This document shows, piece after piece, positions 1 to 64,000 of a stretch of DNA of 64,000 bases. Position 1 is the first letter of the stretch. Each line of letters begins with the position of its first letter. The stretch lies in assembly GCA_003971905.1 (NCBI GenBank), contig RSEE01000009.1, positions 1-64,000 of the forward strand, read 5' to 3'. Position numbers and translations under genes: made by a program. Under the pieces are notes generated by a model. The model was not told where the DNA came from and did not search any database. It was given only the letters and a program-made list of their open reading frames with translations. Origin of the DNA: Moniliella sp. 'wahieum'. Its lineage: Eukaryota.

Positions 1-1256
1 ATCGCCACATGCAAACGCTCGCCGTCTTTCTGTGGGGGATGACATCCCCATCAGCCTCATCCTCTTCTTCTTTTGCTGGTTTGCATCTACCCGATGGGCC
101 CTGTTGCGGGCGCACTCTACTGACTCCTGTCCTGCCCTGGTCCGACCCCACAGCTCCATCCCACTCTGTGGCCCTGGTCATCCCCTACCTCATCTGGGTC
201 TTTTTATTGACACGGCGCCTGAGAATGGTGGCCGCCGTGGCTTCGATGCGCCAGTCCCAGTTCTGGAAGTTACTTTGCCGGGTACTACCCCATCAGCTGC
301 ATCAAGGTACTGTCCCCCGTCTTCCGTCTCCTGTCTCCCGTTCCCGTCCCCGTTCCCGTTCGCTTCTGCCCCACACACCCCGCTGCTTCTGTGTGCTAAC
401 CTACCCCCCCGGGAATGACCATGCCTCGTCCCAGACCGTCGACCTTCCGCCAGACAAGCCCTACCTGTTTGGCTACCACCCGCACGGGTGGTGGGCATGG
501 GCGCGCTGGCCAACTTTGCGTCGGATGCTACCGAGTTTGCCACTTCCTCCTCCCTGCATCCAAACCACTCCTCCTCACCTTGGCCAGCAACTTTAAACTT
601 CCCTTTCTCCGTGACGTTCTCCTGTCCCTGGGCATTGGCAGTGTCAGTCGGGCGAGCTGCGAGACGCTCCTGCGCCGAGGCCCGGGCAGCTCCATCACCA
701 TTGTGGTCGGCGGTGCTGCAAGAGTTTAAGGGCGCATCCGGGCACGGCGGACCTGACGCTGCGTCGTCGGTTGGGGTTCATCAAGATTGCCATTCGGAAT
801 GGGGCGGCTTTGGTGCCCGTGTTTGCGTTTGGGGAGAATGACATTTTGCCCGCTGGCCAACGAGAAGGGTACGGCACTGTTGGGTTCCAAAAACGATTCC
901 AAGCCTTGTTTGGGTTTACGCTCCCGCTCTTCCATGGCCGAGGCGTGTTCAACTACCATATTGGTCTCTTGCCCTTCCGTCACCCCATTGTCGCCTGTGT
1001 CGGCCGGCCATCGAGACGGTTCAGAACAAGCAACCCGACGCCGGAAGAAATTGAAGAGGTGCAAGAACGATACATTGCTGAGCTTACCCGGTACGTTGAA
1101 TGCTTCTTTTTGTTTGATTTACGCCCTCGCCATCCGTGGTGGGAACAGGGAGGACCCCACACTCACCTCGCTTTTTGGGTTGCTCGCCACCAGGATTTGG
1201 GATACGTGAAAGACCAGTACGCGGCGAACCGAACCAAGGAACTGACAATCGACTAG
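1..1256 (+). CDS. DGA1: Diacylglycerol O-acyltransferase (DGAT2 family); 5' end possibly outside the window, frameshifted, introns at about 307-433 and 1091-1193
   Basis: DGAT2 motifs across frames: PYLFGYHPHG, SITIVVGGA, GFIKIAIRNGAALVPVFAFGEND, LPLFHGRGVFNYHIGLLPFRHPI. Stop TAG at 1254-1256. Confidence 0.92.
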
Positions 1257-2274
1257 ACGTCTTTGTCTTTCCTTTCCTTTCCTTTTATTTCCTTTCATTT
1301 TCTTTCATTTCTTTCCTCTCCTCGCCCTACAAAATAGGTTCCTCTTTCCAACTCGATTGTCATGTTGATAGTTAAGGTCGTCCGTTCTGTTCTTTCTTGG
1401 TATGCCCGACCAGCTACACAAATCCAGCAGGATCATGTGATTTCGGACTTGGTAACCAGTAACGGTAACCTGTAACCTGTAACCCCCGACGCGTCTTCGG
1501 GTGCCCTCTGCTCCCCTCTGTCAGCCTATTTGCGCCCCAGGAGGGTTCAAGCTAGATGCATGAAGGCGAGACAAACGACACCGAACAAAAAAGTGAAGCA
1601 GCATTATGCAGAACAGAGCAAGACAACTCAACCCCAACCTAAACCTCAACCGTCCGGCACGGCACGGTGCAGGTGTCAAACGGAAAGCATGGTAAGAACC
1701 CAGTGTGGCGAGGGAGACCCATAGATCAGAACGAGGGGGTGGGATGACACGATAGAGGCCGGTAGTGCATACCGTGCATTCCGCGCACATCCTCTCCACG
1801 CCAGGAAAGAAGCGTTCGGTCCTAGCTACCCGCCCATGGCCACCGCCGACACCGCGCGCAACGAAGCGCCTGTGCGCATTACCACCATGTTAGCTGGCTA
1901 AAGCTCGTTCCGACAGCCAGGCAGGGCAGATTGGGTTGTATAATGGCCAGCACTCGGTGGAACTGGTGCTACTAGCCTCGGGGCCGTGCACTCCCTCTCG
2001 ATGGCTCTACTCTCAGCGCCTACCGTGGCAGCAATCAAGCAAGCAGCACGAGCCGCGCGGAGCGTGCCTGCGGGTATACATAGATCTCGCACACAGACAA
2101 GGCGGTGGGCGAGAAATGGCAGCTACAAGATGCGGGGGCGGGTACAGCCGTTGCCCCTGGCCGGTCGGCGGGACCGCATAATCGGCACGTGGTTTCCCTG
2201 TCCCTGTGCAGGTAAGTCAATGTCGTGGGCCGAGCAAGAAGACGACCAAGGAAAAGGACAGTTCACGCAGTGCA

Positions 2275-4358
2275 TTAGCACGTATGTCGTTCGCCCGTCC
2301 GCCCCTGGACCACGTCCGACAAGGCCGTCACGACGGAAACCGCGAGGACTACCATGCCAAACACGGCCGTGGCCACGGCGACGAGTTTGGTGTGGGTCCA
2401 GGTTTTGCGTGGGTGGGCGACCGCGGCGCTGACTACGGTCACCCCGCTCGATCCGATCCCTCGGCGGACGCCGACGGTCGTCGGTCCTGTACCGCAAGGG
2501 TACCGGCAGGGGTAAGCTAGTTCGCCGTCCGGATCGGGCAGGTGGTACGCGCGCCTGGTTTGAATGGCAACTCGATCAGGTTGGGGTCCACGTCGGACAG
2601 GGCAGAGTCTAGGGGTCCGGAACGGGGGGCGGGACCTTGGCTGCGTTCCAGGTCTTGCAGGAGCCGTGACGAGCTGGGCCTTGACTCGCTCGGCTCTTCG
2701 CTGGGCATAGGGTGGTACCCCCCCCTGGATCCGGCGGGAGGGTAGAGAGGTTGGTTGTCGTCTGCCTCGCCCTCTGGATCGAAATCGGGATGGTCATGGC
2801 CGTGGACGTGGGGTGCGGTGGAGGTCGCGATGGGCGGGTGCGAGAGGACGTATCCCGACTGAGTTTGAGGAAACATGCTGAGGGAAAATGTAGGCCAACG
2901 CGGTGGCCGATAAGCCGCCCGTCAGTTCCAGCACGATGCCCAGGTCGCACGTGAGGAGGGAGATGATGAGGCTGGTGATGACGAGGGCCGAGGTGAGGAT
3001 AAAATGGCGCTTGCGATTGTACGTTTCTTCGCCGCCCTGTTCAGCCGACGCAGCCAAGGCCGCCGTCTCGTCGGGCCAAAAGTACGTCTCGAGGACTTCC
3101 CGACACACAAAGCATTCCAGCGGAAAGGTAGTGAACATGTTGACGCCAAACAGGAAGCGAGCCACGTGACCAAGTGATCGTGGGCGGGGAAATTGTTGAG
3201 AATGTTGGCCAAGGTCTTTTCCTCAAACGACCAGTATCCCGCCACGGACATGGTCGTGGCGGCCACGCCGGCAATCAAGGTGGAATAATGGGTTACCTTG
3301 CCAAACTTGTCCATGGACGGTTCCTTCAAGCTGCCATAGATGAGCAGTGAGTTGTGGTGACAGACAAACGCAAAACTAATCACAGCGATCGAGCGAATGA
3401 GTTTAGTGGGATACACCACTGTGAACCGTAACGAAGGGTCTCCCTTTGTTCCGACGGCATCATTGGGCCCCGGATCACGACCGACGTAATGATCACCACC
3501 ATGGACACCAGCGCAATCGCCGACGCCTTGGAGAGGGACTCAATGTTGCGATAGAGTGAAAGCGGGAAGGAGATGACCAAGGTGCAAAAGGAGATGACAA
3601 AGCTCCGGTTCGCCCACCACGCTCCCTCGGCCGCCGAGCGCGACACGGCGCCCAAGACGGCTGGGATGGTATCGCCAATGACGACGCAAAACGCACACAT
3701 GCCCCCAAACGCAAATGCAAACTGAAACAGCGACACGGCCGCCGAGCCGCGGGAACCAAAGCAATGCTGCATAATCTCAATGTACGTCCGTCGGCCCGAC
3801 AACTTGGCATTGAGCACGATCAACCGGATCGTCCAGTCAGTCAGGAAACTGAGCCCGACCAGCAGCAGCAGCACCACCCGGCCACAAAGCCCGACTCACG
3901 CATGCTGTACGGCAACCCGACAATCCCAGCACCCAGAATGGAGTTGGCCATATTGACCGTGCCATCGAATGTGCCCGCGCCACGACGCAGCCAGTCGGGA
4001 ACCGGCATCTGTTCTTGTACGCGGGCCAGACCCTCATTGAGGAGGAGGGGGATGTCGATGGCCGAGGCGGTGCTGTGGCGTGCGGGGGACGGACCGCTGT
4101 GACCTGGCCCACGGGCGTACTCTGCCGATGCCCGTGCGAGGTCTTGCTCCTCCTGCTCCTCCTGCTCCACTTCCTCTTCCTCCTCCCCATCCCCATCCCC
4201 CTCTGCGCCGTTGGCGCCGTCGGCGCCATGGGCATGGTCCTGGCGGGGCCAGGCGGCCGGGTCGGCGTCAAGGTCGGCATCTCTCGGCGCCACGTGTCGG
4301 GGTCGTCGGGGAGACGGAAGAGCAGGGTGGATGTGGCGGTGGGCGGCGCGGCCGACAT
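2275..4358 (-). CDS. AVT2: Vacuolar amino acid transporter, Avt2/SLC38A11-like (Aa_trans family), frameshifted
   Basis: NMANSILGAGIVGLPY, DWTIRLIVLNAKLSGR, FAFGGMCAFCVVIGDTIP, ISFAFVCHHNSLLIYGSL, TTFPLECFVCREV. The last TM helix KLVAVATAVFGMVVLAVSVVTAL is read manually and ends at TAA 2277-2275. The start at MSAAPP (4358) is inferred. Confidence 0.88.
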
Positions 4359-6941
4359 GCTGTCGGTGCTGGTCTGGAGGCGGAAGCGGTGCGCCGAGCC
4401 GGCGCCGCGCCCCCGTGGCCGAGCAGACGACGCAGCACACAAGGCAGTCGCTCCACCCCGCTGAGCTAAGCATTCGGCATGGCGGACTCCGGCGGAGTAC
4501 TTCGGACGTGCAGGACAGAATTCGAGAAGGACGGATGGCTCTCAGGCTGAGACCTCGTTGGCGATACACCGAACAAGCTGCGAGCAGCCCAGCGGTCACC
4601 GCCATCATGCACATGCATCACACATCACACCTCGCGCTGTTCTATCCAACTCTCTCCTATGTTCTTATCCGAACAGGCACCTCTCTTGGAATAGATCCAT
4701 CACCTTCTCTCTCTCTCTTCTCTCTGTAGACCTTGCCCGCTTTACGCCAGCCTATCGCCTTCGTACGCCGATGTGGGTCGGTCTCAGCGCAGGCACCCAC
4801 GCCACACCTTTGAATTTTGAACGGTCGGAGAGAGCAGGCCAAGGGCGCCAAGGGGGATGGGAACGGGCAGAACAAAACGAGGGGAAGACACGCTTCCTTC
4901 GGGGAGCCACCGCGGGGCTCGTGTGTTTTGGCCGACGTCCCTTAAGTGCCTCCTGCGGCCTAGGAATTCCTTTGTTTTCTCGCTTTTGTTTTCCTTGTTC
5001 CGCAGCCTATAGCCCCTGGCCGGCTGGCTGCTTGATGTTCCTCTGTACATGTGTTGCTGGCTGGCTTAGTCCACCGTCCCTGGTGCGATTGCATCGCCTT
5101 CGAGGTACCATCGGCGCCATCAGCACTCTATTAGATCTCAGATCTCATCCCTTTCTGCTCACATGAACGTTGAACGCTACCCTATCTGTGCAAAATAAAA
5201 GCAGTCCCTGGGCATTGCGCGCTCGCTCCCTTGTTGTCTCTCAGAGTTCGGCCCAGGCTGGCCATCAAAAGGGCTGTACCTCTTTTCCTCGTACATGACA
5301 CCCAGTCAATGTGTTGGGGATGCTGACACGGACGCGTTTAGATTGTCGATTGGCAGTGACATGTGACATGATGACATGGTGACACCAGACGCAGCACAGA
5401 TCCGCACACCAAGGCCGACCAGGACGACGTCTGTCTACTCTACGGCTGACGTATATATTTGCCTACTGATTAAGGTTGCCCACCGGCCACCCCTGGTCCG
5501 GCGCGGCTCTGCTCTCCCTCTGCCGCACTTATAGTGATCGATATAGCTTTTTGATCCCAAGTATGTGGGGTGCCGAGCAAGCCAGAGAGGGACCTGATCA
5601 CCAGGTCTCAGACCCCTCAGGTTCCAAGCTTCGCTAATCGCTAACACTCTGCACGGTCGAAACGTACCCTTTTTGTTCTCAGATAGAGGGAGCTTGAAGC
5701 TTAAAGCCTCACATACACCAAAACATCTCCCTTTGGCGCTTGGCCACACTCTTCATGAAATTTGTGACACTGTCGGATAAGTCACTTGTATGAACCGGTC
5801 TTTCTCGAAAGGTGGAGACTCCCCTGTCTCATGGCCTGCTGGTCAAAAGCTTACATCTCAACCTTCCAGGAGAGGGTGGCGGAGAGGCGGATTCACGGAG
5901 ACCGGGGTTCCAAGAAAAATGTATCACAGCCAAGGAACCCCCCGTCGTATTAACATGTGTGGGTTTTGGAGAGTTGGAGCGAGATGCTCAATTGAGGCGG
6001 CCTTGCCAACATTTTGATATGATCCGCGGCTCTCCACCGAGACAGTCCCCTCGGCCACGCCACGTGCCAAGTGGAAGGGCGTTGCGATTTCAAGCTTTAT
6101 GGCTTCCAGCTTCTTAGTATGCTCGTACTCAGTCTGACTGTGTATCTCCTCTCGTTGACATCGACGCTCCTGCGTCCGCCCCATCTTTCTTTGGTCACAG
6201 GGTACATGATCGGGCTGATGATTCCATTCTTTCGTATTCCCACGGCCGCTTCGGCAGTAAGCGCCAGCTTGGCACCAGCTTGGCACCGTCGGCTGGATGA
6301 CGGATGACGCGATGACGGTATGACCGTAGAAGGGCGGTGGCGGCGATGCGGTCGTCGTCTGGGGGGGGTGCTGACAGGACTGCCGTGAGAAGAATTCAAT
6401 GGCCAATGGGAGCAACACACGCTCCAACACCAAACAGAACGCGGATGGCCACAAAGAACATCCAGAAGAGGGCAAAAGGGCCACCGCTGGGGCCAATTTA
6501 AGCGTGGCACCACACAGTTGCGACACTGGCGCTGAGCGACACCGCCCAGTGTGGACCAAGGTGCGGGGGGGGAAAGCGCATGGGCAGTGTGCCCCAGCAT
6601 GGCTGGGGTGGGCGGCGCGGCGGTGGGAACAGGTGGGGGGGCAGGATAGCCGAGTATGGGTGGCCTGGATAGTCAGCGCCGCACTGGGCCAGAGACCCCA
6701 TCTCCCATCTCCCATCGCAGCAGGGCGCAGCAGGGCGGTGTGCTGGGTGTCGCCACTGACGTCACCACCCCGCACCAGCGCGAGCGCACAGACCCCCTGC
6801 GCCGCTCCCTCCATATCTCAGATCTCATCGATCTCGTCAGCCATCGATCATCGATCATCCAACGCGACTGGCGCAGATTCGCTTGATTGGCTTGAGTACT
6901 GCGTCTCACAGCAGCCATCCAGCTAGCTGCCCACCAGCAGA

Positions 6942-6947
6942 TATAAA
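6942..6947 (+). promoter_or_regulatory. TATA box upstream of a small ORF
   Basis: TATAAA followed by a CT-rich leader and CCACCATG at 7012-7019. Confidence 0.55.
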
Positions 6948-7016
6948 CCCGCCCCACCTGCCATCCCGCCTGCTGTCGTCCACGCCCTTCCCGCCTCTTT
7001 TGCCTCTCATCCCACC

Positions 7017-7296
7017 ATGCTGCCCACCACCCTCGTCCGCAACCTCGGCTCGCGCGCTGCGCTGCGCCTCCCTCACGCGCCCCCTCGCCAAGCAAGACGG
7101 TGCGCTCGCCGACGGGGGGCGCGACGCCGAAGAACGTGACGCCGACGATCCTGCGTCCGGGCCGTCGCTTGTCGGGCCGCTCGCCGTTGCGTGCGCCGTG
7201 AGCATTGTGGCACGACGCAAGATGGCCTTGTCCCCATCCGCCCTCGCTTCAATCTGCGCCTTTGGCATTTGCTGCCCCGTGCCAACCAAATCGTAG
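7017..7296 (+). CDS. Putative small Cys-rich (possibly secreted) peptide precursor, broken by indels
   Basis: TATA box and Kozak ATG, an acidic segment DGGRDAEERDADD, four Cys codons spaced 18 nt apart (7152, 7170, 7188, 7206) and a terminal ICAFGICCPVPTKS*. These parts lie in different frames. Confidence 0.35.
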
Positions 7297-7888
7297 TGCT
7301 CCCTCTGGGGCGGTGTATATTCTGCGCCGTCCAAAACCATTCAAAATGACTTTGGCGGGTCCAGGTTACTGATACGTGTTTTGGATATTATTAGTGAACA
7401 CAGACCCCCCAAGACACTTTTTCTTCTGCCGCCCATCTTACATCGCATTTCGCTCTCATCAAACTGACAGGGAAGCCAAGTGCCAAGCTCTCCAACTAGC
7501 GAGTGCGGCACCACGCATGCGTTGTCGCTTCCCCCTGCCCCATCCCATGCATTGGCTGGTACACCAGTCGGCCGACTCTCTCAACTCACATCTGTTCATA
7601 TAACATACCGCATTCCTCTTTCACACGTCTCGTTTGCTGAGATATAGCTTGCCGGGTCAGATCCGTCAGAAAAGGTTAATACGTAGGGCCAACGCTCTGG
7701 CCTACCTAGTGCAGGATACGACAAGGTCCAGGGCGAGTTCCTCGTGCTGGTCGGACGCCCATCTGGCCTGCGCAAAGGAAACTCTGAATCGCCCGTGAGA
7801 GGGTGCTGAAAGTTGAAGATAATGGCAAGTACTGAGTCTCAGTCTCAGGACTTAGTACTTCAGCTCATTCGTATTCGTTCGATGGCAG

Positions 7889-7964
7889 CCATGACACATA
7901 AACATGTTATTGCATGTCATCATGACATGACATGCTGCATGACATGCATGACATGCATGACATG
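7889..7964. repeat. CATG-cored micro-tandem repeat (CATGA/CATG)n
   Basis: catgacatgacatgctgcatgacatgcatgacatgcatgacatg seen directly. Confidence 0.85.
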
Positions 7965-8842
7965 AACTTCTGCACATCCACTTGATCATGGAGCTGCCTC
8001 CGTTCGCTTCTGACCATGCATCAAGAGGAACATTGGCTGCGATGGATAGAGGAGTACACCCAAACAGCAATAACCGAAAGTGAAAACAGCAAACGAAAAC
8101 AAACATGTCGGCCGCACCGTGACGTGTGACGAAGGTGCACCGTTGAGTCCTTCTGTTCGCCCAATTCAAACATAGGACATGGAGGGAACCCCCCAACGCT
8201 CGCGCCGAAGGCGGAACGCCGGGACCGAAGAGGCCATGCACGATCCTTCGTAGGCGTATTCCATATTCACCCAGGCACGTGTTGGCCTGGCGGTTCCATC
8301 CTGAGCAATGATTAATGATTGCCATTGTCGTGGGTTAGTCTTCAGTAGGTTGCATGGTGGCCCTAACTCTCGTAGTAGTGTTCTATCTCTGTGCTCATTA
8401 ATCATAATCATTGCTCATACCCCCTGCGCCCCTGTTGGCCTGTGCGTGTTCTGGCCATGCATTTATGATCGGCACGCGCTGGCCCTGCCAAGGGCTCGAA
8501 GCAAGGCCAGTCGGGCAGGCCAGGTCGTCACGGCGTCACAGCAGGTAGACACTAGGGGGAACCCAGAAACAAACAAGAAGAGAAAACAAGTAACGTGCGA
8601 GGCTAATGGCTTATGGATCAACAGGGATGATGGATGATCGATGAAGAGGCTTCCGATCCCCGACCCCGTGTCGGGATCAGCGTAAAACGGCCAACAAAGG
8701 GTTGAAGATTGGAGATTGAAGAGGGGCACGGAGAGTGTTGTCCGGGAAAAGGGGGGCGGCGGCATGTTGCCCGATGCGGATGGTTGCAGGTGACGGCACA
8801 ATGGCGCATGCACAAGAGAGAGAGAGACGGGCTAGGAAGAAA

Positions 8843-8933
8843 GTGTGCGGCGTGTAGCGTGTGGTGTGCGATGTGCGGCGATGTGCTGTGTGCGGTGTGC
8901 GGTGTGCGGTGTGCGGTGCGGTGTGCGGTGTGC
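8843..8933. repeat. Degenerate heptamer tandem repeat (TGTGCGG)n
   Basis: tgtgcggtgtgcggtgtgcggtgtgcggtgcggtgtgcgg seen directly. Confidence 0.85.
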
Positions 8934-9083
8934 CGCGTACAATGCGGCTGACAGGTACGACAAGGAATGGATACAGTACAGGTGGCATCCTGCTAGGCGC
9001 CGGTAATGCGATGGTGCGAGGGGGACCGATGACATGGGAGGTACCGAGGCAAGCAGTCCATGCAAGAGTCCCAAGACGGGCAC

Positions 9084-10159
9084 TTACCAAAGTTTGAGTG
9101 CCGAAAGCGAGCGGGAGCCCAAGCGGGACGAGAGTTTGGTGGGCAACGAAGGCTTGGCCGGCTTGGGCGAGGGCAAATCTGCGGGCATGGCAGGTGGGAG
9201 GGGAACGGACAGATCCGGATCTGGGCCTGCCGGGACTAAGTGGAAGAGGTGGTCAATGGAGGTGGAGACAAGACTGACAAAGGCACGTCGGCCGGTCCTC
9301 CTCCTCCAAGGAGCAAGATGGGACCGATGGCTCGGCCTCCAACGGGGGCAGAAGGTCCCTGCTAGGCCTGCTGGTGGGGCGGCTGCGCGGTCGCAAAATT
9401 CAGCTCCTTCCAGCCAATCCATAATGTTTTCGTGTTTCAGGTGGGGCCGATGACGAATGCGATTGTGCTTGGGCCCACGACGGATCAAGTTGGACTGAGC
9501 TTCTTCTGCCGCGGTCACGCCCGATTCCGGGCCAGGCCGTGCCCTCCCTCGGCAGAGAGGGACATGGAGAATCCCAGACGCCATGGCGAGCTGGTGCCGG
9601 AGATGGCAGAGGAAGCGCGGCGCGCCAAGAGGACTCGGTGCCAGTGTCGGTGGATCGGCCAGCGGTTTCGCCGGAAAGGCGCGGGTCAATCTCGGAGGAC
9701 GGATCTCGTGCGCGGGAGGGTGGTTGGCTCGCGGCACGGAGTGGGGGCAAGTGGAGCGGCAGATGGAAGCGACTATGGCTGCGATTCCATTCGAGACTGC
9801 GGCCTGTTCGGCTTGGGGACGGGCTGGGGGTGGGATGCAATGACAGAGCGTGGGCAGAAGGCGGGGCGAGGGGAAGGAACGGGGGCGGTGGAGAGGGCAA
9901 GAGGGGATCGCTGGGTGAAGGGGGGAGCGGCGACGGGAAGGGCGAAGGAAGAATGCTGGCCGGCTGCAGCGTCTGCTTGGCTTGGGGTCGATGGGGCTCG
10001 GGGTCGCTGTCGCGTTGGGCGGCGTGGGGTGGGAGTGAGGAGGCTTTGGCGTCGGCGTTCGCTGGGGGCGCGAGGGCGGCGGCAGAGGCGGAGGCGGAGG
10101 CGGCGGCTCGGGGTGGCTCCGGGAGAAACGCAGGCGGCGAGGCGGCGGCGGTAGAGCAT
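9084..10159 (-). CDS. Hypothetical Ser/Pro-rich protein, frameshifted
   Basis: Long overlapping minus-strand ORFs give protein-like S/P/A-rich text (STAAASPPAFLPEPP... ENIMDWLEG... KPSLPTKLSSRLGSRSLSALKLW*). A CT-rich leader precedes the ATG at 10159. No family recognised. Confidence 0.35.
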
Positions 10160-11199
10160 GGGGAGTGGTGGTGGCGAGGGGGCAGAAACGAAGCAAGGAG
10201 CGAGGGCCAGCGAGGGCGGCGGGCGGGGGCACAGCACGGCAGATGGAGATGGAGGCGACGGTCTGCTCGCGATGAGCGCTGCAGCCGGCCAGCGTGTAAA
10301 TAGCAAGCGGCCAGCGGTGCTAAAACAGCTCCACTGCATTTCGTTTCATTTTGCGATGGGCCTACTATGTGCACCGATGCGCAGCGCCAGTGCGGAGCAC
10401 AGACCAATTCGCTCTTCCTCCGCATTTTCGTCAAAAACGTCATGCATCATGGCGAAACAAACTGCCATCCCGTCGCCCCTCCTCGCCTCGCTGAGCCTCA
10501 GCGCTCAGGCTGAGCGCTGGGGCTAAGCGCTGGGGCTGAACGAGCGCTGCGCCTCGACTGAGCATGCTGGGGAAAGCGAACCAACTCAATGCATCGTTCA
10601 AATATCCCTCTCCCACCCCACGCCCCCTTGGAGCCTGCCTGCACCTGGCCGAGCTGAGCTCAGCGAGCGCTGAGGCTCCTGTATTAATTGTCACAACTTC
10701 GTTCAGGAGCCTGTCCACCCAGCTATTCCGGCAACAGTCCCACCACGCCCTTTTTTCTTTGGTAATCAAAGCCAGGCTACGCCATACACAGCTCGGGTCG
10801 ATGGCCATTGGACGATGGGCGATGGGAGAAAACGCCAAACGTGCAACCTGGGGGCTCAGAAGCCGGCGATCGACACTGGCAACTCCCAGCGGCAGCCGAT
10901 CGGTGGCTCTGGCAGCAAGCGCGGGGAGGGCGGAAGAGCGGAGGAGCGGAAGAGCAAGCGGCTCTCGGCATCCTTGCAGCAGTCATTATATGTCGCAGAC
11001 GCGATCCATCCGCCGCACGGGGGCAGTCGCTCTCAAAATCAGCTCACTCCCCAATGACCCCCCGCGCCCAGGGGCCCACACCACAGACCGGCACAGTAGC
11101 AGGCTGATTAGTATTACCGCTCTCTCTTTCTGGCGATCTCCTCTCCCTCCACGCCCTCCCCTCCGCACCCCACCCCACCACCTCCCCCTCCTGCCCCCC

Positions 11200-11382
11200 A
11201 TGGCCGCCCAGACAATCGCGCCCATCACGGGCATGCTGCGCAAGAGCTTCACCCGCGACCTCACCCTCGCCTTGGGCCTCGCCTTTACTGGCGGCTCCTA
11301 CTTCTGGTACGGCATCCACAAGCCCTATATCAAGAAGCGCGACGCTTTCTACGCCAAGCTCCAGGCCGAGGGCCAAGAGTAG
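11200..11382 (+). CDS. COX9: Cytochrome c oxidase subunit 9 (VIIa), 60 aa
   Basis: MAAQTIAPITGMLRKSFTRDLTLALGLAFTGGSYFWYGIHKPYIKKRDAFYAKL matches the fungal Cox9 pattern IAPITG...FWYG.H...RD.FY. Confidence 0.9.
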   Translation: MAAQTIAPITGMLRKSFTRDLTLALGLAFTGGSYFWYGIHKPYIKKRDAFYAKLQAEGQE

Positions 11383-12775
11383 GCGTGGAAGCGTGGAAGC
11401 TTCAAAGCGCATGAACCGCGCCCGGAACACAATGCACAATGCCCATTTCCCATTGCTTGTGCTGGGCTACACGATGCACACGTGTATGTATCTCTCTCCC
11501 TCTTCCTCTTGGTGTGGTCGCCAATGCTGATGCACATGCTCCCGTTGCCATTGTCATTGCCATCGGCTGTCGTCACCGCGTGTAGCTGACAACCACAGCA
11601 AGCCATCCCACGGTGTTTGTGGTCAACCGATCCCATTTCAAGCCAATCGCTCAACGAAATGCCTTCATACTTTCCCTACACGTCTCCCGCGCCCCACGTA
11701 TCTAGATCTCCTTAATCAGCCAGCGATTGTAGCACTTCGCCCAGCTCGTTCCCTTGTGGGGCCCTATTCCACTTGTCTCACCTTCCGTTGTTACCTTCGC
11801 GGTTGGTCTTGGGCTTGCGAAGATTCGGGGGGGGGGGGGGCGGGCTGCAGAGGTTGACAGCATGTCCGTGGCCCGTGCCCTGGTGGAACAGGGGAAAATG
11901 GTCCGCGCTGTGCACTCGCTGTCTGTTTCTCTTATCCACGGCGGATGCGTCCTATCTTTCTATCATCGCTCCACTCTTCGCTGTACCACTCATAGCCTCG
12001 TTCTTGCCCATATGGTACCGTGGCAACCGCTTCCGCTCTCTCCACAGACAAAATAGCTGTGTTTCCCGACTCAACAATGGTTCACAGTACTCACTGTACT
12101 TATGCTCACGGTTCTCTCAACTGGTGAATTCGGCAGCGCTGCCACATCGAGGGGGTGGTAAGGTAGCTAAGCTAGCCAATATCCTCGTCCAGTGTCTCTC
12201 GCACGTCCCCTCATTTCTCCATCATAACTCTACCGCTTCATTTTGTGGCGCTTGGGCGGCCCTCCTAGCTGTGCGGTCATATAGTAGTAGGGGCACCGTA
12301 CGCCGTGACACTTGCTATGGGCAGCCCCAAAAAAGATTGCATTTGGGGGCCTAACCTGAACATCCAGTTACAGCCCCACTGATATGGTTGAGTGCCTGTT
12401 TCTTGATCGTCCCCCAAAACGTCAGGTCAGCCTGCGTTAAGTCTGCGTGCCTGCTTGTCTGCGTCCCGAAAGAACCCCGTATCGTTGATTGGAACTAGTA
12501 CCTCCACTACTACTAGCTACTAGCGCCCACTGATCTATATGTGATCAGAAACCCCTTTCCACTATTTCCCCTCGCCTCCCTTTCCTGAGCGTCACGGTCA
12601 GTGGAAAAAAGCGGATTGCTTCCAACGGTTGAGGTTGCCTGTGCTTCGAGCGCTTTGGTGAGAAAAAATAGAAAGGCGGGAGGCTGAGGGGGTGCGTGTT
12701 GAACCCAACCGGCACACCGAGCCAACAACAAAGGCGAGGCCAAAAGCATGGTACGGCGGTACTGCGGGTCCGTGT

Positions 12776-13823
12776 TTACTCAATCACCTCTACTGGCTTG
12801 GCTCCCTCGACGAGCCAGTCTTTGGAGATGTAGTTGCGAATGCCATCGGCCATGATCACCACCACATTTGCTTCGGGGTTCTGCGCAATGGCTTTCCGTG
12901 CCGATTCGAGCCAGTCCAGTGCGGCGTACAAGACGGCGCCGGAGGAGCCACCGACCAACAAGCCTTCGTCGCGGATGATGGCGCGGGTCATGGCAAAGGA
13001 TTGGTCGTCGGTCGTCTTGATCCACTTGTCCACCACCGTCTTGTCCAGTGTGGCTGGATCAAAGTCGTACCCGATCCCTTCGACCTGTAGGCGCCCGTCG
13101 AGCCCGGAGGCAGCACGTTGAGCGAGGCAGGCTCAGCAATTGTCGATCCCACCGGATCAATCGCAATCACTTGGCACGCCGGGTTGTGGTCGGCGCGTTT
13201 CAGTCGATGGCCCAAGCCCGTGATCGTGCCGCCGGTCCCGACCCCGGCAAAGACAGCGTCGACAAGCGTGTGCGAGCTGGCGCGCCGGCTGGGCGAGCCA
13301 TGGCGCAGGGCATCAATGACCTCTTGCGCCGTGACTTGCTGCGCCAAGGGGTTATTCGGGTTGGCAAATTGGTCCAGCAGCACGGCATGCGGGATCTCGG
13401 TCGCGAGACGGTGGGCGACATTGATGTTGCACTCGGGTCCTCATGGCCGGCCTCAGTGGGGGTGCGAACGATCTCTGAGCCAAGCGCGCGCATCGCATTG
13501 ACTTTTTCCTGGCTCATCTTTTGCGGCAAGACAATGATGCAGCGGTACCCTTGACAGCCGCGACCAAGCTCAGGCCTACCCCCGTATTGCCCGACGTGGG
13601 CTCAATAATCACACTTTGGCCCGGCACCAGACGGCCATCCGCCTCGGCCTGCTCCACATCAGCTTGGCAATCCGGTCCTTGATCGAGCCACCGGCATTGA
13701 AAAATTCGCACTTGGCAAACACGTTGCACTGGATCCCCCGCGCTTGGGGGATACGGTTGAGGCGGATGAGGGGGGTGTCTCCCACACACTCGAGAGCGTT
13801 CTCCAGATGTGCTGGTTGGACAT
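12776..13823 (-). CDS. CYS4: Cystathionine beta-synthase (PLP catalytic core only), frameshifted
   Basis: Across frames: [94 protein letters not shown]. Confidence 0.92.
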
Positions 13824-14902
13824 GGGAAGAGGAGGAAGGAGGGCGAGTGGGGGTACGTAAAGGGGGGGAGAGGCGAGGGGTGAAGGTGGGATGAGGGGAA
13901 GGGTGATGCTAAAGTGGGGTGTGAAGTAAGGCGAAGACTCGGAAAGAAAAGGGTCTTACACAGGGATACAAGTACAACAAACGCACAGAGGAAACCTGGT
14001 GGGTGAGGGCGAAAGACACGCTCACAGCACAGGTTGGACTGAGCTTCCCAGACAAGCCTGTTGGAGGCGGGGTAAGTCACGGGGAGCAGCCAGAAAGGGG
14101 CGAGAGCTGGGGGGGGCGAAGGATGCGAGAGCAGGGACAAGAACTGCTCGGAAGGGAACCACCACGGCGACGGGGGGACGTGGAGGACGGAAGCGAGAGC
14201 GGGGGAAGAGGTGGTGGTGGGAACAAGAGAAAGCGGTGTTCTTAACCCCTCGGTACTTATGGAAGGCCGCACGGACAGGAAGAATAACCCCCACACTGGC
14301 CTCAGCCGGAGCGGCGCCAAAGGGGCAGAGCATGGCGCCATCCTGAACTGTCAACGTACCAACCGAGAGCGATCTAAGATCTAGCATCTCCTCTCGCTCA
14401 GCTGGGCGCTGGGGTTCATATTTCACCGGTGCACTAAAACCAAGGATGGTAATAGCAACACAAAACCAGATATACATGATGGTTGCGCTCACCGTCACTG
14501 CCCTCTGCCTAGTGTACACCCCGCCTCGCGTCGACGAGATAAAAACGTGCGCACCCTGTGGGTGACCGGTGAGCGATGAGCACGCATCCGTCGATGGTTT
14601 TGGCAGCAAAACCCCACTGCAAAGCAAAAGGTGAGGGTGGGCGTTCGTTATCGTATGGCACCACCCGCGGAATGTATATACCCACCAAAATATTGGATGG
14701 CGTGCTCCACCTTTTAGTTTCCCTCGATAGCTGGTTTCGCATTGCCATTGCGTACGGCCTTGGATTTCAGCAGCACTTCCCCCGCTGTTGCGCACTGTGG
14801 CATGCTTGTCAGTGCTTCACAGAGCTTACGCCTGTTTAAACTACGCTGCTGAGCGCGGTTACGAGCCTCGTCAAGATGGTCAAACCAGGAGTGCCAACAA
14901 AT

Positions 14903-14998
14903 GGTCGATTAGCTCAGTTGGTCAGAGCGCTGGTACTAATAGCATCCTCCCGGATGTAGTAAATGCCAAGGTCATGAGTTCAAGCCTCATATTGACCA
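14903..14998 (+). tRNA. tRNA-Ile (anticodon AAT) with a ~21-nt intron (14942-14962)
   Basis: Acceptor stem GGTCGAT/ATTGACC, D stem GCTC/GAGC, anticodon stem TGGTA/TGCCA with loop CT-AAT-A, T loop GTTCAAG, and a T-run terminator straight after. One extra base before the anticodon stem may be a sequencing error. Confidence 0.9.
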
Positions 14999-15202
14999 TT
15001 TTTTATTTTGCGTTCAACCGACGCACAACACCATCCAACTCAACCCCGTTTCTCGTACACTACCAACCTCGTTCACCCACCCGACTATCACTCGCCCCGA
15101 CGTGCACGCACAGGCGAGAACCAAGCACAATGAAATGGATTGTCCATTCAAATTGATCGCAGCACAAGCGTCTGCTATGCGGACGGCGCGGGAACGTGAA
15201 GG

Positions 15203-16186
15203 TCAAGTGACTAGTGACCTGGCCCCCCGGCCCAGTTCCTCACTTTGCCCGCGGCCTGCAAGCAAATCAGGTGTTTCGGCCAAGACTTTGCGCACCACGT
15301 GCTCGACCAGTCGTTCGAGCGAAGTGGGGAGTTGGTCTCCGCTTGCCTGGTCGGTAGCCGCGGCTGGGCCGGCGGCCAATGCACCCTGCACCGACCGCAC
15401 CACGAACTTGCCCGCCATATCAAACTCGACATTGACCTTGGCGCCCGGGTGGAGGTGGGGGAGATCAATGATGGATTGCGTGTGGGCAATGAGCATGATC
15501 GTCAGCTCCACTGTCCCTCCTTGGGAGGAGGGGGGAAGGTTGCAAGTCCGCTGCGTACGCGGCGGGGACAAGTGGCGCTGTTCGGCGGTGAGCGCGCCGC
15601 CGCCGGGCGGGCTGACATCAATCAACGTCAAGCTGGCTCCGTTGAGGGTAATAAATCCCTTGGGGATCAGGTAGGGCGCGCACTGCGACGCAGTCGGTAA
15701 GCCCGCGGCCGAGTCCAGACGCAAGCTCAGCGTCAATGCGTTGCCTGTGGGCGCAAGCGAGAGCAACGTGGCTACGGTGTCGACGTGTCCTTGGACTTGG
15801 TGGCCTCCAAACCTCGTGTGCCCACTCATTGCGCGTTCGCAGTTCATTTTGCCCCACCTGGACCGAGCCGAGGTTGGTCCGCTGCAGCGTTTCGGGCGCC
15901 AGGCCGATCTTGAACCAGCCGCCCTTGTCGGTCTTGGAGAATTCGGTGACCGTCAGACATGCGCCTGAGGAGGAAGAAGCGGAGAGTCAGGATCCTTACG
16001 CAGTGTAGTGAAAAAAACGAAAGAATACCCACCCTGCACAGCGATGCTGTCTCCAAGGTGGCAATCGTCCAGAATGGAGGCGGCGCCGCCAATGGTGAGG
16101 GAAAATCCGTTTCCGCCTGCCACCGACGCGTCCATGCTCTCGACTTGCAATACGGGCGCGCAGATCTCGATCAGACCGGTGAACAT
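15203..16186 (-). CDS. RIB5: Riboflavin synthase; intron 15965-16032
   Basis: Hallmark N-terminus MFTGLIE; GDSIAVQG|ACLTV across a GT..AG intron; LAPETLQRTNLG; ERAM...RFGGHQVQGHVD; KGFITLNGASLT; KVNVEFDM. Confidence 0.95.
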
Positions 16187-16636
16187 GGCGGCAGAGGAAG
16201 AGGACACGGTGGGGAGGAAGAAGGTGGTAAAGCTGGCGAACTGCTCGCGCCACTAAAGACCAAGTGATGAAGTCGATGAAGCCTGCTGAGCGTCAAGCCA
16301 AAGCTCAAAAGATGGACAGAAATCAGAAATCAGATCTCAGATCTCTCAGATCTCAGACTGGGATCTCAGATCAAGCTGATCAAGCCAAAGGGACATCCGA
16401 TGAAAGTTTGAATGCAGTTGCGCCAGTGGTACTCGGTACTCGGTACTCGCTCCTCGACCCTTCCCGGCGTTCCTTCGGGTTCCGGTGGAATCGGTTACGT
16501 CCGGCGGCTACCTGGCTGCCGGCATCGGCTGCGTCGCTGTCGACGTGCTGGGTCGGATGGGTAGGCATGAATAATGGCGCCAGACACAAACAAAGGGGAG
16601 TCATGCATCATGCACCAGCATCCAGCTCCGCAGCGA

Positions 16637-17939
16637 TTACCAACCGAAAACCGTGTCCCCCACCTTGCTTAAGAAGGAAGAGCGGCGCGAATCTGCCGAG
16701 ACGTCGGCGGCAGTAGGTGCGGTGGGGGTGGACCATCCAGGAATGCGGAAGAAAGAGGCCGATGTATCCGCCGGGGCCAAGGCCGAGTCCTTGGTGCCCA
16801 TCACGCTGAGCGGCCGGCCGGCTGAGGCGCGCGGCGGACGGGCTTGGGGCCGCTGGGGCGTGCTGGGTGCAGGAGAAGGGACCACAGCGGGCAAAGCGAG
16901 GGACGGCCGAGGCGATTCCGAGGCCAACGAACCGCTCAGCCCATCAAGGCGGAGGGTATGATGCAGGTTTTCGTCTTTCACGCGTACCCCGACCATGCAG
17001 GCGCCCGCAACGATTTCGCCTGAGCGCCGGAGAGCGCGTAAGGCAGAGATCGAGTCCTTGTACACCACCTCCACACACCCCGGTCCTTCGTCCGACTGGG
17101 AAAAGGGCACCCATTCGGACGAGAGCAGACCCAGGCCAAAGTGTTCCACGACGACCACTTCCAGGGAGGGCGGGAAGCCATAGAGGTATACTGTGCGTAA
17201 CTTGGCATCATCCGCGCCGCCCTGGCCGGGGGCATAAGGGAGGAGCTAGTAGATGCAGAGGCCCTGCCCAGAACCGACGTCGGGGCTGATACGAGGGTCC
17301 GAGCAGGGGCGGGGGTAGGGGCACCCGAGATGTCCAACGCATCCTCGTCCCCAGGGTCTGGATGGGAGGCGGGGCATCGTCCTCGTTCCCTGGTGAGGAG
17401 ACGACGGTTCCTCTGCGGGCACTGAGGTTGATGTTGGGGCTGTGCGGGGGCGGATTAGGTCCGTGGCCAGCGCTCGGGCGCGCGCGTAAGCCCGACGGTC
17501 CAAATGCGTTCTCCCGCCCGCGCGGAAGAGGAGAGAGGGATCCACGTGAAGTGCCTCCCAGGGAGACGTTGCCGAGGAAGGAGCTGTTGGCCGGGTTGCT
17601 GGCGAATGAGTCGTTGAATCGCCCCGAGGTGCGCGGTTGGAAAAGGGGGGAGTTGAACGTGTTCTGGGCGGGGTGACTGGGTATCGCAGACGACGGCCGC
17701 AGCGCAAAGAGAGAGCCACCTTCGTGGCCGATATCGTCTCTCACGTTTGACGCTGAACGGGACGCGGGGGTGCCATGGATGGGGGACGAGTAAGGGCGGA
17801 CATCCTTGATCTTGCTGAGATAGCCCGGCAGATACGTGGCGCTTCGGTCGGTAGGCGAGGTGTCGGCGCTGTGGGCGGGGGCGCCAGAGGAGGGCGGGAG
17901 AGGCGCGGGGGCGGGGGCGGGGTGGGGAGCTCCCCACAT
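16637..17939 (-). CDS. NUP53: Nucleoporin Nup53/Nup35-like, frameshifted
   Basis: Disordered N-terminus with DDAPP; RRM-like region VYLYGFPPSLEVVVVEHF...VYKDSISALRALRRSGEIVAGACMVGV; C-terminal amphipathic helix SFLSKVGDTVFGW*. Confidence 0.8.
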
Positions 17940-18332
17940 GGCGGGCCGGGGACAGGGGGGCGGGGGCGCAGGGGAGGTTGGTTGCCGTCACCACTGACAG
18001 CTGACATCCGAAAGGCTCAGGTCACATCAATTCAATCACTGCATCATCCCCCACGGCGGAAGCTCCTGAGGCGCAGCCTGTTCTTGTTTTTACCCGGGCA
18101 ACCCTAGCACCCACTGTCCACGTGATGCACCCGAGGGGGACGCCAAACGCAGCCGCGGCGCGGTAGAGACCAACACCACACGCATCCACATGGAATTAAG
18201 TACAGTGCATGGGCGGCCACTCTGTCGCCGTCCCATCATCGCCGCAACACCCCCCCCCCCCACCCCGCCGCCCGCCACGGCCACCTACACCCTGCGACCC
18301 TGCCCTGGTCGTTGGACCCCGCCGCTATCAGC

Positions 18333-19378
18333 ATGCTCCCCAGCCTCGACCCCATTGCACCCAAACCACCAGCGCCGCCCTCAACACGACGGCCATTGGA
18401 TCCGGTCGAGCTAGAACGGATGGCGCAAGTCTGCGCCAAACGCCTGCGCTACGCTCACTTCAAGGTCCAGAATGGCTGGGTGCGTTCTCTCGGATGAACT
18501 GGCTCCTGGGACTGACCACTAACCTTGTTGTGCACCATTCCTGCCGCTGCCTCATCAGGCCAAACAAACCCTGTCCGAGGTTGAGGTTCTGTATTACAAA
18601 AAACAGCGTACCCAGCGCACCGCCGTCCCAGCACCGAAGACGTTTTTGGGCCCTATGCCTCCCTTCGACCCAACGCACCCGCTCCAGCGTCAAAAGCGCC
18701 CGCAGTCGTTCTCCGTCCGTCTGGCCAAGCACCAGAAACCGGGTTGAGCGCCTCATCCGCATCCGTGAACCACAATGTTCTCGGGCGTGCTCTCTCCCTC
18801 CCGAGCAGGAGGTGCCGGAATACCAACGCTGGCGGGAGCCACCACCAGGGATGGACAACATGGCGCTTTTGGCACAGGCCTCAATGATGGCGCCCCCGGC
18901 CTCGACCCCTGCGCGCAAAAGGGTAGCGCACACGCCCGCGCGGCGTTCCGCACCGCTAAGCATCATCAGTCCCAACGCCAACGATACAGCGGTAGCCGCC
19001 ACCTCCACCCTTGTCCCTTCTTCCACTTCGGTGACTGCCGCGTCGCCTGTTCTCTCTCATTCTGGGGCAGGGATGGAGCGGGAAGCAGTGCCGAGCAACT
19101 ATGCTGCCTTCTGGGCCCAGGTTGGCACCATGACCGGAATTGAGAGTGCCCCGGTGCATGATCCAAAAAACTCGCCTTCTCTTCCTTCCATGTCTCCCCC
19201 CACCAGGCCGAAGGGCAAAGGAAGCGATTGCGAGTGGCGGGCGTGTAATCCCTCCCTCCCCCCAAAGTGGCGTCCTCCTACCCACGTCGTGAAGCGTGCG
19301 ACTGGGTCTTTCCCCTTGACCTTCTTTTCTTCATCTCTCTCTTTTCTATGCATGGTTCCTGGTTCCTGGGCAGTCTAA
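18333..19378 (+). CDS. Whi5/Nrm1-like domain protein; intron at about 18480-18558, 3' end uncertain
   Basis: CAKRLRYAHFKVQNGW, then after the intron a frameshifted NKP-LSEVE-like segment, resembles the Whi5/Nrm1 motif L..RL.YA..K...GW....L.E.E. The remainder is S/T-P rich. Confidence 0.55.
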
Positions 19379-21026
19379 CCTGAGGTCTGAGGGGGAGGTC
19401 TCTCTCATCCGCCTGGCCCGTCACCACCTCAGCGTTCAATTGGATCCTATACTCATTTTTGTTAGTTGCTGTGCACGTCTGTGCTTAAGGCAGTGGTTTG
19501 TCGAAATTTCGAGGGCTCCACACTCCTAGCATCAAATCCGTGCGCATATACATCTGCGGCCTATCTTATCAGTTCTGTTTCTCTGAGGGCCATGATGAGG
19601 CCGATGAGGCCTGAGGCCGGAGGGGGAAAGTTGGGGGCAGGCAGGCCTGTGGTCGTCGACTTGTGTTTGCCCACTGCTGATGCTGATGTCGCGGTCGGAC
19701 GCACTACGTCGATGCCTGTCTACCACAGGCAGATGAGGCAGAAATGCCACAGGGCGCCGTGCAGACGTGGTGGGGTGTGGAGCTTGAAGGCGCACTGTAA
19801 TCGCGTGGAGAAAAAACGACACCACTTCATCTGATGGCAAACGAAGGGTTGGCAGCGTCTGCGCTGAGAGAAATGTTGAGATGGCCATAATCTGGTGGTG
19901 GAGGCTTCCGCCCTAGTGAGTACTGGATACGACAAGTATTGATGCGATCGAACTGAGATAATCGATGATCGATGAGATCTTAGATCGATTGATTATTGAT
20001 TGTCGATTTGCAGTGGCCACGAAGGAGAGGACACGTGGAGCGGAATGCAGGCGACGAGGCGGAGTCACTAGTCACGTGTCATACTTCAAACGTCAAGCTC
20101 TTCAAGTGGGGACGGATGGAGGGGCGTACCGCGTACCGAGTGATAGCTGTGACGCCGAACATCACAGTCACATGTCGCCCAGCAAGCTGCCAGAGGGCCG
20201 TTCCTGACTTTGCTTCTCCGACGGGCGCTCTCTCGTTGTTCTGTCTCCGAAAGCACAACCAGGCGCACTCGGCATTCCGTCGTCGTGCCCAGGAGCTTCA
20301 GCGCTCGGGCTCAACGTCAAGCTTCAGGCGCTTAGACAGGAGGGCGTCACTACCGCACACGCGCTCAGCTGGGCAGCACCGTGCCTTGGCGGTCGGCGTG
20401 CGTGGGGAGCGGCTGGGCAGCACTCGCATCTCGCGCAGCCGCACCGGCCGCGCGACCAACGCCAAGACGGGGGACGCGTCCGGCGTCGCGCCAGCTGACA
20501 AGGAACGAGCTTGGCCCGGCGGGGACGAGGGGGCACGGCGGCCTACAGATAGGACGATGGCCACGGCGGGGAGGGAACGCTCTAAAACGCTGCTTCTACA
20601 TGGAAGCGAAAGCAGTGCAGCCGCGTTGTCCCAACATACATCATGCATCATGGACATCATGCATCGGGCCGCATACACCATGCATCACATCACCGGCATC
20701 ATCGAATCGTTGGCATCAATCACTGTTCACCGCTCCCCGGTCCTCGCGGCAGAACCGGCTAGGGTGCATAGGATGGTCGATGATCGATGGGTGCATGGGT
20801 GATCGATGAGTACGATGAGTCGTAGACAAGCAGTCGCCACAGCACACAGGCCTCGTGCCCACCCCCTCGGCGGCCAGGGGGTGTTAAAACGTTGCTGCGC
20901 AGCGTTCAACGTTCAACGTTGGTATTCCTGCTTTGCTCCACCACCACCACCACCGCCTCTCCATTCCCATTCGCACCGCCCTCCCTTCGCGTCTCACAGC
21001 CTCACAGTCCCATCCGCCTCTCTGCC

Positions 21027-22091
21027 ATGCCCGAGCTCCTCAACCCTGCCATCAACGCTCCCGTCGACTACGACGTGTTTGCCACCATCATGTCCGAGCC
21101 CAAGCGCGACAAGACGTTGACCCTCGCACCTGATCTCTTTGCCCTCGACCCGCACCTCCCCGACGGAGACTACGCTTCCTTTAGCCAGGCCTCCTTCAGC
21201 TCCAGCCCTGGCTCCTATCCTCTTTCCCCTTCGGAATACGACAGCTCGGTATCGATCGACGCCTCCTCGCCCCCGGATCTGGCCCAAATCTTGATGGACA
21301 TGGACATGTCCCCGCATTCGCGGGCGGCCACCGTGTCGCCTGTCATGTCCCAAGCCGCTCTCCCCAACCTATCGATCCAGGAGACGAAAGATCATCTGCC
21401 TGATCTGATGCACACTGTCTCGCCCCCATCCACGATGACACTTGCATCCTCGCCCGAGTGTAAGCCGCCGCTTGCGAAGGCGGACGCTGCCTCTTCCCTG
21501 GACCCGAATGGACTTACGTACGAGTCGGTGTGCGCCAGTCTCAAGGACATGGCTGCGAATGGCACGCCGGCGTCGACGATGCTCCAATTCCTCACGTTGT
21601 CGCGCCACGCGTTGGTGCAAGAGATCCCCGCGGAAATCGTGTTGCAAGGCCTGGTGGAACGAGCCGCGCACCAGGAAGAGTGTCCGCGATCGTCGACCTC
21701 GTCTGCGTCTGGCTTTGGAGCGCACCGACGCCCACGCCAATCGCTGCGCGAGGCGGCCAGTCCGTATGCTATCCCGGCAGGTCCGCGCATGTACCAGTGC
21801 GACCAATGCCCGTTGGTGTTTGACCGTGCGTACAATCTTAAAGAACACCTCAAGACCCATGATCCCAACTGCAACAAGCGTTTCCCTTGTCCCTTGCCTC
21901 AGTGCGCCCACGCGTCGCACCGCCGGGCCGACATGCATCGACACATCAAGAACGTGCACATGAAGAAGGAAGGTCTGTCCGAGACGCAGAAGACGATGGT
22001 CTTGGCAGCCTATCCTGCCATGCAAGCGGAAATCTTCCCCGATGAGGATGTCAAGCCTATTGTTGCAGGCTCGCGCTCGCCCCCGCTTTGA
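21027..22091 (+). CDS. C2H2 zinc-finger transcription factor (two fingers)
   Basis: Intact ORF with YQCDQCPLVFDRAYNLKEHLKTH and FPCPLPQCAHASHRRADMHRHIKNVH, plus an S/P/D-rich N-terminal region. Confidence 0.88.
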   Translation: MPELLNPAINAPVDYDVFATIMSEPKRDKTLTLAPDLFALDPHLPDGDYASFSQASFSSSPGSYPLSPSEYDSSVSIDASSPPDLAQILMDMDMSPHSRAATVSPVMSQAALPNLSIQETKDHLPDLMHTVSPPSTMTLASSPECKPPLAKADAASSLDPNGLTYESVCASLKDMAANGTPASTMLQFLTLSRHALVQEIPAEIVLQGLVERAAHQEECPRSSTSSASGFGAHRRPRQSLREAASPYAIPAGPRMYQCDQCPLVFDRAYNLKEHLKTHDPNCNKRFPCPLPQCAHASHRRADMHRHIKNVHMKKEGLSETQKTMVLAAYPAMQAEIFPDEDVKPIVAGSRSPPL

Positions 22092-24213
22092 CGTGGCCGA
22101 TCTCACTCCTATTTCCGGTTAAACTTTACCATGCTGATTTTGTGGCTCCGACCCGCTGGCTCCCGGACACGACGAACCTGATCGTCGACCCCTCTGTCCC
22201 TCTTGCCAGTGACGTCGCTGCCTGCCCCATCTGTCTCGAGAACCTCGAGCCCAGGCACCTTGTCGCCTCTTGTGCTTGCCACGGAGCGCAAGGTTGGTTC
22301 CCCCTAGCAACATTGGGTCATTAGTCTCCGCACTCTGTCGTTGAGCTGCCCCGTTGTGTATCTTGGGCAATCGCCTTTGCCTGCGTTTCCTTGTTCGCCC
22401 CCCTCAAGCCCTGCTGGACTTATCCAACTGGGCTTGGCTCGTTTCTAGCTTGCTCCATCCCCCTTCCCCATGCCTTTTTTTCTTCTCTTCCCTCTTTTCC
22501 AACTGCCGTGGCCTTTTTTTGCCCCCCTTATGTTTACTCTCTGTCTTCCTATATGTTTCCTGCCTGTCTCGTATTTGTATCAACTTGGGACCTCAGACTA
22601 AGATTCAGCCCTCAGGGTGCGTAGTAGCGTGGGCAGCGTCAAACACCATGACCAAGGCATCGATGCCGCGGCTTCTGGACACACACGGGAAGAGTTTAGG
22701 GTGAAGGAGGCTAGCCCCGGCCTCGTGGGACCTGCGAGTGAAGAATGTTAGGATGGGATGTGTGCCGCCCCCAGGTTAGGCAAAAGAAAACAGGCGTGGG
22801 CGGGAGCGGAAGCGAGGTGGAAGGGACCGCCTCTCATGTCACACACCACGCCTGTGACAGGTGACGCCACATGTCACACAAGAGGATGCTGGAGGGTGGG
22901 CTAGCTCCTGGTAGCTGTCGCTGGCGGCGCTAATAAGGCGCTTGAGAGAGCGTCGGGATGTCAGTGGTATGTGGTGGTGGTGCGGCGGCTGGCGTGGGCC
23001 AAACGCATTGTACATTCACTTGTTCACTTTTCACGTCACAAGCTTGACGAGTTGGTGGCTAGCTAGATTGACCTGTAGCGAGTGTGCGGTCGTGCTGGTG
23101 CTGGCTCGGAGTGCGGCGGATACTGACTGATAGGGATTGTGACATGTGACATGTGGCAAGCGGTCCCGTGTAAACAGGTTCCTAAGTACACCAAACGTTA
23201 AAATTTAAACCCGGTACGCATTTTTCAAAGCACCCGTCGTTTTCCTTTTCGCTCCCCCCCTGCCCCACCGTTACTAGTACCTGGATCTGAGACGGATGTG
23301 GTCGATGAGGCCTGAGGCTCAGGCCTGAGGGTGCTGATTGCTTGCTGATTAATGATTGCTGCCATAGTGAGTGGTTCCGTGGAGTGCACCTTCTCTGGGG
23401 TACCTCATCGAACGCAGCGACGAAGAGCCGAATGGCTGGGGGCTCCCCAGGCACCAAGCTGGGACAGTCGATGGACGCTCGATAGGCGCTGGGCACTAAT
23501 TGAAGCTTGAAGCTGGAAACTGGAAGGCTTGATAGGTACTAGGCACTGTTACATGCCCCTGGGTCACACTAGCACTGAGGCTTGAAATGAAGCTTGAGGC
23601 CTGGGCGCTTGAACGTCTGAACGTGCATAATGGAATCAAAGACCCAAGCCAGGGCCGCCACCGCCTCTTGGAGCTTGCCCCCCGCCCCGCCGTGTTCCTG
23701 GGCTGGCTTGGGACCCACATCACACAATGCTCCTGTGCTGGGGCCAGAGGCTGAACTTTGGGTATTGCGGCGGCCAATGCGCCAAGGGGCAGTGGCAACT
23801 GGGCCAGATAGCAACTGATGGTACTGCACAAGAGGCGCAGAGGGACACAGAGGCTCGTCAGTATATCACACGTCGGTATCAGCACTCTGTTTGATAGACG
23901 AGAGACTGAAGCCGAGGCTTGAGGCGTATCATTAATCATTCGTACCCTGGCGTACCGCTCGTACAGGGGACATCTGGGCCACCGCAGGCCACTGCCTGTG
24001 GCTGGCTGCTGGCTGCTGGCAGCCGCCGTGCGCACTGCCCCAGCGCTAGCCGTTGGCGCGCAGCCCGGCTGCGGCACAACATCGGCGGTAGGACCGCGCA
24101 ATGTGAGACAGGCGAACGACTTACTTGCTGCATCGTAGCACCCGCAGGAAGGTGGCACCTCCTCGCCTCCCGCCCCTCCTTCCGTCCTTCTTGTTCCCCC
24201 GCCACCACCTTCC

Positions 24214-26180
24214 ATGTCCTCCTCACCCACCGCTCCTACCATTGAGGAGCAGATCTACTGGGCGCGCATCCAGCGCGCGCAGGAGGCCGACGCTGCGCGT
24301 GCTGGCGTGCGCGGTGCTGGCGTGCGCGGTGCCGGCCCCGCGTTCCTGGATCCGGTGCTGGCAATGTGGCGCTGGATGCGGGGCCGCAAGGCGAAGGCTA
24401 CTACTACGTCGACAGCTTTGCCGGCCTTGGCCTCCCCGCTTTCCACTTCCGATCCTGCGGTTGACAAGTCCGAGAAGGGCGACGCGGGCGTGGACGTCAA
24501 GGCCGAGGGGAATGCGGCCGTTGTTCCGCTTCCCAGCCTGTCGGCAGGCGAGGCGGGGATTGGATCGGACGTCGAACTCAAAGTGGCGAGCGGGACGGTG
24601 GATCAGCTGGAAGGCCTGGACGTGCATACGCAGCTCAAACTTCGTAAGGCGGCCAGTCTGCGTACCAGTGGGCCTAGCATCATGTTGCTCCTATGGACGG
24701 ACCAGGTGGGACCGAATGTGGTGCCGTACGCCGAGGGCGCACTGGGTTACGTGCCGACCAACATTCTCTTTGTCGTGCTCAGTGCGGCGGCAGTGAGTGA
24801 TGTGTGGGGCGATTCTGATGCACGTGTTTTGCAGCTTGGACTCGGTTCGGTTCCCCGTGACTTCCTACCCGGACTTGGCACATCGCATCGCCGGTCGCTG
24901 GGTGCGCATCGTCATTGTCTTTTTGCAGCAAAGCCAGTTGATTTTGCTCATTGGCGGCGTAGCGTCGCTGACCAACGGTCAGGCACTGGAAAGTTTGCTC
25001 CAATCGCACAACAAGAGCATGTGCTTCACCCTCGCCGTGGCAGTATGGGCGATTGTGGGGATCGTGTTTGCCCAGGTACGCACCATTCGGGGCCTGGCTT
25101 CCCTCTCGCATATTGCCGTCTGGGTCAACATTGCCCTGGTGGTAATCACGCTGGTGGTGATGCAGCGCGATGGGCTCAACTGGCCAGCGATCAGTACCAA
25201 CCAAGGCCTCGGTTCGCCGCCCTACCCTCCCATCGAGACGTACGCCATCACGCCTGGATCCTTGGCCACCCGGGTGAACGGCGTGTTCAACATCATTTAC
25301 TGCTTTGGCGGCGCACTCATCTTTGTTGAGATTGCCAGCGAGATGACGGATCCGCGTCAGTTTTGGAAAGGCTTGGCGGGTGCGAGACGACATTGACGGC
25401 GCTCTACATTCTGTTTGCCAATGGGTCTACAGTTTGGCAGGACAGTACTCGCTCAGCCCCGCGTACGGCGGCATGGCCCCAGGCAAGGCACTCGATGCGG
25501 CCAATGTGCTTTACCTCCTGACCGGTATCCTCTACGCGGCCGTAGTGGGCAACGCTGTCCTCAAGGGCGTTTATAGTGAGGTTCGTTCTCTCCTCTCCGC
25601 CCTCCCCCTCCTCTCCCTTCCCTATCTTGCCTCCCCGCGTGTGCGTTTTTTTGACCTGCCGCGTTGCCTCGTATCAAAATGCAGGTGATCGAGGGCGTAT
25701 TTCGTGGTCCACCGCGCACGACGCCATATGGCATGATGCTCTGGGTTCCCTTTACGGTACTGATCTGGGGCGCATCGTATGCCGTTGCCTCGGCCATCCC
25801 GCAGGTGGGTACGGTCCAGGGCCTGGTCAGCGCGTTGGGCATCTTCAATTTCTCATTTACCTTGGCCCTGCTTTGCGCTGGTGCTCTACCTGTACCGCGA
25901 GCGCAAGGGCCTGGCGGGCCCCAGGACTACACGTTCCCGTTGGTCGGCCAAGTGCACCCGTGGGTGGTCAAGGGCTTCCTGTTGATTCTGACCTTGGCTT
26001 GTACGTTGATTGGCATGCTCCTAGCGCGTGTGGGGCAAGTACTGACGCGGTGTGTTGTTCTCGGCCCTAGGCGCCGCGACTTCTGTCCTGGGGATTTGGG
26101 CGGCGGTAGTGAGCATCAAAGAAGTCTTCTCGGTCGGCGGCGCCACGGGCACATCCTTTGGCTGCGCATCAACGATTTGA
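24214..26180 (+). CDS. Neutral amino acid permease (Aa_trans family), frameshifted, with introns
   Basis: WTDQVGPNVVPYA, LDSVRFPVTSYPDLAHRI, AQVRTIRGL, NGVFNIIYCFGGALIFVEIASEMTDPRQFWKG, ASAIPQV; ends TSFGCASTI* (TGA 26178-26180). Confidence 0.85.
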
Positions 26181-26874
26181 GCCCAGACCCGCCCCAGGCA
26201 AGGTGCCCCTCGGCATGCATATGCCGGGACTAGACGGGAGGTACGGATGTGCGAGTTGATTTGTGTAAATGGATTACTACTTTCGTTTGGGACGTGTATA
26301 CCAGGAGTGCGTGCCAAGTGGTTGGCTATGCATTGATAGAACATGCGTCACAGAGCGAGAACGGTGCATTGGTCCAGGGTGCCAAAACTGTACCAGACGG
26401 CCGCCGGTTACGCGGATGCGAGCACACGCCCCATTCGGTCCTCGATCCTGGGGTGCTGCAGGCAAAGCGGCCTGATGCGGTGAGCATTCTCCGCTCTGCC
26501 TCCTCCCGTCGTCTCCACGGTGTCTCCCATCTGCCCGACACGGTTGCCAGTAACCGCTTCCACCTTCACCTGGCCAGGACCCGGCAGGACGTTGGGCGCC
26601 GAGGAAAGTAGTTGAGGTGACCGGTGAGGATCGCGCCGCTGCCAAATCAATGCGTCGACGCTTTCTAATGTTGCAGCGGAACTTGTCCTGCAGTGCAGAC
26701 TGCAGTCGGCGCGGCCCGGGGGCCACACCGCGGCACAGGGCGAGTAAAGCGCGGTGGCAGGAGGCCACTGATTTGAAATCAGCCCGTCTTCCCGCTCGTC
26801 CTGGCCAGTGGGTCGCTGGGGCGGGACGGTGGTGGCGCCTGGCGTGTCTGTCTTTCCACCACCGCCTGGCCACC

Positions 26875-27564
26875 ATGTACACCAACCTCCGTCGTCTGAG
26901 CACCCTTGGTGACCTCATCAAGGCCAACCCTTGGGTTCACCGCAAGCTCCAGCCCTTGGCCCGCTGGTACGTCGACAAGATGGGCTACCGCAAGCTCGGG
27001 CTCAAGTTTGACGATCTGCTGATCGAGGAGAGCGAGGTGATGCAGAAGGTATGTTGGACCCTCTTCCACCCCAGCCATGTTGGCTCGCAGTTGTTGTCCA
27101 CCCCCGCGGGTTGCAGCACAGTGTACAGGCGTGCGAACAGAGCAGCTGGACTACCGGCGGCCTGGATCCCCCCCCCCCCTCCTGCCGGCCTGGATAGCGC
27201 GTTGCCTGCCGAATCTACCCGAAGGGATGTGTGGGGGGCATGGGGGCAACCCCAGGCCTGGCCCTATTGTGGAGATAGGACGCGGAAGCCAGGGTGTCTG
27301 GGAATCGGAAGCGGATGGGAACTAACCTTGTCTGTTACTCCTTTCGCGCAGGCCATTGCCCGTCTCTCGCCTCGTGAGCAGCAGGACCGCATCTGGCGCA
27401 TCCGTCGCGCGGTGCACCAGGACATGCTCCACCGCCCTCTTCCTAAGAGCGAGTGGACGAAGGCGGAAGAGGATGCGCGCTACCTGACGCCATTTGTCCA
27501 GCAGGTTGCTTCCGAGCTGGCGGAGCGTGCGGCATATGACAATGCCACCATCAAGAAGCCCTAA
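26875..27564 (+). CDS. QCR7: Cytochrome bc1 complex subunit 7; exons 26875-27048 and 27352-27564
   Basis: GYRKLGLKFDDLLIEESEVMQK|AIARLSPRE..DRIWRIRRA..LPKSEWTKAEEDARYLTP. Intron GTATGT...ACTAAC...GCAG. Confidence 0.95.
   Translation: MYTNLRRLSTLGDLIKANPWVHRKLQPLARWYVDKMGYRKLGLKFDDLLIEESEVMQKVCWTLFHPSHVGSQLLSTPAGCSTVYRRANRAAGLPAAWIPPPPPAGLDSALPAESTRRDVWGAWGQPQAWPYCGDRTRKPGCLGIGSGWELTLSVTPFAQAIARLSPREQQDRIWRIRRAVHQDMLHRPLPKSEWTKAEEDARYLTPFVQQVASELAERAAYDNATIKKP
27079..27311 (+). ncRNA. Candidate structured intronic RNA (possibly H/ACA-like snoRNA) in the QCR7 intron
   Basis: Several complementary stems and an ANANNA box (AGAGCA, 27139-27144). No terminal ACA box found. Confidence 0.3.
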
Positions 27565-27982
27565 TTAGTCTCGGGACTACGCATCTTGGCATTCATGATG
27601 GTCTACCCAAATTCATCCCTCTCCCACAGTCTGTTGGCTCGCTCGTTTGGGCACACTTGGGCCAAGGTGCGGCAGCAAGCTAGTTTGGCCAGGGTGCTCT
27701 TGATCTCTGTCCGTGGTGCGAGGATACTATCCACTCTTTGTGTGAGGTGACTTTCCAGGTACAGCACCTTGAGCCGAGCCCGTCTAACGCAGGCCACTGC
27801 CTTCCAATTGCAAATGCCCGACAGGAATCCCATGTTACTTACAGGCGAGGCCGCAATGATGGCGGTCAGGTTGATGCACTATGCGCATAGGAATCAGCAC
27901 GAGCATCAAGTGGATGTCAGTGCAAGCCAATTCGAGCACATTAGGTGTGTGGAAACATGTACGGATACCGCAAATGCCATAA

Positions 27983-28063
27983 GGACGGCTGGCGCAATGG
28001 TAGCGCGTCTGACTACGACTGGTTGTAATCAGGAGGTTGCAGGTTCGACCCCTGCGTCGTTCG
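27983..28063 (+). tRNA. tRNA-Arg (anticodon ACG) with a ~9-nt intron (28019-28027)
   Basis: Acceptor stem GGACGGC/GTCGTTC, D stem GCGC/GCGC, anticodon stem TCTGA/TCAGG with loop CT-ACG-A, T arm GCAGG-TTCGACC-CCTGC, and a T-run about 21 nt downstream. Confidence 0.92.
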
Positions 28064-28557
28064 ACCCGACATATGGGCGTCCTATTTTTTTTCTGCTCAA
28101 TTGCTGTATCCACGACAGTTTCTGGTGCTGCTCTTTCTGGGCAGCCTGGGTGGTGGTTATGCCATCAAAGTGAGCACTGAGCGAATCGTCGGGACTTTTG
28201 TCCCATCTCGAGAGCGGTGGGTGGAGGCGCAGCGCCAGCAACACACCGACTGGCGACGCCAAAGCGGCGAAGGCAAAGCGGCCGCCGTTGGCATGTGCAT
28301 CAGGCAAACGGTAGCGGCTATTTGCCAGACTGGCATGGGTTGGAGATGCAGGCAGCAGGGCAGTGCCAGCGCCGAACGATGCAAGCCGAGGCCCACGCGG
28401 CGCGGGCCAGTGTGTGCGGCCAACTCGACGGGGCGGAATGGACGCCGACAGGAGGGCGGAACGCACGGGTGCAGAACAGCAGCGGACGTGCGTTTCGATC
28501 GGCCCAGGCAGCAAGCCCGCCCTGGACGGCCCGGCGGCGTTTTGCTGTGCGACGACC

Positions 28558-31500
28558 ATGTCGTTCTTTGGCTTCGACACGACCCTCCCGCGCGACCGGG
28601 CCGGGGGCCGCCCGGTGCCGCCCACGGCGAGCGTCCGCTCGCCAGCGACCGCACCTTCGACCCCACTGCCTCCGCCGCGCCCGACGACGACGACGACTTG
28701 GATGAGATCCGCGCCCACATGGGCAACAAGGAAGACATGGCCGTCTACACCTGGGGCGCAGAGGACTACGACGGTCTGGGTGACCAGCTGGATGAAGAGG
28801 GAGATGCCTTCAACGACGACACCTTTGGCGGTGGCGTGGTCGGTACGTGATGCCCACCCACCCTTGACCACCGCGTGCTAACCCCTCTCTTGCCAGGCAA
28901 CGACTTTGACTTTGGCAATCCGCCTAGTCTGGCCAAGCCCGCGCCTCTTCCCGCGTGGGGTGCCAAGCAGACCCCGTCCAAGCCGTCCAAGTTCTCCTCG
29001 GACTTGGCCGACTTTTTGACGGACAAGCCTCGCAGTTCGTCCCGCGGTGGTACGCCCCTTGCCACCAAGCCCGCCAAGTCGGTCGAGGAAATTGAGCGCG
29101 AGATGCGTGCCGCCTCCTTGTCCGCCACGGCACCGGCACCGGCTCCGGTTCCAGCTCCCGGTCCTGCGACGCACGCGCTCACGATGGAGGAGGTGGAGGC
29201 GCAGATGCGGCAACAGCGTGCTTCCGCCCCCCGCCCGGCCCTGGTCCGATCCCGGTACCCGGCGGTGGGGTGCCGCCGCCGGTATGTACGCTGCTCCGAT
29301 GCCCTCGATGCCGACGGCTCGGGTGCCTGCCCCCCTGCTTCCCGGCACGCCAGGTACTCCCTCGGGTGCGCCTGTCACGCCGGCTGCAGTGCCGGTTCAA
29401 GCCAATGCCGGGGTGCCCCTCCTGGCGCAGATTATGCAGCAGGAGGCGCAGATGCGGGACGAGCGCGCTCGATCCGCTCCAGCTGCCGCCCCGGCTCCCG
29501 CTACGCCCACGAGCCACCCTGCTGGGATGGCCCCTGTCCAGGGGCCTGTCCAGGGGGAGAGCCAAGCCATGCATTTTGCTCGTATGAAGGCGCTACTCGA
29601 CTCCATGCCGGCCACGGTCCAAGCGGCCATTCTGCGTCTCCCGCCTCCGATCCAGTTTGAGGAGTTGGAGTTTATCGCGATGACCTTCCCGCCGCTGGCA
29701 GCGCTTCGTACCACCGACCTATCCAACCCGGAAATGGCCTCGGCAGCACAGCACATGGAGGCTTCTGCCTTGCACGCGCTCCACCTGCATGCGCAGCCGA
29801 AGGTCATGGCGTGGATTGCGCAGCAATCCCGCGCCCAACGCGCCGAGGCCAAGCGGGCGGCCATGAGCAAGTACAATGGGTTGATGAGCAAATCGGACAA
29901 ACAGTTTATTACGCGGATTCAGGTGAGCCAGCTGGTCACCTCGGACCCCTACACGGACGACTTTTACGCTCACATTTACTTTACTCTGCGTGGCCGTAGT
30001 GGCATGAATGCGCCGCTGCTGCCTTCGACTGAAAGTGTCACCACATCGGTTGGGGAGCGGGAGCAAGGGGCGCTGGACCGGCGTGGACGCAAGCAACAGT
30101 CTCGCCTCTCTCGTCGCGAGACGGCCATTCTGCGCATGCAACAGCAAGTCGAGCGCATTGTTCGCAACCGGATCGAACGGTCGCAAAAGTCAGCGTCCGG
30201 GGCCGCGTTGGAAGGTGCGCTAGGCAAGCTGAGCGCCAGCTCAACGAAGGGCATGCGTCAAACCCTTTCCCTCCCCGACTCGGCACCAGCGGCCTCGGGT
30301 CCGACGGCGGCCGACTTGGCTGCTCACGCGGCTGTTCGCACGGCTCTGGCCAACGATGTGGGCCTGGGCGAGGGGACGGGAGTAACGAAGCGGGATCCGC
30401 TCACGCGGCGGGAAGCGTTGGCGATTATTGAAACGTTGTACGACACGGTGCTCGCCATTGAACAACTGCGTCGCGATGGCGCGACGGCCGCTACGGAGCC
30501 CACCCGCCCGAAGGAGAGGAACTGGTACCGAAAGCGCAGGAGGAACGACGGGAGGAGGAGCGTGTGGCCTTGACGTCCCAGCTGTGGAAGGAGCTGCGTG
30601 TGTGGACCACTGGACATCTCCAACCCCCACCCCTTTGTGTCGATTATGGACAGTCTCAAGGGCCAGCGGCTGGTGCCAAGGGCAATGCGGCTGTTGGGCA
30701 ATGACCAGCAGCTAACGACGATGACCATGATTGTCGCCTCGTTTGACCAGCTCAATGTGGTTCGGGAAGCACATGTGCTGGAGGAGGAGGGTGCTCCGGC
30801 TGGCTTGCGCGAATCGGTTTGGGAACAGACGGAAGCGTTTGCCAACACGATCATTCCGTTTATGCTGCACCTTGTGACGGTGCAACCGCTCAAGTACGTG
30901 GCGGGCATGCTGGCCATCTTCTCGAGCGCAACGATGTTGTCCGGGTCGCGCGCTCCCGCCCAGGTGTGCTGTTCTTTACCATTTCCTATCGCGGGCCGAG
31001 GCGTTGCGCCAGCTGGGTGCCAATGCGCCTCCCGACAGGCCGTGCGCCGTCCGGCAGGATGTGGCTTCCTGGGTGCATTACTTGGCCAGCTCTTCCACCG
31101 TATCTCGCAGCCGGGCGTGCTGCCGAGTCTGTTCCCCTCGACGCGCGCACGTGCGCTGCTGCCGTTTGGGCCGGGCTACTACATCTCGGGTGCGTTTGGC
31201 GCAGCGCCTCTGCCGGCGAGCGGGGCCGAGGGGGTGGAGAGGGGCCGGTACCGCAACATTGACCATGAAGACGAGCCGGTGTGGCGGTTCATGGCGGCGT
31301 TGGCGGTGGCGTGTACGATGGAGCAGCAGCAGGTGCTGGTGGCCGGGCTGCGGGAGAAGATTCTGGAGAACGTGGCGAGTGCCAAGGAGTGGGCGGTGCA
31401 ACGGCGGCGTGCGCTCCAGACGCTGCGCCCGACGGCGGACGTGGATGCGGAGCTGGCGGCGGTGGCGGCGTCGGGCCAGGACGGGCCGGAGGCGCGATCC

Positions 31501-31558
31501 GCAACGTCAACCTGCTGCTGCACGCGCTCAACTGGATGCGACGCAGATCACCATCTGA
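28558..31558 (+). CDS. PAT1: Decapping activator Pat1; intron 28843-28896, frameshifted
   Basis: MSFFGFDTTLP, LDEEGDAFNDDTFG, KYNGLMSKSDKQFITRIQVSQLVTSDPYTDDFY, VWRFMAALAV..MEQQQVLVAGLREKILENV; ends LDATQITI*. Confidence 0.93.
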
Positions 31559-31850
31559 GGGCGGGTGGGAATGCTACATTTATTCTTGGATGCGGTGGGG
31601 TGGGGGTGATGCTAATGCTAGTAGCAAGGGTGGAATAGCCAGCAATCGGCAGCGCCGCATCTCTGCACGTGCTCGCCGGCCAGGTCAGGTGACTGGCGAC
31701 TGGCGAACTGGCGACAGGCGACGCGGGGGGCGGAAGCGGAAGCCCCCGCACCCCCATTCCGCGGCGCGGTCCCTTCCGCCTGGTCAGTGCGGCGACGGAA
31801 GGCGGCGAAAGTGGCCAGCTTTGCGCGGCTCGGCGGCGGGCGGCGCTGGC

Positions 31851-31880
31851 GCATGACGCATGACGCATGACGCGTGACGC
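31851..31880. repeat. Heptamer array TGACGC(A/G) upstream of profilin
   Basis: gcatgacgcatgacgcatgacgcgtgacgc seen directly. Confidence 0.8.
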
Positions 31881-32044
31881 AGGGCAGCGCACCGCAGCCC
31901 CTGGCAGCCCATTGACCCCCCCTGATGTCAGCAGCGCAGCCGCCGAACCGCGCCCACCTGCTGCTCTGCCCGCCCACCGCCACGCTCCGCCCCCCCACCA
32001 CACCCCTTGCCCCTCCCCGCCCGTCCACACCCTTCTCCCCCACC

Positions 32045-32497
32045 ATGTCCTGGCAGTCGTACGTCGACACCAACCTGCTTGGCACCGGCAAGATCAGCCA
32101 GGCTGCCATCCTCGGCCTCAAGGGCGGCGTATGGGCCAGCTCGGCCGGCTTCAACCTCAGCACCGACGAGCAGAAGCAGCTGGTCGCCATGTTTGACAAC
32201 CCCGAGGCAGTCCAGGCCTCGGGCATCCACGCCGCCGGCAAGAAGTACTTCTGCCTCCGGGCGGACGACCGGTCGGTGTACGGCAAGCTGCAAGGCGATG
32301 GCCTGGTGTGCGTCAAGACCTCCCAGGCCGCGCTGATTGCCGTGTACCAGAGCCCTACCGTGCCCGGTGAAGCGTCCAAGGTGGTGGAAGGCTTGGGTAC
32401 GTTTTTACTGCCTCGCTTGTGCGTGGGTGCGTGAGAGATGCGCTGACACATTCGATACCTTTGACCAGCCGACTATCTCATCGGGGTAGGGTTCTAA
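32045..32497 (+). CDS. PFY1: Profilin; exons 32045-32396 and 32469-32497
   Basis: MSWQSYVDTNLLGTGKISQAAI...KKYFCLRADDRSVYGK...VVEGL|ADYLIGVGF*, with a GT..AG intron. Confidence 0.97.
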
Positions 32498-33144
32498 TCC
32501 GTCCACCTTTGCTTGGCGCTCGTTTCCATTGTACTGGGCCTGCGGGGAACCTTGCTTTTTGTTCCGTCGACCTGGCTCAGCCCCCTGGGCGAGATTGCGA
32601 GAGAGGCAAGGCAGGGATGGGCGGTATGCTGTCATGCTGTCCTCGTGTGGCCTTGTCCTTCTCTTCCAGCGCCTGTCGGTCTCTCTGTCTCTCCGCCCCC
32701 GATGTCCCATGTCCCCTGTCCCATGTCCCTTGGCGCATCTGTCTCGTGATATGGTATCGTTCTTACACTTGTTGGAATCGGTGTGGGGTGGGCTTGCCTG
32801 CCTGCCTCGACGTGTCAACCCGTAGCGGGTATAGCCTGTGCATGTGAGCAGGACAGCCCAGGGCGCTTCTTCAAGGGAAGCTTCATGGAGGCGAACGCAT
32901 GGGCCCGCTGCGCCTGGGAATGAAATATTGCACGCGCTGCCGCCCCTCCCGCGGGCAACGCTAGGGTTGCGTAGTTGGCTGCCGCCGATTTGTAATGGGC
33001 AGCAGGGCAGTGCTCCCGTGCGGGGGGGCGCTGCTCTGCGCGGCTCTGCTCGTCCCGCTTGACTTTGCTCGGCGCCGCCGCATTCTGGCTGCTGCTGCTC
33101 CTCCACCGTCGTCGTCGCTGTCGCTGTCGCTGTTGCCCGCCGCC

Positions 33145-34667
33145 ATGCTGCTGGCTGCTGTCCCCGCTGCCCGCGCTGCCCTCACCCGCGCACCCGCTGC
33201 TGTCCGCCTGCGTGGCCTCGCACCCAGGTCGGCGTCCCCCCCGTCACCACCCACGGCGGCCTGCGCGACCAGGACCGGATCTACACCAACCTTTATCTCC
33301 ACACTCGTACCACCTCAACGGCAAGGGCGGTGCGCTGGCGCGCGGCGACTGGCACCGCACCAAGGACATTGTGCTCAAGGGCCACGAGTGGATCATTGAC
33401 CAGATGAAGAAGTCGGGCATGCGTGGCCGTGGCGGCGCTGGGTTCCCCTCGGGACTCAAGTGGAGCTTTATGAACAAGCCGGGTGGGAGAAGGACCCGCG
33501 TCCGCGGTACCTCGTCATCAATGCCGATGAGGGCGAGCCGGGCACATGCAAGGACCGTAAATTATGCGTGGCGACCCACACAAACTGGTCGAGGGATGTC
33601 TGATTGCTGGACGCGCCATGAACGCCAACGCGGCCTACATTTACATTCGCGGTGAATTCCACGTGGAGGCGGCGCACATGCAGGAAGCGATCAACGAGGC
33701 CTACGCCGCCGGCTTGATTGGCAAGAATGCGTGCGGGACCGGATACGACTTTGACGTGTATGTCCACAAGGCGCCGGTGCCTACATTTGCGGTGAAGAGA
33801 CGGCGCTGATTGAGTCGCTGGAGGGCAAACAGGGCAAGCCACGTCTCAAGCCTCCTTTCCCAGCCGACGTGGGTTTGTTTGGCTGCCCGACGACGGTGAC
33901 CAACGTCGAGACGGTTGCTTCCTCCCCCACGATTCTCCGTCGCGGTCCCGAGTGGTTTGCTTCCTTTGGTCGTGAGCGCAACAGTGGTGTCAAGCTCTTT
34001 GCCATCAGTGGCCATGTCAACACCCCTTGTGTCGTGGAAGAGGAGATGAGCATTCCGCTCAAAGATCTGATTGAGAAGCACTGTGGTGGTGTGCGGGGGG
34101 GGACAACTGCTGGGTATTGTGCCCGGCGGCTCGTCGGTGCCTGTGCTGCCAAGAATCGGTGTGAGGAGGTATTGATGGACTTTGATTCGCTCCGGGACGC
34201 CAATCTGCCTTGGGCACGGGTGCGGTAATCGTGATGAACAAGCAGACGGACATTATCAAGGCCATCGCTCGCTTTCCAAGTTCTACAAGCACGAGTCGTG
34301 TGGCCAGTGCACGCCATGCCGCGAGGGCACGACCTGGATCAAAAACATGATGGAGCGTTTTGCCGAGGGCCGCGGAACGTGGCGCGAGATTGATCTGATT
34401 GAGGACATTACCAAGCAGATGGAAGGTCACACGATCTGTGCCTTGGCCGATGCGGCGGCGTGGCCCGTTCAGGGCTTGATCCGTCACTTCCGCGATCGTG
34501 TCGAACAGCGCATGGTCGACTACGAGCAGGCTCATGGCAAGGTCCTCTATGGCGGCCACCTGCTTAGTGAACAGGACCCCACCCTGGCCCTGCCGGGCAA
34601 CCTGTCGCAACCAAGCCTTCGACCCCGGTCCCTCCAGCGGCGAGGTAGAGGGCCGCCGACGTCGTAG
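33145..34667 (+). CDS. NUO51: NADH:ubiquinone oxidoreductase 51-kDa flavoprotein subunit, frameshifted
   Basis: Mitochondrial presequence; [85 protein letters not shown]. Confidence 0.95.
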
Positions 34668-35207
34668 CAGAACCCATGCATCTATTTTTGATCCATCCCC
34701 CCCCACATCTTCCCATACACACTCACGCATACAACCCCCACTCTGCGTCTACTCTCTCATAGTGAGACTTGGTGTTGGGACTTGCGGTGTCCTGCGCTGG
34801 GGCCTATACCCTGACCTGTACGAATGTCGACATCAATGGCAGGGATTGAGAAGGGCGTTTTTATCGCCGTCAAGCCGTCAACAAAGGATGACCCGAGCTG
34901 AAACGAATCGGTCAGGATCACTTGCCATATTCCCGCGGTCTCACCCAACACCAGCACTGATTAAAGGGTAGAAATTAGTTGGGCGCGCACGGCGTCCTTG
35001 GAGTAATAAGGGACGGTGGACTGCGTGATGGTAGGGCTCTCTGGATGCCCGAGGTGTGTTCGTACTTGATGGAGAGGGGGGAGGGAGGAGGTTACGTTAA
35101 GCTAGCTGCGGTCCAAGGGTGTCTATAATACCTATGGTTGGCGTGTAGGAAAAGACTATTAGATCTTTTGGGACCCCAAAACCCCACTTGTCATGGTAGG
35201 GGAATAA

Positions 35208-35420
35208 GGCGTGAGGAGCAGCATCCAGACAAGGTCGGGCAATCGTGGGTGCAGCGGAAGCAAACGAGAAGACATGGGGTTATAGCACAAGAACAAGGAA
35301 AAGGCGAGACCCACGAAGCAAAGAAATTGGGAAGGAGAGCGAGCGATCGTGTGATCGATCCAACAATGATAATACCACTGGCAGCGTACGCTCCTCTTCG
35401 GCTGTAATTTAGGTCAGAAC
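35208..35420 (+). repeat. Degenerate ~200-bp direct repeat, copy A
   Basis: Colinear blocks shared with 40270-40490: cgtggg, gacatgg, aagaa..ca.ggaaa.ggcgagac, aagaaattgg, gagcgag, atga.aata. Aligned by eye. Confidence 0.55.
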
Positions 35421-35481
35421 ATGTCTATTAGCAGTTGTACGGAAGGTATCTATGATGTTTGGTAGAATGGCTGCAATGGGC

Positions 35482-36419
35482 AAGGAAGCATGCATGTGCG
35501 CGCCTCGACGCCAAAGGCACCGAGGCGAAAAGGGGAAAAAAGTGAGAGTGCCCCGCCCAACCCACCAGGGGTGGCACCAGGGCCTGTTTGCCCGCCCATT
35601 TACGGGGCAGCAAACAAAGGGTGACGGTAAAGAGTAAGCCCCGTCGTGTTACCGCTACGCGGCGACCGCATAACTGTATGAAGATGACCAACAAGCGGGA
35701 GTCAGCACCAATTTCGTCTCGCTTGTGTCGCCACCACCCCAGGCACAGAGCAGGACCCTCCTGAGCAGGCGCAGGGCTCGTGTCTTCGCTCACCTGCTCC
35801 CCAAACCAACAGGAGCTACCCCAGCCCCCAACGCCCAGGGCAGTGCCCTCCAAGCAACCACGAACATGAACGTCCATCATCAGATCCACCCCATGGATGG
35901 GCAGAGGGTGAGCGCACCATGCCTCGGTCCCCATGATAGAGTTACAGAGTACCTGCCCGCAAGGGCATCTCAACCGCGCGCTTTCCGCTGCCGGTGCGCT
36001 TCCTCGTACCCATCCAAGAGACAGCCTAGGACAGCCACGTCCTCACGTGGAGCCCAAGAGGATGCAAGCAAAGCGACAGAGGACATGGGTCGCACCCTGG
36101 TGCCCCTCCTGTGTGGGGGGGCAGCCAGACGTCACCGCACCGTCCGGGGACTTTCCCAACAGCGACTCAGCCACCGGAAGCAGCGAGGGGGGGCTAGTGC
36201 GGTCCTTTGGCCGTCACCCTTTGGTGTGCACCGCGTGCGTGGGCAGGCCCGGCAGCCCAGCAGGCCGCCAGACCCACGAGAAGGGTTTGGTGGAAAAGAA
36301 GAAACGCCCCCCAGCGGCAACGCAGGAAAAAATACACGGCACAGCACAAACCCTGAGCGGAACGGCGTTGCGCATATTCCTCCTCAGCTCTCCTCCACTG
36401 TCGCGCAAATTCATCACCG
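35482..36419 (+). mobile_element. ~930-bp dispersed repeat, copy 1 (probable non-autonomous element or TE fragment)
   Basis: Closely matches the reverse complement of 58643-59599 (for example cctcgacgccaaaggcaccgaggcgaaaaggggaaaaaagtgaga and ggcgttgcgcatattcctcctcagct). The ORF track shows the same peptides on opposite strands. No transposase, RT, TIR or TSD recognised. Confidence 0.7.
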
Positions 36420-38703
36420 GTCACCACGAAGAGTGATGCATGGTAGCAGCACGACAGCAGCCGAGGGCGGGGAGGCACATACGCGGCACGGGGGCAGCCC
36501 CCACAACACAACTGTACACTTCCGCTTCGATGTACATAATGGTAACGCTGGCTGGGGGAAAGAAAAGACATGCCGCCTGAGGGAGAGCACGGGGCCAGGC
36601 ACATTGAAAGCCAAAGGAACATCTCTCTTTGGCGTTTGCGGTATTCCATCCCCTGGAGCGACCCATTTTTCGTTGAAAGCGCGGGGGCCAAAACAATGAC
36701 ACTCATAAAAGGCCTATATGTGCATGAGACCACATCCATCCAACTTCTCCCCAACACCCTTAATTTATCTGGTTGGGGGAAGAATAAGAAATGCAGTAGG
36801 GGGGGTGGCTGGAGGCCAGACGTATGCACTACCGAGGGGTGGCACCAACAGGTGCAACAGTTACGAGAATAGGAATAGATGCGGATCTCAGCCGAGGGAC
36901 TCGGGTAGAAAGGAAGTAAACTTTTCGAGCTATTAGAGGTGCATCAGGGGGTACATGACGATCCCGCAAGACCTGCTCGGCTCTGTAGCGGAATAAAGAG
37001 CTGCATTGCTTTTGGAATGGTGCAAGAATGTCTCAAAGACTATCAGGGACCCCCTCAAAAATCGTGCTTCCCTGAAGCCATGAAATCTGAGGGGTACTGT
37101 GCCACATACACTGTAAACTAGATCCTTGCTCCCCTGGAAGGAAGCTACTAGGTATACTGAAGAATCTCACTAATCTCGGATCTCATTGGAGATGATTCAA
37201 AGTTCAACGGTGAACGTTGAGTGTTGAGTACAACGTTTAACACGTTCAACGCTCATCGCTCACACATGTTTGCCACGCTCGTTCACATTCACTCGTGGTA
37301 CATCCAAAGAAGCGAATGGGGAAAGCGGTCAGATCTCAGAGGGTTCTGACCTGCCGGGAACACTATTGACTTCATACATTTTGTGGGTGGGGCCCAGATG
37401 TCAACAAACACCGGCTGTGCGATACTGAAGGGTAACAAGTAATAGCACTGTGGGGCACTATAAAGCGTGCCTCTTATGTCTCGGCTTAGGCATTATGTTT
37501 TGTAAATGTGCTATGGATGCAGTTGTCTCATTAATAGTAGGATTTACATGTTATGGTTCAACGTGTTCAACGTTCATTGCGTTCAAGTATATTTGCGCTT
37601 TCGTTAATAGAAGGTGAGAAAACAATGATTACTGATGAAACAAGGCAAGGAAAGAGGAGAGAGGGGTAGTTACCGGCGTGAAGCTTGAAGAAGGCTAGGA
37701 GAGGAGAAAAGTGATATCTGAAATTTGATAGAGGAGCGCAACGATCTGTCCAGAGATGTTAGGTGTTTCATTGCATGAACGTTGTGGGTGCTGAGGAGTT
37801 CTGAGTAGTATAATACGCTAGTACTGGTTTGAGTGTATTAGGTCTGAGTACCTGAGTACTCGTCGAGTACTATTAGTACTACTGGGACCGTCTGGTATAC
37901 GGTTGAGCAAGAGCCACCGTCCCTATAAAACACCACCACGGGGTGTGCAACACCTTTTGTCCGATGTACATGCCCGGTTTTAGTACCACACCACACGTTC
38001 CATCATGCATCCCCCGATCACTCCATCACTTCAGAGCGCCAGCAGGCAAAACGTGGGTCTCGTGGCCATCACCCTTGCTCTGACAGGCAAGGGTGGAGGA
38101 TGGGTCTATAGCAGGATGTAGTTGGGGCTGCATCGAGCATATATCGAGTGCATCAGAGCATATGTATGTGACAAGTTGAGACCCCATCTACGAATATTCC
38201 CGTCCCAAGCAATTTAATGCGTCGTACTGACTTTAATGACATGACCAATTCTTGACAGAGTCCCGTGGTGCTTGTGATGCATCATGATGCATGATGCATG
38301 ATGCGTGTAGGATGCGGCAAGTGGCCTAGTTCGGGCTGCTTGTCAGACACACCAGCTCTATAAGAGCCGAAGTTAAATTAGTAACCGGTGATGTAGGCGC
38401 ATGACGTGTGACTGCTGCCCCCAAACCTTTAGAACTATTGCTACTCCGTCCCTTTCTTATAAGCTGATCTGCGTCTCCTTGCCTCTGTTTGGCGCCCCCT
38501 CCATCCCTTCAACCACCCTCCCCTCCCGTCCTTCTACCTCTACACCACCGGTTGGTGCTCGAGAGCAGGCTCTCACTTCCTTTTTCCTCATCCCCTACCC
38601 CCATCAACATCCAGCCGGTCTGGAACTTTTCCCCCTGCGTGCACATCGCCCCATCACACCCTCCATCTTGCCTGAAGCCTATACGCCGGTCGTATTCGTC
38701 GCC

Positions 38704-40029
38704 ATGCACCCTCGTCCCCTGGTAGGTCTCCTCGTTCTCTGCCTCCTCGCCCACCTATGCGGAAATGTCGGCGCACTGCCCATCCATGCCCCTGCCACCA
38801 ACATTCCCGCACAAGCAAACAACGTGAACCCACCAGCCAGTACGGCTGCCGCTTCTGCCCAGCTCTACCCCCGTGACTTTGCTCAATCCCAAGCTGTTTC
38901 CAAGCCCCTTCCCCAGGACGGATGGGAAGATATCAACGGTCCGGAAGAGTTCAGTGGTGTCAGCATAAAATGCCCTGCGTGGGCTACGGGTGGGTACAGT
39001 GGACCTAAGGTCAAAACCATGGAAATCGCCACCACATGCATGCAGTCCCCACCCACCGCGTCTACCATGGTGATAACATCCACGCCTACCTCCACCACAC
39101 CTGCCCAATCATGGAGCTCTTCCAGTAGCACTGCGTCCTCGAGTAGTGCCTCGCCTTCTCCTTCCTCAACAGGCACTGCCTGGCCCCACGATGGGTACAG
39201 CAAAGGAGAGTTGCGGACTGATCTGAGCAATATCATGAGTTGGGCAAACGCCAAGGAACAGCTCCAGGACAGCTTATTCAATGAGACTGTTGATGCTGTC
39301 TGGAGTGCAGCGGCACGGTACTGGAACGAAATCCCGGCGCGTGCGGCCGCTCGTTTTATCCTCGCTGAGATTCAGGTCGAGTCTGATTTTAACAGCAAGA
39401 AGGCGGATGGCCCTGCGTTGGGCCTTCTCCAGGTCACACCCGGGAACGACACTCGCGGGCTAACTTTGTTCAAGAATTATGCTAATGTCCAGCAGCATAC
39501 GCTCTCTTGGCAAGTGGCGAACGTCAACGAGGGAGAGGGTTCGGGCGCCTTGACGGACTACCAGTCATCGCAGCCGTTGAACCTGGGCAAGTTGAGCAAC
39601 AACGACCTCTTCCGTCCGTGGATCAATGTGCACGTTGCTTGCTGGATACAGTCCAATCTTGCCCGCTCAGGAAGCAATGACCCGAGCAATTGGCAAGCGA
39701 TCGCTCGCGCCTCCCACACCTGGATCCATGCCTGGTTTCCGTTCCTAAGGGACCGAGGCCAGGTGAAGCTGAACAAGTACTTACAGGCTACTCAGCTGCC
39801 CTACACTTTCCAGACCGCCCTTGGCTCCTGGGCAGCTGGGCCAGCCAAGGATGGTCCTGGGGCTTACAAGCAAAATGGCGATGATCGGTCAGTAGAGTAC
39901 ATCAACTCGGTCCTCGCTGGCGTCAAAGTGCTGTTTGGCAAACCGAACATGACCACCACCTTTTTCGACAAGTGGAATGTGCATCCGGGATTGTTAGACT
40001 ACAACATTCACTGGTTCCCTTTTTGGTGA
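38704..40029 (+). CDS. Secreted lysozyme-like (SLT/GH23-type) protein with S/T-rich linker, 441 aa, intronless
   Basis: Signal peptide MHPRPLVGLLVLCLLAHLCGNVGA and an S/T linker. SLT-like motifs in order: AEIQVESDF, ALGLLQV, DLFRPWINV, ALGSWAAGP, EYINSV. Confidence 0.7.
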   Translation: MHPRPLVGLLVLCLLAHLCGNVGALPIHAPATNIPAQANNVNPPASTAAASAQLYPRDFAQSQAVSKPLPQDGWEDINGPEEFSGVSIKCPAWATGGYSGPKVKTMEIATTCMQSPPTASTMVITSTPTSTTPAQSWSSSSSTASSSSASPSPSSTGTAWPHDGYSKGELRTDLSNIMSWANAKEQLQDSLFNETVDAVWSAAARYWNEIPARAAARFILAEIQVESDFNSKKADGPALGLLQVTPGNDTRGLTLFKNYANVQQHTLSWQVANVNEGEGSGALTDYQSSQPLNLGKLSNNDLFRPWINVHVACWIQSNLARSGSNDPSNWQAIARASHTWIHAWFPFLRDRGQVKLNKYLQATQLPYTFQTALGSWAAGPAKDGPGAYKQNGDDRSVEYINSVLAGVKVLFGKPNMTTTFFDKWNVHPGLLDYNIHWFPFW

Positions 40030-40269
40030 AATGTACACTCTTCCATTCCCGGACATGTGATGGATATGTCCTAATCTTTGAGTCACTCCGTGACCCCTTC
40101 ACTTACTATATAGGGGTTGGGGTTATTGTGTACTCCCTGTACCCTATAGCTGGCTTTTTGCTATCCCGCCTTGCCTCCATGTCTCTCTATAGTATACATT
40201 CATCACTAGTACATAGAGCTGCTCTTTTATTGGTGTGATGACTACTCGGAAATTCTTGTCAAAAAGTCT

Positions 40270-40490
40270 GGCGAGGGAGACCAGAGCCGAGACTATAGGT
40301 CAAGGGATGTAGCAATAGTTCGTGGGGAAGAAACAAGAGCAGAGGACATGGTGCGAAAAGTGGAAGAAACAGGGAAAGGGCGAGACGCTCTTCAGGACGA
40401 AGAAATTGGAAATGGGAGCGAGGTCTCAGTCAAACTATATATGACAATAGCCCCTAGGGTATCTTGAAGAACTGTACACCCTAGCAGAGA
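40270..40490 (+). repeat. Degenerate ~200-bp direct repeat, copy B
   Basis: Colinear similarity to 35208-35420, aligned by eye. Confidence 0.55.
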
Positions 40491-41321
40491 TCTTGAGACT
40501 CGGCTCGTTTCTCCTGTTGGAACCTCGATGGTAGGAGAACCACACCTACAAAGTTATCCCTGTCTCTAACAACGTGATTTGAGATAAGTTCTTTCGAGCT
40601 GAATTTTGTCGTGGCCGGCCTGATGCCTGAGAGGCCTTCTGATGGACTGGCGAGACAAAATAAATGTATACATCGTGGCGGGGATTGTGAGGAAGTCCTA
40701 CGCAACTCCGTTATGATAGTGTGGACATGGCTAGGAAGGAGAGACAAATACAGTATTACCGCGTTAGAAACGAGAGAGAAGAACCGTGGCATATAGCCTC
40801 TGTTTATACATGGAGCTTTTTTGGGCGGAGAAGGGCGGCGAAGGTTATATATAAGCTGACACACTGTACCCTTTTGCCCTCTGCCGATAGAACAAGGTCG
40901 GCGACGCAAAATGCGGTGATGAGACGGCATGTTGCCACACTCTAAAGCTTGAAGCTTGAATCTGGATCCTTAACCACATATCTCCACTGGGTCCTGGTAC
41001 TGGTACTGAACGAACCGCCCACCACTGATCGCACTGATGCTTCCGTAGTGTACAGAGACCCTGTCCTCTGTGTGCGCTTGCTTCGGTTGAAGCTTCAGTA
41101 CTTCAGTTTTGCAAAGCACTTTGGGCAACAAGGCGCAGTGGCTAGTGACTGAGCGTCTAACGCTCCAGGCGTGCAGAAGCTTCACGCTCGTCAGCTGGCG
41201 TGCGTTGCCGCTTGAGAGAGTGGGAGAAAGGGGGTGCTGGGTGGGGCCCAAGAGCGGGAGCTTATTCGCTTCAGCCGCCACCAGCACCGCCTGCCGCAAT
41301 GGGCCCAGAATGCGGCCCCCC

Positions 41322-41330
41322 TATATATAT
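41322..41330 (+). promoter_or_regulatory. TATA-like element upstream of the cyclin gene
   Basis: TATATATAT in a GC-rich context, followed by a CT-rich leader. Confidence 0.4.
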
Positions 41331-41920
41331 GTACAGCGGTTGAAATTGCACCGGCTTACTTGCGCAGACAAACGCATTGCCAAGCCATCGAGTCCGACTG
41401 AGCGTACTAGCCGAGCCTGCGCGAGGGTCCTCCACCACCCCACCATCCTCCCCACGGCGACGTGGGAGCCGCGCTGCTCCAGACCTTCCTTTGCTTCCTC
41501 CTCCGTCCCTTCCCCGCCCCCTTCCCCGCCCCCTTCTCCCCCACCTCTCCCATCCGCTCCCGAGCACGGCGGCCACGCCTTCCGTTGCTGAGCTCAGCCA
41601 GCCGCTCCTGCGCCCCGCCTGCGCTCCCCTTTCTGTTTTTCCTTCATCTCCGCCCACTGATACCTAAGCCTGGACGCGACCCGAAGTCTGGACCGCTGCA
41701 GCCCAACTCACCCAGTGTGGAGGCACCCTGCCCGACAGGACCCACCATCCCTGCCATTTCGCACCTCGCACCTCGCTCCTTGTCTCCACGCCACGCGTCT
41801 CATCCGCACGCCCTCGTCAGTGGTATGTTCGATCCCCCCCTCCAACACCAGGAGCTGAAACCACGACGTTAATGACCGAATCCTAGTGTCTTGCACAGAC
41901 CGGTGTCTTCCTCCTCCACC

Positions 41921-43449
41921 ATGTCCGCCGCCGCACTGCGTGAAACATGCCCCTCCGCCGCTGCCTTCTTACCCCCCGAGCGTACCAAGCTTGCCCCGGC
42001 TGCGTCTTGGGCCCGCTCATCTGCCATTATTCCACGGGCGAGCAGGGCGAAGCAGATCCTTCCAAGCAGGCGGCGATACTGTCTGACGCGGCGGTACGTG
42101 TCCACTCAATCCTCAAGCCCAAGACGAACGAGTGGGCGGACAGGCAGGAATCGGACGAGAACTGGTATGTCTCTTCAGACATGCTTAAAGGGGCTTCCAT
42201 ACCACCGACGGGATATGAAAGCAAGTACACGTCTGAGCCCATTACTTCAATCGGCGCACCAGCCTGGAACGAGACACTGCCCCGCCCGGATGCACTCTCT
42301 GAGCAAGGCGTACCCCTCGCTGATCTATCTCGCGCCGAGAGAGCGACGGGACGGAAGAGGATGTTGACGGTGCCACGGATGATTTAGAGTTTCTCCGAAT
42401 GACCGACCCAGATCATGTATTGTGCCTGCCCCACGAGCTTGAGCTGGCCGCGATGAACAAGGTGCTGCGTGTGCAGATGCATTACGATTGGTATGAGCTC
42501 CGCCCTCGGATTCAAGCCCAATCTGATGCCCGCGCCGCGCTCGTGGCCGAAGGATGCCTCTCTCCCCGTGTAGCGGCTGAAGAGAAGGCGCTGGCACAGG
42601 CAGGGGTCGATGTGGTGGAGGCACGCGACATTACCATGATGGCTGAATATGCGGATGAAATCCTGCTGTACCTGGGAGAATGCGAGAAGCGGACGATGCC
42701 CAATGCTAACTACCTTGAGCACCAATGTGAGGTGGATGCGGCGGCACGGAGCAAAGTAATAGACTGGCTTGTCTTGGTTCATGATCGCTTTCGCCTCGTC
42801 CCGAAACGTTGTTCAATGCGACCAATATTTTGGACCGCTTCCTTTCTCTGCGGGTTGTGGCACTGGCCAAGCTTCAGTTGCTTGCAATAACCTCCCTCAT
42901 GATCGCGTCCAAGTTTGAAGAGGTGCTGCCTCCACCTCTGGACGATCTGGTGTACGTGTGTGCGGGCGTGCAACCGGGAGAGGTCATCAAGGGTGAGCAA
43001 CTCATCCTCGAGGCTTTGAACTTTGACGTTTCGAGATACACTACACCCTACCCCTTCCTTCGCCGCATCAGCAAGGCAGATGAGTACGATGCCCATACCC
43101 GAACCTTGGCCAAGTTTTTTTTGAGCTTGCCTTGGTGGATGAGCGCTTCCTTCGGGTCCGCCCACGAACCATCGCGGCCATGTCTATGTTCCTAGCGCGC
43201 CGAATTCTGGTTGAGTGGGACGAGGTTTGGGACAATGCGTTCGTCTACTATTCTGGTCATGTTCAAGAACAATTGGTCCCTGCTGCTAATTTGATTCTTG
43301 AACGGCTTGTCCAGCCCGAAGTGTGCAACCTGCACGTGTATCACAAGTACAGTCGCCGTGTTTTCCTTGGGGCCGCTCCATTTGCTCGTGACTGGGCTTG
43401 CCACAATTTTCACCCCGCTTTTACAAATGCTACCAACGCCATCCTTTAG
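41921..43449 (+). CDS. B-type cyclin (divergent); start uncertain, frameshifted
   Basis: MMAEYADEILLYL..E.RTMPNANYLEHQ, RSKVIDWLVLVHDRFRL, NILDRFLS.RVV.LAKLQL..I.SL.IASKFEE, PYPFLRRISKADEYD.HTRTLAKF, FVYYSG. Confidence 0.88.
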
Positions 43450-44898
43450 AATGCCCCCACCCTTCTTTCCTTTTTGAACCTGACCCTGACACACCCACGC
43501 TTGTGTTTGTCCCGTCTAATCCCCAACTTTTTGCGCTTTACATGGGGATGTGAACGTTGCCCGTTGACCGGTGACCGTCCATCCCATGATACCTCCCTCG
43601 TTCGATCCACAACCCCCATCTCTCAACAACATACTATTCTACGATAATTGCGTTCCCATTGGGACCTTATGGTTTTTTACGGTGCATGATGCCCCACCTC
43701 ACTTTCTCTCTCCGCACTTTTACCCCCTCCATACCCATGACTACATTACTGTTCCTTTTTGAATCCTCGTCTCCTACAGTTGGGCCATCATCTTTCTTGC
43801 GCACCCTTGGTACCCAAATATACACACCTTGAACACATTCTTGGTGCCGCCATTCGATCCCTCCCCTTTGCCCTTCTCACAGCAAAAAACAATGCTGTTT
43901 CGGCGAAGCTGTGTCTAGTCTTCTCGCTCTGGTTTGGTGTAATAACCACTAACTGTTTCTCTGGAGGGGGAGAGGCAGGGCGGCTGTCCATTCGTCCTGA
44001 CGATACGTAGGCTATAGGAGTGTGTTGCAGACGGGTAAAGTGATAGAGAGCTTCATTGGAGAAGGGTCATTAAGGTCATCGCTCACATGTCCACCAGAAA
44101 CCATGCTCATTCGTATTCGCTTCAGCCACATGTCTTTTGGAAATGAATAACGGGTGGAAGGGGGTCCAGACCTGGGTACCAGTGACGCCATTGGGCTTCC
44201 GATGGGCAGGGGGAGGGATCTGACAAAGCTCGGATGAGCGAGCCTGTGGTGGACGAAGCGCCACACATCATGTCGCTGATGACGTTTTGCATTTATATGA
44301 AGTCGCCCGGGGAAGCAAGGGCTAGGCAGGAGTACAGCCACTATGGACATCCGTCGAAAGGTTACCCAATAACAGAGGTTTGCACAACGGGTGAAGCATG
44401 GCAGTGCATTGCACTTAAAGCAACATTCATAACCAGCAACGCCGGGTTGGAGGGATATGAAGGGAGCGAAGAGCAAAAATTCCGCACGTGACCAATACCT
44501 ACCATAAGCAGGAGGAAAGAGTACCAACTGGAGATGGTGGCAGGCACTGTGCAGAAACGTAGAAAAGGAACGAGATGCGGAGGTCCCCACAATAGTGGCC
44601 GCCGGTGCCGGAGGGAGAGATTGAGAGGGGACAGGTAATGACACTGGGGAGGAAATGTGGTGTGGTCAGGACGGGTGAGCTGGCCATATTAGCCCTACTC
44701 GCCGGAGAAGGAAGGACCAAAGGGGGGGTGCAAAAGAGCGCCGTGTAAGGAGCGACAAAGAGGGGAGTGTGAAGGTTTGTAAGATGCACGAGTAGCAATA
44801 TGGCAATACCGAAGCCGTTGCATGCAGGACGTGGAGATCAACGAAGACAGCTAGCGATGCGCCAATGAGTGGGAAAGAGATGCGAGTGGCCGGCCGCC

Positions 44899-45562
44899 TT
44901 AGTTGTCGTCCAGAACTCGGAACTTGAGGGGCTTGAGCACACCCACAGACAAGTCAGCCAGCTCCTGGAAGACGGCCTTGGTCATGTCAACGTCATACTG
45001 AGACTTGCACGAGCTTCCACATTCATCCACCACCTTAGCTGCGACGGATTTGCCATTGTAACTGCGTGGAACAAAATCAGTCAGCACACCCCACCCGACA
45101 AGAAAAACAAAGAGAACAAGGAAAGTAATACTAACTGGAGATGCACCCATTGTCCACAGCGGGCAGGAGAGCCGGCAGGAACGGCGACAGACATACTGCT
45201 GTCGGAAGGGGCACTGCCACCACAAGCGGGTCACTCTAAGTCAGAAGGCAAAATTGTGTCAGCAAGCAAAGAACATTTGGCCTGTCGCATGTCACTAGTC
45301 ACTAGCTTCACTATTGATGGTATGGGGAACCATCGTGAACGGGGGAAGGCCGACAGATCCGTCATACGGCGAGAGTGAGACGTACCAATTTGCTTCCATC
45401 GTAGTATGTGCCCTGGCCGCCCGAGTAGACACGGTAGCGCTTCTCGAGAGAGAGGTCGGAGTGGCGAACCTTGTGAGCCGCTCGGGCTTCCCCAGGGGCC
45501 ATGAGAGAGGATGCAGCGGCCATCGAGGCAATGGCGAGGGAGCAAATAGCGACAAACTTCAT
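44899..45562 (-). CDS. Secreted RlpA-like double-psi beta-barrel (loosenin/expansin-like) protein; introns 45236-45385 and 45062-45135
   Basis: Signal peptide MKFVAICSLAIASMAAAS, Kex2-type EKR, then YSGGQGTYYDG, PACGG, CGQWV, YNGKSVAAKVVDECGSSC..YDVDMTKAVFQELADLSVGVL. Confidence 0.88.
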
Positions 45563-47453
45563 GGTAACGAGATGGGACGGGCAGGATTGGGGCAGGAGGG
45601 CGACTAGTGAGGGTGGGAGGGAGGAGTGGACGGGGTAGTGGAAGTGAAATGGAGGGAGAAGAGGATGGCGATGGTGGTGTACTGTGGGTGATGTTGGGGG
45701 TGACAAGGTGTTACTGAGCGAGAAGATCAACATGTTCAACCTGAAGCTTGAACCGCCATTGCGCCGAGAGGGCACCACGCCCCGAGGCGATCGTCCATCA
45801 TCGATCACCGATCGCACGCGCGAGCATGGGGAAGAAGAAGCAGAAGGGCAGTGTCCGGGCGTGGGAGCGAGAAACAGTGGGATGTTTCAGTTCGTCAGTT
45901 CGGGATTGCCACAGGGGCGGTGCCTCCTGATGCATGATTCATGACCGGTGACCCCACTGTGCGAGCGACCTAGGCTGACATTCGAATGGCACGGGGCCAG
46001 TTTAAAAAGTACCCAGTTGTCTACGCCTCGCGCGTCGTTCCATGGCTAAGCGTCAGCGCGCCAGCGCGTCAGCGTCAGTTCCCACACCCCGGCGGCTACC
46101 GTCACCGCGTCACTGCGGTTGAAGTCAACGGTCGACGACAACCTAGCGCCACGAGCGGTAGCGAGCGCAACCGTCCACTCCCGATTCTTCCGTCGTCTGT
46201 TCGGTTTAACGCTGAGGCGCTGAGGCTGAGTACGCTGAGGCTGAGTACTGAACCATTGAACAGCTGGGTCACGGATGCCATGGTCAAGCGCAGAGGCCTC
46301 TCAATACCACCGCATCTCAATGGCTACCGGGCTTAGTCTTTCTTCTCGGATGGCCTCCGGCCTGAAGAGCCGCTCCAGCGCGCATTGCTGCCTTGTGCTT
46401 ACTGCGCAAAGTATAACCAGCATGGCGCATCGGTGCGCTGGCAAATACTATCCCCAGCCCCAGCAGCATTATTTACCACGCGGGGACACTTGCGACATGT
46501 GATGGGTGATGATCGTGTTGAACGTGTTGAACGTTGATTAATGATTCAATTGGCTACCCCGCGTCCAAAATGACATCCGTGTGACTTGGTTGCGTGCGAC
46601 ATGTGGCATGGCGAGGTTGGAGAGGGATAGAGGTTGGACGCACACTCAGAACTCGACGTCTCAGATCGTAACCCTCTTAGTTCCACTAAATGCCATAGGA
46701 ATGTCTACCAATCTATTCCCCCCACTAGCCCCAGCATTTCCTTCTCCATTGGGAAAGAAAACCATCGTAAATTGCAGAAATGCCGGTCTTGTCTGAACTC
46801 GGAATGTGCGAAGTGGCAATTTTAGATGCCTCCCGCCTCCAACCACGCCGCATCCTCAGGGCCTCATCGACTTCATCGACCTCATAGTTGATGGCTCAGG
46901 CTGAGCAATCGCTGATTCATGATTCTTGAACGTTGAACCTTGAACGTCTTGTACTTCCATCATGCATCAGCTTCCAGCTTCAGATCTCAGAGAGAACTCA
47001 GAGTATAAGTACTCTGGTTGTTCACCTGCTGCACCACAACATCATTATATTACCACACTCTCATCATGATGCATGTGCAACATGCATCAAGGCAAAAAAG
47101 GTCTCTCAGGGACCCATCCGTCAGAAGAAGAACAAAAGCGCCTTCAAGCTTCAATCCCAGGCTATAGTTCACGCCAGAAGCACCGTAGGCACCCAACATG
47201 CATACGGAGCGAGGACTACGAATGAAATCTGTTCTACTCAAATTGCGTTGGCCGGACCACCACACTCACTGCAAGCATACAATCTCTACTTCGCGACCTA
47301 GTATATTTGCTTGCGGTACATGTTCCAACATCTACCGTGGGGCGTTTTCCCACCGCCACCGCGACCGATTCCAGTGTGTGCTGAGAGAGCCGTTGGAAGC
47401 GGAAGATGAGATTGCATTGGCTCGAGAAGGATGGTCAAAGGATGCTCAAAGGG

Positions 47454-50400
47454 TCAGAGTGGGTCTGGGCTGGGGAGGATTGGGGCGTGTGCAGTGGAGA
47501 AGAGAAGTTTGTCCGACGAGGAACCATTCATCAAGCTGAGTGGCTGCTCGACTTCGATGCTGGAAGACCATGAAGCTCCGAGAGAGTGGAGGGCCTCGCG
47601 AGGCTCGGGTGGAGGCTTTGACAGGGCAATGGGGATTGGCGAAGGAGTCAAGTCGTGCACGGGAAGAGGAAGGGGAAGGGGAACGGCGGAAGGCGTAGTC
47701 GCCTGGGTAGGTGTGGCTGATGGATGCAATGCTGGGGAGGGGAAGGGTGCGAGAGGTGAGGAGGGGATGTATTTCTTTCAGTCCGGCGCTGAGCGGATCA
47801 AGGTGAGGAGGGTCAGTCGGGGGGTCAGATAGAGGGTCGGACCAAACGTTGCCCTCCCACGAGGAAGTGCTATCGTTTCTTTCATGCCCAGGAGATGATT
47901 TTGACGCGACCAGCGGGGGAGCTTCCAAGGACGCACCCCTAATGCTTGATGATGGGCGGGCATCCCAAGGACTGTCCATCTCGGCAGAGCCTGGCTGATC
48001 ACCGAACAGCCACCCTCTTACTGGCAGACCAAAGGGCACGCACCTGCCTCTTCCCTGCCGCCGCAGGGTCCCAACCCTGCTCGTCTGAGTGGGAAGGGGC
48101 CGGATGGGGGTTCCCGTTGTCGGACGACCCATTGGCATGGGAATGGGACAAGATGTGTGAGAGCCTGTGGTTTTTGGGCTTGGTTTGGTACGGACGATAA
48201 GTCAACCCTGCGTATTCGTCCTTCGCCCCCTGCGTTAGGGGATCTTTGACCGCTCCTGTACCCCCTGAGCCTGGGTCCGGTTGACTTTGCGCAGCCGCCT
48301 CCATCCTTTGCTCGAGCCGCTTGCGTCGAGCGTCCCGCTGGGAGGCGGCCTCTGCCTGAGCAGCCTGCTCCAAATCGATGTAGGCATTGAGGTCTTCATC
48401 TGAGCGACGAAACAAAGCAGGCCAAAATCGTACATCTTTGCCGTCGGGCATCACCACGCCCATATCCGTCTTGGGCCGCTTAATGTCATCCAACTGGGGA
48501 TCGTACTGTGGATTTGCAAATACGGCCTTGGTGGTGGGCGAAAGAAGATCGTCCCACACACTCTTGACCCCAGGAAACTGGTGACGGAGGCGGAGTCGCT
48601 CAGCCTCCGAGTTAAAGGGAAGGTGCCCGTGGTGCACTCGTGAAGCGCTCGTTGCAACTCAACGAGCCAGCCAGTGGAAAACTCAAATCGTTCTGGGAAT
48701 TGACGGTGAATTTGATAAATGCAATCGAGGAACTGATGAAAGACAGGGGAGATCTCTTTGAGGTGCGTGACCGACTCTTGGTCGTGGGGCCCCCGTAAGT
48801 TGGCGGCCACGGATTTGGTAAATCCCCATAGCGCTGAGGCGGCATTGGCCGGCTCAAACCCTCCATTGCGCGAGTCCGAGTCCGGCTCGGGCTCAGGCGA
48901 GGGTTGGTACTTGTCGTCAAAGAAGTGGTGTGCGACAAGTGGCCAGTTCGATCCAAAAACCGATGGCCAAACGCAACAAAGTCTTTCTCAATCAAGACTG
49001 CAAATCCCTGGAAGGTACGAAAGTAGGGGTCCAAGCATACCTGGGCCGCTGCCGAAAGCTGAGACGTGCGATCCCATCCATCAGAGCAATGGATGAGGAC
49101 ATGGGCGCACTCCACATGCACTGTTCGTACAATCTTGCCTACCCCTTCAAGCAGAGTAGAAATGTGCTTCAGCCCCCGAGCGCTTGACCTGCCCTGGATC
49201 AAGGAACGGTAGGGAATTTTTAGATTCGGCACCAAAGCCAGGAGCAACATCAGCGTCGCTCAAAGCTTCAGTAATTGCCTTAAGCGAGTCCCGCATGACA
49301 TGGATATTGTCGATCCCAAGGAAGACCTTGCGGCAGCCAGGGTAATAATCCATCGTCTCGCTCCCGGCTCCCTTGGCATGATTGGCATAGGCATTGGTGG
49401 TAGGCCGGGCATCGATAATCACATTGTTGGTCCTGGCTCCGTAAATGTGCTGAGTGCCTAACGACGTAGGTGCCTCTGACGAGTCAATTGCGTCAAATCC
49501 CCCCAAGGACGAGTCAGCAGTGTGTGTTTCGTCCCCCGTAAAAGGAGTTGTCCCGTTGGGAGGCGCACCAACATGTGTTCCCCCAGCAAAAAGATGAGAC
49601 GAAAAGATGGCATCGACCAACTTTTCATCCTGGACACTACGACTGTACCGCAGTCCTACCAATGGCTGGGACGAACGGGTAATGGTGGCCAAGTGGGCCC
49701 AGTGGAGGTAGGTCAGGGCAGGGAGCCGCGACTTGGACCGGAACTTGGCGCCATGCTGCAGAGTCGTATCGCTGATCCTTGAGGGAACGACCAACAACGA
49801 GGGGTATGTTGGGCAGAACTGGTGAATCGAACCAAGGGATTAGAAGATCTCATTAAGAAAGGTGGAAGACAACGTGTCCGGCCGGATTGGGAGCCAAGCT
49901 TACAGTATGGGTCTCATTGAGCGTCGTCGTCCTCCATGCACGGGTACGGGTCCAGACACCTTGTCGTTCGAATTCCCTCTTGGGATCGTAGATGAGCCAT
50001 CCGGGTGGAGAGAGACTGGTTTCAGAACCATCGGTGGGAGCAGCAGATGGAGGTGATGAAAGCGGGAGCAAATTCAAATTCGGTTTCTCCTTTGTTAGAA
50101 ACGCGTCCGGATGAAAGCAGCAAGTTGTTCGATGTGCTTGAGAACTGTGCAGGAGCGCAAGGATCGGTACACGTCGTGGCAGACCTGGTCGCTGCCAAAG
50201 TAGAGTGTGAGCGACTCAAAGTCCTTGAGTTGAATCCAGAGGGGGAATGCTCGGAACTGGAAGGATGGAGCAAGAGTGGCGGCATAGGCATGCGGGAGAG
50301 GGACGCTGGGCAGGCGGGTGACATGGCCAATCAGGTGCACGGAAAATGCAATCGTCTCGCCTGGGCGGGCGCCGAAGATACGCTGACGCGGTTCGTCGGC

Positions 50401-50598
50401 AGTGTGCGGGACACTAAGCGCAGGGGATTTTGTAGGAGTCACGTCGGCGCTGGGAGGCGTGCCAGAATCAGAGCTGGAGGCGGGGTCGAGCTGGAGGATA
50501 ACGTGATGGGCTGTGAGGGCAAGTGAGGCTGCGCCATACACGTACCGGCGCTGGACCAGAACGCGGGGGACACCAGGTAGGACAGGCTGGCGGTCCAT
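47454..50598 (-). CDS. YMR1: Myotubularin phosphoinositide 3-phosphatase, frameshifted; intron at about 49819-49902
   Basis: Catalytic motif HCSDGWDRT; GWLIYDPKREFERQG; FRSKSRLPALTYLHW; ITRSSQPLVG; IIDARPTTNA; LGIDNIHVMRDSL; SPVFHQFLDC.YQI.RQFPERFEF. Confidence 0.93.
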
Positions 50599-50793
50599 GG
50601 AGCGCGGCCGTGTAGGAACGGGCAAGTGAGGTGGTGGTGGTGGCGGTGGTGGCGGTGATGGTGGTGGGCGGTGGCGGTGGTGGCTTGGAGAAATGGAGGC
50701 GATGGGGGCGGCTTGCGCCAGGATGGTTATCGCTGAGCGCTGATAGCTGGCCGATGGCAGGATGGATGATGCATGATGGAGGCCGATGATCGA

Positions 50794-50820
50794 TGACGCG
50801 TGACGCGTGACGCGTGACGC
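50794..50820. repeat. (TGACGCG)n array containing three ACGCGT sites upstream of myotubularin
   Basis: tgacgcgtgacgcgtgacgcgtgacgc seen directly. Confidence 0.8.
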
Positions 50821-50960
50821 TGGGAGCGATCTATGCCAGGCCATTGCAGCTCTGCCCACACTGCCCCTGTGCGCAGCGCAGCGCTCCTCCATCCGCCTGA
50901 TGTCCATCGGCCCGTTGGCTTCCATGGCCTCCATGGGTTGCGGTGCAAGCGCCGCTCCGT

Positions 50961-52030
50961 CTACGCCGTGGCCGCGTCCAGGCCTAGCTGGCGCAACGGC
51001 AAGGTGCGCTCCAGCGCCCGTTTACCCGGCAAGGCAGTGAGCGTCTGGCGCTTGGTGAGCATGCGCTTGCTGTGTGTCGGCTGCTGTTCGTGCCGCATAA
51101 TCTTGTGAAGCCAGGCGACATTTTTGGTGCTCTGCCGCTCGATCAGCTCGCTGCTTGACCAACGCACGCGATAGGTCGAACGCCTCAATCGACCGAGATG
51201 CGACGAGGCTGTGGTGCGCAGTCCGCCCCATCTGCCGCGCCTTGCGCACCTCTCCACGCGGGCGCGGCGAGTTGGACTGGTACCACTCCCATTGCAGCTT
51301 GTGCTCGTCCACCGTGGCAGGGAAGCGGGAGCCAATGTCCGTCTCGATATTTAGCGTCCCTATTAGACGCTTCACACCGGACCCAACCAAACTTCCCGCT
51401 TCTCTGCCGTCCTGTCGTGGCGCGATTGCGGAAGCCCGAGCCCGGTCGCCTCGTCTCGGTGCGGGCAGGAATGGCGGGCATATATGCATAAAGAGTCGCG
51501 GAGCACGCTGTCCAGCTGACTTCAAGGTGGGGAGGAACAAAGAGGAAGGAAGCGGTATAAGGTACGGGGAGAGAGGACGCACCCCCTTGGGAAAAGGCCG
51601 TTTGGCGCCTTTGTCCTTCCTTTTGGCCTCCTTGGTCGCCTTCTCCACCTTATCTCCTCCTTGATTTCATCCTGGACTGCCTGCATTTCCGAAAACGTAT
51701 CCTGGGCAACAATCTCCTTGTCGTCACTGACTCCCGCCTCTTGCGCTGCCGCCTCGGCTTGAGCCTCTCCTCTCTACTCCTTTTCCTCCGACACAACCTC
51801 GATTTCGCCCCTCCACCTTCAGAGCAGCCGTTTCGGCTCCCTTAAGTTTCTGCAGATTGTTCTCCGTGTGGCACAGGAAAGCAATGCGAGAAGAAGCGAC
51901 CGAGACCAAGTCGTGGGTTCCGACCACAAAACCGGGTTCGTCACTCCCATCCTGTTCAGCTTAACGTGGCCACCAAGTATGAGCAAACGGGCCTGGTAGA
52001 CCGAAGTGGCCAAGCATCTATTTAACCTCC
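50961..52030 (-). CDS. NAM9: Mitochondrial ribosomal protein uS4m (Nam9), C-terminal half; N-terminus unreadable
   Basis: S4 domain RCLATSVYQARLLILGGHVKLN...HDLVSV; Nam9-like C-terminal motifs FLFVPPHLEVSWTACSA and KLQWEWY, in shifted frames. Confidence 0.7.
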
Positions 52031-53386
52031 CAGCGCCTCCTCCTTTGTGTCTACTATAGCGCAACAACCGTTCCAGCCAAATGACCAACCGGCACCCTTT
52101 GTATCAATTGACTACTACATCTTCATCCTCTCCCCCACGGCTCGTTACCCTGGCACCCCGGGTGCCATGTGTTGGAAGAAGCACCGGGGGTGGCGACGGT
52201 GGCGAAACAGACGCAACATTAACTATTCCCACCTGGACCAACTGGGGCGACCCCACACCTTTCTCTCCCGCCCACGAGCCGGGGCGGGGGTGAATACCGC
52301 ATATACGCATTTTCACCCCACAGCACGAATTTTGTTCCGTGGGGCATCCTACCCTGGCGCTTCCCACGGTGCCTGGGCGGCGCTCACGGGCGAGAAGAAG
52401 AAGGAAGTCATGCAGGGCTCCCTCTTGGTACCTCTGCAGGCAGCCAAGGCACCGTTCTATTAAGTCGCAAGGGACGAGTCCGTGTCTGCTCGGATCTGGA
52501 TACCCTTTGGATTCATGATGGCAGCGAAACAATTCCCTGCATATATCGAGGGCAACATGGTCTGTGAGCGACATAGTTGGCTGGTTGCGCCAGTGAGTGA
52601 TGTGCATGGCGGTGTTGGCAAACCCTTTCGCCACATATGAGAACCCCACCCCCATGTCCTCACCGCTCTTTTCGTGACTGTTCTTCTATATTATACTGGG
52701 GGCGAGCGAGGGGTAATAGAATCGAACAACAGAAAGGCATCTGTATATACCAGTGGCACATCAGAGAGAGCTGGGATGAAAACAAGCTCTTTGCAAGCGA
52801 TCTTCCATGCTTCCTAGCTCGCCATCTCTCTGCGGGAACGATACACAACAAAACATACCAGGAGGGAGAGGGGTATAGAAACCATGTGTGCACCCATATG
52901 GTGCGCCACCACCACCGCCCCATCAGTCGCACAGAGAGGCGCAACGCGACTTGCAATAAGCTGTATCACCAAAAACTATATTGTGATGTGCGCCACCGCT
53001 CATCCGCGCGATGGCATAGGGGGGTAAGAAGTATAAGAAACCAGATCAGGGAGGAAGGAGGACTGGGGTTAAATGTAAAAGGCCAAAGAAATGGTGGGCG
53101 ACGAAACCTGGAAAAGAAGCACTGTGATGATTGCCGTCCAAGATGATGCAAACCGCACAACGGGTGGTGGATGAGGTGGTGGAAAACGGTCAAAGTCAAC
53201 CAGCGACACTACAGAGGGACATGAAGAAAGTGGACACATGTCACCAGGCTTGGTTGCTGTTGTGACCAAGAACCCAGCGAGAAATATGTTGAAACTCTTA
53301 CTAGGCCTAAAAAGAAGACCAAAGGGACCTTGGACATAAGCGCGAGCCATAGGGGTGGTACGGAATGGGGATAAAACGTCCAACAG

Positions 53387-54138
53387 TCAATGGTCAACCA
53401 TCAGGGAATTGTTGGTGGAAGGATTGGCCATCGGTGCCACATCATCCACAACAACCGGGTCTCTGCGGTTGGGGTTGCTGGGGTGGAAATGCCATTCGTT
53501 CGCCGCGATACGGAACACTTGATTGTGGGGCAAGCCTGGGTGCCGGGCTTTCACCAAGGGAAGGGCGGTTGACATGTAGGCATGGTACTTGCTCTTGGGC
53601 CGGCGCCGCGGGGGATCGGATTTTGCCCCTTACTGGTCCTCTTCTTGTGGTTGCGGGGCGTGCCGATCTGGGGCTGGGGGAGATGCGTATGAGGAACAGG
53701 ACCGGGGACGAAGGAGGACACTAGGCCAGGTGGAGCAGAAATCCCAGGACCAGGATCCGTGTCGATGAGGCTGTCGATTAAGGCGGCCATATCCTCTGAT
53801 GAGGATGGCAACATACCGTTCCCCTGGGAGGCCGGTCCGATGTTGGTGCTCCAGTTTGGGCTTACTGGGGCAGCGGGGGGAGGGTGCTATTGTCGTGGCT
53901 GGATCCATTCGTGTTGTTCGAGGCGAAGTGGGGTGGGGACATCAAGGGAGAAGGGCACTCATTGGCCGTGGCAGGGAGATGAGGAGTGGCGTCGCTGCTG
54001 TCCTCGCCAGGGTGAGCGATGAGAGGGCTTTGCTTGTTGCCTTCCTGCAGGATGATCTTTAGGGAAGTGGTAAACGGAGGGGTAGAACCAAGGCGTCTGA
54101 GCTTTGAGTTTGCCCGTGGGAGGAGTGCGACGAAACAT
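53387..54138 (-). CDS. YABBY/HMG-box-like domain protein, frameshifted
   Basis: RRRPKSKYHAYMSTALPLVKARHPGLPHNQVFRIAANEWHFHPSNP matches the YABBY/HMG-like pattern S.Y..YM...L..VK..HP.L.H...F..AA..W...P.NP. TATATA lies about 50 nt upstream of the ATG at 54138. Confidence 0.6.
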
Positions 54139-55458
54139 GGCGTGGGTCGTGGCGGATACAGAAGTGCGCGCCCACGGAGAGACCTATATATGGACAGCAG
54201 AGAGAGGCGTCGTCCACACGGGAGAGGCGGAGGATGAAGAGCGGAGGAGCCCGTGGGAAAGACGGGAGGTGGCTGGAGGAGAGGAGGTGGGGATGCAGCG
54301 CAACCCAGTGGGCCAGCAGACAGTCGTCCGGATGCCGGCTGGGCAGTGGGCTGGATGAGTAGGGCTGGATCTATCTGGTGGGCTTGCCGTTGGGAGCGTG
54401 TCGGCGGCTGCTCCACCGCGAGCACTGGGCGACAGCCCCCGTGCCACAAGACACATGATGCATGACACGCGACAGCTCCGGTGTGGGCGGGCGTGGGCGT
54501 GGGTGGGTGCGGGGCGATTGGTTGCCCAGGACGGCACAGAGGAGGGGTTGATGAGCTGGTGAGTAGAGTAGAGTATATCAGCGCCTGAACACGGAAGAGC
54601 ATCCGGTCGGCATTGTGCCAAGCATCACGCCCTCCTCATCCAAACATCAGGTGTTGAGCAGCTCTGGACACGTGGTGCCCGCCTACGTCTGTGTATCCCA
54701 TCGTCGTTCCCGCGCTGCCGACGGGGCCATTACATCGTCTCCCTCTCAGGAGTAGCTCCTGCCACTGCCAGGCCCAAGGGTCGTCTGCCTGTCAAATGTG
54801 TGTCACACATGCCGCTATCACATGGCGATCACCGTGTGGCGTTCGCTGCCAAAAGGACAACGGTTCAACTACCGGTACTGGCCATGTCACGTGATACGCG
54901 GCAAACGCCGGCGGGAGTGCGTGGCGGCGCCTCGGCCGACCCGGACGGAGACAGCCAAGGCGGGCCAAGCGGGCCGGGGCGATAATGGAGGCGATAAGCG
55001 CTGCCAACACGCACAAAGACGCTGGCGATGGCATGTGCATGATCGATGATCCATAGCCGCGTCGTGCGCTGTGGTGCCATCGGCCGCCAGCCTGCGCGGC
55101 CAGTAGGGTTGCTCCTGCCCTGCCGTAGCACGCCATTTCGCACTGAATGGCGCCGGCTCTGGTGCCGCCCACGGGTCGCACGGCGCCGCACGAGCATCCA
55201 CCGCGTATCATCGTGCATCATGCATCCGGCGACACCTTGACAGCTGGCACTGTGAACACTGCGCGGCACGACGCCAGTGACGCGTGGGGGCCGGCTGGGC
55301 TGGAAGGCCCGGTGGGATCTGGGAGCGCAAGGCGCGCGAGGCATGCCATCACCATCACCCATCAGTCATCACTCCCTCACTCCTGGCCAACGCACCGGCA
55401 CCAGCAAAAACCCAAGCCGACTCCGCACGTGGCCAGCACGCAGAAAAACCCGTGCGTT

Positions 55459-55463
55459 TATAA
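55459..55463 (+). promoter_or_regulatory. TATA box of the SAM synthetase gene
   Basis: TATAA about 80 nt before the ATG at 55542, followed by a CT-rich leader. Confidence 0.55.
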
Positions 55464-55541
55464 GGCACTGCCCCCCCCCTTCCCCTCGGCTTCTTCTTCC
55501 GTCCCCCTCCCTCTCTGCCCGCACGCTGCCTGCCCTCCGCC

Positions 55542-56780
55542 ATGCCTGCTAACGGTGTTTCTTTCCACAACCACAAGCTGCCCGAGGGCCACTTCCTCTT
55601 CACCTCGACGTCTCCATCCACCCTCAGTCCCTGCGCGCATCGCCTAACCCCCCCCCTTTCGTCTCCCCCAGCGAGTTTGGTGAGAGGCCACCGACAAGAT
55701 CTGTGACCAAGTGTCCGATTGCCATCCTCGATGCCTGCTGCCAGGACCCCAACTCCAAGGTTGCCTGCGAGACGGCGACCAAGACGGGCATGGTCATGGT
55801 TGGCGAGATCACGACCAAGGCGGGATGACTACCAGAAGGTCATTCGCGACACGATCAAGGAGATTGGGTACGACGACAGTGCCAAGGGCTTCGACTACAA
55901 GACGTGCAATGTGCTGGTTGCCATTGAGCAGCAGAGCCCGACATTGCCCAGGGCCTCGACCACGGCTCGCTGGAGGACCACGGCGCTGGTGACCAAGGCA
56001 TCATGTTTGGCTATGCGACGGATGAGACGCCTGAGCTTATGCCCCTCACACCTCACCCTCGCCCACAAGCTGAACCGGGCCCTGACCGTCGCTCGCAAGA
56101 CGGGCGCGCTTCCCTGGCTCCGCCCCGACACCAAGACGCAGGTGACTGTGCAGTACAAGAAGGATGGCGGTGCGGTGGTGCCCGTTCGCGTCGACACGGT
56201 TGTCGTCTCGACCCAGCACTCGGACGACGTGACGACGGAGCACCTGCGTGCCGAGATTCTGGAGAAGATCATCAAGGAAGTCATCCCTGCCCACCTGATT
56301 GACGAGCAGACCATCTACCACATCCAGCCTTCGGGCCGGTTCGTGATTGGCGGCCCTCAGGGCGACGCTGGTCTGACGGGGCGCAAGATCATCGTTGACA
56401 CCTACGGCGGCTGGGGCGCGCACGGCGGCGGTGCCTTCTCGGGCAAGGACTTCTCCAAGGTGGACCGTTCGGCGGCCTACACGGCGCGGTGGGTGGCCAA
56501 GTCGCTGGTTGCCGCTGGCCTGGCGCGTCGCGCGCTGGTTCAGCTGTCGTACGCGATTGGGGTTGCAGAGCCGCTGTCGGTGTTTGTCGAGTCGTACGGC
56601 ACGTCGTCCAAGTCGGATGCCGAGCTGGTTGACATTGTGCGCAAAAACTTTAACCTCAAGCCCGGTGTGATTGTGCACCACCTCGAGCTGCAAAAGCCTA
56701 TTTACCGTTCCACCGCTTCGTACGGCCACTTTGGGCGCCCCGAGTTCACCTGGGAGCAGCCCAAGAAACTGACGCTGTAA
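55542..56780 (+). CDS. SAM2: S-adenosylmethionine synthetase; intron at about 55607-55671, 5' part heavily frameshifted
   Basis: [91 protein letters not shown]. Confidence 0.97.
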
Positions 56781-56842
56781 ACGGCCACCTCTGAACCTGC
56801 CACTCACTCTACTCTTGGTTCAACTCCAAGTGGGGAGCCGGT

Positions 56843-56884
56843 CGTGATCCGTGACTCGTGACCCGTGACCCGTGACTCGTGACC
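56843..56884. repeat. (CGTGAYY)n heptamer tandem repeat
   Basis: cgtgatccgtgactcgtgacccgtgacccgtgactcgtgacc seen directly. Confidence 0.85.
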
Positions 56885-57661
56885 AACCCGGCTCCCTTCC
56901 AAAACTACGCGGCTTGCCTCCTTATCGACTTCTCCTTCTGTCCTTTACCTTGCTCGTCTCAACGACTTCCATGTATCTCGATACGCGTGTACAACATGTC
57001 GGTTCACCCCGGACCTTGATTCCCCCCTCTCATCCTCATCGCATTGCTTCAACGGCTTACCAGCACCACCCTCTCTCCCCTGTGCATTGTAGTGCTTTAT
57101 TAGCTGCCTTAGGGTTAGCGCACCCCGTGCCAGGTATACATGGTTTGCTGCATCAGATTGTACAGGATGACCGGCCTCCCAGACGCAGAGGCAGGGGAAC
57201 GGGAGGTGAGCAGGACAGCCAGCCAGTGAGACGCTGGTACGCACGCTGCCCTTGTCAGAACCATGCCGCCTTGTTTGCGCCCATCAAGCATCCGACCAGA
57301 TGGCACGTGACCGCGTGACCTGGACTGAAGTGAGCTTGGCGTAGGACCTGTGCCACATGTGGCACGTCGCCTGGGAAAGCTGAAATGTATAGGTCCCACC
57401 AGGCGCAGCCGCCCACTGCATGCATCCATTGCCAGCCAGACGCTCGCGTGCCTACATAATGCAGGACGGGCAATCGATGATCACCGATCACATGCATTAC
57501 GTAGTCTCGGCGCTCAGCCGGGGCGTACCAACCCTAGTAAATTGGAGTTTATTGCGGGTGCCGCAGCACGGTGCGCTTGGGAATGCAGAAGCCAAAACGG
57601 GCGAGGGAGGGCAAGCTGCTTGTTCCCTCACCGCCATCTTGCCAAGCGTGCGACTGCCAAG

Positions 57662-58312
57662 ATGTCCAAGATCCAGGTCTCGTCCGTCCGTGCCTCGCTC
57701 CAGGAGCTGCTGAAGGCCAGCGAGGAGAAGCACCGTAACTTTAACGAGACGGTGGAGCTGCAGATTGGCCTCAAGAACTACGACCCCCAGCGTGACAAGC
57801 GTTTCAGCGGCACCATCAAGCTGCCCCATGTGCCCCGCCCGCGCATGACGGTGTGCATTCTGGCTGACGCTGCCCACGTTGACCAGGCCAAGCTGATCGG
57901 CCTTGACTTCATGACGGTGGAGGACCTCAAGAAGCTCAACAAGAACAAGAAGCTGGTCAAGAAGCTGGCCAAGAAGTTTGACGCTTTCCTTGCCTCGGAG
58001 GCGCTCATCAAGCAGATTCCTCGTCTGCTCGGCCCCGGTCTTTCCAAGGCGGGCAAGTTCCCCACCCCTGTCTCGCACGCCGACGACTTGGAGAAGAAGG
58101 CGATCGAGGTGAAGAGCACGATCAAGTTCCAGCTGAAGAAGGTGCTCTGCCTGGGTGTGGCCATTGGCCACGTGCAGATGTCGGACGAGGAGTTGCTCGC
58201 CAACGTGATGCTTGCCATCAACTTCCTCATCTCGCTGCTGAAGAAGAACTGGCAGAACGTCAAGTCGCTCAACGTCAAGTCGACCATGGGCCACCCTTAC
58301 CGTCTGTACTAA
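57662..58312 (+). CDS. RPL1: 60S ribosomal protein uL1 (L1/L10a), 216 aa, intronless
   Basis: MSKI...[27 protein letters not shown]...[18 protein letters not shown]...[22 protein letters not shown]. Confidence 0.98.
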
Positions 58313-58642
58313 ACAGCTCGCCGATTTCCTTTAGGCATGAAGAATGACGTACGGCTGTCGCACGCTACACCAGTAGTCGCCCCCTCTTGGCTTTTGTCAT
58401 GGAGCGGCAGACTATGAGGGGAGCTTTTCATTGCCTCAAAATTGCTTGCAATCCATGATCCTTGGTCTTGGGCTGGCTTAAATATTTAGGGGAGATGCGT
58501 ATGTAGTTGTGCTTGTAGCCAAGAGGACAGCAATTGCTCGCGATTCCCAGGATTTTGGTCGTATTCGGCAGCATCCCCGTGGCCTACCGTGGCAAGCAAA
58601 TCAGGATCAGGGGCTGAGCCCGTGCGGTGATCAATATTCGGT

Positions 58643-59599
58643 CGGTGATGGGTTTTGCGCGAGGGTGGAGGCCGGAGAAGAGCTGAGGAGGAATATGCGC
58701 AACGCCGTTCCGCTCGGGGTTTGTGCTGTGCCGTGTATTTTTTACTGCGTTGCCGCTGGGGGCCGTTTCTTTCTTTCCACCAAACCCTTCTCGTGGGTCT
58801 GGCGGCCTGCTGGGCTGCCGGGCCTGCCCACGCACGCGGTGCACACCAAAGGGTGACGGCCAAAGGACCGCACTAGCAGCCCCCCTCGCCGCTTCCGGTG
58901 GCTGAGTCGCTGTTGGGAAAGTCCCGGACGGTGCGGTGACGTCTGGCTGCCCTCCCACGCAGGAGGGGCACCAGGGTGCGACCCATGTCCTCTGTCGCTT
59001 TGCTTGCATCCTCTTGGGCTCCACGTGAGGACGTGGCTGTCCTAGGCTGTCTCTTGGATGGGTACGAGGAAGCGCACCGGCAGCGGAAAGCGCGCGGTTG
59101 AGATGCCCTTGCGGGCAGGTACTCTGTAACTCTCATCATGGGGACCGAAGCATGGTGCGCTCACCCTCTGCCCATCCATGGGATGGATCTGATGATGGAC
59201 TTTCATGTTCGTGGTTGCTTGGAGGGCACTCCTCTGGGTGTTAGGGGCTGGGGTAGCTCCTGTTGGTTTGGGGCGCAGGTGAGCGAAGACACGAGCCCTG
59301 CGCCTGCAGGAAGAGCTGGTCCTGCTCTGTGCCTGGGGTGGTGGCGAGCAAAGCGAGATGAAATGGGTGGTGCTGATCCCGCTTGTTGGTCATCTTCATA
59401 CAGTTATGCGGTCGCCGCGTAGCGGTAACACGACGGGGCTTACTCTTGACCGTCACCCTTTGTTGCTGTCCCGTAAATGGGCGGGCAAACAGGCCCTGGT
59501 GCCACCCCTGGTGGGTTGGGCGCTGGGGCAATCTCACTTTTTTCCCCTTTTCGCCTCGGTGCCTTTGGCGTCGAGGTGCGCACGCATGCATCTATCCTT
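58643..59599 (-). mobile_element. ~930-bp dispersed repeat, copy 2 (inverted relative to copy 1)
   Basis: The reverse complement matches 35482-36419 with scattered substitutions and small indels. Confidence 0.7.
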
Positions 59600-59949
59600 A
59601 CTGAGGAACACTATTTTGGTCCGAGTTCATTCCCTTTGTCGTCGTCACGAGCGTGTACGTAGCTCCCAAAGGGAAAGTATCGTAGCGTGGTTGCGGAGTG
59701 TGCCCGTACGGGGTTTCCCGCGTAGCTGGCTGTTGAGTCCATGACAGCGTGTGCCAATCGTCGGGGCTGCGCTACAACAAAGCGCGGCTACTACCAGCCC
59801 CTGGCGCCCGGGTCCTTGCTGTTTTGTCAGACAAAATGAAATGAGCCATGGCAGGTCCAATTCATTACCTAAATGCCCAGCAGTTTAAATGCGTGCCGTG
59901 ATCACGGCACTCTGAAGGGGTGGCATGCCACCCGCATCCAGCCATCAGC

Positions 59950-60643
59950 ATGTCACCAGCCGAGGACAAGGCGCGCCCACAGGGGCCAGCACGTCGGCCC
60001 GCTCCGATGGAAACCAAGTCGCACCCAGTCCACTTGCACCTTCGGCTTCGACCGGCGCGCCCACCAATTTGTACGTGGGCAATCTTGCAGCGAGCGTGGA
60101 CGAGTATGCGCTGCTCAAGGCGTTTGAGCGGTTTGGCAAGCTCAAAAGACTCGACTTTCTCTTCCACAAGACGGGGCCCAGAAGGGGACAGCCGCGCGGG
60201 TATGCTTTCATCGAATATGAGCAAGCGTCCGATGCCGCCAAAGCGCTCAAGGCTACCACCTCTGGTGCCGGTGCTGTCCTCCAGGGGAGGAAAGTTGTGT
60301 GTCCTATGCCTCGCAATGGGAGGAGAAGCAGAGGATTAAGGACGCACCGCAAGCTCGTCATCCTGTTGGCACAGAAAGCCGTCAAACCGCATTGAGCGCC
60401 GCCTTGTCCGCGGCCACGCCCACTTCGGTTGAAGCGAGGATACGGGGCATGGAGGCCCAATTGGCTTTGATGAAGGGAAATGGCCATTCTCACCCTTCTA
60501 CCAACACCGCTTCGACCAGAGCAACATCAACTGAGAAGCGCTCTGTGCCATCGAGATCTCGGGTGTCGTCTTCCCGGACCAACGTTCATCCATACCTGCA
60601 TCCACGCGCTCGGAGGCCTCCGCCTCCTGGGAAGACGCAATGA
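59950..60643 (+). CDS. RRM protein, RBM18-like, frameshifted
   Basis: LYVGNL..SVDEY.LLK.F.RFGKLKRLDFLFHKTGP..GQPRGYAFIEY is characteristic of RBM18. C-terminal ARIRGMEAQLALM. Confidence 0.82.
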
Positions 60644-61365
60644 AAGCAACCCGAAGTCCCAGTCTCTTTACTTGTCTCTGTGCACTTCAAGGACTGCTCC
60701 AACGCGTTATTCGCCCCCGGCACATGGGGGGTTGGGTGTACTAGGACATCTACTCTCTTGGTGTCGCCTCACCCATCTTGGAAAAAAAAAAAAAAAAACA
60801 TCATGAAATAAGCCCCACCGCCCGCATCATGCCTTTTCGAGTTGGCTCCGTATTCCTCCCCGCGTTCACTTTCTCTCTACCAAGACCTTCGTCTCTGTGG
60901 ATCTTGGATTGGAGCTTTGTATCAACGGACACATCACAGTTACAAGCCATAGTACCCCTTCCCTGTCCGCCTCCGCCCTTCCTCCAGCTTTTTTCCGTTG
61001 TACCACCACATATATATGTCGCGGCGCCCTCCTCTTTCCTCGCCATTCTGCGCCGTCGGTCCTATAGTGATGCGTTCCAGATGGATTACACCTGCCTCTG
61101 TGTGCTGTGAAAAGTAATACACTATCTAGAATCTGATGCTATTGACAATGGGGTTGCAGGGAAAAGTCGATCACAAAGCGGTCCGGCGCCCAGGCCCGAG
61201 ATCAACCCAGCCGAGGATGGCAACACGACGCAAAACAAGGCCGGTGCGGGCGACATGGCAGGGCGGCAAACAATCCATATATGTCAAGTTAGGTACCAAT
61301 AGATCGGTTGAGGAATTCGAGCGGGGTAGGAAATTGGTAGAGCAGCGGATCCTAGCTACTCCGCA

Positions 61366-61953
61366 CTAATGTCCCCCCGGAGTTCGGCGGCAGCTTGCTG
61401 AACTTTGTCCGTGTCATTAAACACCTTGCCGCGGTAGTAGAGCGCGTTGGCCTTGACTTGATCTTGAACGGCACCCCTCTTCCGGGGGGACACCGAACCA
61501 GGGTGCATCCTTGGCGCTGTCAGGGATGTTGGGATCGTTGACGACTACGAGCGCGGGGGATGTAGGTCAGCGACAAGTCGTCCCATATGGATATGGATAT
61601 ACTTGGCAAAGGCCGGGAGAAGAGAACGTACCAGTTTCTGGTTCGCCCGGGTGCAAGGGCTTGATGATCCTTGTGCTGCCGGCCAGGCCGGCCGAAGCGG
61701 CATCCTTTTCGGCTTCCTGCACCAACCGGGCTTCCCCACCCCGATCAATCACTTGGACGTTAAGGGTGGGTTCGTGGTGCAGACCATGAGAGTGTTGCTG
61801 GGAGGTTGCAGCAGCATGTGGGGCCGGGGTGGCATTGGCCTTGGTCGAAGTTGGTTCAACGGTGCCAGTCGCGTGTTGCGCCTGAGCGTGGGGGACGTCG
61901 GAAGGGCGGAAGCCGAGCGCTTGGTCGTCCGATGTGAGACCGGGGGAGGTCAT
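61366..61953 (-). CDS. Hypothetical hydrophilic protein, frameshifted
   Basis: ATG at 61953 after a TATAA and CT-rich leader. Protein-like text continues across frames to DQVKANALYYRGKVFNDTDKVQQAAAELRG. Confidence 0.45.
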
Positions 61954-63078
61954 GGTGATGGCAAGCGGGACAGAACTTGGGTGGTGGGAAAAAGAAGAAA
62001 GGGGGGTAAAGATGGGAATTCGGAAGCGTGGGGCCGTTCGTCATTCTCCTTTTTAACCCGGGCGGAGACTGGCTGCTCTCAGCGTGCCAAGCGCACGGGC
62101 CACACGCTGGAGGTTATAATGAGGGGGGCCCGCGGGAACAGCAACACAACAGTTGGTGTGTGACGCAGTGAAGGTGTGCTGGCCGTGCTGGGGGTTGGGC
62201 GCGAGGCGCAGTCGATGACTGGTGTGGCCTGGTGGGGCCCTCAGATCCCAGATGGGATCGATGACATCGGCACCTTTGATGCAAGGCTCCAAAACCACAC
62301 AGTGATGCGCAATGTGGAACGATCGACGTGTGCCGTACTGGCTCAAGAGGAAAGCTAATAAAGCCGGCAGCTATGGTCTCAGCCAGTTTACACTCAGCAT
62401 GAGTACTGAGACTCAGTACTCAGTCGGACTACTCAAGCTTCACGGGACTGTCGCAGGGTCAAGCCTGCGACGAGGAGAGTGCTGAGGAAATGATGATGCG
62501 GCAGGTCGCCCTCATTGGCCCGATCACCATCGAGGATCTCAATCATGCGTCGACAGCTGTATCCGCGTTGCGATACAGATATTAGATCCCGCTATTACCG
62601 GCGTTATAAAAGGGATCGAGAGGATTGAATATTGAATCTTGAGGCCTGAGTAGGGGGGAATGGGCGAGTAAGGGGGAATGGGCCTTTTGGCATTCTCGAG
62701 AAGGCAGCAGAGCGGTGGAGACGCTACTATGGAAGCTAGTTGTTACTTTGGGGAACTTACAAGATTTAATGTTCCCAGTTGAAACAGGTTGAAACACCCA
62801 TGACGTAGGGCGGCGCCTCCTGGTTCTACGTTGACGTCATGGACTTCTGGGGTCTACGTGTCTACTCGCTGTTGCATTAAGCTCAAGCCCATGGCTCATG
62901 CCCTGCATGACACATGTCATTCCGGGACAGCTTGGCACCGCGAATACGCAGATCCATGATGGGTGGTTCCCGGTGATCATCAACATCATTGGCAGGTAAC
63001 CACCACCGGGAACGTGATTACATGAAACCCCAGTAGATGCGGAAGAGAGATGATCGATGATCGATGAGGGGTCCAAAA

Positions 63079-63158
63079 AACAGGTCCAACAGGTCCAACA
63101 GGTCCAACAGGTCCAACAGGTCCAACAGGTCCAACAGGTCCAACAGGTCCAACAGGTC
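63079..63158. repeat. Perfect 9-bp tandem repeat (CAGGTCCAA), about 8.7 copies
   Basis: Counted directly. Confidence 0.95.
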
Positions 63159-63747
63159 TCCAGCTTTCCAACCTGGTCAAGTTTTGTCCCACCGTCCCAG
63201 CTTCCGGTACTTGTAGTCGTCTTGTCATTTTCATCCATCACTGGCCGAGTTACGCCCCCAAAAGTGCAGAGGCATAGTGATGGTTTTGGTGACGCTCACA
63301 GCAATGGAAAAAAAGGAAGAACACGGAGAGGAAAAGGGATGAGGCGTATAATACGAGAGTGTTGCAAGTATTTTGGAGAGCGCATCTTTGGCGTAGCAGC
63401 CTAGTAGTGCAGCCATATCTGTCTATGCAGGTAGCCCACACACATACCACGTTGTAACATACAAGGTACGATACGGTACGATATTCCAAAGCAATTCAAT
63501 GTCCTGGCAGCGATGGAGTGCACAGGGAGGAGGAGGGGAGCATGGGTATGAACATAAAGGGTGGAAGGCCTCTGGAAACGATACCGGGCCCTCGCAGTAG
63601 ACGGGAAACAGGTGTGGCGTGCGATGCGCAAGATGGAGAGGGATGATACAGGGTGGATCTCTGACCGAACTCAGAATCGGGATCTGATGCGGGTGAGAAC
63701 GGTGGGAGAAAAGGATAAGAGAGGGGACAAGGGGGCATAGACAAAAC

Positions 63748-64000
63748 TCAATAGTTATCATCGAACCGAGGATCATAACGGACATCCGGTCGATCGTAGC
63801 GGTCATACCGCGCGCTCTGGGCCTGGGCGTCGCGCGCATCCCGCGCTTCGTAGCGTGTGTACCCGCTCGTCTGAGCCGGTGCCGCCCCCGAAGCGGTTGG
63901 GGCTGGAACATAGATCTGTCCCACCTCGGGTGCCGACGCTTGGGTCTTGGGAGGCGGTGCAGGAGGCGGGTAGGCAGTTTGGGTATACGCGTTATCGTAG
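63748..64000 (-). CDS. C-terminal fragment of an unidentified protein running off the window
   Basis: Minus strand reads YTQTAYPPPAPPPK... then, in a shifted frame, GYTRYEARDARDAQAQSARYDRYDRPDVRYDPRFDDNY* with TGA at 63750-63748. Confidence 0.4.
   Translation of the reverse strand, partial: YDNAYTQTAYPPPAPPPKTQASAPEVGQIYVPAPTASGAAPAQTSGYTRYEARDARDAQAQSARYDRYDRPDVRYDPRFDDNY

Follow-up and report, generated by a model that had tools for sequence, protein, structure and literature searches.

A predicted secreted, divergent GH23-like protein of Moniliella sp. 'wahieum' belongs to a vertically inherited Ustilaginomycotina family and may act on peptidoglycan

Does a fungal gene lying between repeats encode a secreted enzyme able to cut bacterial cell walls, and was this gene acquired from elsewhere? 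This question was raised by an earlier note on the window (the whole stretch analysed, 64,000 nucleotides, positions 1 to 64,000 of contig RSEE01000009.1 of Moniliella sp. 'wahieum'). This note described a secreted protein with a stalk and a C-terminal domain carrying lytic-transglycosylase motifs, interpreted it as a divergent GH23-like enzyme, and suggested that it might have been obtained by horizontal or transposable element (TE)-assisted acquisition.

The gene proved to be a complete and intronless ORF, as had been claimed, with 441 codons followed by TGA, located at 38704..40029 on the + strand (ATG at 38704, TGA at 40027-40029). No internal stop was present, no intron was needed, and the domain-wide alignment to relatives showed no frame breaks. 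The frame is open further upstream, to an ATG at 38401 that would give an alternative protein of 542 aa; however, the Met at 38704 was preferred because the start of the relative P0003, together with the hydrophobic stretch LVGLLVLCLLAHL, aligned there. A chance ORF was excluded, since relatives matched the domain with E-values down to 1e-103 and 38 domain positions were at least 97% conserved (82 distinct sequences). An NCBIfam scan of the window protein returned no family.

The N-terminus was signal-peptide-like, as noted earlier. Read by eye, residues 1-24 (38704..38775, + strand) form a probable signal peptide, composed of MHPRP, the hydrophobic core LVGLLVLCLLAHL and GNVGA, with a putative cleavage after Ala24 (Val at -3, Ala at -1). 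Residues 7-18 were modelled as a helix in the full-length AlphaFold2 model, and equivalent hydrophobic N-termini were observed in P0003, P0005-7, and P0011-13. The signal peptide was followed by a low-complexity region (residues 25-164; 38776..39195, + strand), variable in length and sequence among relatives, on which a Pfam scan found no family. Its core (residues 114-160; 39043-39183, + strand) contained 60% Ser+Thr and corresponds to the Ser/Thr-rich stalk described previously. The full-length model was poor (pLDDT 47; shallower alignment) and served only to show the lack of a confident fold in the N-terminal region, with a pLDDT below 50 for residues 19-158. PDB sequence searches with the single sequence or the full-length profile gave low-complexity matches to the Ser/Thr-rich part only, and a clean domain alignment was required to reach solved chains by profile. 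The signal peptide would direct the protein to the secretory pathway, and the disordered Ser/Thr/Pro-rich region, probably O-glycosylated, would serve as a stalk.

The C-terminal domain comprised residues 165-441 (277 residues, in line with the approximately 270 aa first reported; 39196..40026, + strand), and was also C-terminal in all full-length relatives. Its template-free AlphaFold2 model reached a pLDDT of 88.9 and a pTM of 0.90, a quality that depends on its 20-row alignment, since parts of the domain were below 50 pLDDT in the full-length model. When this model was compared with 48,161 representative chains, ranks 1-8 were all GH23 enzymes, and in a second comparison, with 999 chains, rows 1-45 were all lytic transglycosylases or the GH23 chitinase. 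The scores were Z 12.0-12.2 for Slt (149 residues aligned at 3.5 Å for Z 12.0), 11.8 for MltC (139 residues aligned, 2.9 Å), and 11.1 for MltE. According to the tool's own note, a Z of approximately 12 is within the range where helical models can match unrelated chains; here it carries weight because the match list was uniformly GH23. Foldseek was also led by MltC, MltE, and Slt, with a best E-value of 2.9e-3 and thus no match at E ≤ 0.001, and phage transglycosylases ranked first against BFVD. The fold is therefore lysozyme-like and nearest to GH23/SLT enzymes. Approximately 145 of the 277 residues superposed on catalytic domains of 150-190 residues, so that the large inserts described earlier are real. 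As a separate lead, clusters of bacterial and phage proteins came up at 0.93 in an ESM Atlas feature search, including an SLT cluster.

At the sequence level, sub-threshold Pfam matches were located exactly on the Glu-Ser stretch (SLT, 17.0 bits; Phage_lysozyme2, 18.3 bits). The SLT gathering cut-off (PF01464, 21.3 bits) was missed by the window protein and by the domain alone (18.7 bits), but was passed by 8 of the 24 relatives (21.5-29.3 bits), and 12 out of 20 relatives gave an SLT match at E ≤ 0.1. From these scores, the window protein is classified as a putative divergent SLT relative, by way of its relatives and not as a direct Pfam member. Among solved chains, the domain profile had a single match at E ≤ 10, lytic transglycosylase C (E 0.25), with ES on ES. 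Comparison of the domain alignment with six E. coli SLT domains using hhalign gave a probability of 75% (E 2.5e-5) and paired VESDFN with QESAWNP and GLLQV with GLMQI, versus a probability of 27-35% with Slt70 alone. In the profile comparisons, Glu226-Ser227 aligned with the Glu-Ser of Slt70 and MltC; we take the Glu of this Slt70 pair to be the catalytic Glu478. The divergent GH23-like reading is thus supported both by the AlphaFold2 fold and by the profile alignment of ES and GLLQV.

All five motifs quoted in the earlier note were found in the order given, namely ILAEIQVESDF, in which the proposed catalytic codon at 39379-39381 (+ strand) is indeed GAG and encodes Glu226; ALGLLQV (residues 238-244); DLFRPWINVHVACW (residues 301-314); ALGSWAAGP (residues 372-380); and EYINSV (residues 398-403). 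Glu226, proposed as the general acid, and its partner Ser227 (39379..39384, + strand) were located at the C-terminal end of helix 212-227, closing the central helix (H48-63) of the domain model. A beta-hairpin signature, G240-L-L-Q243-V-T245-P246 (39421..39441, + strand), had its strands at model residues 70-80. According to PMC2976769, the lysozyme superfamily is marked by a central helix that ends in the catalytic Glu and by a hairpin with conserved Gly and Gln. Both elements are present here: the Glu helix and the hairpin, with G240 and Q243 three residues apart. The helix L302-FRPWINVHVACWIQSNLA-R321 (39607..39666, + strand; model helix H141-157), in which W306, H310, W314, and N318 were invariant, is the probable equivalent of the SLT 'L.DP..N' helix. 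The C-terminal helix (residues 394-411, including EYINSV; 39883..39936, + strand; model helix H230-247) contained the invariant residues S396 and Y399, the latter in 75/75 relatives. Further invariant acids in the domain were E194, D301, D326, and D393, which are candidates for a second catalytic acid.

AYNAG, a motif of family-1 lytic transglycosylases, was present in Slt70, MltD, MltF, and the 2994k locus, four out of the six E. coli domains. The proposal that it had been replaced by SWAAG in the window protein was not borne out. In P0031, a short Tilletia horrida paralogue, DPSDW is immediately followed by a literal AYNAG; this point falls within the Pfam SLT match of P0031 (profile positions 16-100), and hhalign set the motif on the AAYNAG of Slt70. 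Based on this column, where P0031 has WSAYNAG, the AYNAG equivalent in the window protein is probably W330-QAIARA (39691..39711, + strand), a decayed form of the motif; P0031 was the only one of the 14 family rows printed with a literal AYNAG at that position. The G374-SWAAG-P380 stretch (39823..39843, + strand) belongs to a separate, family-specific invariant motif, GSW[AV]AG[PA], with G374, W376, A378, and G379 each conserved in 75/75 relatives, and is probably not AYNAG. For the third and fifth motifs, the alignment agreed with the correspondence suggested earlier: using P0031 as a bridge, LLRPWVN was paired with LLDPETN and PPYIRSI with RGYVKNV, although at low confidence (Prob 9.7%), and the EYINSV helix was likewise placed on RGYVKNV of Slt70 at low confidence. 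The six-domain profile alignment instead put the SLT 'LLDP' on residues 283-286, which are coil in the model. We preferred P305-N308 to this placement, because a helix begins there and the P0031 bridge points to the same residues; the two alignments are both of low confidence.

The decay of AYNAG, a domain below the Pfam threshold and the large inserts could also be expected if catalysis had been lost and the protein only bound glycans, for example to mask wall fragments from a host. We consider this improbable, because the catalytic signature has been kept across the subphylum: Glu226 in 73 of 74 relatives, Ser227 in 74/74, G240 in 73/73, and Q243 in 71/73. The lone Glu226 exception was an Asp in P0036, a sequence that matched the domain profile in two separated pieces.

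Relatives were found in 18 named species, all of them Ustilaginomycotina and covering three classes; six of these species were checked in the taxonomy, and the placement of the remaining 12 is assumed. They included Ustilago (Mycosarcoma) maydis UMAG_01844 and members of Sporisorium, Tilletia, Tilletiaria, Tilletiopsis, and Pseudozyma; these orthologues shared 33-60% domain identity with the window protein, likewise carried the domain at their C-terminus and had its invariant residues. The family was kept across the three classes and in every lifestyle, Malassezia included, and two copies each were observed in T. horrida and M. furfur. In the gene tree, clades followed taxonomy, with Ustilaginales, Tilletia, and Malassezia each recovered at a bootstrap of at least 99. 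The window protein and three relatives formed a separate clade (support 100/100, stem length 0.75), which, unlike the other orthologues, lacked a six-residue SGGRLD segment after ESDF. Moreover, the N-terminal region of the window protein lacked an extra conserved segment found in Ustilaginales members.

The caveat that GH23 annotations already exist in some basidiomycetes was right, as several orthologues are named 'Transglycosylase SLT domain-containing protein' in UniRef. With several members already auto-labelled SLT, the family, although uncharacterised, holds no surprise at the annotation level. In the literature searched, we found no functional study of the family, no paper combining GH23 with Ustilaginomycotina or 'transglycosylase SLT' with Ustilago, and no mention of UMAG_01844 or um01844 in the main texts, which the search covered; supplementary tables may list the orthologue. 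Among the papers retrieved for GH23 and Ustilago, those consulted used the term GH23 solely in CAZyme overview tables or with reference to a rust. A GH23-annotated transcript of the rust Cronartium ribicola is mentioned in PMC4559923. Similarly, 'transglycosylase' and 'GH23' were absent from two papers on GH25 (PMC7870139 and bioRxiv 10.64898/2026.03.27.714703), and '01844' was absent from the latter.

The description of the gene as repeat-flanked was correct insofar as one inverted repeat pair brackets it, with an upstream copy at 35482..36396, which is not part of the gene, and a downstream inverted copy at 58674..59599, 95% identical over 931 aligned columns. This is nevertheless the only repeat pair in the window, and it encloses housekeeping genes. 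PAT1 lies just outside the repeat-bounded interval.

A recent horizontal transfer from bacteria or phage, or carriage by a transposable element, might be suggested by these repeats (approximately 915-926 nt; 2.3 kb before and 18.6 kb after the ORF), by the bacterial origin of the closest solved structures, and by the restriction of relatives to one fungal subphylum. However, the same repeats also enclose a cyclin (~42.4-43.2 kb), a myotubularin-like gene (~50 kb), and a SAM synthetase (55.7-56.8 kb), and the GC3 of the ORF (0.64) was within the range of the nine neighbouring ORFs compared (0.63-0.78). All 43 matches among 1.84 billion representatives fitted this one family by E-value and length, with no relative outside Ustilaginomycotina, and none of the 95 candidate stretches was confirmed in 185,579 bacterial and archaeal genomes. 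Together with the three-class range and a tree that follows taxonomy, these results go against the horizontal or TE-assisted acquisition proposed earlier; recent transfer is largely refuted already and is very improbable. Ten metagenome loci with relatives (31-42% identity) had no other gene in common with the window between 15 and 64 kb at E ≤ 1e-8, a result that carries no weight at such a distance. The SAM synthetase reached best identities of 75%, its top matches being a mixture of Agaricomycetes and Ustilaginomycotina, and the window was placed in Ustilaginomycotina from the range of the present family alone.

Very probably, the gene was inherited vertically within a Ustilaginomycotina-wide family, rather than acquired recently, and encodes a GH23-like enzyme with Glu226 as its acid. 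A more speculative origin, which we consider doubtful, would be one ancient event in which the ancestor of Ustilaginomycotina received a lytic transglycosylase from bacteria or phage. This protein would then have gained a signal peptide, a glycosylated stalk and inserts, and would have been kept throughout as an extracellular antibacterial weapon, possibly still forming 1,6-anhydromuropeptides. The absence of relatives outside the subphylum among the 1.84 billion representatives is in its favour, as is a structure that matches bacterial transglycosylases (Z ~12) better than it does g-type lysozyme of animals (Z 7.5); the tree bearing on such a transfer cannot be rooted, because identity to any bacterial protein is below 21%.

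Building on the ORF and its fold class, on the way the Glu-Ser and G..Q elements correspond, and on the conservation and taxonomic range observed here, we infer that the C-terminal 277 residues would form a highly divergent glycan-cleaving enzyme of GH23 (SLT-type, lysozyme superfamily). Glu226, which ends the central helix and precedes Ser227, would serve as the general acid in cleaving a beta-1,4 linkage that joins N-acetylated amino sugars, and the G240-x-x-Q243-x-T245 hairpin, with W306, W314, W376, and Y399, may line the cleft. The likeliest substrate would be bacterial peptidoglycan outside the fungal cell, cleaved by a muramidase or a lytic transglycosylase, with a possible role in competition with bacteria or in scavenging bacterial cell walls. 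For this whole statement, i.e., a secreted, stalked, vertically inherited GH23 enzyme that uses Glu226 as its acid and acts on peptidoglycan, we estimate a probability of about 0.5.

The fold itself does not separate peptidoglycan from chitin, which counts against this explanation: the GH23 chitinase of Ralstonia sp. A-471 matched on a par with the lytic transglycosylases (Z 11.2-11.5). A GH23-type chitinase acting on chitin or chitosan would share this fold and catalytic Glu, and could remodel the fungus's own wall, for example during cell separation, or attack other fungi; we regard this as possible but less likely. Its stalk would be of the Ser/Thr-rich kind, which is common in wall-associated fungal enzymes, and the retention and occasional duplication of the family would suit such a role; retention in every lifestyle is as compatible with a housekeeping role in the wall as with antagonism towards bacteria. 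In contrast, every sequence-level signal led to models of peptidoglycan lytic transglycosylases (Pfam SLT, Phage_lysozyme2, MltC), and no chitin-binding module (CBM18, LysM) was reported by the Pfam scans of 20 or 24 relatives. Moreover, fungal wall remodelling is already served by GH18 chitinases.

Two residues past the hairpin Gln, at Q+2 (Thr245 here), 73/73 relatives had Ser or Thr. As tabulated in the available part of PMC2976769 (Table 2), Ser/Thr at this position is the pattern of water-positioning residues in inverting hydrolases, such as Gln118/Ser120 of GH19. This resemblance is in favour of a chitinase and, from the residue pattern, would argue against a strictly lytic transglycosylase reaction.

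Whichever substrate is cut, the family may be of interest for fungal biology. Smut fungi and their yeast relatives inhabit bacteria-crowded plant and skin surfaces, and a second, unrelated cell-wall-cutting enzyme across the subphylum would be a concrete, cheap candidate for antagonism between fungi and bacteria; an orthologue is present in the model species U. maydis. The only U. maydis antimicrobial effectors named in the available text of bioRxiv 10.64898/2026.03.27.714703 are GH25 and Ribo1. If the ancient transfer were true, the family would represent a eukaryotic lytic-transglycosylase-type enzyme and a second class of antibacterial effectors in smuts beside GH25. If it were directed at chitin, it would be a candidate for an unrecognised step of fungal wall remodelling. 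The horizontal or TE-assisted transfer behind the appeal of the earlier note is not supported.

Among known systems, the best structural matches were the family-1 lytic transglycosylases (Slt/Slt70, MltC, MltE, MltF, and MltD), with Z 9.5-12.2 over 139-153 residues and an identity of 12-21% over aligned residues. The window protein shares with Slt70 a Glu-Ser pair closing the central helix and a G-L-M/L-Q hairpin aligned in sequence, with a Glu-to-Gly spacing of 14 residues versus 15 in Slt70; at low confidence, it also has in common with lytic transglycosylases the probable L.xP..N helix and a Tyr-bearing helix at the C-terminus. Several features set it apart. Its domain has 277 residues versus approximately 150-190; residues 260-298 form a long loop and residues 327-360 two additional helices. 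Unlike lytic transglycosylases, its family does not conserve AYNAG and has a new invariant GSW[AV]AG, and the Q+2 position is Ser/Thr versus M, V, I, K, N, or T in the six E. coli enzymes. Finally, it is a eukaryotic protein predicted to be secreted through the ER with a Ser/Thr-rich stalk, unlike bacterial transglycosylases.

The Ralstonia sp. A-471 GH23 chitinase (PDB 3w6b and related entries) superposed over 141-145 residues of its 150-160-residue chains, with an rmsd of 3.2-3.3 Å; no sequence-level match to it was obtained. Goose-type lysozyme has the same Glu helix and the same hairpin Gly and Gln three residues apart, as far as described in the available part of PMC2976769, although the structural match to salmon g-type lysozyme was weaker (rmsd 4.2 Å). 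In that source, Asp97 of goose lysozyme, two residues past the hairpin Gln and partly conserved in its family, positions a water molecule; the equivalent residue here is Thr245. Secreted GH25 lysozymes are described as antimicrobial effectors in the same fungal group in the portions available of PMC7870139, bioRxiv 10.64898/2026.03.27.714703, and PMC12626018. The resemblance to these effectors (the GH25 of Moesziomyces bullatus ex Albugo and U. maydis UMAG_02727) is a functional analogy only, as GH25 is an unrelated glycoside hydrolase family. In Sporisorium scitamineum, every stage of infection showed expression of a candidate secreted effector that carries an IPR008258 domain, according to PMC4246466.

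The ORF of 441 codons runs from ATG to TGA at positions 38704-40029 of the forward strand, and all five motifs quoted in the earlier note were found in it, in the order given there, with codon 39379-39381 (GAG) encoding Glu226, the proposed general acid. The frame stays open 5' of 38704 as far as an ATG at 38401; 38704 is the likely start, because the hydrophobic N-terminus that begins there aligns with the predicted start of the fungal relative P0003. Read by eye, residues 1-24 resemble a signal peptide, with Arg4 and the hydrophobic core LVGLLVLCLLAHL followed by GNVGA. Serine and threonine make up 60% of residues 114-160. The full-length model, built on a 13-row family alignment, was poor (pLDDT 47), with no confident fold for residues 19-158 (pLDDT under 50).

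A short conserved stretch, L-x-[AP]-R-[DEA]-[FL], follows the signal peptide (38830-38900, residues ~50-65) and was also observed in the relatives P0003 and P0005-P0007; in some relatives, dibasic KR or RR sites come after it. It is a possible propeptide or processing site. Moreover, Ustilaginales members of the family (P0008-P0011 and P0013) exhibited an extra conserved N-terminal segment of about 45 residues, starting VLPHNFVNKVD and absent from the window protein, for which a Pfam search gave nothing above threshold and only a sub-threshold PIN_9 match.

The C-terminal domain (residues 165-441) was modelled with template-free AlphaFold2 on a 20-row alignment, with a mean pLDDT of 88.9 and a pTM of 0.90 (the five models spanned 78.0-88.9). 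In a Foldseek search of this model against the PDB, nothing was found at E <= 0.001, and the first 13 rows were MltC and MltE (best E 2.9e-3). When an independent aligner was run against 48,161 representative chains, the top eight were all GH23 enzymes, namely Slt (Z 12.0; 149 residues, 3.5 A), MltC (11.8; 139 residues, 2.9 A), MltF (11.2), a Ralstonia GH23 chitinase (11.2), MltE (11.1), Slt70 (10.2; 143 residues, 2.6 A), Cj0843 (10.2) and MltD (9.5), with salmon g-type lysozyme at 7.5; by the tool's own warning, Z values of this size can be reached by chance for helical models. In a second look at 999 chains (top Z 12.2), rows 1-45 contained only lytic transglycosylases or the Ralstonia chitinase, and phage transglycosylases ranked first in BFVD. 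The structural match carries weight because these lists are uniformly GH23 and because the catalytic motif is aligned independently by sequence; together, they supported the GH23-like reading proposed in the earlier note. Two elements define the lysozyme superfamily: the catalytic Glu at the end of a central helix, and a hairpin in which Gly and Gln are conserved (excerpts of PMC2976769). Both were found in the domain: helix 48-63 of the model ends in Glu226 (model residue 62), and G240 and Q243 sit on short strands at model residues 70-80.

At the sequence level, the window protein matched Pfam SLT (17.0 bits, cut-off 21.3) and Phage_lysozyme2 (18.3 bits, cut-off 28.2) below threshold, both over residues 216-280, around the ES motif. 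Among 24 relatives scanned for SLT, 8 scored above the cut-off (21.5-29.3 bits), 2 were sub-threshold and 14 gave nothing at E <= 0.01; at E <= 0.1, SLT was matched by 12 of the 20 rows of the modelling alignment. Against solved chains at E <= 10, the domain profile had a single match, lytic transglycosylase C (9vi7, E 0.25), in which AESDFN pairs with IESSFN and GLLQV with GLMQI. Comparison of the clean domain alignment with six E. coli K-12 SLT domains by hhalign gave a probability of 75% (E 2.5e-5, 62 columns), versus 27-35% with Slt70 alone. In all alignments to the E. coli SLT domains or Slt70, Glu226-Ser227 lies opposite the Glu-Ser of 'RQESAWNP', whose Glu we take to be catalytic Glu478 of mature Slt70.

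The first two motifs of the earlier note, ES and GLMQ, were thus confirmed, and the others fared less evenly. For the third, 'L.DP..N', two alignments disagree: the profile alignment sets the SLT 'LLDP' on residues 283-286, whereas hhalign pairs LLRPWVN of P0031, a short Tilletia horrida paralogue, with LLDPETN (probability 9.7%); this bridge and the helix start at P305 in the model tentatively favour the original placement. SWAAG was probably mis-assigned as the AYNAG equivalent. P0031 has a literal AYNAG at 232-236, directly after DPSDW; hhalign sets it opposite AAYNAG, and the Pfam SLT match of P0031 spans profile positions 16-100. In that column the window protein has W330-QAIARA, and GSW[AV]AG[PA] is a separate invariant of the family. 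The terminal Tyr helix is retained with low confidence, Y399 lying opposite the Tyr of RGYVKNV. P0031 itself (312 aa) is a second paralogue lacking a helical insert of ~30 residues; its AYNAG site is a variable helix in other members, and it links the fungal family to the SLT domains of bacteria. Its branch is the longest in the tree (1.04).

A search with residues 170-441 returned 12 relatives (E-values 1e-103 to 1.3e-44; 38-60% identity), and exhaustive phmmer against 1,835,955,588 representatives returned 43 proteins at E <= 0.001, 24 of them at E <= 1e-30. The clean domain profile retrieved 35 proteins among 4588 candidates (E 7.6e-123 to 2.9e-40) and, with the limit set at 1e-3, no weaker match; this makes it a small family with a sharp boundary. 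The domain forms the C-terminal end of every full-length member, preceded by a region of variable length, and 38 of its positions are at least 97% conserved across 82 distinct sequences. Six residues, SGGRLD, which come after ESDF(x4) in every other member aligned, are missing from the window protein (39385-39420, residues 228-239) and its three closest relatives (P0002-P0004), so that their Glu-to-hairpin spacing matches that of Slt70.

Relatives with species names came from 18 species: Ustilago/Mycosarcoma maydis (UMAG_01844), Sporisorium graminicola, S. reilianum, Pseudozyma flocculosa, Violaceomyces palustris, Ceraceosorus guamensis, Tilletia indica, T. controversa, T. horrida, Exobasidium rhododendri, Acaromyces ingoldii, Tilletiaria anomala, Tilletiopsis washingtonensis, Pseudomicrostroma glucosiphilum, Malassezia obtusa, M. 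psittaci, M. vespertilionis and M. furfur. Taxonomy look-up placed six of them in three classes of Ustilaginomycotina, to which the other 12 also belong. Once fragments and 11 near-duplicate rows had been removed, 50 full-domain rows went into a maximum-likelihood tree, which was rooted at the midpoint. The tree recovered Ustilaginales (100/99), Tilletia (99/93) and Malassezia (100/100), and placed the window protein in its own clade with three relatives (100/100, stem length 0.75); deeper forks were not resolved.

The earlier note had raised horizontal or transposon-assisted acquisition within a repeat-flanked island. The repeat pair exists: the sole repeat of the 64-kb window is an inverted pair at 35482-36396 and 58674-59599, with copies of ~915-926 nt that are 95% identical. 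Cyclin, myotubularin-like and SAM synthetase genes occupy the intervening 22 kb, with PAT1 close by on the upstream side, so this interval is not a mobile island. A scan of 185,579 genomes of bacteria and archaea gave 95 pattern matches, none of which was confirmed as a relative, and the GC3 of the ORF (0.64) falls inside the range of nine neighbouring ORFs (0.63-0.78). Recent or transposon-assisted transfer is thus unsupported, given also the clades recovered; it is still conceivable that the ancestor of the subphylum Ustilaginomycotina received the gene in an ancient transfer. The repeated element could be a solo LTR, another dispersed repeat or a segmental duplication, and a 277-aa ORF in its upstream copy (35866-36699) had no Pfam match. 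Ordinary eukaryotic housekeeping neighbours, several of them intron-split, were observed at 29284-31638, 41947-43195, ~47000-51000, 55731-56780 and 26650-27564 (PAT1, cyclin, myotubularin-like phosphatase, SAM synthetase and the cytochrome bc1 14-kD subunit). No protein in the collection searched is more than 75% identical to this SAM synthetase, and the collection therefore contains no close sequenced relative of the organism.

UniRef already names several orthologues 'Transglycosylase SLT domain-containing protein'. In Sporisorium scitamineum, a candidate secreted effector with IPR008258, 'lytic transglycosylase-like', is one of seven expressed at all infection stages (excerpts of PMC4246466); we assume that it is an orthologue. 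Excerpts of other papers enter GH23 as a bacterial-peptidoglycan family in fungal CAZyme surveys (PMC3652786) and describe an induced GH23 in a rust transcriptome (PMC4559923). The main text of the literature searched did not mention UMAG_01844, and main-text searches found no paper linking GH23 with Ustilaginomycotina or 'transglycosylase SLT' with Ustilago; 'transglycosylase' and 'GH23' were absent from two searched texts on the GH25 and Ribo1 antimicrobial effectors of U. maydis and Moesziomyces. The window protein adds a member, in a separate clade, to the fungal branch of an enzyme type that is itself known; this branch is already auto-annotated but experimentally untouched. The protein is a reasonable candidate for bench work, not a surprise.

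Most likely, it would be a secreted, stalk-borne enzyme that cleaves glycans with Glu226 as general acid. We put the probability that its substrate is peptidoglycan at about 0.5; chitin or chitosan is a possible but less probable target, and another substrate, or no catalysis, takes the smaller share that is left. Two positions past the hairpin Gln, all 73 of 73 family sequences carry Ser or Thr; across the six E. coli enzymes, this residue is M, V, I, K, N and T. In the equivalent GH19 pair, Gln118/Ser120, the Ser positions water in an inverting hydrolase (PMC2976769, Table 2, seen in excerpt), and by this analogy the fungal Ser/Thr gives a hint, and only a hint, of hydrolysis rather than the lytic reaction.
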